Positions 1 to 64,000 of a stretch of DNA of 64,000 nt are shown piece by piece. A model generated the notes under the pieces. It worked only from the letters and a program-made list of their open reading frames with translations. It was not told where the DNA came from and searched no databases. This DNA comes from Longimicrobiales bacterium (GTDB lineage Bacteria > Gemmatimonadota > Gemmatimonadetes > Longimicrobiales > Gaopeijiaceae). Position 1 is the first letter of the stretch, and the number at the start of each line of letters is the position of its first letter. A program made the translations under genes and the position numbers. The stretch is taken from assembly GCA_965248195.1 (NCBI GenBank), contig CBDFIQ010000001.1, positions 1,056,001 to 1,120,000 on the forward strand. Direction: 5' to 3'.

Positions 1-648
1 GCGCCCCAGATCCTTCGCGAGCGTGTCTTCGATGCACTGGCTAGGGAGAGGGCAAAGGGTCTCGGTCTCACGCCATCAGGCGGCGCGTCAGCGGTGGCCG
101 AGGCACCGCCCGGCGTCGAGGGGCCGCCCAGGAAGAACGTCTCCCGTCGGTGGATTCTTGCCGCGGCGGCGTCGGTCGTCGGCCTCATCGCCGGTGGGTC
201 CGTCGTGTTTCTCCAGAGTGCGACCGAGTCGCGGAACCGCGGCGGGCTGTTTGCGGAGGATTACCTCCGTCGGGCCGTCGCACAGGAGAGGATCGTCAGT
301 TCCGACGCCGCTGAAATCAGCCGTTTCCTGACCCGGGAGCTGGGGCGTGCCATCAGGCCGCTACAGGTTGCCGGGCTCCGTCTGACCGGCGCCGAGATCT
401 GTCTGATAGAGGGTCGGCGCGGAGCGATGATCCAGTACGTCGAGGACGGGCGCGAGATCTCCCACTACCTGATTCCCCGGGAGGGAACTGAACCGCGCGA
501 CCCGGAACCCGCCGCTGCGTGGAGCTCGAGCGGCAGCGCCGGTGGGCCGTCGCTCATCACGTGGGCGACGGGCGAGATCGAGCAGGCGCTCGTCGGTGAC
601 ATTCCCGAGGCCCACTTGATGGAGTTGGCCAGGAACGCTTCGCTGTAA
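1..648 (+). CDS. anti-sigma factor-like membrane protein (5' end outside window)
   Basis: Frame open from base 1 (APQILRERVFDAL...), single TM segment (WILAAAASVVGLIAGG), C-terminal domain with LxGAxxC and WxxGxxxxALVGD pattern typical of RsiW-like anti-sigma factors. Confidence 0.6.
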   Translation, partial: APQILRERVFDALARERAKGLGLTPSGGASAVAEAPPGVEGPPRKNVSRRWILAAAASVVGLIAGGSVVFLQSATESRNRGGLFAEDYLRRAVAQERIVSSDAAEISRFLTRELGRAIRPLQVAGLRLTGAEICLIEGRRGAMIQYVEDGREISHYLIPREGTEPRDPEPAAAWSSSGSAGGPSLITWATGEIEQALVGDIPEAHLMELARNASL

Positions 649-685
649 GTGGGTAGGGGCGCTGTAAGTGGTCAGGGGCCGTCGC

Positions 686-1045
686 TCACCCATCCACCTC
701 CTGTAGCACCGCCTCTATGATCGGGTCGATGGAAGATCCGAATCCATAAAAGCTCTTCACCACGCGTAGATCACGGTCCAGGACGATCGTGTACGGGAGG
801 CCCCGGTAGTTGTATCGGCTTCTCAAGCGTCCCCCACCGGTGCCGCTCTCATAGCCGACGCCCCCCACCTCCTCGATGAACGCCAGTCCGGCGCCGGGAG
901 CGACGTCCTCGTTCAACCCCACGATGATAGCCCGCTCGGGATCCAGCTCACGTGCGAAGGCGTCCAGGAGCGGCATCTCCCTGCGACACGGGCCGCACCA
1001 ACTCGCCCAGAAGTTTACGACGACAACCTTGCCGCGATGCTCCGT
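686..1045 (-). CDS. TlpA-family thiol:disulfide redoxin, no recognisable start codon upstream of the CxxC (possibly 5'-truncated)
   Basis: Frame of ORF 686..976 extends upstream as [29 protein letters not shown] cis-Pro motif. Confidence 0.75.
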
Positions 1046-3081
1046 GCGCCGGCCACTTTTGCGAGCGAAGCCCGGGTGGCTGCCACCACCTCGTCGGTCG
1101 TCACGCCGAAGCGCTCGTAGAGCGTCTCGGCAGGGGCCGAGGCCCCGAAGTGGTCGACGCCCACCGCGGTGCCGGTCTCACCGACCCAGCGCGCCCATCC
1201 GAACGTGGATCCTGCCTCGACCGCCACGCGGGCGTGCACCTCGGAAGGAAGCACGGCGTCGTGGTATGCCTGGTCCTGCTGCGCGAAGAGGTACCAACTC
1301 GGCATGCTGACCACGCGAGTGGCGATCCCGTCGGCTTCCAGGGCCTCTTTGGCATCCAGCGCGATCCCGACCTCGGATCCGCTCGCGATGAGGACGACCT
1401 GGGGTGTGGAGCCCGAGGCCTCGGCCAGCAGGTAGGCGCCCTTGCGGGCCCCATCAGCCGAGGCGAGTACCGTTCGGTCCAGGGAGGGGACGCCCTGCCG
1501 GGTGAGTGACAGCCAGGTGGGCCCGTCTGTCCGTTCCATCGCGATCCGCCACGCAACCGCGGTTTCGGCCGCGTCCGCGGGCCGTAGGTCCAACAGATCC
1601 GGCATGCTCCGGAGGCTCATGAGCTGTTCGATCGGCTGGTGGGTGGGGCCGTCCTCTCCGAGCCCGATCGAGTCGTGCGTGAACACATAGGTGACCGGCA
1701 GGCCCATGAGGGCCGCCAACCGGATGGAGGGCCGCATGTAGTCCGAGAAGATCAGGAACGTCCCGCCGAACGGGCGGATACCGCCGTGGAGCGCCAGGCC
1801 GTTTAAGACGCCGCCCATCCCGTGCTCACGGACCCCGAAGTGGATCACGCGGCCCCCCGGGTTGTCCGCCGACAGATCCCCCCCGCCGTCGATGTCGGTC
1901 TTGTTCGACGATCCGAGGTCTGCCGATCCGCCGATCAGATTGGGAACGCCTGCCGCGACGGTCTGAAGCACCTTGCCGGACCAGGACCGGGTGGCGTCGG
2001 CTTTGTCGACGTTCTCGTATCCGGGAATCTCGGCGTCCCAGCCCGGCGCCAGCTCCCCGGCCATCATCCGGTTGAACTCCTCGGCCAACTCGGGGTGCTC
2101 CACCCGATACGCCTCGAAGCGTGTGTTCCATTCGGCCTGGAGTTCACCGCCACGGTCCGTGGTGGCCCGCCACGCGGCGAGCCCGTCCGGGTCGACGTGG
2201 AACGGTTCGTATGAAGGGTACGCGAGGTTCGTCTTGGTTTCGGAGATCTCGTCCTCGCCGAGCGGAGCCCCATGCGTCGAGTGATGGCCCGCTTTGTTGG
2301 GGCTGCCCTCGGCGATCCGGGTCGTCATGACGATCAGCGAGGGGCGAGCGGAGTCGGCGCGGGCGGCCGTGAGTGCCTGGTCGAGCGCGGCGAGATCGGT
2401 GCCGTCGTCGACGTGCTGAACATGCCACTGATATCCGCGGAAGCGATCGGCCTGATCCGTCGACGTGCTCAGGTCGGTGGCGCCCTCGATGGTGATGCGG
2501 TTGTCGTCGAAGATCCAGATGAGCTTGCCGAGCCTCTGGTGCCCTGCCAGCGCGGCCACCTCGTGGGAGATGCCCTCCATGAGATCTCCGTCCGAGCAGA
2601 ACGCATACGTGTTGTGGTCCACCACGTCGTGGCCGGGCCGGTTGAAGCGTGCGGCCAGCCATCGCTCGGCGAGCGCCATCCCCACGGAGTTCGCGACGCC
2701 CTGGCCGAGAGGCCCGGTGGTCGTCTCGACCCCCGGCGTGTGCGTCAGCTCGGGATGCCCCGGTGTGAGTGATCCCCACTGCCGGAAATTCACGATCTCC
2801 TCCATCGGGAGGTCGTAGCCCGTCAGATGAAGCAGCGAGTAGATGAGCATCGACGCATGGCCCACCGACAGCACGAAACGGTCCCGGTCGGCCCACCCCG
2901 GGTCGGCCGGGTTGTGCCTCAGGTGCTGGGTCCAGAGCAGATACCCCATCGGAGCGAGCGCCATGGGCGTGCCCGGATGGCCGGAGTTGGCCTTCTGAAC
3001 CGCGTCCATCGAGAGCACGCGGACCGCGTCGATACAGAGGCGGTCGAGCTCGGGTGAGAGGCGGGTGGGGGACTCGGGCAT
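1015..3081 (-). CDS. tkt: transketolase
   Basis: [50 protein letters not shown] motifs. Confidence 0.98.
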
Positions 3082-3095
3082 TAGGCTTGCTCCAC

Positions 3096-5654
3096 TTAGG
3101 CTTGCTCCACTACGAAGTTCAGGAGGCGGTCGGGTACGTAGATGACACGCTTCAGCGTGGCGCCGTCGAGGTAGCGTACGACGTTCTCATCGGATCGCGC
3201 TGCGGCTTCGGCCGCGTCCTGATCCATCCCGGCTGGTCCCTCGACGGTGGCACGGAGCTTCCCGTTCACCTGGACGGCCAGCTTCACGGAGGTCTCACGC
3301 GTCTTGGCCTCGTCGAAAGTGGGCCAGTTGGCCCCGTCGAAGATGCCACCGTCGTGGCCCAGACGCTCCCACAGCTCTTCCGCCAGGTGCGGAGCGAAGG
3401 GCGCGATCATCACGACCAGGGGCTCGACCTCGCTACGGGTGGTCGTGCGGCCACCCGCGCGCACCGCGTTCAGATACTCCATCATGGCGGCGATCGATGT
3501 GTTGAAGCCGAGCTCGGGCATCTGCCGGGTCACTTGGCGAATGGTCTGATGGAGCTTGCGCTCGACGTCCGGGTCGGCCGCGGCCCCGCCGCCGGAGTTC
3601 CCGTCGCTACCGGGGCCGACGTCGTTCTTCAGCGCGGTGGCGACCGTCTCATACAGGCGATGCAGGAACCCATGGGGTCCCTGGAGGCCCTCGTGCTGAT
3701 AGTCTCCGCCCTCTTCGTACGGGCCCAGAAACATGAGGTACGTGCGGAACGTGTCGGCTCCGTACTGTTCGATGATCTCGTCCGGAATGATCACGTTTCC
3801 CCTGCTCTTGGACATCTTGGCGCCCCCCCGGATGATCATCCCGTGAGCGCGAAAGCGGCTGAACGGCTCCTCGAATTCGAGGTGGCCCAGGTCATGGAGG
3901 GCCATCGTGATGAAGCGGGCGTAGAGGAGGTGCAGGACGGCGTGTTCGTTTCCGCCGATGTAGCAGTCGACCGGCAGCCACCTGCTCATGAGCTCACGGT
4001 CGAAGGCCACGTCATCGTGATCCGTCGAAGGGTAGCGCAGGAAATACCAGGCGCTGTCCAGGAACGTGTCCGAGACGTCGGTCTCTCGGCGAGCGGGGGC
4101 ACCGCACTGGGGACACTCGATCCGGTACCACTCCTCGACTCGCGCCAGTGGGCTCACGCCGGAATCGTCCGGCTTGAAGTCCTCGACCCTGGGCAACAGC
4201 ACCGGCAGATCCGCCTCCGGCACGGCCACCGGTCCGCACGCCTCACAGTGGATGATGGGGATGGGTGGCCCCCAGTAGCGTTGCCGCGAGATGCACCAGT
4301 CGTGAAGGCGGTAGTTCACCTTGGTCTCGCCGCGTCCGTCCTCGGCCAACCAAGCCGCGATGGCCGGCTTGGCGTCGGCAACGGCCATTCCGTCGAAACG
4401 CCCGGAGTTCACCATCACGCCGTCGCCCGCGTACGCCTCGGAAAGCGGCGTGTCCGCTCCGTCACCCTCGCCTGCCACGACGCGCACGATGGGCAACCCC
4501 ATGGCTTCGGCGAAGTCGAAGTCGCGCTCGTCGTGACCGGGAACCGCCATGATGGCTCCGGTTCCGTACTCCATGAGCACGTAGTCGGCGACCCAGATGG
4601 GAATCGGCTGCCCGGTGGCCGGGTTCAGGCAAGACCCGCCCGTATACACGCCCGTCTTGGTCTTCTCGACCTTCTGGCGCGCCACGAGGTCCTTGGCGGC
4701 CGCCTGCTCCCGGTAGGCCGCCACGGCTTCCGCCTGCTCCTCGCCCGTGACCTCGTCCACCAAGGGGTGCTCGGGTGAAAGCACCATATAGGATGCGCCG
4801 AACACCGTGTCGGGCCGTGTGGTGAAGACCTCGATCTGGGGGCGGTCCGCAAAAACCTCTCCATCCGCCACGGACCGGGTCGGGGAGCCCACGCCACCCC
4901 CTTCTTCCACTTGTCCCGGAGTCAGGATCGGGAAGTGCAGGACGGCTCCCTCGCTTCGGCCGATCCAGTTTTGCTGCGCCTTCTTGGTGGTCTCGGACCA
5001 GTCGAGCCGCCCTAGATTGTCGAGCAGCCGCTGAGCGTACTCCGTGATCCGGAAGAACCACTGTGCGATGCGCCGCTGCTCGACGGGCGTCTGGCAGCGT
5101 TCACACCGTCCCGAGATGACCTGCTCGTTCGCCAGGACCGTCATGCACGAGGGGCACCAGTTGACCGGCGCCTCCTTGCGCACAGCCAGCCCCGCGTTGA
5201 ACAGCTGGAGGAAGATCCACTGCGTCCAGCGGTAGTAGTCGGGGTCGGTGGTGTCGAGCGAATGGTCCCAGTCGAACATCCCACCGATGCGCCGTAGCTG
5301 CCGCGTGAAGTTGGCCACGTTCGACGGGATGAGGTCCATCGGGTGAACGCCCCGCTTGAGGGCGAAGTTCTCCGAGTGGATACCGAACGCGTCGAAGCCG
5401 ATCGGCTCGAAGACCCGCTTACCCGTGAGGCGTTGAAAGCGTCCGTGGACGTCCGCGCCCGTAAACGCATAGATGTTGCCCACGTGGAGCCCCTCGGCCG
5501 AGGGGTAGGGGAACATCATCAATTGGTAGTAACGGTCTTCGGCGGTCCGTAGGGTGTCGCCGGGGAAGCCGTTGGTGCCCAGCTCATCCCATCGACCCTG
5601 CCACCTGGCCTCTACTTCGGACGGGTTATAACCGCCGGTTCCGTCGCTGCTCAT
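3096..5654 (-). CDS. leuS: leucine--tRNA ligase
   Basis: [14 protein letters not shown] (HIGH-like), KMSKS, FTTRPDT and [15 protein letters not shown] editing-domain motifs. Confidence 0.98.
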
Positions 5655-6072
5655 CTATATCTGAAAGAAGGCCGTGCCGCGCCTCAAAGAGGGCCATACC
5701 GCGCCTGAAAGAGGGCCCTGCCGCAGGAAGTGCGAAAAAATCATCCCAAGCAAATTTCGCCCCTAACCTATACCGGGGGCGGGGGCATCACAACGCGTCG
5801 AAGCCCGCATATTACGCGGCTAGGGTTCGGACCGGCGTCCCTCGGCTTAGACAAGCGCGTCCGCGGAGCGTGACAGGTGGTTCGTCACCCCACGGCGGGC
5901 CGGAGTGATGCGTCCCATGCCGCCATGGCCAGGCCCCAGGCTCGGGGGCTCCGTTGGGGCATGGTGACCCGCGTTGTCGCAGCTATCCGTAGACTGCTGG
6001 AAGAGGACCGCATCGAGATCACGCTCCAGCCCGGGTTCACGCCGGCGGAGCTCGACGTGGTGCGAGCGCTAC

Positions 6073-6561
6073 CGCAACCCCAAGCACCGCGCGCTACTCA
6101 TGCTTCTCTACTCCGCCGGACTCCGCGTGGGCGAGGTCGTTCGCCTGAAGTCTCCCGATCTGGATGTGGAGCGCGGACTCATTCGGGTCCGGCGGGGCAA
6201 GGGGGGCAAGGATCGCTACACCCTTCTCGCACAGCGCGCCGTAGAGGCCGTGCGCATCTACCGGGACGCATACCGCACCGACCGGTGGCTATTTCCCGGT
6301 GACCGTAGCGGTCGGCATCTTACGACGCGGTCGGTTCAACGTGTCGTAAAGAACGCCGCAAAGGCCGCCGGGATCGAAAAGGACGTCACAACCCACACCC
6401 TCCGGCACAGCTTCGCGACCCACCTGCTCGAGGGCGGCACGAACCTCCGTGTCATCCAGGAGCTCCTGGGTCACCAAAGTGCGCGCACCACCCAGATCTA
6501 CACGCACGTGGCTCAGTCGACGATCGGGGCCGTGCGGAGTCCGTTGGACAACCTCGAGTGA
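6073..6561 (+). pseudogene. 5'-truncated XerD-like/short integron-like tyrosine recombinase
   Basis: NPKHRALLMLLYSAGLR, GKGGKDR, HTLRHSFATHLLEGG, LLGH, TTQIYTHV, C-terminal SPLD; no N-terminal domain or in-frame RBS/ATG; lacks the IntI-specific insertion. Confidence 0.8.
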
Positions 6562-6744
6562 GAGTCGCCTGCGCGTAACTTGCGTGTGGCGCTGGCCGGG
6601 TGAACGTTACGGTTGCGTTGTGGACCCCACGGCGGGTGGCGTCGCCTACTGGAGCACGCGTAGCCGGTCCCGGTGGGTGACCCAGAACGTGACATCACCG
6701 TCGCGAACCCTCCCGCGAGGGGAGTGGGAGGCGACAGAGGGCTA

Positions 6745-6763
6745 CGCAAACAACGAGTTGAAC
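6745..6763 (+). other. attI-like simple site (CGCAAAC-AACGA-GTTGAAC)
   Basis: AAC-5bp-GTTRRRY geometry ~190 bp downstream of the integrase remnant. Confidence 0.4.
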
Positions 6764-6892
6764 TAAACCGCTACGCGGTGGGTGGTGAGGGCTCGCGGTG
6801 GGTGGTGATTCCGGTGTCTGAGTAGGGCCGAGGTTCCGAGGACTGGGCGAGTAGGTTGCGTGCCCCAACGCAACCCAGTCGAGGAGGGACCG

Positions 6893-6982
6893 ATGAGCGA
6901 GCTACGGCAGAAGATGCTGACGGATCTGAGGGTCCGGAACTACGCAGAGCGCACGCAGGCGATCTACATCAGACGTGTCGCC
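6893..6982 (+). pseudogene. N-terminal fragment of a tyrosine recombinase of the type found beside IS91-like transposases, cut by IS256
   Basis: RBS GAGGAGG then MSELRQKMLTDLRVRNYAERTQAIYIRRVA (integrase N-terminal SAM-like helix pattern), ending at IS boundary. Confidence 0.65.
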
Positions 6983-8358
6983 GGTCAAGTCCCGATTTGT
7001 GTGTAAAAGCGGAGGAAGCTCCTCGCCTTCGGCTAGGCTGCTTGGGCGACCTCCTGTTTCTGGAGGAGTGAGAGGTCGAGGTAACGCCGGTCGCCCCAGA
7101 CGTGTGTGGTCCTGAGTGCGACGGCCGTGATGAGCCTGAGGGCGCTGGCCCGGTCCGGGAAGGCGCCGGCGGCCTTGATCCTGCGTTTGATCTCGCCGTG
7201 CAGCCGCTCGAGGCTGTTGGTGGTACGCAGCCGGGGCCAGTGCGCCTCGGGGAACGCGTAGAACTGCGTCGCTGCCCCGAAGCCCCGCTCCAGGACCTCC
7301 ACGGCCTCGGGCAGCTCCTTCTTCCAGCGTGCGCCGAACTCGCCCAGGAGCTTCTTCGCCTCGGCGAGTCCGGATGTCTGGAAGATCACCGAGACCTCAC
7401 GCGCCACGCGCTTGCGTAGGCGGTGGGGGACCCTCGCCCCCACATTACGCTGCAGATGGACCGTACACCTCTGACGGCGTGCCTCGGGCAGGAAGCGGCG
7501 GACCGCAGCTGCCAGGCCTGCGTGCTCATCGGCGATCACGAGCTCGACACCGCCGAGGCCGCGGTCCTGGAGTTGCTCGAGGAGCTCCGACCAGCTCTGC
7601 TGCGACTCCTCAGCGCCCAGCGTGACGGCCAGGAGCCGTCGGTGACCCTCAGGGCCCACTGCATACGCCACGAGCGCACTCACGTTCTCGACTTTGCGGG
7701 CCCAGCGGGCGTCCAAGAACGTGGCGTCCAGGTACAGATAGGGGTGAGGCCCCTCGATCGGCGCACGGCGCAGCCCTTCCACGGCCTCGTCGAGCCGTTT
7801 TGCCACACGACTCACCGTCGAGCGCCCAACACGCTCGCCCATCAGCGCCTCGGTGACGTCGCCCATCTTGCGCTGTGACACGCCGCTCACATACGCCTCG
7901 ACCATCATCTCGTCGAGCTCGGGGCTCCTGCGCTGGTAGCGGCCGATCACGTCGGCCGGCGAACCGTTGTCCCGGCTCCGGGGCATGGCGACCTCGATCT
8001 GCCCCAGGCTCGTCAGCAGCCGCCTCAGGTATGTGCCGTTCCTATGGTCCTTCCGGCTTCCCACCCGCTCGAAGCGGCGTGCACCTACCATGGCCTTCAG
8101 CTCCTCTTCCAGCACCATCTCGAGCGTCAGCCGGATCGCGCCTTGAAACAGCTCGCGCAAATCATCGCGTAGCTCGTCTTGCGTGGCCCGACCGATCTCC
8201 ACAATCTCTTGCATCGGAAGCTCCTCTCCGGTTCCGAGCCTGCTCTGCAGACCCGGACTCCCGGGTTCATGTGACAGTGAACAACAACAGAGGAGCTTCC
8301 GTTTTTCTTTCCCTCCTGTCCAGCTTATCCGCTTTTACACAAATCTAGGGACACTACC
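6983..8358 (-). mobile_element. IS256-family element copy 1 (1376 bp; transposase 7033..8214)
   Basis: Imperfect TIRs GGTAGTGTCCCTAGATTTGTGTAAAAGCGG / GGTCAAGTCCCGATTTGTGTGTAAAAGCGG; DDE motifs YLDA, IADEHAGL, QRCTVH, TTNSLER; no TSD. Confidence 0.95.
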
Positions 8359-8501
8359 CTTACGACTGGTCCTCGTCGAACATGACTCGCCGCCGTATGA
8401 AGAACGCTGCCTGAAATGTTTACACACCTGTTGACCCAACCTCCTGCACGGTCACTGTACCTGTGTACTTCCCCACAAGTGGCTCAGGACCGTCAAAGAA
8501 C

Positions 8502-9819
8502 TGAATCACCCCGGGTTTGCCGGAGACTCCATCAGTTGAGAGGATGGAGTCATGAAAAGGAAAGGACAGTACTCCCCAGAGGTACGGGAGCGAGCCGTTC
8601 GGATGGTTTTCGAGCACGAGCCTGAGTACAGCTCACAGTGGGCGGCGATCTGCTCGATCTCGGAGAAGATCGGGTGCACGGCGGAGACGCTACGTAAATG
8701 GGTTCGACGAGCGGAGCGAGACACGGGGCAACGGCCCGGTCTCAAGACAGAAGAGCGTGAGCGACTGAAGGTGCTGGAGCGTGAGAATCGTGAGCTGAAG
8801 CGGGCGAACGAGATTCTGCGTAAGGCATCGGCGTATTTCGCACAGGCGGAGCTCGACCGCCGAGTTCGGTGATGGTGGCCTTCATCGACGATTACCGGCC
8901 CACGTACGGAGTCGAGCCGATCTGCGAGGTACTGCCGATCGCTCCGTCGACCTACTACACGCACAAGGCGATGCAGGCAGATCCGACGCTACGATCGGTC
9001 CGGGCTCAGCGCGACGAGATGCTGAAGCCGGAGATCCGTCGAGTGTGGATGCAGAACTTCCAGGTCTACGGGGCGAAGAAGGTGTGGAAGCAGCTGAACC
9101 GGGAAGGCATCACCGTGGCTCGATGCACGGTGGCTCGGCTCATGAAGGAACTGGAGCTTTGTGGGGTTACGCGAGGGCGGCGCTTCAAGGTGACAACGCA
9201 CACGGCGGAGGGCGACGAGCGCCCGCTGGACCTCGTGAACCGAGACTTCAGCGCGGCACGTCCCAACGAGCTGTGGGTCTCGGACCTCACGTACGTGCGG
9301 ACGGGCCATGCGTTTGTCTTCGTGGCGTTCGTGATCGATGCGTTCAGCCGTCGCATCGTCGGATGGCGGGTCTCGAACTCATTACGCAGTGACTTAGCGC
9401 TCGACGCTCTCGAGCAGGCGATCTGTGAACGCGAGGACGACGCAGACAAGCGCCTGGTGCATCACAGCGACCGCGGGGGGCAGTACCTGTCTATCCGCTA
9501 CACCGAGCGCCTGGCGTTGGCAGGCATCGAGCCGTCCGTAGGCAGCCGGGGGGATTCGTATGACAACGCCCTGGCCGAGACGATCATCGGACTCTACAAG
9601 ACCGAGCTCATTCGTCCACGCGGTCCGTGGCGCACCCTCGAAGACATCGAGCTCGCCACCCTCGAATGGGTCTGGTGGTTCAATCACCATCGCCTCTTCG
9701 AGCCCCACGGCCATATCCCGCCGGCCGAGTACGAAGAGTTGTATTATTCGCGTCAGGACGCTCCAGGTGAGCCTCTGACACTCAAGTCAAACAGTCTCCG
9801 ATGAACCCGGGGCGATTCA
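8502..9819 (+). mobile_element. IS3-family (IS51-like) element, orfA 8552..8872, orfB 8869..9804
   Basis: TG..CA ends with TIR TGAATCACCCCGGGTTT / TGAATCGCCCCGGGTTC; orfB WVSDLTYV, HHSDRGGQY, YDNALAE; no TSD. Confidence 0.95.
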
Positions 9820-10124
9820 CTTTCTTGCGAAGGTGCAAGGCTATGGGTCTGCTTCCCGTGCCGGCTATGCTCATGATGAGATGCGCAGTTGGGCGGCCTA
9901 TGAGACGTCGTGGGTACGACGTTTCGAGCGCGTCTATGACATGAACGACGATGAGGTAGAGGTCCTTCGCCGCGCGGATGTGGAGCAACGGCCGTTGGTA
10001 TCCGCGGAAACGGTTCGGTTCGTCATCGAGTTGCCTGACACCCTGGGTGGGGACAACCCCCAATCTGATGTTCCCGGGTTCGCCGCCGACATGCTACGAT
10101 GACTGGGCGCGGGAGAATCTGGAG

Positions 10125-10589
10125 ATGAGCCCGGGGCAAATCCGGACACCCCAGTTCGAGGGGCGCAGTTCATCTTCGCCGCGGGCCTCGCGGACGATGT
10201 CTGCGAACCGCTCGACAGGCACGAAGCCCGAACTCGCTCTGAGAAGTGCCGTCTGGCGCTTGGGCCTCCGCTACCGGGTCAGTCCTGTCGATGTTCGGGG
10301 AAAGCCCGACATGGTATTTCGGTCCGCGCGCGTCGCCGTGTTCTGCGATGGCGACTTTTGGCACGGAAAGGACTGGCTAGCCCGAAAGGCCCGGCTCGCT
10401 CAGGGATCAAACGCCGAGTATTGGGTGGCGAAGATTGAGGCTAACCGCGCCCGGGACCGGGAACACGCCGATGCGCTAAGAGCACAGGGGTGGCGGGTGC
10501 TACGCTTCTGGGAATCCGATATCCATCGCGATGTTGACAAGTTGGCTTCCAAGGTGGTTAGCGCTGTGAAGTCGGCACGTCCGGATTGA
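10125..10589 (+). CDS. vsr: very short patch repair endonuclease
   Basis: MSANRSTGTKPE, GKPD, FCDGDFWHG, YWxxKIExNxxRD, GWRVLRFWE. Confidence 0.9.
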   Translation: MSPGQIRTPQFEGRSSSSPRASRTMSANRSTGTKPELALRSAVWRLGLRYRVSPVDVRGKPDMVFRSARVAVFCDGDFWHGKDWLARKARLAQGSNAEYWVAKIEANRARDREHADALRAQGWRVLRFWESDIHRDVDKLASKVVSAVKSARPD

Positions 10590-10806
10590 GCTCCGGGCGC
10601 CTTCGGCGCCCTCCGCTCGTCTCGCGGAGGACATCTGGATCTATCGAAAACTTTGCCGACGCTCGGCTCGAACCTACGGTTCTGTCGTGCGACTCCGTCG
10701 CCCGACGCGTGCTCGCCTGCGGCGACCCCGCTGAATCCGGCCGCCCCGCCTGAGTCTCCGCAATGACGAAAGGCCCCACAGCGAACAAAGTGCTGCGGAG
10801 CCTCAG

Positions 10807-10880
10807 TCGGGACGGCCGGATTCGAACCGGCGACCCCCTGAACCCCATTCAGGTGCGCTACCGAGCTGCGCCACGTCCCG
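10807..10880 (-). tRNA. tRNA-Pro(GGG)
   Basis: Cloverleaf CGGGACG...CGTCCCGA, anticodon loop ATGGGGT, GTTCGAATC T-loop. Confidence 0.95.
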
Positions 10881-11066
10881 TGAGGGAGGGAATATAGAGG
10901 GAGGGTAGGGGGGGCTCAACTGGATGGGTGGGGTTTGTCCATGGCCTGATGGTGATGGTGGTGGCTGGGATGGGTACGGTCGTGAGGGTTGTGTCCGGAT
11001 CCCCAGGAGGAGTGTCATGAGCGCGAGCAAAAGAACGATGGATCTCGGTGAGTCCAGCTTGTCCGG

Positions 11067-12293
11067 TCACGGGCTCGTCGGGTCCATGATTCGCCCCATG
11101 AACAGCACGGCGCCGGTCTCGTCGTCCCGAATCAGGAACACGAAAGGCCTGTCGACGTGGAACGGGATGGGCTCGGGTGGCTCTTCTTCCCGCAAAGCTT
11201 CACCCAGGAAGTCCATCATGGTGGCTGCCGCCGCTTCGGTCCCCTTCTCATCCACCTTCACCCAAGCGTCGTGCATGACGTCGGAGATGCTCAGCCCCTC
11301 GGGATCATCGGTCACGCCGGAGAAGTCGGACCGAGTCGCATCGAAGCCCGCCTCGATGCCTAATCCCCGGAGCGCTTCACCGAGCCGGGACGTAGAGCGC
11401 ACCTCGAAGCGAGGAAGCTTGAGATCGACGAGGGTGGACTGCAATCCGGCAACGACGCGATCGAGGAATGCAGCGTCCAGCGCGTCCTCCAACGCCGCCA
11501 ACCGACCCGCGCCGGGAAGCAGGACCACCATCGACATGGCCTCGTAGGGAATCGACACGGCTTCCACGCCGAGCGCCTCGTCGGCCCAGTATCGGAGGTT
11601 CAGCTCTTGCTTCATCATCCTGACCTCCACCGTATCCGCTCCCCCCGATTCGGACGACAGGAAGAACGGCTCCGGGGAAGTGGAGGATGCGCTGAAGGGG
11701 TTGCTCCACGCCGCCTTGAAGTAGACGGCGTTCGCCAGCACGAGGCGGGTCAGAGGGTCCAGGCCCCCGGACGAGACCAGGGTCGGGATCTTGCCTTGGG
11801 TCTGCTCCGAGACCCATCCGTTGATGAGCCCCGCGGCCTCGGCGGCCGCGTTGAAGTCCAAAGAGAAGAGCTCGGCCCTGAAGTGGTCTGTCACCGTGTC
11901 ACGGTAGGACGCCAGGATCGGGTACGCTTCCTGGACGAACAAGGCGGTGGCGATGTTGAGGGTGAAGAGGTCCCTCGCGACTTGTCGGGGCTCGCCGTTT
12001 TCGTACTCCCACGATGTCTCCTTGCGATTAAACAGACTCTGGAGGAGCGCAGAAGCGCTCTCTTGCGCCGGTCCGTTCAGTCCGTGGAGGCCTAACACCG
12101 CTTCGATCTCCTCCCGGGTGGCCCCCCCCGCGCCGGGGACCAGCGCCGAAATGGCCATGGAGATGCTCAGGGGGGAAAAGAAGGAGTTGCCGCCGTCACC
12201 CAACTCACCATACAGGCGAAGGCCGAAGGCGTTGAAGCCCCTGGCGAGATCCTGTGCCCCGGACAAGGTCGCGGGAGACTCGGCGTCGTGCAT
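11067..12293 (-). CDS. serpin family protein
   Basis: FSPLSI, LANAVYFKAAW, hinge EKGTEAAAAT, FHVDRPFVFLIRD...LFMGRI. Confidence 0.95.
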   Translation of the reverse strand: MHDAESPATLSGAQDLARGFNAFGLRLYGELGDGGNSFFSPLSISMAISALVPGAGGATREEIEAVLGLHGLNGPAQESASALLQSLFNRKETSWEYENGEPRQVARDLFTLNIATALFVQEAYPILASYRDTVTDHFRAELFSLDFNAAAEAAGLINGWVSEQTQGKIPTLVSSGGLDPLTRLVLANAVYFKAAWSNPFSASSTSPEPFFLSSESGGADTVEVRMMKQELNLRYWADEALGVEAVSIPYEAMSMVVLLPGAGRLAALEDALDAAFLDRVVAGLQSTLVDLKLPRFEVRSTSRLGEALRGLGIEAGFDATRSDFSGVTDDPEGLSISDVMHDAWVKVDEKGTEAAAATMMDFLGEALREEEPPEPIPFHVDRPFVFLIRDDETGAVLFMGRIMDPTSP

Positions 12294-12389
12294 AGCTCAA
12301 AGTAGCCTCAAACTTCTTGCGGTCCACTCCCGAGCCGGGAAGCTTTGAATCATGCGGATCAGCGATCTTTTGGGAGAAAGGAAACGAGC

Positions 12390-12974
12390 ATGTCCGACGA
12401 GATCTCGCCCGCCGACGCGGCGCGGCACGATGAGATCGTCGATGAGGGCTGGTCCCTCGTAGAGGGCGAAGTCTTCCTCGACGGGAGCGGCCCCTCCGGA
12501 AGGCCGGGGATGTTCGCACGGCGCAAGCTGCAGAAAGCGATCGAGCGCTTCCAGAGGGCCTTGGAGATCAACCCCAAGGGGTGGCAGTCCATGTGGATTC
12601 TGGGAAAGATCCACCAACGGCTGGAAAGCGAGGCGGAATCCCTCTTCTGGTTCAAGAAGGCGATGGCGCTCGCCCCGGATCAACCCGACGTGGCTCGGGA
12701 GACCGGGCTCGCTGCCTTCGCGGCCGGGAACACGGAGCTCGCGCTCCAGTGCTGTCAGGCCGCCCTGGACGCCCGCCCCGACGACGCTGGACTCATGGCG
12801 AACCTGGCTTTGGCCCACCTTCTGCGCGGCGGCCTAGCCCAGGCCGAGGGCTTCGTGAGCAAGGCGCTGGAGCTGGTCCCTCACGACCCGGTCTCCGAAC
12901 ACCTGTCGCAGATCATCCGAGAAGTTACGGAGGGAACGAGGCCGCAGCCCGCGAGCATCCACGACATTAGCTAG
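12390..12974 (+). CDS. tetratricopeptide repeat protein
   Basis: Repeating A..F..AL..P helical pattern; RBS AAGGA. Confidence 0.75.
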   Translation: MSDEISPADAARHDEIVDEGWSLVEGEVFLDGSGPSGRPGMFARRKLQKAIERFQRALEINPKGWQSMWILGKIHQRLESEAESLFWFKKAMALAPDQPDVARETGLAAFAAGNTELALQCCQAALDARPDDAGLMANLALAHLLRGGLAQAEGFVSKALELVPHDPVSEHLSQIIREVTEGTRPQPASIHDIS

Positions 12975-13019
12975 GCCTCGAGGGTGGCGAGACCATGGTG
13001 AACTCATTATCATGGGTTC

Positions 13020-13346
13020 ATGAACTACGATCATGAAGACAACAAACGCCAAACAAAACGTGTGCGGGAGCCCGCGCAAGTTTATTTGGATTCCCCCGAG
13101 CAGGAGCGCCTCGAGCGTTTGACTGCGGAGTTGGACACCACCAAGTCCGACGTGCTCCGCCGCGGTCTGGAGGCGTTGGAGCGGGAGCTGTTCGATCCGG
13201 AGCACCATCCGGCCCTTCAGATCATCGGGATCGCGGGAGTGGAGCGAGGTGGGGAGGGCGACTTCGACGTAGCGCGGGAGCACGACCGATTCCTCGCCGG
13301 CCTCGAGGACCGACGGCTCTCGGACGAGGGGTCCGGTGGCGGCTGA
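13020..13346 (+). CDS. CopG/RHH-type antitoxin
   Basis: QVYL beta strand followed by SDVLRRGL helix, AREHDRFL; overlaps PIN gene. Confidence 0.75.
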   Translation: MNYDHEDNKRQTKRVREPAQVYLDSPEQERLERLTAELDTTKSDVLRRGLEALERELFDPEHHPALQIIGIAGVERGGEGDFDVAREHDRFLAGLEDRRLSDEGSGGG

Positions 13347-13752
13347 GTTGTTTGTGGACACCAGCGCTTGGTATCCGATCGCAGTGCCGGATCATCCCGA
13401 CCACAGGGCCCTGGCGGACGCACTGACGGCGGCGGTCCGTGGTAGCCGGCGGGTTGTGACGACCAACTTGATTGTGGCCGAGACGTACGCGCTGCTGTTG
13501 TGCCGCGCGCGGCGGCGGGCGGCTTTGGGCTTCCTCCATGCGGTACGACGATCACCGAACGAAGTGGTGAGCGCGACGCCCGATCTAGAGAACCGCGCGA
13601 TCACCCATTGGCTCGAGCGCTACGAAGATCAGGACTTCTCTCTCGCCGATGCCGTCAGCTTCGAGGTGATGGCTGGGCGGGGGATCCGCGAAGTGCTGAC
13701 GCTGGATCATCACTTCTCCGCGGCGGGATTCGTGATGGTTCCGGCGCCGTGA
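13336..13752 (+). CDS. PIN-domain (VapC-like) toxin
   Basis: FVDTSAW, IVAET, SLADAVSF, TLDHHF acidic PIN motifs. Confidence 0.9.
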   Translation: MAAELFVDTSAWYPIAVPDHPDHRALADALTAAVRGSRRVVTTNLIVAETYALLLCRARRRAALGFLHAVRRSPNEVVSATPDLENRAITHWLERYEDQDFSLADAVSFEVMAGRGIREVLTLDHHFSAAGFVMVPAP

Positions 13753-13774
13753 GCGCGCCCCGCATGCCGGGCGG

Positions 13775-14677
13775 CTAGAACTTCAAGGAGAACGTGAGCT
13801 CCGTCAGTTTCTGCTGTCGGAAACCACGTTTTCGACTCTCACCGTTGGTGTGTTTGAGAGACACGCCAGCCCTCGTCCCGGCATCCGTTTTCAAGAACCA
13901 CACGTTCGCGTCCGCCGTCACCAACTGATGACCACGGTCCAGCTGATCGGGATCGGCAGTTTCCTGCAAGTCGTAGACGTAGGAGTACTCGACGGTCAGT
14001 TCGAGCCGTTTTGATAAATGCGAAGGCAGCGGAATCAGCTCCGCCCGCACCCCACTGACTGCCCGGACAACGGAGTTTAAGCGGGACTCGTCCGCCGCGC
14101 TCACCACGCTCTCGTGCTCGAGACCGATGGACGGGCTGTAGGTGAACTCCACAGCCGAGCCAAATTGGCTTGCGACATTCGGGAGAAAGAGATTCGCGAG
14201 ACCGCCGCCCCGGTCCTCCGCCACCGGCGTGAAGAGCAGGTCCGTCACCACCGACCTGGTGGAGCGCTCGAAATCGTTCTTATAGAAGACGCGTGCAGCC
14301 AGGACCGCGCTCCATTTTCCCCCTTCCCCCTCCGCCTCGCGAGTCTGCCAGTTCGTCGACAGCCCGACCGTAAAGACGTTTTGCGGCTTCTTGATGTTCG
14401 ACAGCAGTCGGTATTCGACGAACGGGCCGATATCGATCTTCTGGCCCAGACTCTCGAAACCGAAGCCGACCCGCATGGCTGACCGGATGCTGTACGAAGC
14501 GGTGGTATCATCGGGTAGGAGGACGCTGAACGATGCTGGCTTAACTTTTTTCGCCTTGCCCGAGAACTTGCCCGAGAACGAGTCTTGGAAGGTGATACGG
14601 TCCAAGATCTGGCCCACGGCCTCCGTGCTGGAGCCCAGTAGCAGGGCCAGGACGATGAGTAGCGTGGGTCTCGTCAT
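13775..14677 (-). CDS. secreted hypothetical protein, possible outer-membrane beta-barrel
   Basis: Signal peptide, alternating beta patterns, terminal Phe. Confidence 0.55.
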   Translation of the reverse strand: MTRPTLLIVLALLLGSSTEAVGQILDRITFQDSFSGKFSGKAKKVKPASFSVLLPDDTTASYSIRSAMRVGFGFESLGQKIDIGPFVEYRLLSNIKKPQNVFTVGLSTNWQTREAEGEGGKWSAVLAARVFYKNDFERSTRSVVTDLLFTPVAEDRGGGLANLFLPNVASQFGSAVEFTYSPSIGLEHESVVSAADESRLNSVVRAVSGVRAELIPLPSHLSKRLELTVEYSYVYDLQETADPDQLDRGHQLVTADANVWFLKTDAGTRAGVSLKHTNGESRKRGFRQQKLTELTFSLKF

Positions 14678-14693
14678 AGGACGCGCCGGGTCC

Positions 14694-15242
14694 CTACCGG
14701 CTCCAGGGCGGCACGATCTGGTTCATGCGCGCGTAGGCGATCGACTGGCCTAGGTGCTCGTGCATGTCCCCGACCGCGAGGCCGACGACGCCGGCTGCGT
14801 TCGTCGCTTGTCCGAACCACGCGGCGTCGGCGCCAAGATCGGCCGCCGTCATGTTCCGGCACGAGTCGATCATATAGTTCCACGCACGCTCGATCTCCCC
14901 GATGACGTCTGCCTTCGACATGGCGGCCACTCTGGCGGTCTCGGGGCCGAAACCCGAGGCGGCACCCATCGGAGGATCCGCTCCCCACATGCCGGGGAAG
15001 ATGTGGCCTTCGGCCACCATGAGGACCATGACGTCGCGCACCGAGCGCACACCCTCCATTGGCGCCCAATCCCACGTGTCTTCGGGAAACGCCTCGGCCA
15101 GGGAGAGGAATTTGTCCCGCATCTGCTCGAGGTCGGCTACCGTCTGGTCCTGCCACGCCTGCATTCCGCCCCCCTGGGCGGCACCAGCCGTGGGCAGCAG
15201 AAACAGCGCTCCCGCGATCAACCACATGCAACGTTTTGTCAT
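14694..15242 (-). CDS. DinB-family protein with signal peptide
   Basis: LAEAFPEDTWDWAPMEGVRSV, HEHLGQSIAYARMNQIVPPWS. Confidence 0.8.
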   Translation of the reverse strand: MTKRCMWLIAGALFLLPTAGAAQGGGMQAWQDQTVADLEQMRDKFLSLAEAFPEDTWDWAPMEGVRSVRDVMVLMVAEGHIFPGMWGADPPMGAASGFGPETARVAAMSKADVIGEIERAWNYMIDSCRNMTAADLGADAAWFGQATNAAGVVGLAVGDMHEHLGQSIAYARMNQIVPPWSR

Positions 15243-15337
15243 CGTCGACTCTCCCCCGGTGGAGGACAAGAGTGCGTAAGCCAATGTACTACGTAATCGT
15301 GTGCTGCGCCGCCCCCCGGAGGGCATGAGGGCCAGGG

Positions 15338-15366
15338 TTGAACCTTTGTCTTCTCTCGAATACCTT
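15338..15366 (+). promoter_or_regulatory. sigma70-like promoter of the tRNA cluster
   Basis: TTGAAC-17 bp-TACCTT, 11 bp before tRNA-fMet. Confidence 0.55.
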
Positions 15367-15377
15367 TCGATCTTCAC

Positions 15378-15451
<74 letters not shown>

Positions 15452-15456
15452 CTTTG

Positions 15457-15483
15457 AAACACGCCGCCTTCGGGCGGCGTTTG
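15457..15483 (+). terminator. hairpin ACGCCGCC-TTCG-GGCGGCGT followed by TTG
   Basis: Perfect 8-bp stem with UUCG loop, short U tract. Confidence 0.5.
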
Positions 15484-15517
15484 TATGTTCATACTTTCGG
15501 GATCCAGGGAGTCGTCG

Positions 15518-15610
15518 ATGTTCAGGACCGACGCGCAGCAGGCCCGCGGATGGACGATGGCGGACACGTGGTCTAGCCCGGGCGGGTGGGCCGTCGAGGG
15601 GCGCCTCTAG
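15518..15610 (+). CDS. putative 30-aa leader peptide MFRTDAQQARGWTMADTWSSPGGWAVEGRL
   Basis: RBS AGGGAG 6 nt upstream; three TGG codons; ends 30 nt before a terminator. Confidence 0.5.
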   Translation: MFRTDAQQARGWTMADTWSSPGGWAVEGRL

Positions 15611-15639
15611 CAAGCCCGGAGTGCGCACCCCTCGCCGAG

Positions 15640-15674
15640 CCGCCCGTCGCCGAAAGGCCGGGCGGATTTTTTTT
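15640..15674 (+). terminator. intrinsic terminator/attenuator immediately upstream of tRNA-Phe
   Basis: CCGCCCG..GCC-GAAA-GGC..CGGGCGG followed by A and T8. Confidence 0.75.
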
Positions 15675-15675
15675 G

Positions 15676-15748
15676 GGCCAGGTAGCTCAGTTGGTAGAGC
15701 ACGCGACTGAAAATCGTGGTGTCGGTGGTTCGATTCCGCCCCTGGCCA
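15676..15748 (+). tRNA. tRNA-Phe(GAA)
   Basis: cloverleaf, loop CTGAAAA. Confidence 0.95.
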
Positions 15749-15800
15749 CTGAAAGATTGAAATGGTGTAGACCGATGGGATGGCAAGGATCGGATGTCAG

Positions 15801-15873
15801 AGGTCCGTAGCTCAACTGGTAGAGCACCGGTCTCCAAAACCGGGGGTTGGGGGTTCGAGTCCCTCCGGGCCTG
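15801..15873 (+). tRNA. tRNA-Trp(CCA)
   Basis: cloverleaf, loop CTCCAAA. Confidence 0.95.
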
Positions 15874-15895
15874 TTCGAAAATTGGTAAGGGAGTC

Positions 15896-15967
15896 GCCCT
15901 CATCGTCTAATGGTTAGGACGCCAGGTTTTCAACCTGGTAATCGGGGTTCGATTCCCCGTGAGGGTA
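15896..15967 (+). tRNA. tRNA-Glu(TTC)
   Basis: cloverleaf, loop TTTTCAA. Confidence 0.9.
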
Positions 15968-15985
15968 TAATTGATGAAGTGCGTA

Positions 15986-16060
15986 GGGGCTGTAGCTCAG
16001 CTTGGTTAGAGTGCCGGTCTGTCACACCGGAGGTCGCGGGTTCAAGTCCCGTCAGCCCCG
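15986..16060 (+). tRNA. tRNA-Asp(GTC)
   Basis: cloverleaf, loop CTGTCAC. Confidence 0.95.
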
Positions 16061-16099
16061 CTCGAGACGCTGTTTGACAGAGATCAGGTTGATTGTGTT

Positions 16100-16172
<73 letters not shown>

Positions 16173-16210
16173 CTGGTGCGCCCGAACAGGGGTGCCCTAG
16201 GCACGAAGTC

Positions 16211-16295
16211 GCTCGGGTGGCGGAATTGGTAGACGCGCAGGGTTCAGGACCCTGTGGGGGTTAACCTCGTGAGGGTTCGAGTCCCTCCCCGAGCA
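16211..16295 (+). tRNA. tRNA-Leu(CAG)
   Basis: cloverleaf with long variable arm, loop TTCAGGA. Confidence 0.93.
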
Positions 16296-16328
16296 TGATT
16301 GGTGTGTAGGCCGGATGACATGGTTTGG

Positions 16329-16412
16329 GCCCACGTGCTGGAATTGGTAGACAGGCTGGTTTGAGGGACCAGTGTCGGAAACGGCGTACAGGTTCGAGTC
16401 CTGTCGTGGGCA
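16329..16412 (+). tRNA. tRNA-Leu(GAG)
   Basis: cloverleaf with long variable arm, loop TTGAGGG. Confidence 0.93.
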
Positions 16413-16543
16413 CTTTTTCGCGGACGCTTTTGGCGTAGGGCGGTGTCGGGACTGCGGACGGCCCTCGGTCGGCGTACGAATGTACGCCTCGGTCGGACCG
16501 CCTTGCCCTCCTACCCCTACACCAAAATCGCCTCGCGAAAAAG
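16413..16543. repeat. 131-bp imperfect palindrome (REP/MITE-like)
   Basis: CTTTTTCGCG/CGCGAAAAAG, TTTTGGCGTAGGG/CCCTACACCAAAA, inner GGCGTAC-GAAT-GTACGCC. Confidence 0.7.
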
Positions 16544-16640
16544 CGATGATCGGAAAGATACTTGGCGTGTTGATTGACGACGTCATTGTGATTCCTCGAG
16601 GACTTGGTCCTCTTGGATGACATTTTTTCATTGTGGTTTT

Positions 16641-16714
16641 GCGCCCGTAGCTCAGCTGGATAGAGTGCCTGGCTACGGACCAGGAGGTCGGGGGTTCGAA
16701 TCCCTCCGGGCGCG
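16641..16714 (+). tRNA. tRNA-Arg(ACG)
   Basis: cloverleaf, loop CTACGGA. Confidence 0.95.
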
Positions 16715-16736
16715 TTTTGATGATGGTGAGAGGATC

Positions 16737-16810
16737 GGGCGCGTAGCTCAGTTGGTTAGAGCGCTACGTTGACATCGTAGAGGTCAGAGGTTCGAGTCCT
16801 CTCGCGCCCA
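16737..16810 (+). tRNA. tRNA-Val(GAC)
   Basis: cloverleaf, loop TTGACAT. Confidence 0.95.
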
Positions 16811-16817
16811 TTGGGCC

Positions 16818-16890
16818 GGGGCCGTAGCTCAGTTGGGAGAGCGCAGCGTTCGCAACGCTGAGGTCAGGGGTTCGATTCCCCTCGGCTCCA
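16818..16890 (+). tRNA. tRNA-Ala(CGC)
   Basis: cloverleaf, loop TTCGCAA. Confidence 0.95.
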
Positions 16891-16896
16891 CTGGTG

Positions 16897-16969
16897 GCCA
16901 CCTTAGCTCAGCTGGTAGAGCACGTCACTCGTAATGACGGGGTCGTCGGTTCAAGTCCGACAGGTGGCT
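16897..16969 (+). tRNA. tRNA-Thr(CGT)
   Basis: cloverleaf, loop CTCGTAA. Confidence 0.95.
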
Positions 16970-16975
16970 CTGTCT

Positions 16976-17048
16976 TGCCCCTTGGTGTAACTGGCAACAC
17001 GCCGGATTCTGGTTCCGGAGAGTCTAGGTTCGAGCCCTAGAGGGGCAA
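16976..17048 (+). tRNA. tRNA-Gln(CTG)
   Basis: cloverleaf, loop TTCTGGT. Confidence 0.93.
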
Positions 17049-17057
17049 CTGTTCATG

Positions 17058-17141
17058 GGAGGGATGGCCGAGTGGCTTAAGGCGACGCCCTGCTAAGGCG
17101 TTGGACGCAAGTCCGCGTGGGTTCGAATCCCACTCCCTCCG
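17058..17141 (+). tRNA. tRNA-Ser(GCT)
   Basis: cloverleaf with long variable arm, loop CTGCTAA. Confidence 0.93.
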
Positions 17142-17210
17142 TTTTCGATAGATCGGCAGGGTGTCGTGGGATTCGTTCGAGCCTCCCAGTCCCCCGTTTG
17201 GTCTGAATTT

Positions 17211-17294
17211 GGATGGGTGGCCGAGCGGCTTAAGGCGCACGATTGGAAATCGTGTGGGTTAATACCCTCGTGGGTTCGAATCCCACCCCATCCG
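17211..17294 (+). tRNA. tRNA-Ser(GGA)
   Basis: cloverleaf with long variable arm, loop TTGGAAA. Confidence 0.93.
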
Positions 17295-17423
17295 CTTGGA
17301 GTTGCCGCAAGGCAACCAAGGGTGATTTGGGTCGTTGGGAACTCGGTCCCGCTCACTTTCCTGGGTGTTCGATGGCCCACGCGTCCCGTAGGAACGCGGT
17401 TTTGGGCGGTTGATGGTTGATTT

Positions 17424-17497
17424 CGGGGCGTGGCTCAGTCCGGTAGAGCGCTGCGTTCGGGACGCAGAGGTCCCCGGTTCAAATCCGGGCGCCCCGA
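17424..17497 (+). tRNA. tRNA-Pro(CGG)
   Basis: cloverleaf, loop TTCGGGA. Confidence 0.95.
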
Positions 17498-17513
17498 CTA
17501 GATTGCGACGTTT

Positions 17514-17596
17514 GGAGCCGTCGCATAATTGGTATTGCACCAGTCTCGAAAACTGGCGCCCGTGAGGGTGTGTGGGTTCGAGTCCCACCGGCTCCG
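17514..17596 (+). tRNA. tRNA-Ser(CGA), atypical D-arm
   Basis: GGAGCCG/CGGCTCCG acceptor stem, loop CTCGAAA, long variable arm. Confidence 0.85.
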
Positions 17597-17599
17597 CTT

Positions 17600-17633
17600 G
17601 GCCCTCCAGGTCCGTCACCTGGGGGGTCTTTTT
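17600..17633 (+). terminator. terminator of tRNA array
   Basis: GGCCCTCCAGGT..ACCTGGGGGGTC followed by TTTTT. Confidence 0.7.
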
Positions 17634-17687
17634 CGTTCTCTGAGAGGGCTGAGAGCTAGGCCGAGACGGGGTCTTGGGAGGGGGGTG

Positions 17688-19063
17688 GGTAGTGTCCCTA
17701 GATTTGTGTAAAAGCGGATAAGCCGGACAGGAGGGAAAGAAAAACGGAAGCTCCTCTGTTGTTGTTCACTGTCACATGAACCCGGGAGTCCGGGTCTGCA
17801 GAGCAGGCTCGGAACCGGAGAGGAGCTTCCGATGCAAGAGATTGTGGAGATCGGTCGGGCCACGCAAGACGAGCTACGCGATGATTTGCGCGAGCTGTTT
17901 CAAGGCGCGATCCGGCTGACGCTCGAGATGGTGCTGGAAGAGGAGCTGAAGGCCATGGTAGGTGCACGCCGCTTCGAGCGGGTGGGAAGCCGGAAGGACC
18001 ATAGGAACGGCACATACCTGAGGCGGCTGCTGACGAGCCTGGGGCAGATCGAGGTCGCCATGCCCCGGAGCCGGGACAACGGTTCGCCGGCCGACGTGAT
18101 CGGCCGCTACCAGCGCAGGAGCCCCGAGCTCGACGAGATGATGGTCGAGGCGTATGTGAGCGGCGTGTCACAGCGCAAGATGGGCGACGTCACCGAGGCG
18201 CTGATGGGCGAGCGTGTTGGGCGCTCGACGGTGAGTCGTGTGGCAAAACGGCTCGACGAGGCCGTGGAAGGGCTGCGCCGTGCGCCGATCGAGGGGCCTC
18301 ACCCCTATCTGTACCTGGACGCCACGTTCTTGGACGCCCGCTGGGCCCGCAAAGTCGAGAACGTGAGTGCGCTCGTGGCGTATGCAGTGGGCCCTGAGGG
18401 TCACCGACGGCTCCTGGCCGTCACGCTGGGCGCTGAGGAGTCGCAGCAGAGCTGGTCGGAGCTCCTCGAGCAACTCCAGGACCGCGGCCTCGGCGGTGTC
18501 GAGCTCGTGATCGCCGATGAGCACGCAGGCCTGGCAGCTGCGGTCCGCCGCTTCCTGCCCGAGGCACGCCGTCAGAGGTGTACGGTCCATCTGCAGCGTA
18601 ATGTGGGGGCGAGGGTCCCCCACCGCCTACGCAAGCGCGTGGCGCGTGAGGTCTCGGTGATCTTCCAGACATCCGGACTCGCCGAGGCGAAGAAGCTCCT
18701 GGGCGAGTTCGGCGCACGCTGGAAGAAGGAGCTGCCCGAGGCCGTGGAGGTCCTGGAGCGGGGCTTCGGGGCAGCGACGCAGTTCTACGCGTTCCCCGAG
18801 GCGCACTGGCCCCGGCTGCGTACCACCAACAGCCTCGAGCGGCTGCACGGCGAGATCAAACGCAGGATCAAGGCCGCCGGCGCCTTCCCGGACCGGGCCA
18901 GCGCCCTCAGGCTCATCACGGCCGTCGCACTCAGGACCACACACGTCTGGGGCGACCGGCGTTACCTCGACCTCTCACTCCTCCAGAAACAGGAGGTCGC
19001 CCAAGCAGCCTAGCCGAAGGCGAGGAGCTTCCTCCGCTTTTACACACAAATCGGGACTTGACC
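17688..19063 (+). mobile_element. IS256-family element copy 2 (transposase 17832..19013)
   Basis: Same TIRs as copy 1; 8-bp TSD GGGGGGTG. Confidence 0.97.
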
Positions 19064-19365
19064 GGGGGGTGTTGTAACGAGTGTTGTAGCGCTCTCACCT
19101 TCCAAGACCATATCCGATAGGCCACGATCGTAATCTGTACTCACCCTCTCGGGGTTGCCGATCTCGCTGCTGCCGCAGCATCACGAATTGGGTTCGTCAC
19201 CACGCTATCGAGCCAAGGCTATTCTTCATACCTCATGCTGCATGAGCAAGGGCGTGTCATGTTAGGGGTATCAGTGAACCTGATAGTGCTTCAGTGGGTC
19301 GCTGCGGGGTGTCAGCTCCCCACCTCTTCGGCACGACTGGGGAGGTCGGTGCTCCCCGGAGTCTA

Positions 19366-20178
19366 GGGCCTGTTAACACTATCTGAGGGCTTCGACGATG
19401 AGCGCGAAGTGGATGAAGGCGGTAAACATCACGTCGAGCTTGTCAAAGCGGGAGAAGATTCTTCTGAAGCCTTTGAGTCGCCGAAATAACCGCTCTATTT
19501 CGTTACGACGGCGATACATGACTCGGTCATACTGCCACGGGTTAACACGGCCCTGCTTGGGTGGCACGACCGGCGTAAACCCCAGCTCCAACACCAATTG
19601 CCGTGTTTCGCCCCCCTCGTACGCCCGGTCCATGATCATGGACACTGTGGAATGTACCGGCTTCAACGTGCGTAGCAGTTCCCGTCCTTCCGGCGCGTCG
19701 TGCTTGTGGCCTGGCGATAGCGAGAAGGTTATCGCGGTTCGAGCATCTGCGGCAACCATATGAATCTTGGTGGTCCAGCCTCCACGCGACTTGCCGATGG
19801 CCTGCGGGCCGTTTTTTTTAGAGCGCCGGTGCCATCAGGGTGCACCTTGACGATGGTACTGTCGATCGACAGAGCTTGGATCTTGATCCGGATAATTTGC
19901 TCGTCTTGCAGGGCCGCAAAGACACGATCCAGCACACCTGCCCTGGCCCAGCGATTCATTCGGGTGTAGATCGTATGCCAGTTACCGAAACGCGGAGGCA
20001 ACCCCCGCCATTTGCAGCCGTGTTCGGCCACATACAGGATCGCGTTAAGCACTTCGAGATTGGAGATGCTCACATTGCCGCGCTGATGCGGAAAGCAAGC
20101 CTCTATCCGACGATATTGGGACTCTGTGATTTTCATAGCCCCAATATACTACAAATTGCCCTTAGTGTTAACAGACCC
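19366..20178 (-). mobile_element. IS5-family (IS427-like) element, frameshifted transposase 20136..19379
   Basis: TIR GGGCCTGTTAACACTA / GGGTCTGTTAACACTA in CTAG target; two overlapping ORFs joined at an A8 run; IDST, DRAY, RNEIER. Confidence 0.9.
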
Positions 20179-22237
20179 TAGTTGCCTGCCGCCGTTGCCC
20201 CCGAGACGACGCGTGCAACTTCCTCCACCCAATTCGTGATGACGTGGATGCGATCGGCCGACGGCTCTGATGGGACATCGATCACCAGGAAGCGCCTTCC
20301 GTCGGGGTGGAGATCATACGAGCGCTCCCCCACGTTGAGGTAGGCCCCCTCGAAGATCAGCCTCGGTTGGCCGACCGTCAGTTCCGGCTCCGTCTCGATC
20401 CGGAACCTGTCAACGACAATGGGACACTCTACGGGATTAATTAGAGAGCAATATCCTGTGTGGTGAGGGAAGGGATGGGAGGATTGATGTAGACGGCCTC
20501 CGGGAGCGGTTTGGGCTTCGGCACACCTGTGACGAAGCGTTCGGGATGAGCGGCCCATGCTTCGCGGAGCACGGATTTCCTGCCGGCAATGACCTGATCG
20601 GCGTTCCCGAAGTGGACCTGCTCGGGGGTTAGCATCGAGATACCGCCATGGCGGTGCTCGGCATTGTACCAGCGGAAGAACGATCGACACAACGTCTTGG
20701 CCTGGCCCTGATCCCCGAACCGCCCGGGAAACGAGGGATGGTACTTCAAGGTTTTGAACTGAGCCTCGGAAAACGGGTTGTCATCCGACACCTGAGGCCG
20801 GCTCAACGAGCGAGTCACGCCGAGGTCAGCGAGAAGTTGAGCGGTGCATTGGCTCGTCATTGGAGCTCCCCGATCCGAGTGCAGGGTCAGGACCCGGGGC
20901 TGGACGCCATGCTTCAGGCAGCTCTGCTGGATCAACCGGCCGGCCAGGGCCGAGTTCTCCCGGTCCGCCACCATCCAGCCCACGACGTAGCGGCTGTAGA
21001 TGTCCATGATGACGTAGAGGTAGTAATAGCTCCACTTCTTCGGCCCGAGTAGCCGCGTGATATCCCAGGACCACACCTGGTTCGGCGCCGTGGCCATCAA
21101 CTCGGGCTTCTTGTACTCGGGATGGGTGCGCTGCGCCCGGCGTTCCTGAACCGGCACCTCGGAGGCCAGAACACGATACATCGTGCGTTCGCTGCACAGG
21201 TAGACCTCTTCGTCGAGCAGCGTGGCCACCACCTCGGCGGGTGAGCGGTCCACGAACCGCTCCGAACACAGCGTGTCGAAGACCTCGCCTCGTTCCGTCT
21301 CGCTCAATGCCCGGGCGGGCGTCGGGCGGGGCTGCCGTTGCCCGGTCGATGGGCCTCGACGACGGTAGAACGTCGATCGGGAGACCTCGAGAGCCGCGCA
21401 CGCCGGTTTTACACCGACGTGCTTAGCCAGCTCATCGGCCGCCTTCAAGAGTTCGTCCCGTCGTCGAGGCTTATCCCCAGCAGCCCCGCAACTTTTCCCT
21501 GCACGTCGATGATCAGGTGTGCCTTCCTGAGCTCATTCTCGAGCCGTGCGTTTTGCCGCTCCAGCTTGCGTACCTTCTCATCCAGCGGATTCCGCTCCGG
21601 CTTGCGGCCGCGTTTCTTCGACAGGGCCTTCAGCGACCCGCTATGCGCCGCCTTGCGCCACGTCGTCAGGTGCGACGAGTACAGGCCCTCGCGCCGCAGG
21701 AGCTGACCCACCTCGCCGGGCTCGGTGCACCGGTCCGCTTCTTCGACGATCCGCAGCTTGTACGATGGACTGAACCGCCGGCGTAGCGGCCTATCTACTA
21801 CCTCCGGGTCCGCAGGAGCTGCCGCGCTTCGCTTGGCCTCCCCGATTCCAGGGGCACTACCATTCTCTTCCATTCTCTCTCGCAGTCCCAACATGTTCGT
21901 TTTCTCTGCCTTCGCCCTACTCTAATTCTTTGCGTGCTCCGTGTCTCACGTACGTTGGCAGAGAGGGATCGGGACCGCCCACCAACGGTTGCTACTTCGG
22001 TAGTAGATCTCGCTGCCGTCGCTCGACCACAGGGGCTCTTCCGCGTTGTCGTGCACCGAGACTTTCTCCCGTGACGCTCCGGTGCGAGGGAAGGGTTCGA
22101 CATAGACCTGATACTGGCCAGAGATATCCGAAGTATAGGCAACCCAGTCCCCGTTCGGCTCGAGAACAGCTCCCCACTCGTTCGCGTCAGTAGCGAGGTA
22201 GACCTCTGCTTGACTCAACGTATCGACCATCCACAGG
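20178..22237 (-). pseudogene. C-terminal remnant of a TolB-like beta-propeller protein (of the type fused to Ser/Thr kinases), split by an IS3-like element
   Basis: WVAYTSDISGQYQVYVEPFP, EPLWSSDGSEIYYRS (21968..22237) continues as YDLHPDGRRFL..IHVITNW (20178..20400). Confidence 0.7.
20401..21967 (-). mobile_element. IS3-like element copy A (1567 bp; orfA 21445..21894, orfB 20441..21448)
   Basis: DDE motifs WSWDIT, HSDRG, DNPFSE; orfA/orfB TTGA overlap; 3-bp TSD ATC. Confidence 0.93.
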
Positions 22238-23436
22238 TGAATCGCCCCGGGTTCATCGGAGACTGTTTGACTTGAGTGTCAGAGGCTCACCTGGAGCGTC
22301 CTGACGCGAATAATACAACTCTTCGTACTCGGCCGGCGGGATATGGCCGTGGGGCTCGAAGAGGCGATGGTGATTGAACCACCAGACCCATTCGAGGGTG
22401 GCGAGCTCGATGTCTTCGAGGGTGCGCCACGGACCGCGTGGACGAATGAGCTCGGTCTTGTAGAGTCCGATGATCGTCTCGGCCAGGGCGTTGTCATACG
22501 AATCCCCCCGGCTGCCTACGGACGGCTCGATGCCTGCCAACGCCAGGCGCTCGGTGTAGCGGATAGACAGGTACTGCCCCCCGCGGTCGCTGTGATGCAC
22601 CAGGCGCTTGTCTGCGTCGTCCTCGCGTTCACAGATCGCCTGCTCGAGAGCGTCGAGCGCTAAGTCACTGCGTAATGAGTTCGAGACCCGCCATCCGACG
22701 ATGCGACGGCTGAACGCATCGATCACGAACGCCACGAAGACAAACGCATGGCCCGTCCGCACGTACGTGAGGTCCGAGACCCACAGCTCGTTGGGACGTG
22801 CCGCGCTGAAGTCTCGGTTCACGAGGTCCAGCGGGCGCTCGTCGCCCTCCGCCGTGTGCGTTGTCACCTTGAAGCGCCGCCCTCGCGTAACCCCACAAAG
22901 CTCCAGTTCCTTCATGAGCCGAGCCACCGTGCATCGAGCCACGGTGATGCCTTCCCGGTTCAGCTGCTTCCACACCTTCTTCGCCCCGTAGACCTGGAAG
23001 TTCTGCATCCACACTCGACGGATCTCCGGCTTCAGCATCTCGTCGCGCTGAGCCCGGACCGATCGTAGCGTCGGATCTGCCTGCATCGCCTTGTGCGTGT
23101 AGTAGGTCGACGGAGCGATCGGCAGTACCTCGCAGATCGGCTCGACTCCGTACGTGGGCCGGTAATCGTCGATGAAGGCCACCATCACCGAACTCGGCGG
23201 TCGAGCTCCGCCTGTGCGAAATACGCCGATGCCTTACGCAGAATCTCGTTCGCCCGCTTCAGCTCACGATTCTCACGCTCCAGCACCTTCAGTCGCTCAC
23301 GCTCTTCTGTCTTGAGACCGGGCCGTTGCCCCGTGTCTCGCTCCGCTCGTCGAACCCATTTACGTAGCGTCTCCGCCGTGCACCCGATCTTCTCCGAGAT
23401 CGAGCAGATCGCCGCCCACTGTGAGCTGTACTCAGG
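22238..23436 (-). mobile_element. IS3-family (IS51-like) copy 2, left end deleted
   Basis: orfB identical in protein sequence to that of the 8502..9819 element; orfA cut by IS3-like copy B. Confidence 0.93.
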
Positions 23437-25003
23437 CCCTCTCTGCCAACGTACGTGAGACACGGAGCACGCAAAGAATTAGAGTAGGGCGAAGGCAGAG
23501 AAAACGAACATGTTGGGACTGCGAGAGAGAATGGAAGAGAATGGTAGTGCCCCTGGAATCGGGGAGGCCAAGCGAAGCGCGGCAGCTCCTGCGGACCCGG
23601 AGGTAGTAGATAGGCCGCTACGCCGGCGGTTCAGTCCATCGTACAAGCTGCGGATCGTCGAAGAAGCGGACCGGTGCACCGAGCCCGGCGAGGTGGGTCA
23701 GCTCCTGCGGCGCGAGGGCCTGTACTCGTCGCACCTGACGACGTGGCGCAAGGCGGCGCATAGCGGGTCGCTGAAGGCCCTGTCGAAGAAACGCGGCCGC
23801 AAGCCGGAGCGGAATCCGCTGGATGAGAAGGTACGCAAGCTGGAGCGGCAAAACGCACGGCTCGAGAATGAGCTCAGGAAGGCACACCTGATCATCGACG
23901 TGCAGGGAAAAGTTGCGGGGCTGCTGGGGATAAGCCTCGACGACGGGACGAACTCTTGAAGGCGGCCGATGAGCTGGCTAAGCACGTCGGTGTAAAACCG
24001 GCGTGCGCGGCTCTCGAGGTCTCCCGATCGACGTTCTACCGTCGTCGAGGCCCATCGACCGGGCAACGGCAGCCCCGCCCGACGCCCGCCCGGGCATTGA
24101 GCGAGACGGAACGAGGCGAGGTCTTCGACACGCTGTGTTCGGAGCGGTTCGTGGACCGCTCACCCGCCGAGGTGGTGGCCACGCTGCTCGACGAAGAGGT
24201 CTACCTGTGCAGCGAACGCACGATGTATCGTGTTCTGGCCTCCGAGGTGCCGGTTCAGGAACGCCGGGCGCAGCGCACCCATCCCGAGTACAAGAAGCCC
24301 GAGTTGATGGCCACGGCGCCGAACCAGGTGTGGTCCTGGGATATCACGCGGCTACTCGGGCCGAAGAAGTGGAGCTATTACTACCTCTACGTCATCATGG
24401 ACATCTACAGCCGCTACGTCGTGGGCTGGATGGTGGCGGACCGGGAGAACTCGGCCCTGGCCGGCCGGTTGATCCAGCAGAGCTGCCTGAAGCATGGCGT
24501 CCAGCCCCGGGTCCTGACCCTGCACTCGGATCGGGGAGCTCCAATGACGAGCCAATGCACCGCTCAACTTCTCGCTGACCTCGGCGTGACTCGCTCGTTG
24601 AGCCGGCCTCAGGTGTCGGATGACAACCCGTTTTCCGAGGCTCAGTTCAAAACCTTGAAGTACCATCCCTCGTTTCCCGGGCGGTTCGGGGATCAGGGCC
24701 AGGCCAAGACGTTGTGTCGATCGTTCTTCCGCTGGTACAATGCCGAGCACCGCCATGGCGGTATCTCGATGCTAACCCCCGAGCAGGTCCACTTCGGGAA
24801 CGCCGATCAGGTCATTGCCGGCAGGAAATCCGTGCTCCGCGAAGCATGGGCCGCTCATCCCGAACGCTTCGTCACAGGTGTGCCGAAGCCCAAACCGCTC
24901 CCGGAGGCCGTCTACATCAATCCTCCCATCCCTTCCCTCACCACACAGGATATTGCTCTCTAATTAATCCCGTAGAGTGTCCCATTGTCGTTGACAGGTT
25001 CCG
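23437..25003 (+). mobile_element. IS3-like element copy B (orfA 23510..23959, orfB 23956..24963)
   Basis: Same as copy A; no TSD (adjacent deletion). Confidence 0.93.
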
Positions 25004-25388
25004 GACCGGACCCGAGGTCGTCGCGTTCCTCTTCGCCCCAATCGTCCTCTTCGCGCTCGCGAGTCTCGTATTTCCTCGGGACAACCGTGAGGTCGATTTG
25101 AACACGTACTTCATTGAGAATCGACGGCCTTTCTTTGGCCTCTTGGCGTTCCTCTCTGTGGCCGTCCTCGGTGGGCCGTTCGTGTTCTATGACGTTGAAG
25201 CATTCGGCGCGGTAATCGGGGTGGAGCTAGACGCCACGGGAGCTGCTCTGAGGGTCCTCATCTTTGTTTCGATCTGCGGGCTTCTGGCGTGGTCATCGAA
25301 CGCCAAGGTCCATCTCGCGTTCGCTGTCATCTCACTCGTCCTAGCCCTCAGCCTGGTCGGTACTCCTTTATTGGTACTGTCCGGATAG
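25004..25388 (+). pseudogene. 3' remnant of a membrane-protein cassette gene
   Basis: Hydrophobic helices, DLNTYFIENRRPFF; starts at IS junction, ends just before attC. Confidence 0.6.
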
Positions 25389-25494
25389 CGGGTCTTGCGG
25401 CGGATGCGGTACCATCTAACAAGCGATTGCTGCGGTCGCGGTAAGCATCAGGCTCGCGCGCTCCGCTTGCGGAGGGCATCTTAGCCGCGCAGCA

Positions 25495-26951
25495 TCTATA
25501 AGGTGAAGGGAGTCAACAGGGCGTAGCCCTCCCTTACCCGTCCGGGGTCCCGGAGGGGTGGCTCGGTCCACTGGTCTGTAGCTCAAGGCCTGCGTGATCA
25601 TCTTCCGTTTTTCATCCTTCAGTACCAACGTCGCGTCCGATCTTGGGTGAGTCTCCTCTCACGAGGAACTCAGGCATCTATTCAGGTTTCATCCCAGCGC
25701 GGGGATGTCCGAAGATCTGCTATGCGAGCGGGGGGCTCAATCAGAATCTGAGGGTCGTCGTGCGACATGCTGCGCGCGGAGCTCACCCCTGTCGTGGTAC
25801 GGTCCATCATCGTGTGTCATCTCAGTTTGATCGAGCCACGGGTTCATCGTGCCAGACCTCACCCGTACGGAGCATCGCGTGCACAGCACGAGCGAGGCGC
25901 CGAGCGGTAGCGACCCGAGCGACCTGCCACCCGAGCCGTTGCCTGATCAGTTCGTACGACTGTGATAGCCAGCTGTCGGGCGCGTGAGTGACGTGGCTCA
26001 CGACGGTCCGGACGAAGGTGCCCCTCAGCCAACGGTTGGCCCCGGCGGGGATCGATCCGTGGCGGATGGGCCGGAGCCCTGACTGTGAGGAGCGAGGGGC
26101 TAGACCGGCGTAGCTGACCAGGTGCCCCGGTGTACGAAATCGTTTGATGGGCAACGTCTCGGTGGCGATGAGCAATGCCCGATAGGAACCGACGCCCGGG
26201 ATGGTCTCGAGCAGAGCTACAGCGGGGACCTTGCGGCCTACGTGCTCAACCCTGCGATCAAGCGTTTTGATCATCGGCACGATCTGGTCGATGAGTTCCC
26301 ACTGCATGTCGATGAACAGACGCCGCTCGGCTCCGAGCAGCGGCCACGCCACGTCATGCACCCACTGGCGTCCATCCTGGGTGAGCAGACGCCCACGCTC
26401 CAGATGAAGCCCGACGTTGTGGATCTGGGCATGGATGCGGTTCACCATGCGTGTGCGTTCGCGTACGAGTCGTGCCCGGTTGCGTAGCAGTACCGCCTGC
26501 TCCCGCTGCTCGACGCACTTCGGATGGACCTCGGGGATGAGGCCCGCGAGTCGCATACGCGCCAACAACTCGGCGTCGATGTCGTCACTCTTGTAGTTGG
26601 ACTCGGCGATGACTCGGAGCCGCTTGGCGTGAGCGAGCACGAAGTCGATCCCCCGCTCTTGGAGTCGATCGAAGAGCCACGGCCAGGCCGGACTCGTCTC
26701 GACGACCACCTCCAGGGGCTGATACTGCTCCAGTAGATCATTGAGCCGATCCTCTTGCGTGTTCTTGATCCGGATGGGTCCGGCAACGAGCTGACCTGTG
26801 TTGCTCACGATGGCGATCACCGAATACGTTGCGTGAGCATCGATTCCTGCGACAAACATGGCTGGCCTCCTTGGGTTGGGTGCCGCAGGCCTTTGAGCAA
26901 GATCAGCGTAACGCCACGCTCGAGTGAGGTCAGCCTTTCGCCTTATAAGAT
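25495..26951 (-). mobile_element. IS110-family (IS1111-type) element copy 1 (1457 bp; recombinase 25822..26859)
   Basis: DEDD RuvC-like motifs GID, VVET, KSDDID; YAGLAPRSSQSG; sub-terminal IRs TATAAGGCGAAAGG / TATAAGGTGAAGG; CA core at both ends; long 3' non-coding region. Confidence 0.93.
25600..25815 (-). ncRNA. putative bridge/seek RNA (approximate limits)
   Basis: Contains CGCGCAGCA and GATTCTG (attC target halves) and ATAGATG and AAGATC (circle-junction halves) in internal loops. Confidence 0.75.
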
Positions 26952-27009
26952 CAGAATCGCAGAGACGTTAGAACGCGCCAAGAGGTTCAGGACAGGAGAG
27001 GCACAACCC

Positions 27010-28107
27010 ATGACTATGTCCGGCCAAGCCCGCTCCAAAACCGAGCAGCCCTTCTCGCCAGGTCGACTCGCCGATCCTAACAGAGTCTTGAAGACCGATC
27101 CTCGCGCCGACCCTCGAATGGTGGCTGCCCTCGCCGAATTTGGCTTCGACGAGGCCCCACCGCCCGCACCGGTCACCGCCGAATCGCCACTCGACGAAAT
27201 ACTCGAGTTCATTGCCGTTGCGGAGCCGGGCTACGAAGACCTCTTCACAGCCTGGCTAGCGGACTTACCTCCGATTGAGAGTGTGGAGAGGCGTACCGAG
27301 GTGATAAGGGGAGTGGACGACAACGACATCAGCCTCTTTATCCACAAGCCCCAGAATGCTTCTGGCCCCTTACCCTGTGTGTATCATATCCACGGAGGTG
27401 CCATGGTCATTCTGGAGGCCGCCGGCTCTCTCGCCACGCGCTGGCGCGACGAGCTTTCCGCTGTCGGAATGGTGGTGGTGGGCGTGGAGTTTCGGAACGG
27501 CGCAGGGAAGCTCGGCAACCACCCGTTCCCTGCAGGACTCAACGATTGCATGAGCGGGCTACAGTGGACGTTCGATAACAAGGCCGCGCTTGGGATTTCC
27601 ACGATTGTGGTGTCCGGTGAGTCAGGCGGCGGAAACCTCAGTCTTGCCGTGAGTCTAAAGGCCAAGAGGGATGACAAGCTGAAGCAGATCGATGGCACGT
27701 ATGCGCTCTGTCCGTACATCTCGAACGCCTGGGCCAACAAAATCCAAGAGCTTCCATCCCTCTACGAGAACGACGACTACTTCATGAGCTGCAGCACGTT
27801 GGGCGCGTGTGCTGTCGCGTACGACCCTGCACACGAGAACGATCACAATCCGCTTTGCTGGCCCTATTTCGCCGAGACTGAGGAGCTGCAGGGTCTGCCC
27901 CCACATGCCATATCGGTCAATGAGCTAGACCCTTTGCGGGACGAGGGGCTGCAGTACTACCAGATGCTCATGGCGGCCGGCGTGAGTGTCTACGGCCGGA
28001 CCGTCAACGGCACCTGCCACGCTGGCGATATGATTTTTCGAAAAGTGCTCCCGGAAGTATCAGCGGCCACGATTCGAGACATCAAGGGGTTCGCGGACTC
28101 GTTGTAG
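27010..28107 (+). CDS. HSL-family alpha/beta hydrolase (esterase)
   Basis: HGGA oxyanion motif, GESGG nucleophile, DPLRDEG, GTCH. Confidence 0.9.
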   Translation: MTMSGQARSKTEQPFSPGRLADPNRVLKTDPRADPRMVAALAEFGFDEAPPPAPVTAESPLDEILEFIAVAEPGYEDLFTAWLADLPPIESVERRTEVIRGVDDNDISLFIHKPQNASGPLPCVYHIHGGAMVILEAAGSLATRWRDELSAVGMVVVGVEFRNGAGKLGNHPFPAGLNDCMSGLQWTFDNKAALGISTIVVSGESGGGNLSLAVSLKAKRDDKLKQIDGTYALCPYISNAWANKIQELPSLYENDDYFMSCSTLGACAVAYDPAHENDHNPLCWPYFAETEELQGLPPHAISVNELDPLRDEGLQYYQMLMAAGVSVYGRTVNGTCHAGDMIFRKVLPEVSAATIRDIKGFADSL

Positions 28108-28395
28108 TCGGGCTCGGCCAAACCGCGGTGCCGGGCCGTCGTGACGGCGGTCGGTTGACGCGCGTATGTCTCTCCACGGTAGCGGGCAAGACCCCTGTGC
28201 TTAAACTGATTGAAGGGGAACTCGAGCTGCCAGCCGTCATGCGCGATCGGCGTCCTGGGAGGGGTCGGGCGTCAGGACCGAGCCCCAGTTCACGGAACAT
28301 CCTAGCGCTCAACGTCCCCACCACCCTACAATTCCCCCCCCGGGTCCTCCTTCCTCGGACTCGGTTCGGTTTCCCCGGGCCTGAGAGGCAATCCC

Positions 28396-29865
28396 ATGCG
28401 CGCACCGAACCTGATGGCGATCCGGTCGACCTTGTTCGTCGCTCTCACGACAGCTGCCCTCACCACCCTCGCGCTCGCGGCCGCACCGACCCACGCGGGC
28501 GCCCAGGCGACCGCCTCGGAGTCCGAGGTCCTGGCTCAGATCGACCTCTTCTCCGCGTGGCTCGAAGGTCAGATCGAGATCCGTGGACTACCGGGCGCCG
28601 TCGTCGGCGTCGTTTCGGGTGATGAGCTGGTGTGGGCTGAGGGCTTCGGACGTGCGGTCGTCGATGCGGATCGGCCCATGGAGACCGATACGCGCTTCCG
28701 CATGGCTTCGCACAGCAAGCTCTTCACCGCAACCGCGATCATGCAGCTCCGGGAACAAGGCAAGGTTCGGCTTGATGATCCCGTCACCGATTACCTGCCA
28801 TGGTTCACGTTCCAGAGCGCCGCTCCTGACGATCCCCCGGTCACCATCGAGCACCTGCTAACGCACAGCTCCGGGCTCCCGCACGAGGCCGGTTCGCACT
28901 GGACCGACTTCGACTTCCCAACCGCCGAGGAGGTCCTCGAGTTGATTCCCGATCGTAAGGCCCCCTTCTCACCCGAAGTCCACTGGAAGTACTCGAACCT
29001 CGCCTACACCATCGCCGGCATGATCGTGGAGGAGATCAGCGGGATGCGCTGGGCGGACTACCTGCAGCAGAACATCTTTGACCCGCTCGGCATGAGTTCG
29101 TCTAGCGTCGATCTGCCGGACGCGAAGATGGCTACTGGGTACGGTCGTCGGATGCCGGACGGCTCTCGGCAGGTCTTTCCGTTCGTCGACGCGTGCGGGA
29201 TGGCCGCCGCGACGGGACTTACGTCGACGGTCGAAGACATGGCCCGCTTCGTGTCTGCCCAGTTTCGGACGGGGGCCCGCGGCGGTGATCGGCTTCTGAG
29301 GACGGCATCGCTTCGGGAGATGCATCGTGTGCGCATGCTCGAAAACACGTGGACGAGCGGCCAAGGCATTGGATTCAGCGTGCGACGGATCGACGGGAAG
29401 CTCTATGTCGGCCACGGCGGCGGATACCCGGGCTACACGACGAATACGACGATACAGCTCGACTCGAAGGTTGGTGTAATCGTTCTAACGAACTCGAATG
29501 ACTCGAACCCTTCCCAGATCGCGGAGCAGCTCATGGGCACGGTCGGCGAAGCTGTCGCCTCCGCGACATCGGTCGAGCCGGAGCCCGTCGCGTGGGATCC
29601 CGCGTGGGAGCGCTTCGCCGGTGTGTACCGGAGCCGCGGCGGCGAGACGCGAGTCCTCGTCATGAACGAACGGCTGGTGACGATGAATCCGTGGGGCACG
29701 AGTATCGGGGACCCGACCCAACTCGAACCGATCGGCGACGGTACGTTTCGCATGGTGGCGCCCACAGGTGGTGGCCCGGTCGGCGAGATCGTACGGTTCG
29801 TCGAGGAGAACGGCGAGGTCGTACGGATGATTACAGGAGATTCGTACTCGGTACGCGTGCGCTAA
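28396..29865 (+). CDS. serine hydrolase, beta-lactamase class C-like/CubicO family, secreted
   Basis: SHSK (SxxK), YSN, HGGG motifs, LLTHSSGL, signal peptide. Confidence 0.9.
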   Translation: MRAPNLMAIRSTLFVALTTAALTTLALAAAPTHAGAQATASESEVLAQIDLFSAWLEGQIEIRGLPGAVVGVVSGDELVWAEGFGRAVVDADRPMETDTRFRMASHSKLFTATAIMQLREQGKVRLDDPVTDYLPWFTFQSAAPDDPPVTIEHLLTHSSGLPHEAGSHWTDFDFPTAEEVLELIPDRKAPFSPEVHWKYSNLAYTIAGMIVEEISGMRWADYLQQNIFDPLGMSSSSVDLPDAKMATGYGRRMPDGSRQVFPFVDACGMAAATGLTSTVEDMARFVSAQFRTGARGGDRLLRTASLREMHRVRMLENTWTSGQGIGFSVRRIDGKLYVGHGGGYPGYTTNTTIQLDSKVGVIVLTNSNDSNPSQIAEQLMGTVGEAVASATSVEPEPVAWDPAWERFAGVYRSRGGETRVLVMNERLVTMNPWGTSIGDPTQLEPIGDGTFRMVAPTGGGPVGEIVRFVEENGEVVRMITGDSYSVRVR

Positions 29866-29952
29866 AAGCGGCTCGACCCGCCGCGCCCGGGACAAGGACC
29901 GAACTACCCGCCCCTCCCCGCCGCGCGCGGGAGGAGATCGGCTTGACGCCGC

Positions 29953-30495
29953 TCAGTTCATCGATGGGTCGTACGGCATCCGGGACAGTTGCCGGTACTC
30001 CGGTCCCTTCCGCTCGAGCACCCTACTCCAGAGCAAGTCGGGCGCATCAGTGAACACGTCATCCTCGCGCGCAGGCTCGATGATCCAACTGCCGGCGGCC
30101 ATCTCCGCCTCGAGCTGGCCCGGCCCCCATCCTGAGTAGCCCGCAAACACCCGCGCCCTGAGAATGCTCGGCTCGATGTTCGGCGAGACCGCGCCCACGA
30201 GAAAGCCCACGGACCCGAATACCAGGATATCCGCTAACTTGGGGTCCGCGAACTCGGCGAGGAGCACGGCGCTGGCCGGCTGGACCGGACCGCCCTGGAA
30301 GAGCGGCTCGCCGGGCGGCACCAAGTCGCTCAGGGGCGGAAGCCGCTCCTGGACCGTGACGTTCAAAGCGTGGTTCAAGACAACGCCCAGCGCCCCGTCG
30401 GCGTTGTGCTCCCCGACCAGGACCACTGTGTGGCGGAAGTTCGGATCGTACAGGCCACCGCTGGAGATCAGCAGACGGCCGCGCAGACTCTCCAA
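29953..30495 (-). CDS. YqgE/AlgH-family protein
   Basis: DPNFRHTVVL..EH..GALGVVLN, FQGGPV, FAGYSGWGPGQLEAE, DPSMN. Confidence 0.9.
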   Translation of the reverse strand: MESLRGRLLISSGGLYDPNFRHTVVLVGEHNADGALGVVLNHALNVTVQERLPPLSDLVPPGEPLFQGGPVQPASAVLLAEFADPKLADILVFGSVGFLVGAVSPNIEPSILRARVFAGYSGWGPGQLEAEMAAGSWIIEPAREDDVFTDAPDLLWSRVLERKGPEYRQLSRMPYDPSMN

Positions 30496-30694
30496 TTCGT
30501 TACCTCGTCTCGACGGTCAAGGGTCGCCTGCCTCCTCATAGTAACGTAGGCGGCGCTGGAGTGCAGCGCTACGACCGGCAGTGTGCCTGGCCAAGGCCCG
30601 GGAGACCGTTGCGAGGCGAGAGGGCTCGAGATTACGTCCCTCATTGACTCTGAGCTTGAGGTAGCGGGATAGCCCGAACTCCGACCCGGCGGCG

Positions 30695-30795
30695 TTCTAA
30701 CCAGCGATTGCTACTGTCGCGGTAGGCATCAGGCTCGCGCGCTCCGCTTGCGATCACCACATTAGCCGCGCAGAGGATTCGCAGAGACGTTAGGT
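30695..30795 (+). repeat. attC site 2 (intact, 101 bp)
   Basis: TTCTAAC-CAGCG-ATTGCTAC ... GAGGATT-CGCAGAGAC-GTTAGGT; similar to other sites. Confidence 0.85.
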
Positions 30796-30908
30796 CGCTA
30801 TGGACTGGGATTGAGCAGTAGCGGCTCGAGAGGAGCCTGGGGAATTCGGACATTTCGATGTTAGTCTAACCCCCAAGATCCACCCCGCTCCTAGGGAGCA
30901 CCAAGACC

Positions 30909-32030
30909 ATGAGAAATCGGGTGAAATTTTTCGGCGTCGCGCCGTTGCTCTTCAGTGCCCTCGCTTGCGGCTCTCAGACTTCTGAGCAGGCACCGGAGCC
31001 GACATCGGCCACGCTGCCAGAGTGGAAAGTGGACCCGACGTGGCCACCGACCTTGCCCAACGACTGGATCCTCGGCGACATCAGAGGGCTCTTCGTTGAC
31101 GAAGACGACCACCTCTGGGTAGTTCACATGCCGTCGAGCCTGACCTCTCAGGAGATCGGGGCCGCACAGGATCCACCGATTGCCGATTGTTGTCTTCCCG
31201 CTCCGCCGGTTCTCGAACTGGATCCCGAGGGCAATGTCCTGCAAGCCTGGGGCGGTCCGGGCGAGGGCTATACCTGGTTTGAACAGGAGCACGGGATCTA
31301 TATCGATCACAACGGGTTCGTCTGGCTCGGCACGAGCAATGGATTCCACGTGATGAAGTTCACGAAGGACGGTAACCACGTTCTCACCATCGGTGAGCCT
31401 GGCGTGAACGGGGGCAGCAACGATCCGACTCATCTGGGCGGCCCGGCGAATTTTTTCGTGGAGCCCAGTACGAATGAACTCTTCATCGCGGATGGATACC
31501 GCAACCGGCGCGTGGTGGTCTTCGAGGCGGCGACCGGTGAATACCGCCGTCATTGGGGTGCGTACGGCAGGCCACCGGACGACACCTACACGTATGATTA
31601 TCCAGTAGTGCTCGACAACCCGCCGCAGCAGTACTCCACGGTCCATGGCATCATCGGCTCGAAGGACGGCCTGGTCTATGTGTCCGACCGCCGCGGAAAC
31701 CGCATTCAGGCCTTCCGCCAAAACGGCGAGTATCTCATGGAGCGTTTCGTCCTTCCAGAGACCCGCGGATCGGGGACTGGATTCAGCCTTGGGCTGTCAC
31801 AGGATCCTGAACAGACCCTCCTCTACCTCATCGATGGTACCAACCAACGTGTGTGGATGCTGCGACGGAGCGACCTGGAGATCCTGGGCAGGTTTGGCAG
31901 GCCCGGTCGCCAGGCGGGCGAATTCATCCGGGCACACATGGTGGTGCTCGACTCCCGAGGCTACCTGTATACCGGAGAGGCCGGGAATGGTAGACGGATG
32001 CAAAGGTTCCAGCTAAGCACTGCCGATTAG
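30909..32030 (+). CDS. NHL-repeat beta-propeller lipoprotein (PAL-like)
   Basis: Lipobox LAC, IADGYRNRRVVVF, YVSDRRGNRIQ repeats. Confidence 0.85.
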   Translation: MRNRVKFFGVAPLLFSALACGSQTSEQAPEPTSATLPEWKVDPTWPPTLPNDWILGDIRGLFVDEDDHLWVVHMPSSLTSQEIGAAQDPPIADCCLPAPPVLELDPEGNVLQAWGGPGEGYTWFEQEHGIYIDHNGFVWLGTSNGFHVMKFTKDGNHVLTIGEPGVNGGSNDPTHLGGPANFFVEPSTNELFIADGYRNRRVVVFEAATGEYRRHWGAYGRPPDDTYTYDYPVVLDNPPQQYSTVHGIIGSKDGLVYVSDRRGNRIQAFRQNGEYLMERFVLPETRGSGTGFSLGLSQDPEQTLLYLIDGTNQRVWMLRRSDLEILGRFGRPGRQAGEFIRAHMVVLDSRGYLYTGEAGNGRRMQRFQLSTAD

Positions 32031-32132
32031 TCGGAGCGGTCACGGGGCATCATGTGACTGGGCTGGCCGGCGACCTAGCCGCACCTCATGTTGAGGTGTG
32101 ATCACTTCCCCTCACGTCCTCTGGAGCGACCC

Positions 32133-32645
32133 ATGAAGATCAGCGCTCGATTTCTCGCTTCGATCATCCCCTTCAGCATCGGCATCACCGGGCCCTGGGC
32201 TACCACTGAGGCCCAGACGAACTCGGACCTGCTGGGCGGTTGGGTCATCGACAGTTGGACGGCCCCGGGTGGACAGACCGGCCTAGTCCCAGAGAGCGGC
32301 CTGTTCCTGTTCACCGAATCGGGACAGTACAGCATGATGTACGTGATCGGTGATGCTCGGGAGGCGCTCGGGGCGAATCCGACGGACGCCGGCATCGCGG
32401 CCGCCTACAATCCCTTCGTGGCCAACTCCGGTCGTTATTCGGTCTCAGGGAGTGAGGTCACATACGAGGCCTTCGTAGCGAAGGACCCCGCGTATATGTC
32501 CGAGTTCGGTCCGACCGGTGGCGAAGGCAACGCTCAAACGATGACGTTCAACATCGATGACGGCACCCTGACGCTGAGCTTCGGGGAGGGGGGGGCGATG
32601 CAAGGAGCGACGGCTACCCTGCGCAGGCCGGGCGGAGGGGCGTAG
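32133..32645 (+). CDS. secreted lipocalin-like domain protein
   Basis: Signal peptide, LLGGW motif, ANSGRYSVSG. Confidence 0.6.
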   Translation: MKISARFLASIIPFSIGITGPWATTEAQTNSDLLGGWVIDSWTAPGGQTGLVPESGLFLFTESGQYSMMYVIGDAREALGANPTDAGIAAAYNPFVANSGRYSVSGSEVTYEAFVAKDPAYMSEFGPTGGEGNAQTMTFNIDDGTLTLSFGEGGAMQGATATLRRPGGGA

Positions 32646-32861
32646 TGCAAGTCGCGAATGCCCAAGGCCGCGGACCTCCGCGCTGGAGCACGGCGTAGCG
32701 GCGCCAGCTCCAGGTATTCGACTACTCAGACATCGTGCGGGGAGAATCGACGATCACGATAGCGGAGCCTCCTCACAGAGACTTGCTCGGCGAAACAGAG
32801 CTCATTGACCGAATCCGAGCCGATGTCGAGCAGTCCTCGGTCCGCTCAAGCTAGGAAGACG

Positions 32862-33176
32862 ATGAAAACAGTGTACCTATCCTTCGCGCTTCTCGGAGCC
32901 ATTGTCCCCTACGTTTTCTTCATCGCCCACTTCCAGACCGAAGGCCTCGGGCTCGGAGCGTTTGTGAGCGCTCTCTTTGTCAATGGCGCTGCGGGGGGGT
33001 TCACCTCTGACATACTGATCTCGTCTGTCGTGTTCTGGGTCTGGCTGCTCCGCAGCGGTGCGCGACGGCCCTGGCTATACATCGTTCTCAACCTTGCGAT
33101 CGGGCTTTCCTGCGCCTTTCCCGCCTACTTGTACTCCAGGGAGCGGGAGGCCAGGGCGGCTGGGGCGGCCATCTAA
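32862..33176 (+). CDS. DUF2834-like membrane protein
   Basis: FVNGAAGGFTSDILIS, IGLSCAFPAYLYSRE; stop codon lies inside attC R'' box. Confidence 0.7.
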   Translation: MKTVYLSFALLGAIVPYVFFIAHFQTEGLGLGAFVSALFVNGAAGGFTSDILISSVVFWVWLLRSGARRPWLYIVLNLAIGLSCAFPAYLYSREREARAAGAAI

Positions 33177-34730
33177 CACGAGATTGCTGCTGTCGCGTGT
33201 GACATTAGGCCCGCGCGCTTCGCCTGCGGTCACCATTTTAGCCGCGCAGCATCTATAAGGTGAAGGGAGTCAACAGGGCGTAGCCCTCCCTTACCCGTCC
33301 GGGGTCCCGGAGGGGTGGCTCGGTCCACTGGTCTGTAGCTCAAGGCCTGCGTGATCATCTTCCGTTTTTCATCCTTCAGTACCAACGTCGCGTCCGATCT
33401 TGGGTGAGTCTCCTCTCACGAGGAACTCAGGCATCTATTCAGGTTTCATCCCAGCGCGGGGATGTCCGAAGATCTGCTATGCGAGCGGGGGGCTCAATCA
33501 GAATCTGAGGGTCGTCGTGCGACATGCTGCGCGCGGAGCTCACCCCTGTCGTGGTACGGTCCATCATCGTGTGTCATCTCAGTTTGATCGAGCCACGGGT
33601 TCATCGTGCCAGACCTCACCCGTACGGAGCATCGCGTGCACAGCACGAGCGAGGCGCCGAGCGGTAGCGACCCGAGCGACCTGCCACCCGAGCCGTTGCC
33701 TGATCAGTTCGTACGACTGTGATAGCCAGCTGTCGGGCGCGTGAGTGACGTGGCTCACGACGGTCCGGACGAAGGTGCCCCTCAGCCAACGGTTGGCCCC
33801 GGCGGGGATCGATCCGTGGCGGATGGGCCGGAGCCCTGACTGTGAGGAGCGAGGGGCTAGACCGGCGTAGCTGACCAGGTGCCCCGGTGTACGAAATCGT
33901 TTGATGGGCAACGTCTCGGTGGCGATGAGCAATGCCCGATAGGAACCGACGCCCGGGATGGTCTCGAGCAGAGCTACAGCGGGGACCTTGCGGCCTACGT
34001 GCTCAACCCTGCGATCAAGCGTTTTGATCATCGGCACGATCTGGTCGATGAGTTCCCACTGCATGTCGATGAACAGACGCCGCTCGGCTCCGAGCAGCGG
34101 CCACGCCACGTCATGCACCCACTGGCGTCCATCCTGGGTGAGCAGACGCCCACGCTCCAGATGAAGCCCGACGTTGTGGATCTGGGCATGGATGCGGTTC
34201 ACCATGCGTGTGCGTTCGCGTACGAGTCGTGCCCGGTTGCGTAGCAGTACCGCCTGCTCCCGCTGCTCGACGCACTTCGGATGGACCTCGGGGATGAGGC
34301 CCGCGAGTCGCATACGCGCCAACAACTCGGCGTCGATGTCGTCACTCTTGTAGTTGGACTCGGCGATGACTCGGAGCCGCTTGGCGTGAGCGAGCACGAA
34401 GTCGATCCCCCGCTCTTGGAGTCGATCGAAGAGCCACGGCCAGGCCGGACTCGTCTCGACGACCACCTCCAGGGGCTGATACTGCTCCAGTAGATCATTG
34501 AGCCGATCCTCTTGCGTGTTCTTGATCCGGATGGGTCCGGCAACGAGCTGACCTGTGTTGCTCACGATGGCGATCACCGAATACGTTGCGTGAGCATCGA
34601 TTCCTGCGACAAACATGGCTGGCCTCCTTGGGTTGGGTGCCGCAGGCCTTTGAGCAAGATCAGCGTAACGCCACGCTCGAGTGAGGTCAGCCTTTCGCCT
34701 TATAAGATCAGAATCGCAGAGACGTTATAC
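33171..34730 (+). repeat. attC site 3, interrupted by IS1111-type element
   Basis: ATCTAAC-ACGAG-ATTGCTGC ... GCA|IS|CAGAAT-CGCAGAGAC-GTTATAC. Confidence 0.85.
33252..34708 (-). mobile_element. IS1111-type element copy 2 (recombinase 33579..34616)
   Basis: Same length, ends and protein as copy 1, same insertion point in attC. Confidence 0.93.
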
Positions 34731-34811
34731 GGACCTGCGCTGTGGCGCCTCGTCGAGTGACCCAACCCACAAGAATTGGACCGAGAAGAGTCCAATCATG
34801 AGGAGAGAGAA

Positions 34812-35099
34812 GTGAAGAAGTTTGTGCTGCTCCACTACGGATTCGAGAAGCCCACCCCAGAGATCATGAAGGCATGGGGCACCTGGTTCGAGTCAATCGC
34901 CGACAGGACGGTTGATCAAGGTGGTTTCAGCGGCGGGCGAGAGATCTCCGCATCTGGAACAAAGGACCTCCCAATGGGAATGGAGTCCATCACTGGCTAC
35001 AATATTATCGAAGCCGAGAGCCTCGATGAGGCAGAGAAGATCGCTCACGGCAATCCCTATATCGCGAGCATCCGCGTCTACGAGATCAGAGGGATGTAA
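34812..35099 (+). CDS. YciI-like protein
   Basis: AWGTWFESI, ITGYNIIEAESLDEAEKIA..NP. Confidence 0.7.
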   Translation: MKKFVLLHYGFEKPTPEIMKAWGTWFESIADRTVDQGGFSGGREISASGTKDLPMGMESITGYNIIEAESLDEAEKIAHGNPYIASIRVYEIRGM

Positions 35100-35148
35100 C
35101 GTGCCTGACTCACAAGGAGGCATCTGAACTCGTGGGATTCGCGATAGA

Positions 35149-35817
35149 GTGAACGTCGTCTTGTTTGGTGCCACCGGAATGGTCGGGGCCGGGGTCCTGA
35201 TCGAGTGTCTGGACGATTCCAGAGTCGAATCGGTCCTCGCGGTGGGGCGGAGGCCATGCGCTGTCGCGCACCCGAAGGTCCGCGAGCTCATTCGCTCAGA
35301 TCTGTTCGAATACGGGGATGCGACCGACGACTTTCTGAACCTCGACGCTTGCTTCTTCTGTCTCGGGGCCTCCGCCCTGGGCATGAGCGAGGCGGCCTAC
35401 CGAAGGGTGACCTACGACCTGACAGTCGCTGCCGCTGAGTCGCTCCTCGAAGTGAATCCTGGACTTACGTTCTGCTACGTCTCAGGAGAAGGGACCGACA
35501 GCAGCGAACGGGGGCGCCTCATGTGGGCACGGGTCAAGGGCAAGACGGAGAATCAGCTTCTAGGAATGCCGTTCAAGGCCTACATGTTTCGGCCAGGGTA
35601 CATTCAGCCGCTGCGAGGTGTGCACCACAGGACGCGTGTGTACCGGGTGCTCCACACCGTGCTCAGGCCTTTCTACCCTCTGCTTGAACGGCTGCTGCCG
35701 GCGCACGTGACGACGACTGTCAATGTCGGTCGGGCCATGATCGAAGTGGCGGCGCGGGGACACACGAATCTCGTGCTGGAGAACTCTGACATCAACTCTC
35801 TGGCGGTCGCTGTCTAA
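35149..35817 (+). CDS. NAD(P)-binding epimerase-like (atypical SDR) protein
   Basis: GATGMVG, DACFFCLG, WARVKGKTEN, FRPGYIQP; stop codon inside attC. Confidence 0.85.
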   Translation: MNVVLFGATGMVGAGVLIECLDDSRVESVLAVGRRPCAVAHPKVRELIRSDLFEYGDATDDFLNLDACFFCLGASALGMSEAAYRRVTYDLTVAAAESLLEVNPGLTFCYVSGEGTDSSERGRLMWARVKGKTENQLLGMPFKAYMFRPGYIQPLRGVHHRTRVYRVLHTVLRPFYPLLERLLPAHVTTTVNVGRAMIEVAARGHTNLVLENSDINSLAVAV

Positions 35818-35912
35818 CAAGCGATTGCTACTGTCGTGTGTGACATCAGGCTCGCGCGCTTCGCTCGCGGTCGGCACATTGGACGCGCAGTAGAATGGCA
35901 GATCCGTTAGGC
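35812..35912 (+). repeat. attC site 4 (intact, 101 bp)
   Basis: GTCTAAC-AAGCG-ATTGCTAC ... GTAGAAT-GGCAGATCC-GTTAGGC. Confidence 0.9.
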
Positions 35913-35990
35913 AGCAAGACTCCGGGCCGGAGTGCGGAGACCTCAGGGAGGACGAACTCGTGAGCCAAGCACTTCCAGCGGTACCCAAGA

Positions 35991-37557
35991 CGGAACCTGT
36001 CAACGACAATGGGACACTCTACGGGATTAATTAGAGAGCAATATCCTGTGTGGTGAGGGAAGGGATGGGAGGATTGATGTAGACGGCCTCCGGGAGCGGT
36101 TTGGGCTTCGGCACACCTGTGACGAAGCGTTCGGGATGAGCGGCCCATGCTTCGCGGAGCACGGATTTCCTGCCGGCAATGACCTGATCGGCGTTCCCGA
36201 AGTGGACCTGCTCGGGGGTTAGCATCGAGATACCGCCATGGCGGTGCTCGGCATTGTACCAGCGGAAGAACGATCGACACAACGTCTTGGCCTGGCCCTG
36301 ATCCCCGAACCGCCCGGGAAACGAGGGATGGTACTTCAAGGTTTTGAACTGAGCCTCGGAAAACGGGTTGTCATCCGACACCTGAGGCCGGCTCAACGAG
36401 CGAGTCACGCCGAGGTCAGCGAGAAGTTGAGCGGTGCATTGGCTCGTCATTGGAGCTCCCCGATCCGAGTGCAGGGTCAGGACCCGGGGCTGGACGCCAT
36501 GCTTCAGGCAGCTCTGCTGGATCAACCGGCCGGCCAGGGCCGAGTTCTCCCGGTCCGCCACCATCCAGCCCACGACGTAGCGGCTGTAGATGTCCATGAT
36601 GACGTAGAGGTAGTAATAGCTCCACTTCTTCGGCCCGAGTAGCCGCGTGATATCCCAGGACCACACCTGGTTCGGCGCCGTGGCCATCAACTCGGGCTTC
36701 TTGTACTCGGGATGGGTGCGCTGCGCCCGGCGTTCCTGAACCGGCACCTCGGAGGCCAGAACACGATACATCGTGCGTTCGCTGCACAGGTAGACCTCTT
36801 CGTCGAGCAGCGTGGCCACCACCTCGGCGGGTGAGCGGTCCACGAACCGCTCCGAACACAGCGTGTCGAAGACCTCGCCTCGTTCCGTCTCGCTCAATGC
36901 CCGGGCGGGCGTCGGGCGGGGCTGCCGTTGCCCGGTCGATGGGCCTCGACGACGGTAGAACGTCGATCGGGAGACCTCGAGAGCCGCGCACGCCGGTTTT
37001 ACACCGACGTGCTTAGCCAGCTCATCGGCCGCCTTCAAGAGTTCGTCCCGTCGTCGAGGCTTATCCCCAGCAGCCCCGCAACTTTTCCCTGCACGTCGAT
37101 GATCAGGTGTGCCTTCCTGAGCTCATTCTCGAGCCGTGCGTTTTGCCGCTCCAGCTTGCGTACCTTCTCATCCAGCGGATTCCGCTCCGGCTTGCGGCCG
37201 CGTTTCTTCGACAGGGCCTTCAGCGACCCGCTATGCGCCGCCTTGCGCCACGTCGTCAGGTGCGACGAGTACAGGCCCTCGCGCCGCAGGAGCTGACCCA
37301 CCTCGCCGGGCTCGGTGCACCGGTCCGCTTCTTCGACGATCCGCAGCTTGTACGATGGACTGAACCGCCGGCGTAGCGGCCTATCTACTACCTCCGGGTC
37401 CGCAGGAGCTGCCGCGCTTCGCTTGGCCTCCCCGATTCCAGGGGCACTACCATTCTCTTCCATTCTCTCTCGCAGTCCCAACATGTTCGTTTTCTCTGCC
37501 TTCGCCCTACTCTAATTCTTTGCGTGCTCCGTGTCTCACGTACGTTGGCAGAGAGGG
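35991..37557 (-). mobile_element. IS3-like element copy C
   Basis: Same as copy A; TSD AGA. Confidence 0.93.
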
Positions 37558-37768
37558 AGACGGCACGGTCCCTATCCAGCCCGGTCACCCGATACCCCGC
37601 CCTCGCCAGGCGTACTGCGTGCCGACCGGCACCGCAGCATAAGTCCAAGACCCGTGGAAACCGCGACACAGGAAGCCAACGCACCAGGAAGGCGGCCTCT
37701 GCGTCAGAATGGCTCTTCGGAACCGACCGGAGAAAGGTTTCGAACCAGGTGCTGGAATAATCATTCAT
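37558..37768 (-). pseudogene. class I SAM methyltransferase 5' fragment disrupted by IS
   Basis: RVLDLCCGAGRHA..GYRVTGLD. Confidence 0.8.
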
Positions 37769-37815
37769 TCGGGGAGTAGTGCGGTGGAGACGGTGGGTTG
37801 GGCAACCCCCCCGCG

Positions 37816-37915
37816 GCCTAAGACGTGCTCGGTACTGTCGCGATAGTGGGGGGGTCGCGCGCTTCGCTTGCGGAACCCATGTTAGGCGCGTAACAGAAGC
37901 ACAGAGACGTTAGGC
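37816..37915 (+). repeat. attC site 5 (degenerate R''/L'')
   Basis: GCCTAAG ... TACTGTCGCG ... GCGCGCTTCGCTTGCGG ... ACAGAAG-CACAGAGAC-GTTAGGC. Confidence 0.75.
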
Positions 37916-37938
37916 GGCTCAAAAGGAGGTGCGGCATC

Positions 37939-39342
37939 GTGAGAACATCGATCGCGCTCACCCTCGTATGCGGGGTGCTCGCATCCGCGTGTGGCGCGGG
38001 GGATTACGACGTCGTCATCCAAGGCGGCCGGGTGATGGATCCGGAATCGGGTCTGGATGCCGTCATGAACGTCGGCGTCCGCGACGGCCGCATCGAGGCA
38101 GTGACCGAAGACGCGATAGTCGGCACACGCACGATCGACGCGAGCGGTCTTGTCGTCACAGCTGGGTTCATTGACCTGCACGAGCACGCTCAGAACGAAG
38201 AGGCGTATGCCTTGATGGTGGCGGACGGCGTGACGAGCGCGTTCGAGCTCGAGCTTGGGACGGGCGACGTCGCCGCGTGGTACGCCGAGCGGGAGGGCGG
38301 GCAGATCGTCAACTACGGTGTCAGCATCGGCCACATACCCGTCCGTATGGTCGTAATGGACGATCCCGGTGAGCTCTTCCCGAGTGGTCCGGGCGGCTAC
38401 GGAACCGCGAGCGACGCGCAGGTAGCCGAGATGGCGCGCCGCATAGAGGAGGGCCTGGCGCAGGGAGCCGTGGCTGTGGGGTTCGGCACGGCCTACACGC
38501 CGGCAGCTACGATGGCGGAGATCGAAACGATGTTCCGGGTTGCGGCCGAGCATGATGCGTCGGCGCATATTCACGTACGGGGTGGGTCCAGCGGTTTGGC
38601 GGAAACGATAGAGACGGCTGTGCGGGCGAACGTCCCACTTCACATCGTGCACGCCAACTCGAGTGGGGGGGGGCAAATAACCGAGTTTCTCCAACTCATC
38701 GAGCGTGCGCAAGCCGACGGCAAAGACGTCACGACCGAGGCATACCCGTACGGAGCGGGCATGACGGTCATCGAGTCCGCCCTGTTCGACGATTGGGAAA
38801 CGTGGACCGACGACCGGTTCAACAACTACCAGTGGGTGGAGACGGGAGAGCGCCTCACTCGTGAGACCTTCGGTGAGTATCGGGCTGGCGGAGGCACGGT
38901 CATCATTCACGGCCGTACCGAGGACAACGCGCTCGCCGCCATTAGCAGCCCGTTCACGATGATCGCCAGCGACGGCTTCATGGTGAACGGCCGAGGGCAC
39001 CCCCGCACGTCGGGATCCTACTCAAAAGTGTTGGGGCGCTACGTGCGCGAGCAAGGAGTGCTCAACCTGATGGACGCTTTACGCCGTATGTCTCTCGAGC
39101 CAGCGCGCCGGTTGGAGGACCGTGTGCCTTCCATGCGCCAAAAAGGCCGTGTGCGTGTCGGGGCCGACGCAGACATCACCATATTCGATTCCAGGACTGT
39201 GATCGACCGATCGACTTACGTGGACGCGACGATTACTTCCCAGGGCATCGAGTACGTGTTGGTGAACGGCGTACCGGTGGTCAGCGGCGGCGAGTTGGTG
39301 GAAGGCCTGAGATCAGGCCAACCGGTTAGGGCGGATCGCTAG
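37939..39342 (+). CDS. amidohydrolase, D-aminoacylase/D-glutamate deacylase-like lipoprotein
   Basis: GFIDLHEH, HIVHANSS, TTEAYPY, IASDG, HPR. Confidence 0.85.
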   Translation: MRTSIALTLVCGVLASACGAGDYDVVIQGGRVMDPESGLDAVMNVGVRDGRIEAVTEDAIVGTRTIDASGLVVTAGFIDLHEHAQNEEAYALMVADGVTSAFELELGTGDVAAWYAEREGGQIVNYGVSIGHIPVRMVVMDDPGELFPSGPGGYGTASDAQVAEMARRIEEGLAQGAVAVGFGTAYTPAATMAEIETMFRVAAEHDASAHIHVRGGSSGLAETIETAVRANVPLHIVHANSSGGGQITEFLQLIERAQADGKDVTTEAYPYGAGMTVIESALFDDWETWTDDRFNNYQWVETGERLTRETFGEYRAGGGTVIIHGRTEDNALAAISSPFTMIASDGFMVNGRGHPRTSGSYSKVLGRYVREQGVLNLMDALRRMSLEPARRLEDRVPSMRQKGRVRVGADADITIFDSRTVIDRSTYVDATITSQGIEYVLVNGVPVVSGGELVEGLRSGQPVRADR

Positions 39343-39393
39343 GGACTGGCTCACTTTCCCGCTACGCACGACACGACCAACACCGGTTCGAAT

Positions 39394-39484
39394 CGCTACC
39401 GAGAGATTCTGGTGGAGTTGAAATGAATCGTCTTGGACAGACAGAGATGGCTGACAGCACAGCGGAATCGCAGAGACGTTAGAC
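39394..39484 (+). repeat. attC site 6 (degenerate)
   Basis: 3' half GCGGAAT-CGCAGAGAC-GTTAGAC conserved; 5' half only loosely recognisable (CGCTACC-GAGAG-ATT). Confidence 0.6.
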
Positions 39485-39500
39485 GGCGCAACTTGCGGAT

Positions 39501-40223
39501 ATGGCGAAACCCTTCCTGACAGCTCGATGGGAGAGTCTGGTTCTCCTGAACTTCGAATGCCCAAGGGAGATCCTCGAGCCTCTCGTGCCGAGGGGCACCG
39601 AGCTCGACCCTTGGCGTGACGTCGACCTCATCAGTCTCGTCGGCTTCCGCTTCGTCGACACCAGAGTCAGGGGGGTCCCGATTCCGTGTCACCGCACCTT
39701 CGAAGAGGTCAACCTCCGATTCTACGTCCGTCGTCGAAATACCGACGGGTCGTTCCGCCGAGCGGTGGTCTTCATCAAGGAGCTCGTTCCTCGCCGCACG
39801 ATTGCGGCGCTCGCTCGGCTCATCTACAACGAACCCTACAGCATGGTTGCAATGGCACACGACGTCTCCCTAGACAAGAATTCTGGCGGACGCGTTGCAT
39901 ATTCCTGGGTGCACGGCGGACTTGCGTATGGTCTCCAGGCCAGGGTCGCTGGAGCGGCAACACCTCTCGTCCCCGGCTCCGAGGCAGAATTCATCACAGA
40001 ACACTATTGGGGCTATACCAAGCAGCGCGGCGGCGGCACCTCGGAATACCGCGTGGATCATCCAAGTTGGCTTGTTTGGGATGCCCTGGAGTCGAGTTAC
40101 GAGAGTCCCCCGACCGAGACCCTTTACGGCCCGAAGTTCAGCGAGGTTCTTGGAGCGGAGCCCAAGTCGGCCTTCGTTGCGGTGGGAAGCGAAGTGAGTA
40201 TGTTTTCCTCGGTCACGGTGTGA
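39501..40223 (+). CDS. YqjF/DUF2071-family protein
   Basis: FLTARW, FEEVNLRFYV, YNEPY, FITEHYWGY, EYRVDHP. Confidence 0.85.
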   Translation: MAKPFLTARWESLVLLNFECPREILEPLVPRGTELDPWRDVDLISLVGFRFVDTRVRGVPIPCHRTFEEVNLRFYVRRRNTDGSFRRAVVFIKELVPRRTIAALARLIYNEPYSMVAMAHDVSLDKNSGGRVAYSWVHGGLAYGLQARVAGAATPLVPGSEAEFITEHYWGYTKQRGGGTSEYRVDHPSWLVWDALESSYESPPTETLYGPKFSEVLGAEPKSAFVAVGSEVSMFSSVTV

Positions 40224-40848
40224 GCCCGAACCCTGATGGGTAACAAAAACTGAACCTTGATGGGTTACAGTTTTGGGTTACGAGAAGAGGAGCCATTGTG
40301 GTCGAGGATGGCACCTTTTCTTATGTGCAGCCAGCCGAGCGAGACGGGGCCAAAGTAGACGGCCCAGATGTCGTGGTCGATCTCTTCGAGACCGATGTAG
40401 TCTCCACCGAGCAGGTGAGAGACGTTGATCCAGACGGAGTGCCATCGGATACCTCCGTTTGTTGAGACTTTGCGGACTTCGAAGTGAGCAGGGTAGTCGG
40501 GTGTGCTCAGCTTCGTCGGGAACGAGCGGGTGGAGGGTTGATATGCGGAAGCAGGCGGCTTCTGGCCTAGGGCTTCGTGAGGACGGATCTGGTTGAAGTC
40601 GGTGCGGAAGAAGTTGAAGCGCTTCTGCTGGGCGGAACGGTTTCCGGCAGGCGGGATGGTGGCCTCGGCCTTGAGGTCTTTGTGCATGCGTTCGTGACGG
40701 CCGTTCTGTTGGGGTGAGGCGGGCTCGATGAGGTCGGGCAGGATACCGAGCTTGATCCACCAGACGGAGAGTCGGGAGAGGCGGCCGAGAGCAATGGAAG
40801 CGAAGGGTGTCCCGTTGTCGGTGCGGATGCGCTGGGGCAGGCCGAACT
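40221..40848 (-). mobile_element. IS481-family 3' fragment
   Basis: FGLPQRIRTDNGTPF..PQQNGRHERMHKDLK..RPHEALG; repeated TGT(A/T)ACCCATCA motif at terminus. Confidence 0.85.
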
Positions 40849-42224
40849 GGTAGTGTCCCTAGATTTGTGTAAAAGCGGATAAGCTGGACAGGAGGGAAAG
40901 AAAAACGGAAGCTCCTCTGTTGTTGTTCACTGTCACATGAACCCGGGAGTCCGGGTCTGCAGAGCAGGCTCGGAACCGGAGAGGAGCTTCCGATGCAAGA
41001 GATTGTGGAGATCGGTCGGGCCACGCAAGACGAGCTACGCGATGATTTGCGCGAGCTGTTTCAAGGCGCGATCCGGCTGACGCTCGAGATGGTGCTGGAA
41101 GAGGAGCTGAAGGCCATGGTAGGTGCACGCCGCTTCGAGCGGGTGGGAAGCCGGAAGGACCATAGGAACGGCACATACCTGAGGCGGCTGCTGACGAGCC
41201 TGGGGCAGATCGAGGTCGCCATGCCCCGGAGCCGGGACAACGGTTCGCCGGCCGACGTGATCGGCCGCTACCAGCGCAGGAGCCCCGAGCTCGACGAGAT
41301 GATGGTCGAGGCGTATGTGAGCGGCGTGTCACAGCGCAAGATGGGCGACGTCACCGAGGCGCTGATGGGCGAGCGTGTTGGGCGCTCGACGGTGAGTCGT
41401 GTGGCAAAACGGCTCGACGAGGCCGTGGAAGGGCTGCGCCGTGCGCCGATCGAGGGGCCTCACCCCTATCTGTACCTGGACGCCACGTTCTTGGACGCCC
41501 GCTGGGCCCGCAAAGTCGAGAACGTGAGTGCGCTCGTGGCGTATGCAGTGGGCCCTGAGGGTCACCGACGGCTCCTGGCCGTCACGCTGGGCGCTGAGGA
41601 GTCGCAGCAGAGCTGGTCGGAGCTCCTCGAGCAACTCCAGGACCGCGGCCTCGGCGGTGTCGAGCTCGTGATCGCCGATGAGCACGCAGGCCTGGCAGCT
41701 GCGGTCCGCCGCTTCCTGCCCGAGGCACGCCGTCAGAGGTGTACGGTCCATCTGCAGCGTAATGTGGGGGCGAGGGTCCCCCACCGCCTACGCAAGCGCG
41801 TGGCGCGTGAGGTCTCGGTGATCTTCCAGACATCCGGACTCGCCGAGGCGAAGAAGCTCCTGGGCGAGTTCGGCGCACGCTGGAAGAAGGAGCTGCCCGA
41901 GGCCGTGGAGGTCCTGGAGCGGGGCTTCGGGGCAGCGACGCAGTTCTACGCGTTCCCCGAGGCGCACTGGCCCCGGCTGCGTACCACCAACAGCCTCGAG
42001 CGGCTGCACGGCGAGATCAAACGCAGGATCAAGGCCGCCGGCGCCTTCCCGGACCGGGCCAGCGCCCTCAGGCTCATCACGGCCGTCGCACTCAGGACCA
42101 CACACGTCTGGGGCGACCGGCGTTACCTCGACCTCTCACTCCTCCAGAAACAGGAGGTCGCCCAAGCAGCCTAGCCGAAGGCGAGGAGCTTCCTCCGCTT
42201 TTACACACAAATCGGGACTTGACC
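40849..42224 (+). mobile_element. IS256-family element copy 3 (transposase 40993..42174)
   Basis: Same element; no TSD. Confidence 0.95.
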
Positions 42225-42698
42225 CATGCACAAAGACCTCAAGGCCGAGGCCACCATCCCGCCTGCCGGAAACCGTTCCGCCCAGCAGAAGCGCTTCAAC
42301 TTCTTCCGCACCGACTTCAACCAGATCCGTCCTCACGAAGCCCTAGGCCAGAAGCCGCCTGCTTCCGCATATCAACCCTCCACCCGCTCGTTCCCGACGA
42401 AGCTGAGCACACCCGACTACCCTGCTCACTTCGAAGTCCGCAAAGTCTCAACAAACGGAGGTATCCGATGGCACTCCGTCTGGATCAACGTCTCTCACCT
42501 GCTCGGTGGAGACTACATCGGTCTCGAAGAGATCGACCACGACATCTGGGCCGTCTACTTTGGCCCCGTCTCGCTCGGCTGGCTGCACATAAGAAAAGGT
42601 GCCATCCTCGACCACAATGGCTCCTCTTCTCGTAACCCAAAACTGTAACCCATCAAGGTTCAGTTTTTGTTACCCATCAGGGTTCGGGCTCATTCACA
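42225..42698 (+). mobile_element. IS481-family 3' fragment (inverted duplicate of 40221..40688)
   Basis: Identical 140-aa ORF; ends ...CATTCACA. Confidence 0.85.
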
Positions 42699-42880
42699 TA
42701 CGTCGCCGCGGCCAGCCCAAGACCACGCCTTCCACGAAGACGCGGAGCCCAGGGGATGGCATCGGCTGGATCATTGTCGAGGGCGTGGCCGCAAGAAGGC
42801 TTCCGAGGTGTGGGAGGATCGGTGTCCTGCGACCCCGTCAGCTGCATCTTCCGGCCTCAGGGGACGTGCACTACGTCGCC

Positions 42881-44086
42881 TTACCGTGCCGGTCCCGTTC
42901 CCGTGAGGGTGAACCTCTGCACTCGCTTCCTCGTACCTCCGATCCCGTTGACTTCTACCGTGTATAGGTTGCCCTGCGCGTCCGTCGTCATGTCATGGAG
43001 AACGTAGAACTCTCCCAGCTCGTCTCCGTGCTGCCCGAACCGAGTCAGCTCCTCCAGCGTCTCCCTATCGAGTACCACGATCTGGTGATCGCTCCGCTCC
43101 GCGAGGAATAGCCAACGCTGGTCCGGATCCGGCGAAAACGCGGTCCGGTTGACCGACCTGTGCGCCCCCGCTGTTGCAGTGATCAGATCGGTGGTCGGCT
43201 CGCCGAAGGAGGTGTCGTTAGCGCGCGCGGCCATGAGCGCCGGATCGGGGTCGGGGAACCGGCCGATCATCTTCTCCGCCACGAACTCACCTTCCGGGGT
43301 GAACACCTGCAGCCGCATTGACTGGGAATCTGACACGTAGACGAGCCCATCGTTCGCGACCCGAACACCGTGCACGAGGTGGAAGTGCTGGGGGTCCCAC
43401 TCGGCCTCGCCCGGCGTTGGGTCCGTGGGCGGGTTGCCATACGCGTCCCACATCCTCTTGAACGCCCCTGTGGTGGCGTCGAACACGATGATGCGCCGGT
43501 TGCCGTATCCGTCGGCCACAAACACCTCGTTCCTCGGCTGGTACACATAAACGTCCGCGGGGCGGTTGACGTTCAGGGTGTCCAGGTTTCCCTGGCTTGA
43601 ATTCGCCCGCCCGATCTGCATGACGAAATCGCCCTCACGGGTGAACTTGAGGATCTGGTCGTCCCCACCTCCGCTTCCCGCGATCCAGACGTAGCCGTCC
43701 GGGTCCACGGCGATCCCGTGCTCGTTGCTGGGCCATTCGAACTCGTTCGAGTCGCGGTACTCTGTCCCGCCCCACCCCTGGACGTACGTACCGTCGGCGT
43801 CGAACTCGAGAACCGCCGGCGCCGCCCGGCCCTGGTTTTCGTCGGGGATGGTACGGGGGCGGTGGATGATCCAGATGTGGTTCTCCGTGTCCGTGGCAAG
43901 TCCCGACGCCAAACCGAGAACCCAGTCGTTGGGTACCTGCGGCCAGGCCTCCGCCTCGTAGATCGGGATCTCACCGCCTCCCGCACTAGCCCCCGCGGCC
44001 TCTCCGCCTCCAGCGCTCCCTTCCGGAGCGCAGCCGACGACGACCGAAGCCGAGACGGCGATCGTCATCCACGCCTTTCGCATCAT
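42881..44086 (-). CDS. NHL-repeat beta-propeller lipoprotein (paralog of 30909..32030)
   Basis: RBS GAGGAGG, lipobox VVGC, VADGYGNRRIIVFD. Confidence 0.85.
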   Translation of the reverse strand: MMRKAWMTIAVSASVVVGCAPEGSAGGGEAAGASAGGGEIPIYEAEAWPQVPNDWVLGLASGLATDTENHIWIIHRPRTIPDENQGRAAPAVLEFDADGTYVQGWGGTEYRDSNEFEWPSNEHGIAVDPDGYVWIAGSGGGDDQILKFTREGDFVMQIGRANSSQGNLDTLNVNRPADVYVYQPRNEVFVADGYGNRRIIVFDATTGAFKRMWDAYGNPPTDPTPGEAEWDPQHFHLVHGVRVANDGLVYVSDSQSMRLQVFTPEGEFVAEKMIGRFPDPDPALMAARANDTSFGEPTTDLITATAGAHRSVNRTAFSPDPDQRWLFLAERSDHQIVVLDRETLEELTRFGQHGDELGEFYVLHDMTTDAQGNLYTVEVNGIGGTRKRVQRFTLTGTGPAR

Positions 44087-44234
44087 GTGCCTCCTCGAAA
44101 CAAGTGCTCGGTGAAAGGCCATCCAGGCCGACTGCGGCCCGAGGGCTGCGTTCAGGCGGGTGATTGGGTCGGTCATCAGCGCAACATAGCCCGAGGCCTC
44201 AGGTTGTGCCCCCCGCCGCCTGAATACGAGGGCC

Positions 44235-44335
44235 ATCTAACGGATATGCGATTCTGCTGCGCGTCCAACATGCCCTCCGCGTGCGTAGCGCGCGACCCTC
44301 ACGCTTCACGTGACAGTAGCAATCGCTTGTTAGAT
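44235..44335 (-). repeat. attC site 7 (intact, 101 bp)
   Basis: minus strand ATCTAAC-AAGCG-ATTGCTAC ... GCAGAAT-CGCATATCC-GTTAGAT. Confidence 0.9.
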
Positions 44336-44971
44336 TGCACCCCCGTCGAACGCGATGCGCCAACGCTCTCCAGGGTCGTCAAACTGAACCTCGGCCACAG
44401 AAAAGACCGTTGGGTCGATCGGCCCACCGGTCCACTCCATCATTTCTTTGTGCTCAGGATGTCCCGGGTCAGACAGGGCAGCAAGCAGGTTCGCATAGCC
44501 GTGGGACCCGCCGCAGTCCTCGGGAGGACATGCCCCGGCCCCCCCGACGCATTCGGGCCCGGTGCTTAGGCTGCCGGCCTGCTCAAAGCCCTCAAGGATC
44601 ACTGCATGGTCCCAATTGTCGCCGAAGTCGTAGGTGTATTGGATCGGTGGTGGGTCGCCCGCCGTAAAGTCGAACGGAAACTCCGTCCAGTCGGCCGTGA
44701 CCGAAAGATCGTTCGGCACGTCCGGATCTGGGATTCCGAGCATCATTGCGGTGCCCGAGCCCGGATCGAGAACGCGGAATGTATGGAGGTGGTAGTCGAG
44801 CCATCCCATTGCGTCTTGGATCGCGACGTGGAGATCCCAAAAGGAATAGGTCGCGGGAACCTGAATTCACCGCCAAACAAGCGGGTTAGTCCCGACCAGA
44901 ACTACGAGGTATTGGAGCATCAAGCCTGGAGGAACCGGCGCGTCCCTCGGTTGACCCTGCGTCGACATCAT
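44330..44971 (-). pseudogene. plasmid pRiA4b ORF-3 family gene with in-frame TGA at 44867..44869
   Basis: PLVWR*IQVP..LHVAIQDAMGWLDYHLHTF, YTYDFGDNWDH, ACPPEDCGG. Confidence 0.8.
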
Positions 44972-45021
44972 CACCCTGCTCGGAGCATGATCAGGTGCAA
45001 TCTAACGTCTCTGCGATTCTG

Positions 45022-47386
45022 ATCTTATAAGGCGAAAGGCTGACCTCACTCGAGCGTGGCGTTACGCTGATCTTGCTCAAAGGCCTGCGGCACCCAACCC
45101 AAGGAGGCCAGCCATGTTTGTCGCAGGAATCGATGCTCACGCAACGTATTCGGTGATCGCCATCGTGAGCAATACAGGTCAGCTCGTGGCCGGACCCATC
45201 CGGATCAAGAACACACAAGAGGATCGACTCGATGATCTACTTCAGCAGTATCAGCCCCTGGAGGTGGTCGTCGAGACGAGTCCGGCCTGGCCGTGGCTCT
45301 TCGATCGACTCCAAGAGCGGGGGATCGACTTCGTGCTCGCTCACGCCAAGCGGCTCCGAGTCATTGCCGAGTCCAACTACAAGAGTGACGACATCGACGC
45401 CGAGTTGTTGGCGCGTATGCGGCTCGCGGGCCTCATCCCCGAGGTCCATCCGAAGTGCGTCGAGCAGCGGGAGCAGGCGGTACTGCTACGCAACCGGGCG
45501 AGACTCGTACGCGAACGGACGCGCATGGTGAACCGCATCCACTCCCAACTCCACAACGTTGGGCTTCACCTGGAGCGTGGGCGTCTGCTCACCCAGGACG
45601 GACGTCAGTGGGTGCGTACCGAGGCATGGCCCCTGCTCGGAGACGAGCGGCGTCTGTTCATCGACATGCAGTGGGAACTCATCGACCAGATCGTACCGAT
45701 GATCAAAACCCTCGATCGCAGAGTGGAACACGTGGGCCGCGAGATCCCGGCTGTGGCCCTGCTCGAGACCGTCCCGGGCATCGGTCCCTACCGGGCATTG
45801 CTCATCGCCACCGAGACGTTGCCCATCAAACGATTTCGTACACCGGGGCACCTGGTCAGCTACGCCGGTCTAGCCCCTCGCTCCTCACAGTCAGGGCTCC
45901 GGCCCATCCGCCACGGATCGATCCCCGCCGGGGCCAACCGTTGGCTGAGGGGCACCTTCGTCCGGACCGTCGTGAGCCACGTCACTCACGCGCCCGACAG
46001 CTGGCTATCACAGTCGTACGAACTGATCAGGCAACGGCTCGGGTGGCAGGTCGCTCGGGTCGCTACCGCTCGGCGCCTCGCTCGTGCTGTGCACGCGATG
46101 CTCCGTACGGGTGAGGTCTGGCACGATGAACCCGTGGCTCGATCAAACTGAGATGACACACGATGATGGACCGTACCACGACAGGGGTGAGCTCCGTGCG
46201 CAGCATGTCGCACGACGACCCTCAGATTCTGATTGAGCCCCCCGCTCGCATAGCAGATCTTCGGACATCCCCGCGCTGGGATGAAACCTGAATAGATGCC
46301 TGAGTTCCTCGTGAGAGGAGACTCACCCAAGATCGGACGCGACGTTGGTACTGAAGGATGAAAAACGGAAGATGATCACGCAGGCCTTGAGCTACAGACC
46401 AGTGGACCGAGCCACCCCTCCGCCCTCTCTGCCAACGTACGTGAGACACGGAGCACGCAAAGAATTAGAGTAGGGCGAAGGCAGAGAAAACGAACATGTT
46501 GGGACTGCGAGAGAGAATGGAAGAGAATGGTAGTGCCCCTGGAATCGGGGAGGCCAAGCGAAGCGCGGCAGCTCCTGCGGACCCGGAGGTAGTAGATAGG
46601 CCGCTACGCCGGCGGTTCAGTCCATCGTACAAGCTGCGGATCGTCGAAGAAGCGGACCGGTGCACCGAGCCCGGCGAGGTGGGTCAGCTCCTGCGGCGCG
46701 AGGGCCTGTACTCGTCGCACCTGACGACGTGGCGCAAGGCGGCGCATAGCGGGTCGCTGAAGGCCCTGTCGAAGAAACGCGGCCGCAAGCCGGAGCGGAA
46801 TCCGCTGGATGAGAAGGTACGCAAGCTGGAGCGGCAAAACGCACGGCTCGAGAATGAGCTCAGGAAGGCACACCTGATCATCGACGTGCAGGGAAAAGTT
46901 GCGGGGCTGCTGGGGATAAGCCTCGACGACGGGACGAACTCTTGAAGGCGGCCGATGAGCTGGCTAAGCACGTCGGTGTAAAACCGGCGTGCGCGGCTCT
47001 CGAGGTCTCCCGATCGACGTTCTACCGTCGTCGAGGCCCATCGACCGGGCAACGGCAGCCCCGCCCGACGCCCGCCCGGGCATTGAGCGAGACGGAACGA
47101 GGCGAGGTTACCTGATCGGCGTTCCCGAAGTGGACACATTGCCGGCAGGAAATCCGTGCTCCGCGAAGCATGGGCCGCTCATCCCGAACGCTTCGTCACA
47201 GGTGTGCCGAAGCCCAAACCGCTCCCGGAGGCCGTCTACATCAATCCTCCCATCCCTTCCCTCACCACACAGGATATTGCTCTCTAATTAATCCCGTAGA
47301 GTGTCCCATTGTCGTTGACAGGTTCCGCCGGGACCCCGGACGGGTAAGGGAGGGCTACGCCCTGTTGACTCCCTTCACCTTATAGA
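45022..47386 (+). mobile_element. IS1111-type element copy 3 (variant recombinase 45114..46151), carrying IS3-like copy D in its 3' region
   Basis: TG core at 45020 and 47387; same ends as copies 1 and 2. Confidence 0.92.
46423..47327 (+). mobile_element. IS3-like element copy D, internally deleted (905 bp)
   Basis: Both ends and orfA intact, TSD CCG, most of orfB missing. Confidence 0.9.
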
Positions 47387-47489
47387 TGCTGCGCGGCTAA
47401 TGTGGTGACCGCAAGCGAAGCGCGCGAGCCTAATGGCTACCGCGACAGTAGCAATCGCTTGTTAGATGGCGCGGACGCTCGGAAAGACC

Positions 47490-48197
47490 TCACTCGCCAG
47501 CGGGTCTAGACTCCGCAATCAGCCTAAGGATCGTCGCAGCCTCATCGAGTAGCCGCTGCCCACCCTGCACTAGGTCCTGCTGTATCCACACTCGACTCGT
47601 CACCACGTCCGCGAAATCCGAGGCAGCCAAGCGTCGCAGATCGACCCTATACTCCACGGGAGGGACCGCAATACCCTCATATTCGGGATAGAGGCCTGTG
47701 AGGGCCCGCGCTTCGATCATCAACGGTTCCTCGAAGCCGATCCAATGGTCCCAAGCCCATTGTGAGACATTGCCCTGGACCGCGACCTGGCTTTCGAACC
47801 GGGCAAGAGCCACGCGGAGACTGTCACTGCGCAGAAGCCGGATGTCGCCGGAGTTGACCATGTCGTGGTATGTAGCGAGAACGGGTCGGAAATGTTCGAT
47901 ACGAAACGCGTCTTCCAGAAGTAACCTGACACTCTCTCTTGAGGCGCTGGCATAGTCGGTGTCGAGGAGGCCGAGGTTGGCATCTCGTATCCGGGCGGCC
48001 GTTTCAACGTGCGCGGTCAACTCGCGCTGGTTTTCAAAGAAATCCTGTTCAAGCGCCTCGAGGTACTGGATTTCCTCTGCAACCTCACGCCGCGCATCCG
48101 TGGCCGAGTCGGCCCACAATGCGAGAGCTGCGCCGATCAAGAGGAGCCCTACCTCGGCTACAGCTTGGCGCCAGTTGATTCGATCGGTGAGGGCCAG
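47490..48197 (-). CDS. cassette-encoded membrane-anchored helical protein (DUF6090-like), probable CTG start
   Basis: GGAG-6nt-CTG then ALTDRINWRQAVAEVGLLLIGAALALWADS; TYHDMVNSGDIRLLRSDSLR. Confidence 0.6.
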   Translation of the reverse strand: MALTDRINWRQAVAEVGLLLIGAALALWADSATDARREVAEEIQYLEALEQDFFENQRELTAHVETAARIRDANLGLLDTDYASASRESVRLLLEDAFRIEHFRPVLATYHDMVNSGDIRLLRSDSLRVALARFESQVAVQGNVSQWAWDHWIGFEEPLMIEARALTGLYPEYEGIAVPPVEYRVDLRRLAASDFADVVTSRVWIQQDLVQGGQRLLDEAATILRLIAESRPAGE

Positions 48198-48227
48198 GAT
48201 TCACTCCAGCACGAGGAACTGAGCGCC

Positions 48228-48325
48228 ATCTAACGTCTCGTGTTTCTGCCGCGCGTCAATCTGCACTGCGCGCGCGTAGTGCGCGACCCTCCCGGTATCG
48301 CGACAGTAGCAAACACTTGTTAGAG
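48228..48325 (-). repeat. attC site 9 (intact, 98 bp)
   Basis: minus strand CTCTAAC-AAGTG-TTTGCTAC ... GCAGAAA-CACGAGAC-GTTAGAT. Confidence 0.85.
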
Positions 48326-48370
48326 AGCCCGGAAGCCGGTAGCATTGAGGTGCTACTTCGGAGGAATACC

Positions 48371-48598
48371 ATGGTTCGAAGTGTGAAATTGCGCAGAATG
48401 GGGGGATCTGTCGGGGCCACCCTGCCCAAGGAGATGGCGGAGCGCCTCCACCTTGAGGCGGGAGACGAAGTGCTTGCCGTTGAGACGGCAGACGGGATTC
48501 TGCTTAGCCCCTACAATCCAGAGGTAGAGGAGGGGCTCGCAATCGCGGCCGAGGCTCAGAAGCGGTACCAGGGGGCTCTTAGAGAACTCGCGAAGTGA
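48371..48598 (+). CDS. AbrB/MazE-type antitoxin
   Basis: KLRRMGGSVGATLPKE..LEAGDEV..GILLSPY, ALRELAK. Confidence 0.9.
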   Translation: MVRSVKLRRMGGSVGATLPKEMAERLHLEAGDEVLAVETADGILLSPYNPEVEEGLAIAAEAQKRYQGALRELAK

Positions 48599-48999
48599 CT
48601 CAGCCGGAGCCCCGGTGGGTTCCCCGGCTTGTCATTGAGGCCGTCCATCTCGACCAGATTCGCGAACACGGCGGCCTGATAGGCATCCGCGACGAGAATG
48701 CCCTGGAGTCAGCCCTAGCCCGGGCAAGGCAGAGATGGACGTATGAGCCGGAGTCGGACCTGGCACGGCTCGCCGCCGACTACGCTTTCGGAATTTGCTC
48801 CAGTCACCCCTTCCGAGACGGAAACAAGCGGATCTCGTTTTTAGCCGCCGTCATCTTTCTTGGCCTCAACGGACTCGACTTCATCGCCCCCGAAGACGAA
48901 GTGGTTGATAGATTGCTGGCCTTGGCTTCCGGAAACCTCGATGAGGAAGCACTAGCCGCGTGGATTCGCTCACGAATCCAACCTCAGTCAGGTGTCTGA
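48595..48999 (+). CDS. doc: Doc (death-on-curing) family toxin
   Basis: HGGLIGIRDENALESALAR, Fic/Doc motif HPFRDGNKR. Confidence 0.9.
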   Translation: MTQPEPRWVPRLVIEAVHLDQIREHGGLIGIRDENALESALARARQRWTYEPESDLARLAADYAFGICSSHPFRDGNKRISFLAAVIFLGLNGLDFIAPEDEVVDRLLALASGNLDEEALAAWIRSRIQPQSGV

Positions 49000-49007
49000 A
49001 GAGGGCT

Positions 49008-50414
49008 CTCTAACGTCTCTGCGATGGTCAAGTCCCGATTTGTGTGTAAAAGCGGAGGAAGCTCCTCGCCTTCGGCTAGGCTGCTTGGGCGACCTCCTGT
49101 TTCTGGAGGAGTGAGAGGTCGAGGTAACGCCGGTCGCCCCAGACGTGTGTGGTCCTGAGTGCGACGGCCGTGATGAGCCTGAGGGCGCTGGCCCGGTCCG
49201 GGAAGGCGCCGGCGGCCTTGATCCTGCGTTTGATCTCGCCGTGCAGCCGCTCGAGGCTGTTGGTGGTACGCAGCCGGGGCCAGTGCGCCTCGGGGAACGC
49301 GTAGAACTGCGTCGCTGCCCCGAAGCCCCGCTCCAGGACCTCCACGGCCTCGGGCAGCTCCTTCTTCCAGCGTGCGCCGAACTCGCCCAGGAGCTTCTTC
49401 GCCTCGGCGAGTCCGGATGTCTGGAAGATCACCGAGACCTCACGCGCCACGCGCTTGCGTAGGCGGTGGGGGACCCTCGCCCCCACATTACGCTGCAGAT
49501 GGACCGTACACCTCTGACGGCGTGCCTCGGGCAGGAAGCGGCGGACCGCAGCTGCCAGGCCTGCGTGCTCATCGGCGATCACGAGCTCGACACCGCCGAG
49601 GCCGCGGTCCTGGAGTTGCTCGAGGAGCTCCGACCAGCTCTGCTGCGACTCCTCAGCGCCCAGCGTGACGGCCAGGAGCCGTCGGTGACCCTCAGGGCCC
49701 ACTGCATACGCCACGAGCGCACTCACGTTCTCGACTTTGCGGGCCCAGCGGGCGTCCAAGAACGTGGCGTCCAGGTACAGATAGGGGTGAGGCCCCTCGA
49801 TCGGCGCACGGCGCAGCCCTTCCACGGCCTCGTCGAGCCGTTTTGCCACACGACTCACCGTCGAGCGCCCAACACGCTCGCCCATCAGCGCCTCGGTGAC
49901 GTCGCCCATCTTGCGCTGTGACACGCCGCTCACATACGCCTCGACCATCATCTCGTCGAGCTCGGGGCTCCTGCGCTGGTAGCGGCCGATCACGTCGGCC
50001 GGCGAACCGTTGTCCCGGCTCCGGGGCATGGCGACCTCGATCTGCCCCAGGCTCGTCAGCAGCCGCCTCAGGTATGTGCCGTTCCTATGGTCCTTCCGGC
50101 TTCCCACCCGCTCGAAGCGGCGTGCACCTACCATGGCCTTCAGCTCCTCTTCCAGCACCATCTCGAGCGTCAGCCGGATCGCGCCTTGAAACAGCTCGCG
50201 CAAATCATCGCGTAGCTCGTCTTGCGTGGCCCGACCGATCTCCACAATCTCTTGCATCGGAAGCTCCTCTCCGGTTCCGAGCCTGCTCTGCAGACCCGGA
50301 CTCCCGGGTTCATGTGACAGTGAACAACAACAGAGGAGCTTCCGTTTTTCTTTCCCTCCTGTCCAGCTTATCCGCTTTTACACAAATCTAGGGACACTAC
50401 CCTCTGCGATTCTG
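49008..50414 (-). repeat. attC site 10 remnant (R'/L' half), hit by IS256 and IS1111
   Basis: CTCTAACGTCTCTGCGAT|IS256|CTCTGCGATTCTG|IS1111. Confidence 0.8.
49026..50401 (-). mobile_element. IS256-family element copy 4
   Basis: 9-bp TSD CTCTGCGAT. Confidence 0.97.
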
Positions 50415-51575
50415 ATCTTATAAGGCGAAAGGCTGACCTCACTCGAGCGTGGCGTTACGCTGATCTTGCTCAAAGGCCTGCGGCACCCAACCCAAGGAGG
50501 CCAGCCATGTTTGTCGCAGGAATCGATGCTCACGCAACGTATTCGGTGATCGCCATCGTGAGCAACACAGGTCAGCTCGTTGCCGGACCCATCCGGATCA
50601 AGAACACGCAAGAGGATCGGCTCAATGATCTACTGGAGCAGTATCAGCCCCTGGAGGTGGTCGTCGAGACGAGTCCGGCCTGGCCGTGGCTCTTCGATCG
50701 ACTCCAAGAGCGGGGGATCGACTTCGTGCTCGCTCACGCCAAGCGGCTCCGAGTCATCGCCGAGTCCAACTACAAGAGTGACGACATCGACGCCGAGTTG
50801 TTGGCGCGTATGCGACTCGCGGGCCTCATCCCCGAGGTCCATCCGAAGTGCGTCGAGCAGCGGGAGCAGGCGGTACTGCTACGCAACCGGGCACGACTCG
50901 TACGCGAACGCACACGCATGGTGAACCGCATCCATGCCCAGATCCACAACGTCGGGCTTCATCTGGAGCGTGGGCGTCTGCTCACCCAGGATGGACGCCA
51001 GTGGGTGCATGACGTGGCGTGGCCGCTGCTCGGAGCCGAGCGGCGTCTGTTCATCGACATGCAGTGGGAACTCATCGACCAGATCGTGCCGATGATCAAA
51101 ACGCTTGATCGCAGGGTTGAGCACGTAGGCCGCAAGGTCCCCGCTGTAGCTCTGCTCGAGACCATCCCGGGCGTCGGTTCCTATCGGGCATTGCTCATCG
51201 CCACCGAGACGTTGCCCATCAAACGATTTCGTACACCGGGGCACCTGGTCAGCTACGCCGGTCTAGCCCCTCGCTCCTCACAGTCAGGGCTCCGGCCCAT
51301 CCGCCACGGATCGATCCCCGCCGGGGCCAACCGTTGGCTGAGGGGCACCTTCGTCCGGACCGTCGTGAGCCACGTCACTCACGCGCCCGACAGCTGGCTA
51401 TCACAGTCGTACGAACTGATCAGGCAACGGCTCGGGTGGCAGGTCGCTCGGGTCGCTACCGCTCGGCGCCTCGCTCGTGCTGTGCACGCGATGCTCCGTA
51501 CGGGTGAGGTCTGGCACGATGAACCCGTGGCTCGATCAAACTGAGATGACACACGATGATGGACCGTACCACGAC
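50415..51575 (+). mobile_element. IS1111-type element copy 4 (recombinase 50507..51544 intact, 3' non-coding region deleted)
   Basis: Left end intact, cut 31 bp after stop codon by IS256. Confidence 0.9.
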
Positions 51576-52951
51576 GGTAGTGTCCCTAGATTTGTGTAAA
51601 AGCGGATAAGCTGGACAGGAGGGAAAGAAAAACGGAAGCTCCTCTGTTGTTGTTCACTGTCACATGAACCCGGGAGTCCGGGTCTGCAGAGCAGGCTCGG
51701 AACCGGAGAGGAGCTTCCGATGCAAGAGATTGTGGAGATCGGTCGGGCCACGCAAGACGAGCTACGCGATGATTTGCGCGAGCTGTTTCAAGGCGCGATC
51801 CGGCTGACGCTCGAGATGGTGCTGGAAGAGGAGCTGAAGGCCATGGTAGGTGCACGCCGCTTCGAGCGGGTGGGAAGCCGGAAGGACCATAGGAACGGCA
51901 CATACCTGAGGCGGCTGCTGACGAGCCTGGGGCAGATCGAGGTCGCCATGCCCCGGAGCCGGGACAACGGTTCGCCGGCCGACGTGATCGGCCGCTACCA
52001 GCGCAGGAGCCCCGAGCTCGACGAGATGATGGTCGAGGCGTATGTGAGCGGCGTGTCACAGCGCAAGATGGGCGACGTCACCGAGGCGCTGATGGGCGAG
52101 CGTGTTGGGCGCTCGACGGTGAGTCGTGTGGCAAAACGGCTCGACGAGGCCGTGGAAGGGCTGCGCCGTGCGCCGATCGAGGGGCCTCACCCCTATCTGT
52201 ACCTGGACGCCACGTTCTTGGACGCCCGCTGGGCCCGCAAAGTCGAGAACGTGAGTGCGCTCGTGGCGTATGCAGTGGGCCCTGAGGGTCACCGACGGCT
52301 CCTGGCCGTCACGCTGGGCGCTGAGGAGTCGCAGCAGAGCTGGTCGGAGCTCCTCGAGCAACTCCAGGACCGCGGCCTCGGCGGTGTCGAGCTCGTGATC
52401 GCCGATGAGCACGCAGGCCTGGCAGCTGCGGTCCGCCGCTTCCTGCCCGAGGCACGCCGTCAGAGGTGTACGGTCCATCTGCAGCGTAATGTGGGGGCGA
52501 GGGTCCCCCACCGCCTACGCAAGCGCGTGGCGCGTGAGGTCTCGGTGATCTTCCAGACATCCGGACTCGCCGAGGCGAAGAAGCTCCTGGGCGAGTTCGG
52601 CGCACGCTGGAAGAAGGAGCTGCCCGAGGCCGTGGAGGTCCTGGAGCGGGGCTTCGGGGCAGCGACGCAGTTCTACGCGTTCCCCGAGGCGCACTGGCCC
52701 CGGCTGCGTACCACCAACAGCCTCGAGCGGCTGCACGGCGAGATCAAACGCAGGATCAAGGCCGCCGGCGCCTTCCCGGACCGGGCCAGCGCCCTCAGGC
52801 TCATCACGGCCGTCGCACTCAGGACCACACACGTCTGGGGCGACCGGCGTTACCTCGACCTCTCACTCCTCCAGAAACAGGAGGTCGCCCAAGCAGCCTA
52901 GCCGAAGGCGAGGAGCTTCCTCCGCTTTTACACACAAATCGGGACTTGACC
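51576..52951 (+). mobile_element. IS256-family element copy 5
   Basis: Same element; right flank TCCTGAACC pairs with flank of copy 6. Confidence 0.95.
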
Positions 52952-53010
52952 TCCTGAACCGGGGTGGCTTGGGCATACGTAGCCCCTTGGACACCATCTG
53001 GGAGCCGTAG
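52952..53010 (+). pseudogene. intI: displaced 3' end of intI
   Basis: Reads LNRGGLGIRSPLDTIWEP*, the expected continuation of ...YTHVLNR. Confidence 0.85.
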
Positions 53011-53234
53011 CTGTGGATCGTCCTAAGGTTTCCTCTCGATCCCTGCGTCCGAGGCGTTGTCCTACTGCCCGCGCAATGGGGCAATATGCAGCCTCCCCGG
53101 CCCAGTCTAACCAGTGTCTTCGGAGTGCGAGCAGTTTGGATTAGTCCCAAGGATCTGGCGCAAAGTCGACCCCTCCAGGTATTCTCTGCGCGTGTATACG
53201 TTCGATGCTTTGGCCCTGTCACTGCGAAAAGTGT

Positions 53235-53253
53235 CGAATAAAAGGAGTTAGGC
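53235..53253 (+). other. putative attI (CGAATAA-AAGGA-GTTAGGC)
   Basis: GTTRRRY core with AT-rich L box 5 bp upstream, no attC hairpin, between intI 3' end and a cassette-like ORF. Confidence 0.55.
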
Positions 53254-53327
53254 TGATGTCTTCAGGCCTAGTGTTGACGTAGCACGCGATGGATGGAATT
53301 CTAGGTTGTCCCGAACCGGAGTGAGCG

Positions 53328-55334
53328 GTGCGCTACAGCGGCAAGTCACTTCTGGTGGTAGCAGCGCTCTTCGCGCTAGCTCTCGTGGCTGCCTGGGTAC
53401 TCTACGGGCAGCTTCAATCTGTGGCAGAAGGGACATATGCGGGTTTCAAACTAGGCGGAGCCGTCGCCGTCTTCGTGGTTGTGTTCCTACTGCTCCGAGC
53501 CACCTACGAACGCACACTGGGGAAGAGCGTCGTAAAGGTCCAAGTGAGCTTTGCAAACGGTCAAGTTCCCCCCGGTGCGGAACCTGTCAACGACAATGGG
53601 ACACTCTACGGGATTAATTAGAGAGCAATATCCTGTGTGGTGAGGGAAGGGATGGGAGGATTGATGTAGACGGCCTCCGGGAGCGGTTTGGGCTTCGGCA
53701 CACCTGTGACGAAGCGTTCGGGATGAGCGGCCCATGCTTCGCGGAGCACGGATTTCCTGCCGGCAATGACCTGATCGGCGTTCCCGAAGTGGACCTGCTC
53801 GGGGGTTAGCATCGAGATACCGCCATGGCGGTGCTCGGCATTGTACCAGCGGAAGAACGATCGACACAACGTCTTGGCCTGGCCCTGATCCCCGAACCGC
53901 CCGGGAAACGAGGGATGGTACTTCAAGGTTTTGAACTGAGCCTCGGAAAACGGGTTGTCATCCGACACCTGAGGCCGGCTCAACGAGCGAGTCACGCCGA
54001 GGTCAGCGAGAAGTTGAGCGGTGCATTGGCTCGTCATTGGAGCTCCCCGATCCGAGTGCAGGGTCAGGACCCGGGGCTGGACGCCATGCTTCAGGCAGCT
54101 CTGCTGGATCAACCGGCCGGCCAGGGCCGAGTTCTCCCGGTCCGCCACCATCCAGCCCACGACGTAGCGGCTGTAGATGTCCATGATGACGTAGAGGTAG
54201 TAATAGCTCCACTTCTTCGGCCCGAGTAGCCGCGTGATATCCCAGGACCACACCTGGTTCGGCGCCGTGGCCATCAACTCGGGCTTCTTGTACTCGGGAT
54301 GGGTGCGCTGCGCCCGGCGTTCCTGAACCGGCACCTCGGAGGCCAGAACACGATACATCGTGCGTTCGCTGCACAGGTAGACCTCTTCGTCGAGCAGCGT
54401 GGCCACCACCTCGGCGGGTGAGCGGTCCACGAACCGCTCCGAACACAGCGTGTCGAAGACCTCGCCTCGTTCCGTCTCGCTCAATGCCCGGGCGGGCGTC
54501 GGGCGGGGCTGCCGTTGCCCGGTCGATGGGCCTCGACGACGGTAGAACGTCGATCGGGAGACCTCGAGAGCCGCGCACGCCGGTTTTACACCGACGTGCT
54601 TAGCCAGCTCATCGGCCGCCTTCAAGAGTTCGTCCCGTCGTCGAGGCTTATCCCCAGCAGCCCCGCAACTTTTCCCTGCACGTCGATGATCAGGTGTGCC
54701 TTCCTGAGCTCATTCTCGAGCCGTGCGTTTTGCCGCTCCAGCTTGCGTACCTTCTCATCCAGCGGATTCCGCTCCGGCTTGCGGCCGCGTTTCTTCGACA
54801 GGGCCTTCAGCGACCCGCTATGCGCCGCCTTGCGCCACGTCGTCAGGTGCGACGAGTACAGGCCCTCGCGCCGCAGGAGCTGACCCACCTCGCCGGGCTC
54901 GGTGCACCGGTCCGCTTCTTCGACGATCCGCAGCTTGTACGATGGACTGAACCGCCGGCGTAGCGGCCTATCTACTACCTCCGGGTCCGCAGGAGCTGCC
55001 GCGCTTCGCTTGGCCTCCCCGATTCCAGGGGCACTACCATTCTCTTCCATTCTCTCTCGCAGTCCCAACATGTTCGTTTTCTCTGCCTTCGCCCTACTCT
55101 AATTCTTTGCGTGCTCCGTGTCTCACGTACGTTGGCAGAGAGGGGTGCAGCCGATTCCAAGTGTACCTACTCGCTCTACAATCGTGATACGCTAGAACAG
55201 CTTGACGGCCAGCCCGCAAAGCTGCTCAAGGAAGGAGCAGGTTTGGTTTTCTACGTTGAGTCCCAGAGCGCCCACGATTTGATCAAGGTCGACCTTGAAG
55301 CCACAAATGGGGTAACATGGCAAAGTGGGTATTG
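53328..55334 (+). pseudogene. first-cassette membrane protein gene split by IS3-like copy E and truncated by IS256
   Basis: Two TM helices (GFKLGGAVAVFVVV); frame resumes after IS as AADSKCTYSLYNRD... Confidence 0.6.
53578..55144 (-). mobile_element. IS3-like element copy E
   Basis: Same as copy A; TSD GTG. Confidence 0.93.
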
Positions 55335-56710
55335 GGTCAAGTCCCGATTTGTGTGTAAAAGCGGAGGAAGCTCCTCGCCTTCGGCTAGGCTGCTTGGGCG
55401 ACCTCCTGTTTCTGGAGGAGTGAGAGGTCGAGGTAACGCCGGTCGCCCCAGACGTGTGTGGTCCTGAGTGCGACGGCCGTGATGAGCCTGAGGGCGCTGG
55501 CCCGGTCCGGGAAGGCGCCGGCGGCCTTGATCCTGCGTTTGATCTCGCCGTGCAGCCGCTCGAGGCTGTTGGTGGTACGCAGCCGGGGCCAGTGCGCCTC
55601 GGGGAACGCGTAGAACTGCGTCGCTGCCCCGAAGCCCCGCTCCAGGACCTCCACGGCCTCGGGCAGCTCCTTCTTCCAGCGTGCGCCGAACTCGCCCAGG
55701 AGCTTCTTCGCCTCGGCGAGTCCGGATGTCTGGAAGATCACCGAGACCTCACGCGCCACGCGCTTGCGTAGGCGGTGGGGGACCCTCGCCCCCACATTAC
55801 GCTGCAGATGGACCGTACACCTCTGACGGCGTGCCTCGGGCAGGAAGCGGCGGACCGCAGCTGCCAGGCCTGCGTGCTCATCGGCGATCACGAGCTCGAC
55901 ACCGCCGAGGCCGCGGTCCTGGAGTTGCTCGAGGAGCTCCGACCAGCTCTGCTGCGACTCCTCAGCGCCCAGCGTGACGGCCAGGAGCCGTCGGTGACCC
56001 TCAGGGCCCACTGCATACGCCACGAGCGCACTCACGTTCTCGACTTTGCGGGCCCAGCGGGCGTCCAAGAACGTGGCGTCCAGGTACAGATAGGGGTGAG
56101 GCCCCTCGATCGGCGCACGGCGCAGCCCTTCCACGGCCTCGTCGAGCCGTTTTGCCACACGACTCACCGTCGAGCGCCCAACACGCTCGCCCATCAGCGC
56201 CTCGGTGACGTCGCCCATCTTGCGCTGTGACACGCCGCTCACATACGCCTCGACCATCATCTCGTCGAGCTCGGGGCTCCTGCGCTGGTAGCGGCCGATC
56301 ACGTCGGCCGGCGAACCGTTGTCCCGGCTCCGGGGCATGGCGACCTCGATCTGCCCCAGGCTCGTCAGCAGCCGCCTCAGGTATGTGCCGTTCCTATGGT
56401 CCTTCCGGCTTCCCACCCGCTCGAAGCGGCGTGCACCTACCATGGCCTTCAGCTCCTCTTCCAGCACCATCTCGAGCGTCAGCCGGATCGCGCCTTGAAA
56501 CAGCTCGCGCAAATCATCGCGTAGCTCGTCTTGCGTGGCCCGACCGATCTCCACAATCTCTTGCATCGGAAGCTCCTCTCCGGTTCCGAGCCTGCTCTGC
56601 AGACCCGGACTCCCGGGTTCATGTGACAGTGAACAACAACAGAGGAGCTTCCGTTTTTCTTTCCCTCCTGTCCAGCTTATCCGCTTTTACACAAATCTAG
56701 GGACACTACC
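55335..56710 (-). mobile_element. IS256-family element copy 6
   Basis: Same element, inserted in intI. Confidence 0.95.
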
Positions 56711-57266
56711 GGTTCAGGACGTGGGTGTAGATCATGGTGGTCTTCACGCTTCGGTGTCCAAGTAGCTCCTGGATGGTGCGTATGTCGTAGCCATCCTCGA
56801 GTAGGTGAGTGGCGAAGGAATGCCGGAGGGTGTGGCAGGTGACTCGCTTGGTGAGCCCGAGAACCCGGACCGCGGTTTTCAGAGCTCGTTGCACGGACGT
56901 GGGGTGGAGGTGAAATCTGCCCCGAGCTCCGGTGAGCGGGTCCGCGGTGAAGGTCGAGGCGGCAAAGAGGAACTGCCAACCCAACTCGACGCCCGACCTC
57001 GGTGATTTCGTCGCATACATCCCCGGCAGCACCGCCCAGCCGAAGCCAGCCGCGAGGTCCTTTTCGTGGATGGCGCGGCGCCGTTCGATCTGCTCCTTTA
57101 GTGGGCCGACCAGCACCGCGGGAACCACAGAGACCCGCTCCCTGCCACCTTTCGCCCCCCGGACCCTCAGCTCTCGACCATCGAGATCCAGGTCCTTCAC
57201 CCTCAGTTGGAGTCCCTCTTTCAGTCGGAGACCCGAGCCGTAAAGCACGTGCCCAGCTAAAGGGCG
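56711..57266 (-). pseudogene. intI: integron integrase, N-terminal half missing and 3' end displaced
   Basis: LYGSGLR, IntI-specific insertion (LPGMYATKSPRSGVELGWQFLFAA..HLHPTSVQRA), HTLRHSFATHLLEDGYDIRTIQELLGH..TTMIYTHVLNR. Confidence 0.92.
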
Positions 57267-58334
57267 CTACTCTCCGGCCGCAGCCTCCTTCTCCTCCCCA
57301 TCCTTCCGGGTGAGCGCCGCGAGGTCGCGAATCTCTCCCGGCCGGCGGTCGTCTCCGAGCGCGCCCATCCACGCGGGGTACCCCAAGGGGATCTTGCTCA
57401 CTTCGTCGAGGCGTGCGACCTCGTCGTCGGTGAGCGTGACATCGACGGATCCGAGATTGTCCTCCAGTTGGTCCATCCGCTTAGCCCCGATGATCACGCT
57501 GGTGATGGGCTCTTTATGGAGAAGCCAGGCCAGGCCCACCTGGGCGACCGACACCTCGTGCGTCTTGGCGATGGGCTGCATCATGTCCACGATGTCGTAG
57601 CCCTGCTCCTTGTCGATCGGCGGGAAGTCGAAGGTGGCTCGGCGCGTGCCGTCCGGGCTGGCCTCACGCGTGAACTTTCCGGAAAGAAAGCCCCCAGCGA
57701 GCGGGCTCCAAACGAGGAGCCCGAGCCCCTGGTCCTGGATCAGCGGAATGGTCTGCTGCTCCAACTCCCGTCCGGCCAACGAATAATAGGACTGCGTGCA
57801 CTTGAAGGACTCGAGGCCCCGCTGCTCCGAAACTCCCAGCGCCTGCATCAGCTCCCACGCCTCCATGTTGGAGCACCCGATGTAACGGACTTTGCCGGCC
57901 CGGACGAGATCGGTCAGCGCGATGAGCGTCTCTTCGATGTGGGTCTCGGGATCGGAGCGGTGGATCTGATAGAGATCGATGTAGTCGGTGCCGAGACGTT
58001 TCAGACTCGCTTCAGCGGCCTGAATGATGTGCAGCCGCGAGAGCCCGACCTCGTTCGCGCCCGGCCCCATGCGACCGCGCACCTTGGTCGCGATCACCAC
58101 GTCCTGACGCTTGCCCTTCAACGATCGACCGAGAATCTCTTCGGACTCACCGGACGAGTACATATCGGCTGTGTCGAAGAAGTTGATGCCTTCATCGATC
58201 GAGCGATGCACCAACGCGTCGGACTCCTTCTGGCCGAGGGCGCCGATCGCTTCCCATTGGCTGCCGAAGGTCATTGTGCCGAGGCAGAGCTCCGAGACGA
58301 AGACACCGGTGTTGGCGAGCGGGCGGTATTTCAT
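57267..58334 (-). CDS. aldo/keto reductase
   Basis: LCLGTMTFG, FFDTADMY, IATKV, DYIDLYQIH, WSPLAGG. Confidence 0.95.
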   Translation of the reverse strand: MKYRPLANTGVFVSELCLGTMTFGSQWEAIGALGQKESDALVHRSIDEGINFFDTADMYSSGESEEILGRSLKGKRQDVVIATKVRGRMGPGANEVGLSRLHIIQAAEASLKRLGTDYIDLYQIHRSDPETHIEETLIALTDLVRAGKVRYIGCSNMEAWELMQALGVSEQRGLESFKCTQSYYSLAGRELEQQTIPLIQDQGLGLLVWSPLAGGFLSGKFTREASPDGTRRATFDFPPIDKEQGYDIVDMMQPIAKTHEVSVAQVGLAWLLHKEPITSVIIGAKRMDQLEDNLGSVDVTLTDDEVARLDEVSKIPLGYPAWMGALGDDRRPGEIRDLAALTRKDGEEKEAAAGE

Positions 58335-58538
58335 GGGTTCATTTCTCCGGACTGACGGACGTGAGGTCGCACGGGACGGCCCCGCAGGATGATCGCGCGG
58401 GCCGTTGCTGTGCCAAGTATATCGGCTGCTTCGACTATGGTCCACGAGCGCCGACCCTCCCGGCCAAGAATACCGGCTCTACGGATGGTGGGCTACATTC
58501 ATCCTTCGCTTCGAGCCTTCGACCTCAGCCAATTCAGT

Positions 58539-59759
58539 ATGCCCCGTCCGCTCACATCGCCCCAGGAGAGCCCCCCGCGCCCAACTGCGGAGGTCGGCTT
58601 GGCGAGGCTCCGTGTAGCTGGCTCGACGCTGTTGCTCGCCGTCGGGTGGGCCGTCACGACGACATGTGCCTCCTATCAGATTTACAGCGACTGCGTCACA
58701 CCTTCATCGCCGTGCCCTGATCAGGGGTCACAGGATCAGGACGCGGTTCTTTTCCTGGTTGGGGACGCTGGATCCGAGGAGTTCGAGAGCAACCCTGTCC
58801 TTCAGCACATGAAGACGGCCGTGACGGCGCTCGACAGGCGCGGTGTGCCGGCGACCGTAGTCTTTCTCGGCGACAACGTCTACGAAGAGGGAGTGCGAGA
58901 CGGCCACCCCGAGGATCTTCGGCTCCTGGCGGGCCAGGTCGAGGTGGTCTCGGGCACGTCGGCCAAGGGGATCTTCCTGCCCGGCAACCACGACTGGGGC
59001 AACACCGCAGATGACCGGGGGCTCGAGCGTTTGATGAACCAGGAGCAGGCGCTCGCAGTCTTCAGCGGTAATGGCGCCAACGTTGACCTCATGCCTCGGG
59101 CTGGGTGTCCCGGCCCCGAGCGAGAGAATCTGGAGGATTCCCGCGGGGATGTCCTGGCCGCCCTCGTGTTGCTGGACACTCCCTGGTGGCTGCTGGAGGC
59201 GCCGGGCAACTCACGATGCAGCACATCCACGAAGGAGGATGTGATTCGAGAAATGGAGCGTGTACTCTCTGAAGCGTCGGGCCTCCCGGTAATCGTGGCG
59301 GGCCACCATCCGCTGCAATCGGGGGGGCCGCACGCAGGGAATGACAGTGGGCTGAGGTGGTTGGGGCACCGGCTCGGCTTGATGCGGGATGACCTCAACA
59401 GCCCTCAATACAGAGCCCTCATCGATGGCTTGTCCGAGGCCTTTGGCCGGGCTTCACCACCCACCATATACGTGGCCGGGCACGATCATTCGCTCCAGGT
59501 CATCGAGAAATCCGAGGAAGGTGCCTCCGTCTTCTACCTCGTTTCCGGCAGTGGCAGCAAGGTCACCGGTGCGGGGCCCATTGCCGGTAGCCGGTTCGCC
59601 GCGGGGCTACCCGGATACATGCGCGTCGATTTCCGGTCCGGCGGTAGGATCCAGCTCAGCGTGGTTGCGCAGTGCTCGGTGGAGGCGGTTGATGCGAATC
59701 TCTGTCGTGGAGTGGATGCGGGCCGCTTCCAGAGTGTCTATCGGGCACGCATCCGTTGA
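58539..59759 (+). CDS. calcineurin-like metallophosphoesterase (start uncertain)
   Basis: GDAG, LGDNVY, PGNHDW, GHHP, AGHDH. Confidence 0.88.
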   Translation: MPRPLTSPQESPPRPTAEVGLARLRVAGSTLLLAVGWAVTTTCASYQIYSDCVTPSSPCPDQGSQDQDAVLFLVGDAGSEEFESNPVLQHMKTAVTALDRRGVPATVVFLGDNVYEEGVRDGHPEDLRLLAGQVEVVSGTSAKGIFLPGNHDWGNTADDRGLERLMNQEQALAVFSGNGANVDLMPRAGCPGPERENLEDSRGDVLAALVLLDTPWWLLEAPGNSRCSTSTKEDVIREMERVLSEASGLPVIVAGHHPLQSGGPHAGNDSGLRWLGHRLGLMRDDLNSPQYRALIDGLSEAFGRASPPTIYVAGHDHSLQVIEKSEEGASVFYLVSGSGSKVTGAGPIAGSRFAAGLPGYMRVDFRSGGRIQLSVVAQCSVEAVDANLCRGVDAGRFQSVYRARIR

Positions 59760-59765
59760 AAACCC

Positions 59766-62339
59766 TCAGAACGGCAGGCCCGTTTCAATGTAGATTCTCG
59801 TCCCCTCGTCGTCACTTACGCCGAAGCCGGCACGCAGCATATACGGTTGGCCGATCGGCGTGAGCCAAATGCCGCCCCCCAGGCTCGTGTGCCAGCCTCC
59901 GGGTGATGCGCCATTCAGGTACACACGCCCGGCATCGGCGAATCCGAAGATGCCCATGTCCACGGGGACCACGACGCGCGGGTTCCCTAAGCGGAGGCGA
60001 AGCTCGCCGGTTCCGAATACCGCGGCGTCTCCGGCGAACCGCTCTCGCTGAAAACCTCGGACCGTCTCTGCTCCGCCCAGGAAGGCGGCCATGCTCCAAG
60101 GGATTTGGTCGCCCCAGACCTTCACGCCGCCGACTCGTAACGCAATGGAAATCGGCGACGAGACGGATGGCGATAGCCGCGCCGATATCGTGCCGTCTGC
60201 CTTGGAGAATGGGGTGACGACATCGAGAACGGTCGGGAACGTCGCTCCGTGGATCTCGAGGTGTAAACGATTGGGCGACTCGTTAGGGTCCACCGGCAGA
60301 TCGTACACGAGGCTAGCCGTGGCCCCGGCCTGCCAAAAATCGACGGCGCCATAAAGGGTGTCGCGTAGTTCGCGGAAGAAGCGGCCGTTGTTCTCCGACG
60401 TACTGGATCGGGACACCACCAGGCCCACCGCCAGGTCCAGGCCGGAGCCTCCGCTGACGCCTACAGCGGTTTCGACCGACGCTCTCTCGTGGTCAATCTC
60501 GTGGGATCTATCGCCGAGCGTCGCTGTGTTATTGCCGAATCCATGAAAATTGAGCACATCGAGCCCGGAGTAGCGGATCTGGAAAGCCGTGAAAATGGGA
60601 GAGTTCGAGCGGTTCAGACGTCCCGCGATTACCGCGCGTCCCGTCCCTTCGGTAGGAGAGAAACCGCCGCTGAAATCGAAGCCCGAGGAGAAAGGAGCCT
60701 TTCGAAAGCTGTAGCGTTCGAGGCGGACGCCGGTGCCGATGAAGAGTCCCATATCCGAGTTGTACAGCGACGTAAAAATGGGTAGTGTCCGGCCCCCCCA
60801 GTCGCGGGGCTGGTCCCGATCCTCCTGGCTCCAAACCCACCCGTCGAAGTTTCTGTTGTCGAGGCGTCCCCCACTGGATCCCGATACGGTGTTTTGGCCC
60901 TCCGAGTCATAGAGGTAAAGCCCTTGTCGCGAGTCTTCGACCTGAAAGACGTCATCACCGCGGCCACCAACGACCCGGATCTTGATGCCGGAGCCACCGT
61001 CTCCGCGGACCGAGATCCGATCATCGCCCATCTTCATGTAGAGGCGGATCTCACGGGTTTCCTCGGCGCTGAACCGCCTCTGAAGATAGGGTGCCTCCGC
61101 CCGCTCGGAGTCAGCCAACGAGACCGTCACGAAGTCGGGGTCGGTGCGATCGATGACCGCCAAGTCGGATATGTCCGTCGCGTGGAGGTCTACCGCTTCG
61201 ACGAGCAACTCATACAGGTTCGCCACCGGTTCCCTCAGGTTGTCTCGCCTCACCTTCAGCACACCCATCAGCTCAGGCCCGTTTTTTGCGAAGATCTCAG
61301 GGGGTAGGCTCCCCACCGCCTCTTCGATCACGTCGTCCGTAAGGCTCGCCTGAACCGATGCCGCGATTGAATCCCAGACCGGTCTCTCGAGTCCCGAAAG
61401 GAACTGTCGATCCAGCGCCCTCCCGTTCCAGTGCAGCCTGTCAATGCTCGGGTAGGTTTCTTCGAACCGCACGAACTGGGGCATGTAAAGGCTTAGGATC
61501 CGTGGAACGATCCCGTCGAACTTCGAGAAGGCCTGGTCCCGGTCTGTGGGAACCGGTACCCAGGACCGCTCATCGCCCTCGTCATAGGTAGCCCATCGCC
61601 ACTGGCGGCGATGCCGGTCCCAATCGCCAAGGAAGATGTCCACGACGCGAGCCGTCAGGAAAGCGCGCGCATCCACTCGATCGCGCGGACTCTCGTCGAC
61701 TCGCTCGGTCAGTCTTTCGTGGCCGATCACCCGCACCGCGTCTTCGAACGGCGTGCGCTCACCTTCGTTCTCGTCGGGACGTTCCTCGATGAGGCCGAGC
61801 ATCCCGGCGAAGTCGGCCCTGAACTCCCCGAGCGCCGGAATGTCCGGCATGATCCTGAGTACCGGAGTCACGTGAAGAACACCTGCCGCCTCCAACAGGG
61901 GAGCCGCCACGAGCGCGCCGTAGGGATGGGCCGCGCTGATTCCATCCTGTACAACGTCGTCTATCAAGCTCTCACGAAGAATAGAGTTGAGGAGAGGCGT
62001 CGGGTCCTTGTCCACAGAGCGGAAGGTGTATTCCCGACCGTCTGAGCCGAGGAATCTCAGCGCCCGGGTCGATAGCCCGCCCCCCCGCCTAAGGGGCGTG
62101 ATGCCTCCCGCGAAAGTAGAGAGATCCAGGACTTCGACTTCTATCGGGGTGGTCCAGAGGTCCCGATAGTGCCGTCCCAGAACCAGGCGATGGACGGGGC
62201 CCGCGCGGTATCGTTCTCCGGCAGCCGTGACCACGTTCCTCGTGGCCGGCGATTCCTGAGCGCTCGACCCCAGCGGGAAGACCATTGCACAACAGAGAAC
62301 AAAAAATGCATGTCGTGCGTGTCTCGCGGCGGTGATCAT
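59766..62339 (-). CDS. outer-membrane protein with N-terminal kinase-like domain and C-terminal BamA/TamA-like barrel
   Basis: Signal peptide; GGGLST, FRSVDK, GDWDRH..QW, DRDQAF; LGGAETVRGF..ERFAG; terminal Phe. Confidence 0.75.
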   Translation of the reverse strand: MITAARHARHAFFVLCCAMVFPLGSSAQESPATRNVVTAAGERYRAGPVHRLVLGRHYRDLWTTPIEVEVLDLSTFAGGITPLRRGGGLSTRALRFLGSDGREYTFRSVDKDPTPLLNSILRESLIDDVVQDGISAAHPYGALVAAPLLEAAGVLHVTPVLRIMPDIPALGEFRADFAGMLGLIEERPDENEGERTPFEDAVRVIGHERLTERVDESPRDRVDARAFLTARVVDIFLGDWDRHRRQWRWATYDEGDERSWVPVPTDRDQAFSKFDGIVPRILSLYMPQFVRFEETYPSIDRLHWNGRALDRQFLSGLERPVWDSIAASVQASLTDDVIEEAVGSLPPEIFAKNGPELMGVLKVRRDNLREPVANLYELLVEAVDLHATDISDLAVIDRTDPDFVTVSLADSERAEAPYLQRRFSAEETREIRLYMKMGDDRISVRGDGGSGIKIRVVGGRGDDVFQVEDSRQGLYLYDSEGQNTVSGSSGGRLDNRNFDGWVWSQEDRDQPRDWGGRTLPIFTSLYNSDMGLFIGTGVRLERYSFRKAPFSSGFDFSGGFSPTEGTGRAVIAGRLNRSNSPIFTAFQIRYSGLDVLNFHGFGNNTATLGDRSHEIDHERASVETAVGVSGGSGLDLAVGLVVSRSSTSENNGRFFRELRDTLYGAVDFWQAGATASLVYDLPVDPNESPNRLHLEIHGATFPTVLDVVTPFSKADGTISARLSPSVSSPISIALRVGGVKVWGDQIPWSMAAFLGGAETVRGFQRERFAGDAAVFGTGELRLRLGNPRVVVPVDMGIFGFADAGRVYLNGASPGGWHTSLGGGIWLTPIGQPYMLRAGFGVSDDEGTRIYIETGLPF

Positions 62340-62648
62340 CTGTACCGTCCCTGTCGAATGATGAAAATCCGCGGTCCCCCATTTCTTCGAGGGGCAGAAT
62401 TCCTCGCCTGATCGTACGAAAGCTTTGAGGCCAGAGACAGTATCGGGGCTGTCGCGAAACGCGCCTGCCTCGGATGATGGCACAAGCAGAGTGCCACGCC
62501 ATGGAAACCTGCACCTCGATGGGGCAGTTCCTGGCGGAATCCGTGCCGAGGGCCGTATGCACGCCGCTGGACAAGACCCTCCACATGGTCGTAGGCTCGT
62601 ACTTCCATCCCGCGGTCTGTTTGAAGAGACATCTAAAGGAGACGTCCG

Positions 62649-63308
62649 ATGTCCGTACAACTTGGTGACGAGGTACCCGACTTTTCAGCCGAGAGCACGC
62701 AAGGAACGATCAACTTCCACGACTGGATCGGGGACGGCTGGGCCGTGCTGTTCTCCCACCCCAAGGACTTTACGCCGGTCTGCACCACAGAGCTGGGTTC
62801 CGTCGCCGGCCTTCAGGCGGAGTTCGAGAAGCGCAACTGCAAGATCGTCGGCCTGAGTGTCGACTCGGTGAGCGACCATACCGAGTGGTCCAAGGATATC
62901 GAGGAGACCATGGGGAACGCGGTGGGCTTTCCGCTCATCGGAGACACCGACCTGGCAGTCGCCAAGCTCTTTGGTATGCTCCAAGCCAGCGCGACCGGCA
63001 GCGCCGGGGAGAGGACGGCGGCCGACAACGCCACCGTGCGCAAACTGTTCGTGATCGGGCCGGACAAAAAGGTCAAACTCACCCTCACCTATCCCATGAC
63101 TACGGGCCGCAACTTCCATGAGGTGCTTCGTGTCCTGGACTCGATACAGTTGACGGCCAACCACCAGGTCGCGACGCCAGCCGACTGGAAACAGGGTGAG
63201 GACGTGATCATCGTGCCCTCGGTTTCCAATGAGGAAGCCGAAGAGAAGTACCCCCAGGGATGGAGCGCTCCCAAGCCGTACTTGCGGATCGTATCCCAGC
63301 CGAATTAG
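62649..63308 (+). CDS. 1-Cys peroxiredoxin (Prx6)
   Basis: FSHPKDFTPVCTTELG, YPMTTGRNF, VATPADW. Confidence 0.95.
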   Translation: MSVQLGDEVPDFSAESTQGTINFHDWIGDGWAVLFSHPKDFTPVCTTELGSVAGLQAEFEKRNCKIVGLSVDSVSDHTEWSKDIEETMGNAVGFPLIGDTDLAVAKLFGMLQASATGSAGERTAADNATVRKLFVIGPDKKVKLTLTYPMTTGRNFHEVLRVLDSIQLTANHQVATPADWKQGEDVIIVPSVSNEEAEEKYPQGWSAPKPYLRIVSQPN

Positions 63309-63349
63309 CGGAGCGTAGCCGAAATCAGCCGGGATGGGCCCGCCTCGAC

Positions 63350-64000
63350 TCAGTCCATCCCGGCCAGCTCCGCGTATACGGCGGTAAGGAACCGCTCGGG
63401 GTCCCCCCATTTGCCTTCGAACTCGGCCGTCGTGTTCGCGGCGGCGACCTGCTCGTACGAGGCGCCATCCTCCACCAGAGCGGCCACGCGGTCGGCAACC
63501 GTCAGCACCATGTCCCGGAACTCGATCACTTCGGCCCGGGTCGAGACCTCACCGTGCCCTGGAATGAACTTCGTGTTCGGGCCGCCCAGTCCGGCCAGGA
63601 TCGCCAGCGCGTCGATGGTGCCCGGAAGCGTCCCTCCGTTGTTTCGATCGATGACGGGGAAGGCTACGGTCCGGAAGACATCCCCAACATGGATCACATC
63701 CTCATTGCGGAAGTGAATGTAGCTGTCGCCGTCCGTATGGCCGGGGGGAAGGGGAGCGGCGTAAACCTCGCCCCCGTTCAGGTGGATCGTGATCGCGTCG
63801 CTGTAGGTCAGTACGGGCAGCGCATCTTTCGGAGATTGCGCCGCGAGGCGGACCCGAACCTGATCCCGAGCGAGAATCAGTATACCCATCCGGCCCATGT
63901 TTTCGTTACCGCCCGTGTGGTCCCCATGAACATGCGTATTGATCAGGAAGCGGATTTCCGCGTCCGAGATCCCTCGAATTGCAGCGACGATCTTGTCGGT
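63350..64000 (-). CDS. MBL-fold metallo-hydrolase (5' end outside window)
   Basis: INTHVHGDHTGGNE upstream of the tracked ORF, GHTDGD, HVGD, IPGHG. Confidence 0.9.
   Translation of the reverse strand, partial: TDKIVAAIRGISDAEIRFLINTHVHGDHTGGNENMGRMGILILARDQVRVRLAAQSPKDALPVLTYSDAITIHLNGGEVYAAPLPPGHTDGDSYIHFRNEDVIHVGDVFRTVAFPVIDRNNGGTLPGTIDALAILAGLGGPNTKFIPGHGEVSTRAEVIEFRDMVLTVADRVAALVEDGASYEQVAAANTTAEFEGKWGDPERFLTAVYAELAGMD

Follow-up and report, generated by a model that had tools for sequence, protein, structure and literature searches.

The 64,000-nucleotide stretch of DNA analysed here (the window) holds four copies of one insertion sequence (IS), each lodged at the same dinucleotide of an integron attC site, and the locus raises the question of what directs the element to that point. 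Based on our analyses, it is very probably an IS1111-type IS whose DEDD recombinase is aimed by an RNA from the 327-bp region 3' of the gene, that is, a seekRNA or bridge RNA with a target and a donor domain. This identification draws on the anatomy of the element and the family of its protein, on its site specificity, on the covariation of guides with targets and on the conservation of the stems. The positions of all features are collected in Table 1.

Table 1. Features of the IS, its predicted guide RNA and its attC targets (positions in the window)
Feature	Position	Strand	Remarks
IS copy 1, complete, 1457 bp	25495..26951	-	bounded by core TG (CA on the + strand) at 25493-25494 and 26952-26953
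IS copy 2, complete	33252..34708	-	located by blastn
IS copy 3, 96.8% identical	45022-46422 + 47325-47386	+	3' region interrupted at 46422/47325
IS copy 4, truncated by an IS256-type element at IS position 1161	50415..51575	+	located by blastn
Right end with subterminal inverted repeat (CCCTTCACCTTATAGA)	25495..25511	-	conserved TTGAC just inside
Left end with subterminal inverted repeat (ATCTTATAAGGCGAAAGG)	26935..26951	-	read from sequence and junctions
Transposase/recombinase gene, 345 aa	25822..26859	-	DEDD RuvC-like and Transposase_20 domains; GLAPRSSQSG motif
Predicted long guide RNA, about 163 nt	25627..25789	-	target-binding domain and donor multiloop domain; ends inferred from conservation limits
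Target-binding domain	25730..25789	-	outer stem GGGG/CCCC and GCUC/GAGC around two guide windows and inner hairpin
Right target guide CGCGCAGCA	25768..25776	-	complementary to IS-sense TG-CTGCGCG (core and right flank)
Left target guide GATTC-TG	25742..25748	-	identical to left flank and core
Left donor guide candidate ATAGA-TG	25675..25681	-	identical to IS right end and core; in copy 3 at 46292-46298
Donor-domain hairpin UGAGU.../...ACUCA, conserved	25648..25672	-	helix 8: 98.9% paired, 2 pairs changed on both sides
AAGATC, claimed right donor guide	25639..25644	-	complementary to G-ATCTT in this clade only; in copy 3 at 46329-46334
attC 5' part (R''-L''-loop-part of L'), split by copy 1	25412..25494	+	remaining L'-R' part at 26952-26975
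Unoccupied exact target GATTC-TG-CTGCGCG (GATTCTGCTGCGCG)	44250..44263	+	within an intact attC, about 44236-44335
Integron integrase gene remnant	56697..57260	-	TIGR02249, 238.7 bits against a cut-off of 265

Copies were sought by blastn of positions 25400-27000 against the window and against the whole genome, where 17 blast pieces corresponded to 14 insertions. In the whole-genome search the IS proper of copy 2 was 100% identical to copy 1, and 99% identical with the wider 25400-27000 query, which includes the attC flanks. The element that interrupts copy 3 is a 903-bp internally deleted IS3-type element, and the guide domains of that copy are intact at 46190-46340. The cut in copy 4 falls just before the guide RNA region and spares the transposase ORF. 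Core TG dinucleotides are found at 25493-94, 26952-53, 33250-51, 45020-21, 47387-88 and 50413-14. These positions, obtained by blastn and junction reading, agree with those in the earlier note, made from the letters of this DNA, which had placed four copies at one identical dinucleotide of attC. The same note had put the transposase on the attC bottom strand and had given the empty target as GATTC-TG-CTGCGCG; the gene is indeed antisense to the adjoining cassette ORFs at all four window copies, and a natural site with a single TG is present in the window.

The junctions are uniform. Every window copy has the left junction ...GCGATTCTG|ATCTTATAAGG, and the three right junctions in the window read CCTTATAGA|TGCTGCGCGGCTAA. 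Genome-wide, the left flank ended in GATTCTG at 13/13 readable junctions and the right flank started with TGCTGCGCG at 9/11, the other two differing by one base. Insertion leaves the shared core and no other duplication, and the empty site has one TG. A few bases inward from each end, ATAAGG.GAA.GG is common to the left end, ATCTTATAAGGCGAAAGG, and to the right end when this is read as its reverse complement, TCTATAAGGTGAAGGG. Within the IS, the gene is flanked by 327 bp of non-coding DNA downstream versus 92 bp upstream.

Insertion takes place at the TG of the attC L' arm, which is 13 nt away from R' and belongs to the 3' end of the site. All 14 insertions of the genome occupy attC sites at this target, and the CTAAC...GTTAG frame of attC is present in the IS flanks genome-wide. 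Only two exact unsplit 14-mer targets are left in 4.86 Mb, both in attC sites, and at least seven empty attC sites in the genome have one mismatch to the target. The insertions explain both the fragmented cassette array in this genome and the split recombination site in most cassettes of this attC subtype.

The protein was assigned using domain profiles, a family alignment and solved structures. PF01548 (N-terminal DEDD, RuvC-like; E 3.2e-16) and PF02371 (E 2.5e-15) both matched, and NF033542 ('IS110 family RNA-guided transposase') scored 194 bits against a cut-off of 140. Residues D7, E54, D92 and D95, which align to ISCro4, show little or no variation, and S260 and G261 are the same in all 18 sequences. 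A search of solved structures with the single recombinase sequence gave no match; the family profile was needed, and it matched the solved bridge recombinases ISCro4 (3e-14) and IS621 (4e-13). The IS1111 group has been defined by a GL-P----S/T-G motif in the C-terminal domain of a 330-350 aa protein (PMC11187229). All the features of the group are found here, namely the DEDD domain, the C-terminal motif, subterminal repeats (7-17 bp in the group definition), a long 3' non-coding region and site-specific insertion.

Two segments of the 3' region match the target. The left one is identical to the left flank and core and therefore pairs with the other strand. When the 327-nt region was shuffled 200,000 times, the 9-mer with the 7-mer 5-60 nt behind it arose in 3 cases. 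The positions that the earlier note had given for all four of its guide segments were correct, and one length has to be amended: the right target guide of copy 3 is the variant GTGCGCAGCA, so that the match there is 8 nt and not 9. The segment that pairs with the top strand lies 5', which is the guide order published for IS1111 seekRNAs; the IS1111-attC elements have this same order of top-strand and bottom-strand matches, in a guide RNA 3' of the gene as here (PMC11187229).

Covariation of these segments with the flanks was examined across lineages, with the junctions located independently via end motifs. For the left guide (13 classes) the observed value was 59, compared with a permutation mean of 19.4 and a maximum of 43, and for the right guide (16 classes) it was 81, compared with a mean of 17.5 and a maximum of 48; 0/20,000 permutations were as high in either case, but permutations overstate independence, since the classes are related by descent and several have common attC-like targets. 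The exceptions were six of the 16 right-guide classes that match at most 3 nt beyond the core (L027, L035, L040, L044 and L050, with L053 at row level), and in some copies of these weakly matching classes the flanks are rearranged. Both windows thus change with the flanks across lineages with different targets, the check that had been proposed for them, and this covariation bears out the central claim, that a guide RNA encoded 3' of the IS1111-type recombinase gene is directed against the attC sites of this integron.

The scaffold that carries the guides was examined by comparison of relatives. Of 40 related loci, 36 have it directly 3' of the gene and on the same strand, and the other four are 5' gene fragments; 39 of the 40 loci are labelled Gemmatimonadota. 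The predicted length compares with 148-172 nt for published long seekRNAs (table in PMC13604230). The inner hairpin of the target domain pairs GUCG (25763-25766) with CGAC (25754-25757), and in a 29-sequence alignment pairing reaches 95-100% in helices 1-3, two pairs of which show compensatory changes. Across these 29 sequences 90.2% of cells pair in the proposed structure versus 34-51% with slid partners, and the covariation score was 0.161 versus 0.092 for shuffled data (0/500 shuffles as high), although the structure was drawn from the same sequences on which it was scored and the test therefore favours it. For one helix of the proposal, between columns 88-92 and 132-136, no more than 62.7% of cells pair. 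The stems named at the outset are accordingly kept across relatives with compensatory changes, while the free-energy check suggested alongside them gave a different answer: folding of 25620-25800 and 25495-25821 as single sequences did not reproduce the two-domain structure and did not stand out from shuffles (z -1.5 and -0.5), which is why comparative evidence was used instead. Rfam returned no family at gathering scores, and none on the 3' region at E up to 10.

Signals of expression were also sought. A scan of the linear element found no sigma-70-like promoter and no intrinsic terminator, and only a weak promoter-like site (TTGACT-19 nt-TCTTAT, 9/12 matches) spans the modelled circle junction. 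Contigs of four RNA-library runs cover relatives of the gene and 3' region at 90-99% identity, though they are unstranded and may stem from DNA. The proposal of a complete system goes further than these contigs, which establish the presence of the relatives' sequence and neither its strand nor its ends. No circle junction, with the right end joined back to the left end, was found among the contigs of the four runs, which is not evidence of absence.

By analogy with the published family mechanism, the RNA would be made and bound by the recombinase, and the element would pass through a circular intermediate, with the predicted junction TTATAGA-TG-ATCTT, and exchange strands at TG. The first RNA domain is predicted to be a stem-enclosed loop with two guide windows and a small hairpin between them. 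Its 5' window (CGCGCAGCA) would pair with the IS-sense target strand at TG-CTGCGCG, and its 3' window (GAUUCUG) with the opposite strand at GATTC-TG. With its two windows on opposite strands around TG, the element would recombine at the shared TG. In the attC sites of this genome that dinucleotide belongs to the L' arm and is separated from the R' core by 13 nt, and the inserted element is always antisense to the cassettes. The second domain has several stems and contains AUAGAUG, which matches the right end and core and probably assists in keeping the two ends together in the excised circle. Recognition of the left end probably runs through the subterminal inverted repeat, by way of the protein or of a pairing yet to be found.

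Could the protein itself pick the target from the sequence or structure of attC, the matches in the 3' region being by-products such as traces of past recombination with targets? The attC sites are structured, other attC-specific elements exist and the guide RNA here is predicted from sequence. Against this, proteins that are 57-66% identical and share the same scaffold have different guide windows, each matching its own flanks, including palindromes that are not attC, and the family mechanism is published as RNA-guided (PMC11187229, PMC11208160); we regard recognition by the protein as very improbable. Hardly any weight falls on a further possibility, that the conserved 3' region acts as DNA, be it a folded single strand or a target mimic in synapsis, and not as a transcript. 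It finds some encouragement in the relative L045, where a junction at TG links the IS right end with DNA encoding the left guide, so that guide-coding DNA can itself serve as a recombination site. The compensatory changes, however, include pairs of the G-U type (UG in 3 sequences in helix 2 and in 20 in helix 8), which fit RNA better than DNA, and in related elements the seekRNA is recovered together with the purified transposase (PMC11187229). A guide RNA from the 3' region is thus the reading that we retain.

The two segments proposed to recognize the ends of the element behave differently. The left donor segment and the right end agree at 32/35 positions over seven distinct guide/end pairs, and 125/20,000 permutations were as high, a moderate covariation that favours ATAGATG as the left donor half. 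The segment, AUAG(A/G/C)UG, shows little variation, with one base missed in each of L043 and L035. The role of right donor guide that had been claimed for AAGATC did not hold up in the same way, as GATC is kept in lineages outside the window with the left ends ACCTT, ATCCT and ACTTT; a constant GATC beside differing left ends suggests that AAGATC may be scaffold. We lean towards this reading, in which GAUC closes the donor multiloop with an upstream GAUC (25714-25717), the protein reads the left end via the subterminal inverted repeat and the guide RNA is otherwise as described. AAGATC could indeed pair with GAUCUU at 25712-25717. GATC is invariant in 27/29 aligned sequences, with left ends that are meanwhile ATCTT, ACCTT, ATCCT or ACTTT, and the two bases 5' of it vary (AA, GA, CG, TG, CA) and do not track the end. 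The GAUC/GAUC pairing (helix 5) is possible in 99.1% of cells, but it never varies, which makes covariation uninformative for it. In many IS1111 orthologues the donor-binding nucleotides are in a multiloop, according to Durrant et al. (PMC11208160). On the other side, AAGATC in the window's clade is fully complementary to G-ATCTT (6 nt), the single A-C mismatch in other lineages might be tolerated, and the left ends sampled are of four kinds only. Two places were examined for a right-donor guide, the block CAUAG(C/G)AGAUC and the strand from the last hairpin to GAUC; neither tracks the left end, and no other segment tracking it was found among the related loci. That the expected right-donor guide does not covary raises the question of how IS1111 elements read their left end.

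IS1111 elements that insert into attC are reportedly the subject of papers by Tetu and Holmes (2008) and Post and Hall (2009). Both the seekRNA/bridge RNA mechanism (PMC11187229, PMC11208160, from 2024) and attC targeting by the IS1111 elements ISKpn4, ISPst6 and ISPa25 (PMC11187229) are already published. As described by Siddiquee et al. 2024 (PMC11187229), ISKpn4, ISPst6, ISPa25 and ISPa21 likewise have subterminal inverted repeats, a long 3' non-coding region and a transposase of about 340 aa, and the IS1111-attC group inserts into attC antisense to the cassettes (PMC3001079), as in all four window copies. That group cuts at AA*CG or AG*CG, 6 nt from GTTAG at the attC 5' (R''/L'') end (PMC13604230, PMC3001079), whereas this IS uses TG in the L' arm at the 3' end, and its relatives have Gemmatimonadota hosts whereas the group is found in Proteobacteria. 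It is set apart from the four named elements by their published descriptions; IS110-family transposases on 72,556 plasmids are at most 35.9% identical to this protein (tblastn). The plasmid search, meant to reach ISKpn4, ISPst6 or ISPa21, yielded distant IS110-family members only, and the one Klebsiella match that we inspected lies outside any integron. A literature search for IS1111 in Gemmatimonadota, or for bridge RNA with attC, returned nothing beyond the two 2024 papers.

The comparison extends to IS621 and ISCro4 (Durrant et al. 2024, PMC11208160; PDB 8wt6, 9t56), DEDD-plus-serine recombinases that are profile-related to this protein. Their target loop likewise reads both strands around the core dinucleotide and a donor-matching segment is present. 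The RNA here is 3' of the gene and theirs is 5', the guide order is reversed, and the core is TG where theirs is CT; the element here also has long subterminal inverted repeats, and a donor domain that is a multiloop with a right-donor guide not validated by covariation. Sister lineages of this IS (L031, L037/L038, L056) aim the scaffold at palindromes, such as GTTTC-NG-CTGAAAC for L037, like ISPa11 and other IS1111 elements that target REP sequences or palindromes. The window's clade and a second clade, unlike these, aim at attC sites.

What is new here is the Gemmatimonadota host, the insertion on the L'/R' arm and not R''/L'', and the sister lineages at other registers of the same attC. Elements that are very probably RNA-guided target integron attC sites beyond Proteobacteria as well, and they do so at another position within attC. 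One tentative scenario, which we hold at somewhat less than even odds, is that attC targeting was acquired by a Gemmatimonadota-specific IS1111 branch separately from the IS1111-attC group of Proteobacteria. The branch would since have turned one conserved scaffold towards several registers of a single folded site: 13 nt from the R box in the clade of the window, and otherwise 3 nt deeper, at the corresponding position of a second attC type, or in the central loop. In this genome it would have filled nearly every exact target. If true, such elements would be site-saturating parasites, or locks, of chromosomal integrons, and would provide a naturally occurring series of reprogrammed guides for a single structured target. 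The system introduces no new principle, and what it offers a field still young is a clean set of natural examples: at least 12 different natural guide pairs on one conserved scaffold, each beside its own target, support the design rules of IS1111-type guides, which are less studied than those of IS621.

The window also holds what is left of an integron integrase. The remnant at 56697-57260 covers profile positions 120-307 without the N-terminal part and contains two in-frame TAG stops. A tyrosine recombinase fragment at 5974-6561 was considered for the same role and rejected as Xer-like, the remnant being the better candidate.

The element at 25495-26951 is of the IS1111 type by the criteria of Siddiquee et al. 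2024 (PMC11187229), namely repeats that are subterminal, non-coding DNA 3' of the gene, a protein length of 330-350 aa and the motif GL-P----SG. Its only ORF is flanked by 92 bp of non-coding DNA upstream and 327 bp downstream, and subterminal inverted repeats lie at its left (ATCTTATAAGGCGAAAGG) and right (CCCTTCACCTTATAGA) ends. The transposase carries DEDD_Tnp_IS110 and Transposase_20 domains and scored 194 bits with the NCBI model 'IS110 family RNA-guided transposase', above its cut-off of 140. A profile of its family (18 members) matched ISCro4 (E 3e-14) and IS621 (4e-13), bridge recombinases of solved structure, and in the profile comparison catalytic D7, E54, D92 and D95 and the S260-G261 pair were kept in the family.

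Two of the four copies in the window are complete. Genome-wide (4.86 Mb, two contigs), 17 blast pieces were resolved into 14 insertions. Left junctions were readable in 13 cases, all ending in GATTCTG; of the 11 right junctions that could be read, nine start with TGCTGCGCG and two deviate from it at one base. At 44250-44263 a naturally unoccupied site, GATTC-TG-CTGCGCG, contains a single TG, which is therefore the core common to both junctions. This exact 14-mer occurs unsplit twice in the whole genome, both times within attC sites, against 0.06 occurrences expected from base composition. An exact copy of it is split by each of nine insertions that have both flanks readable, and at least seven empty attC sites in the genome have one mismatch to it.

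The element flanks are attC sites of about 100 bp with a CTAAC...GTTAG frame, of which an iterated nhmmer search found 35 in the genome, in several clusters. The attC split by copy 1 follows the upstream cassette ORF, beginning at 25412, and terminates in GTTAGAA at about 26975. These limits put copy 1 at 13 nt from R' within the L' arm and confirm the insertion in that arm claimed in the earlier note. The ORFs adjoining the copies in the window are cassette-like, and all four transposase genes are antisense to them. The top integron-integrase match of the whole genome (238.7 bits, under the cut-off of 265) spans profile positions 120-307, lacks the N-terminal third and contains two in-frame TAG stops. 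The integrase looks dead, and the integron is probably unable to move its own cassettes any longer. IS256-type insertions, of which the window has six, and IS3-type ones heavily interrupt the array.

Coordinates of the elements, guide segments and neighboring features
Feature	Position	Strand	Remark
IS1111-type copy 1	25495-26951	minus	complete, 1457 bp
Transposase ORF of copy 1	26859 to 25822	minus	345 aa
Right target guide	25768-25776	minus
Left target guide	25742-25748	minus	GATTCTG
Left donor guide candidate	25675-25681		ATAGATG
Claimed right donor guide	25639-25644		AAGATC
IS1111-type copy 2	33252-34708	minus	complete
IS1111-type copy 3	45022-46422 plus 47325-47386	plus	96.8% identical; 3' region interrupted by deleted IS3-type element
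IS1111-type copy 4	50415-51575	plus	ended directly before guide region by IS256-type element
Variant-guide observation	window 46198-46207; genome contigs C1:498443; C2:1909506-1910027
Integrase match	56697-57260	minus
IS256-type copies	6983-8358, 17688-19063, 40849-42224, 49026-50404, 51576-52951, 55335-56711
IS3-type element, four copies	20401-21967, 23436-25013, 35991-37557, 53577-55144
IS3-type, internally deleted	46423-47324		903 bp, inserted in 3' region of copy 3
Cassette-like genes and serpin gene, listed jointly	28396-29865, 27000-28107, 48595-48999, 11067-12293	+, +, +, -
tRNA array	15378-17596	+	17 genes (Rfam)
Single tRNA gene	10807-10880	-	Rfam
ALIL pseudoknots	8830-8946; 23111-23227	+; -	Rfam

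Written in IS sense, the sequence of the 3' region is GGGG-UGA-GCUC C [GCGCGCAGC] A UGUCG-CACGA-CGAC CC [UCAGAUUC] UG AUU GAGC-CCCC, where the two bracketed segments are the guide windows, and a second, multi-stem domain comes next. Relatives were sampled at 40 loci, one genome per species (39 labeled Gemmatimonadota and one a Deltaproteobacteria MAG), with proteins 47-91% identical to the window transposase. The first RNA domain was found by HMM directly 3' of the gene on the same strand in 36 of them; the other four are 5' gene fragments. In the alignment the stems are kept, while both guide windows differ among lineages. Across 29 sequences (locus L027, L030 and both copies at L034, with disrupted 3' regions, were excluded), 90.2% of cells were paired in the drawn structure, compared with 34-51% with slid partners, counts that somewhat favor the structure because it was drawn from the same sequences. 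The covariation score was 0.161 versus 0.092 shuffled, with none of 500 shuffles as high. Compensatory changes occur in the outer stem, inner hairpin and donor hairpin, which were paired in 95-100% of cells; the helix of columns 88-92 with 132-136 was weak (62.7%), and a GAUC/GAUC helix was invariant. Folding of a single sequence was uninformative for the proposed structure.

Element ends in the relatives were placed by end motifs alone, and each guide window was compared with the adjacent flank, omitting the two core bases. The mean contiguous match of true guide-flank pairs was 4.4 nt for the left guide (22 rows), against 1.3 for cross-pairs, and 5.0 nt for the right guide (25 rows), against 1.0. 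Using one representative per guide class and 20,000 permutations, which overstate independence because the classes share ancestry, the observed sum was 59 for the left guide (13 classes; permutation mean 19.4, maximum 43) and 81 for the right (16 classes; mean 17.5, maximum 48). No permutation was as high on either side, and the match is still far beyond them despite the shared ancestry. In the test that the earlier note asked for, the target segments do covary with their targets. Targets read from the guide were present, for example, at the junctions of relatives L031 (TTAC-TG/CG-CGGTAAC), L033 (CCTC-TG-TGGTGAA), L036 (TTCTGC-TG-CGCGACCA), L042 (TCTC-TG-TGTCTC), L043 (GAGC-TG-CAAGGCGA) and L037 and L038 (GTTTC-TG/AG-CTGAAAC). 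Right-guide misses were L027, L044 and L045 (match of 0) and L035, L039, L040, L050 and L053 (2-3), and the left-guide miss was L039 (0); some copies among these have rearranged flanks. The 5' guide is the one that pairs with the top strand, the same order as that given for IS1111 seekRNAs in PMC11187229.

Among the 11 guide RNA genes of the genome, two read GTGCGCAGC and nine read GCGCGCAGC. One truncated copy adjoins TGCTGCGCA, a better fit to the variant guide than to its own, and this single case hints at guidance in trans. In relative L045 (3570-4112), the right end of the element meets a second partial copy at TG, and this copy begins exactly after the left-target-guide DNA (GATTC-TG|ACTGAGCC); it looks as if guide-coding DNA itself served as a target half-site.

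On the donor side, AUAGAUG lies directly 5' of the conserved hairpin and is identical to the element's right end plus core; its equivalents in relatives are AUAGGUG, AUAGCUG or AUGGCUG. This segment, which the earlier note read as the left donor half, agrees with the right ends of relatives (seven distinct pairs, 32 of 35 positions, with one-base misses at L043 and L035/L039). As many as 125 of 20,000 permutations scored as high, and the variation is small. The assignment of AAGATC as right donor guide was not supported. AAGAUC is complementary to G-ATCTT in the window's clade; its GAUC is constant in lineages with left ends ACCTT, ATCCT or ACTTT, and the bases preceding it vary without pattern. 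The GAUC could instead pair with an upstream GAUC, closing a multiloop, which would fit a remark of Durrant et al. (PMC11208160) on IS1111 orthologues, in many of which a multiloop contains the donor-binding nucleotides. No other segment tracking the left end was found.

The observation of the earlier note was confirmed and its interpretation supported in part. The RNA-guided mechanism and attC targeting by IS1111 elements are both already published. Bridge RNAs are predicted for 93% of IS1111 elements (PMC11208160), and ISKpn4, ISPst6 and ISPa25 target attC sites and have seekRNAs of 82-86 nt that co-purify with the transposase and contain both target matches (PMC11187229). Such elements are described as cutting 6 nt from GTTAG, near the attC 5' end (PMC13604230; PMC3001079), whereas the cut of the window element lies 13 nt from R', in the other arm. 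Its relatives, unlike the published elements, belong to Gemmatimonadota, and among the IS110-family transposases carried by 72,556 plasmids none exceeds 35.9% identity to its own. Our literature search found no paper on IS1111 elements of such kind in this phylum. In a tree of 18 family proteins, the window's clade forms one group (support 100/100) whose members share a single target. Four members make up a second clade (99/99) and aim elsewhere, at three or four positions in sites that were judged by eye to be attC-like on their CTAAC...GTTAG frame: 3 nt further in, the corresponding position of a second attC type, and the central loop. Further lineages aim at palindromes or short repeats.

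A scan found no sigma-70-like promoter or intrinsic terminator in the linear element. The only promoter-like site, a weak TTGACT-19 nt-TCTTAT, lies at the modelled circle junction, and TTGAC is kept in right ends of relatives. Relatives of the gene plus 3' region (90-99% identity) occur in contigs from four marine-sediment RNA-library runs (three studies), which carry neither strand nor end information and possibly derive from DNA. One such contig of 385 nt covers 25486-25846, indicating presence of the sequence rather than a small-RNA signal.

Several other features were observed in the window. Among the products of cassette-like genes are a protein of the serine beta-lactamase family (PF00144), an alpha/beta hydrolase and a Fic/DOC protein, and outside the array there is a serpin gene. 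The six IS256-type (Mutator family) copies are near-identical; one truncates IS1111 copy 4 and another adjoins the integrase remnant. An inverted IS3-type pair, at 23.4-25.0 kb (+) and 36.0-37.6 kb (-), brackets a segment whose cassettes face opposite to those at 42-50 kb, suggesting an inversion between these copies. The two ALIL pseudoknots, an IS3-family frameshift signal, mark two copies of a second IS3-type element. The tRNA array occupies about 2.2 kb beside the IS-rich region, and the single further tRNA gene is on the opposite strand.
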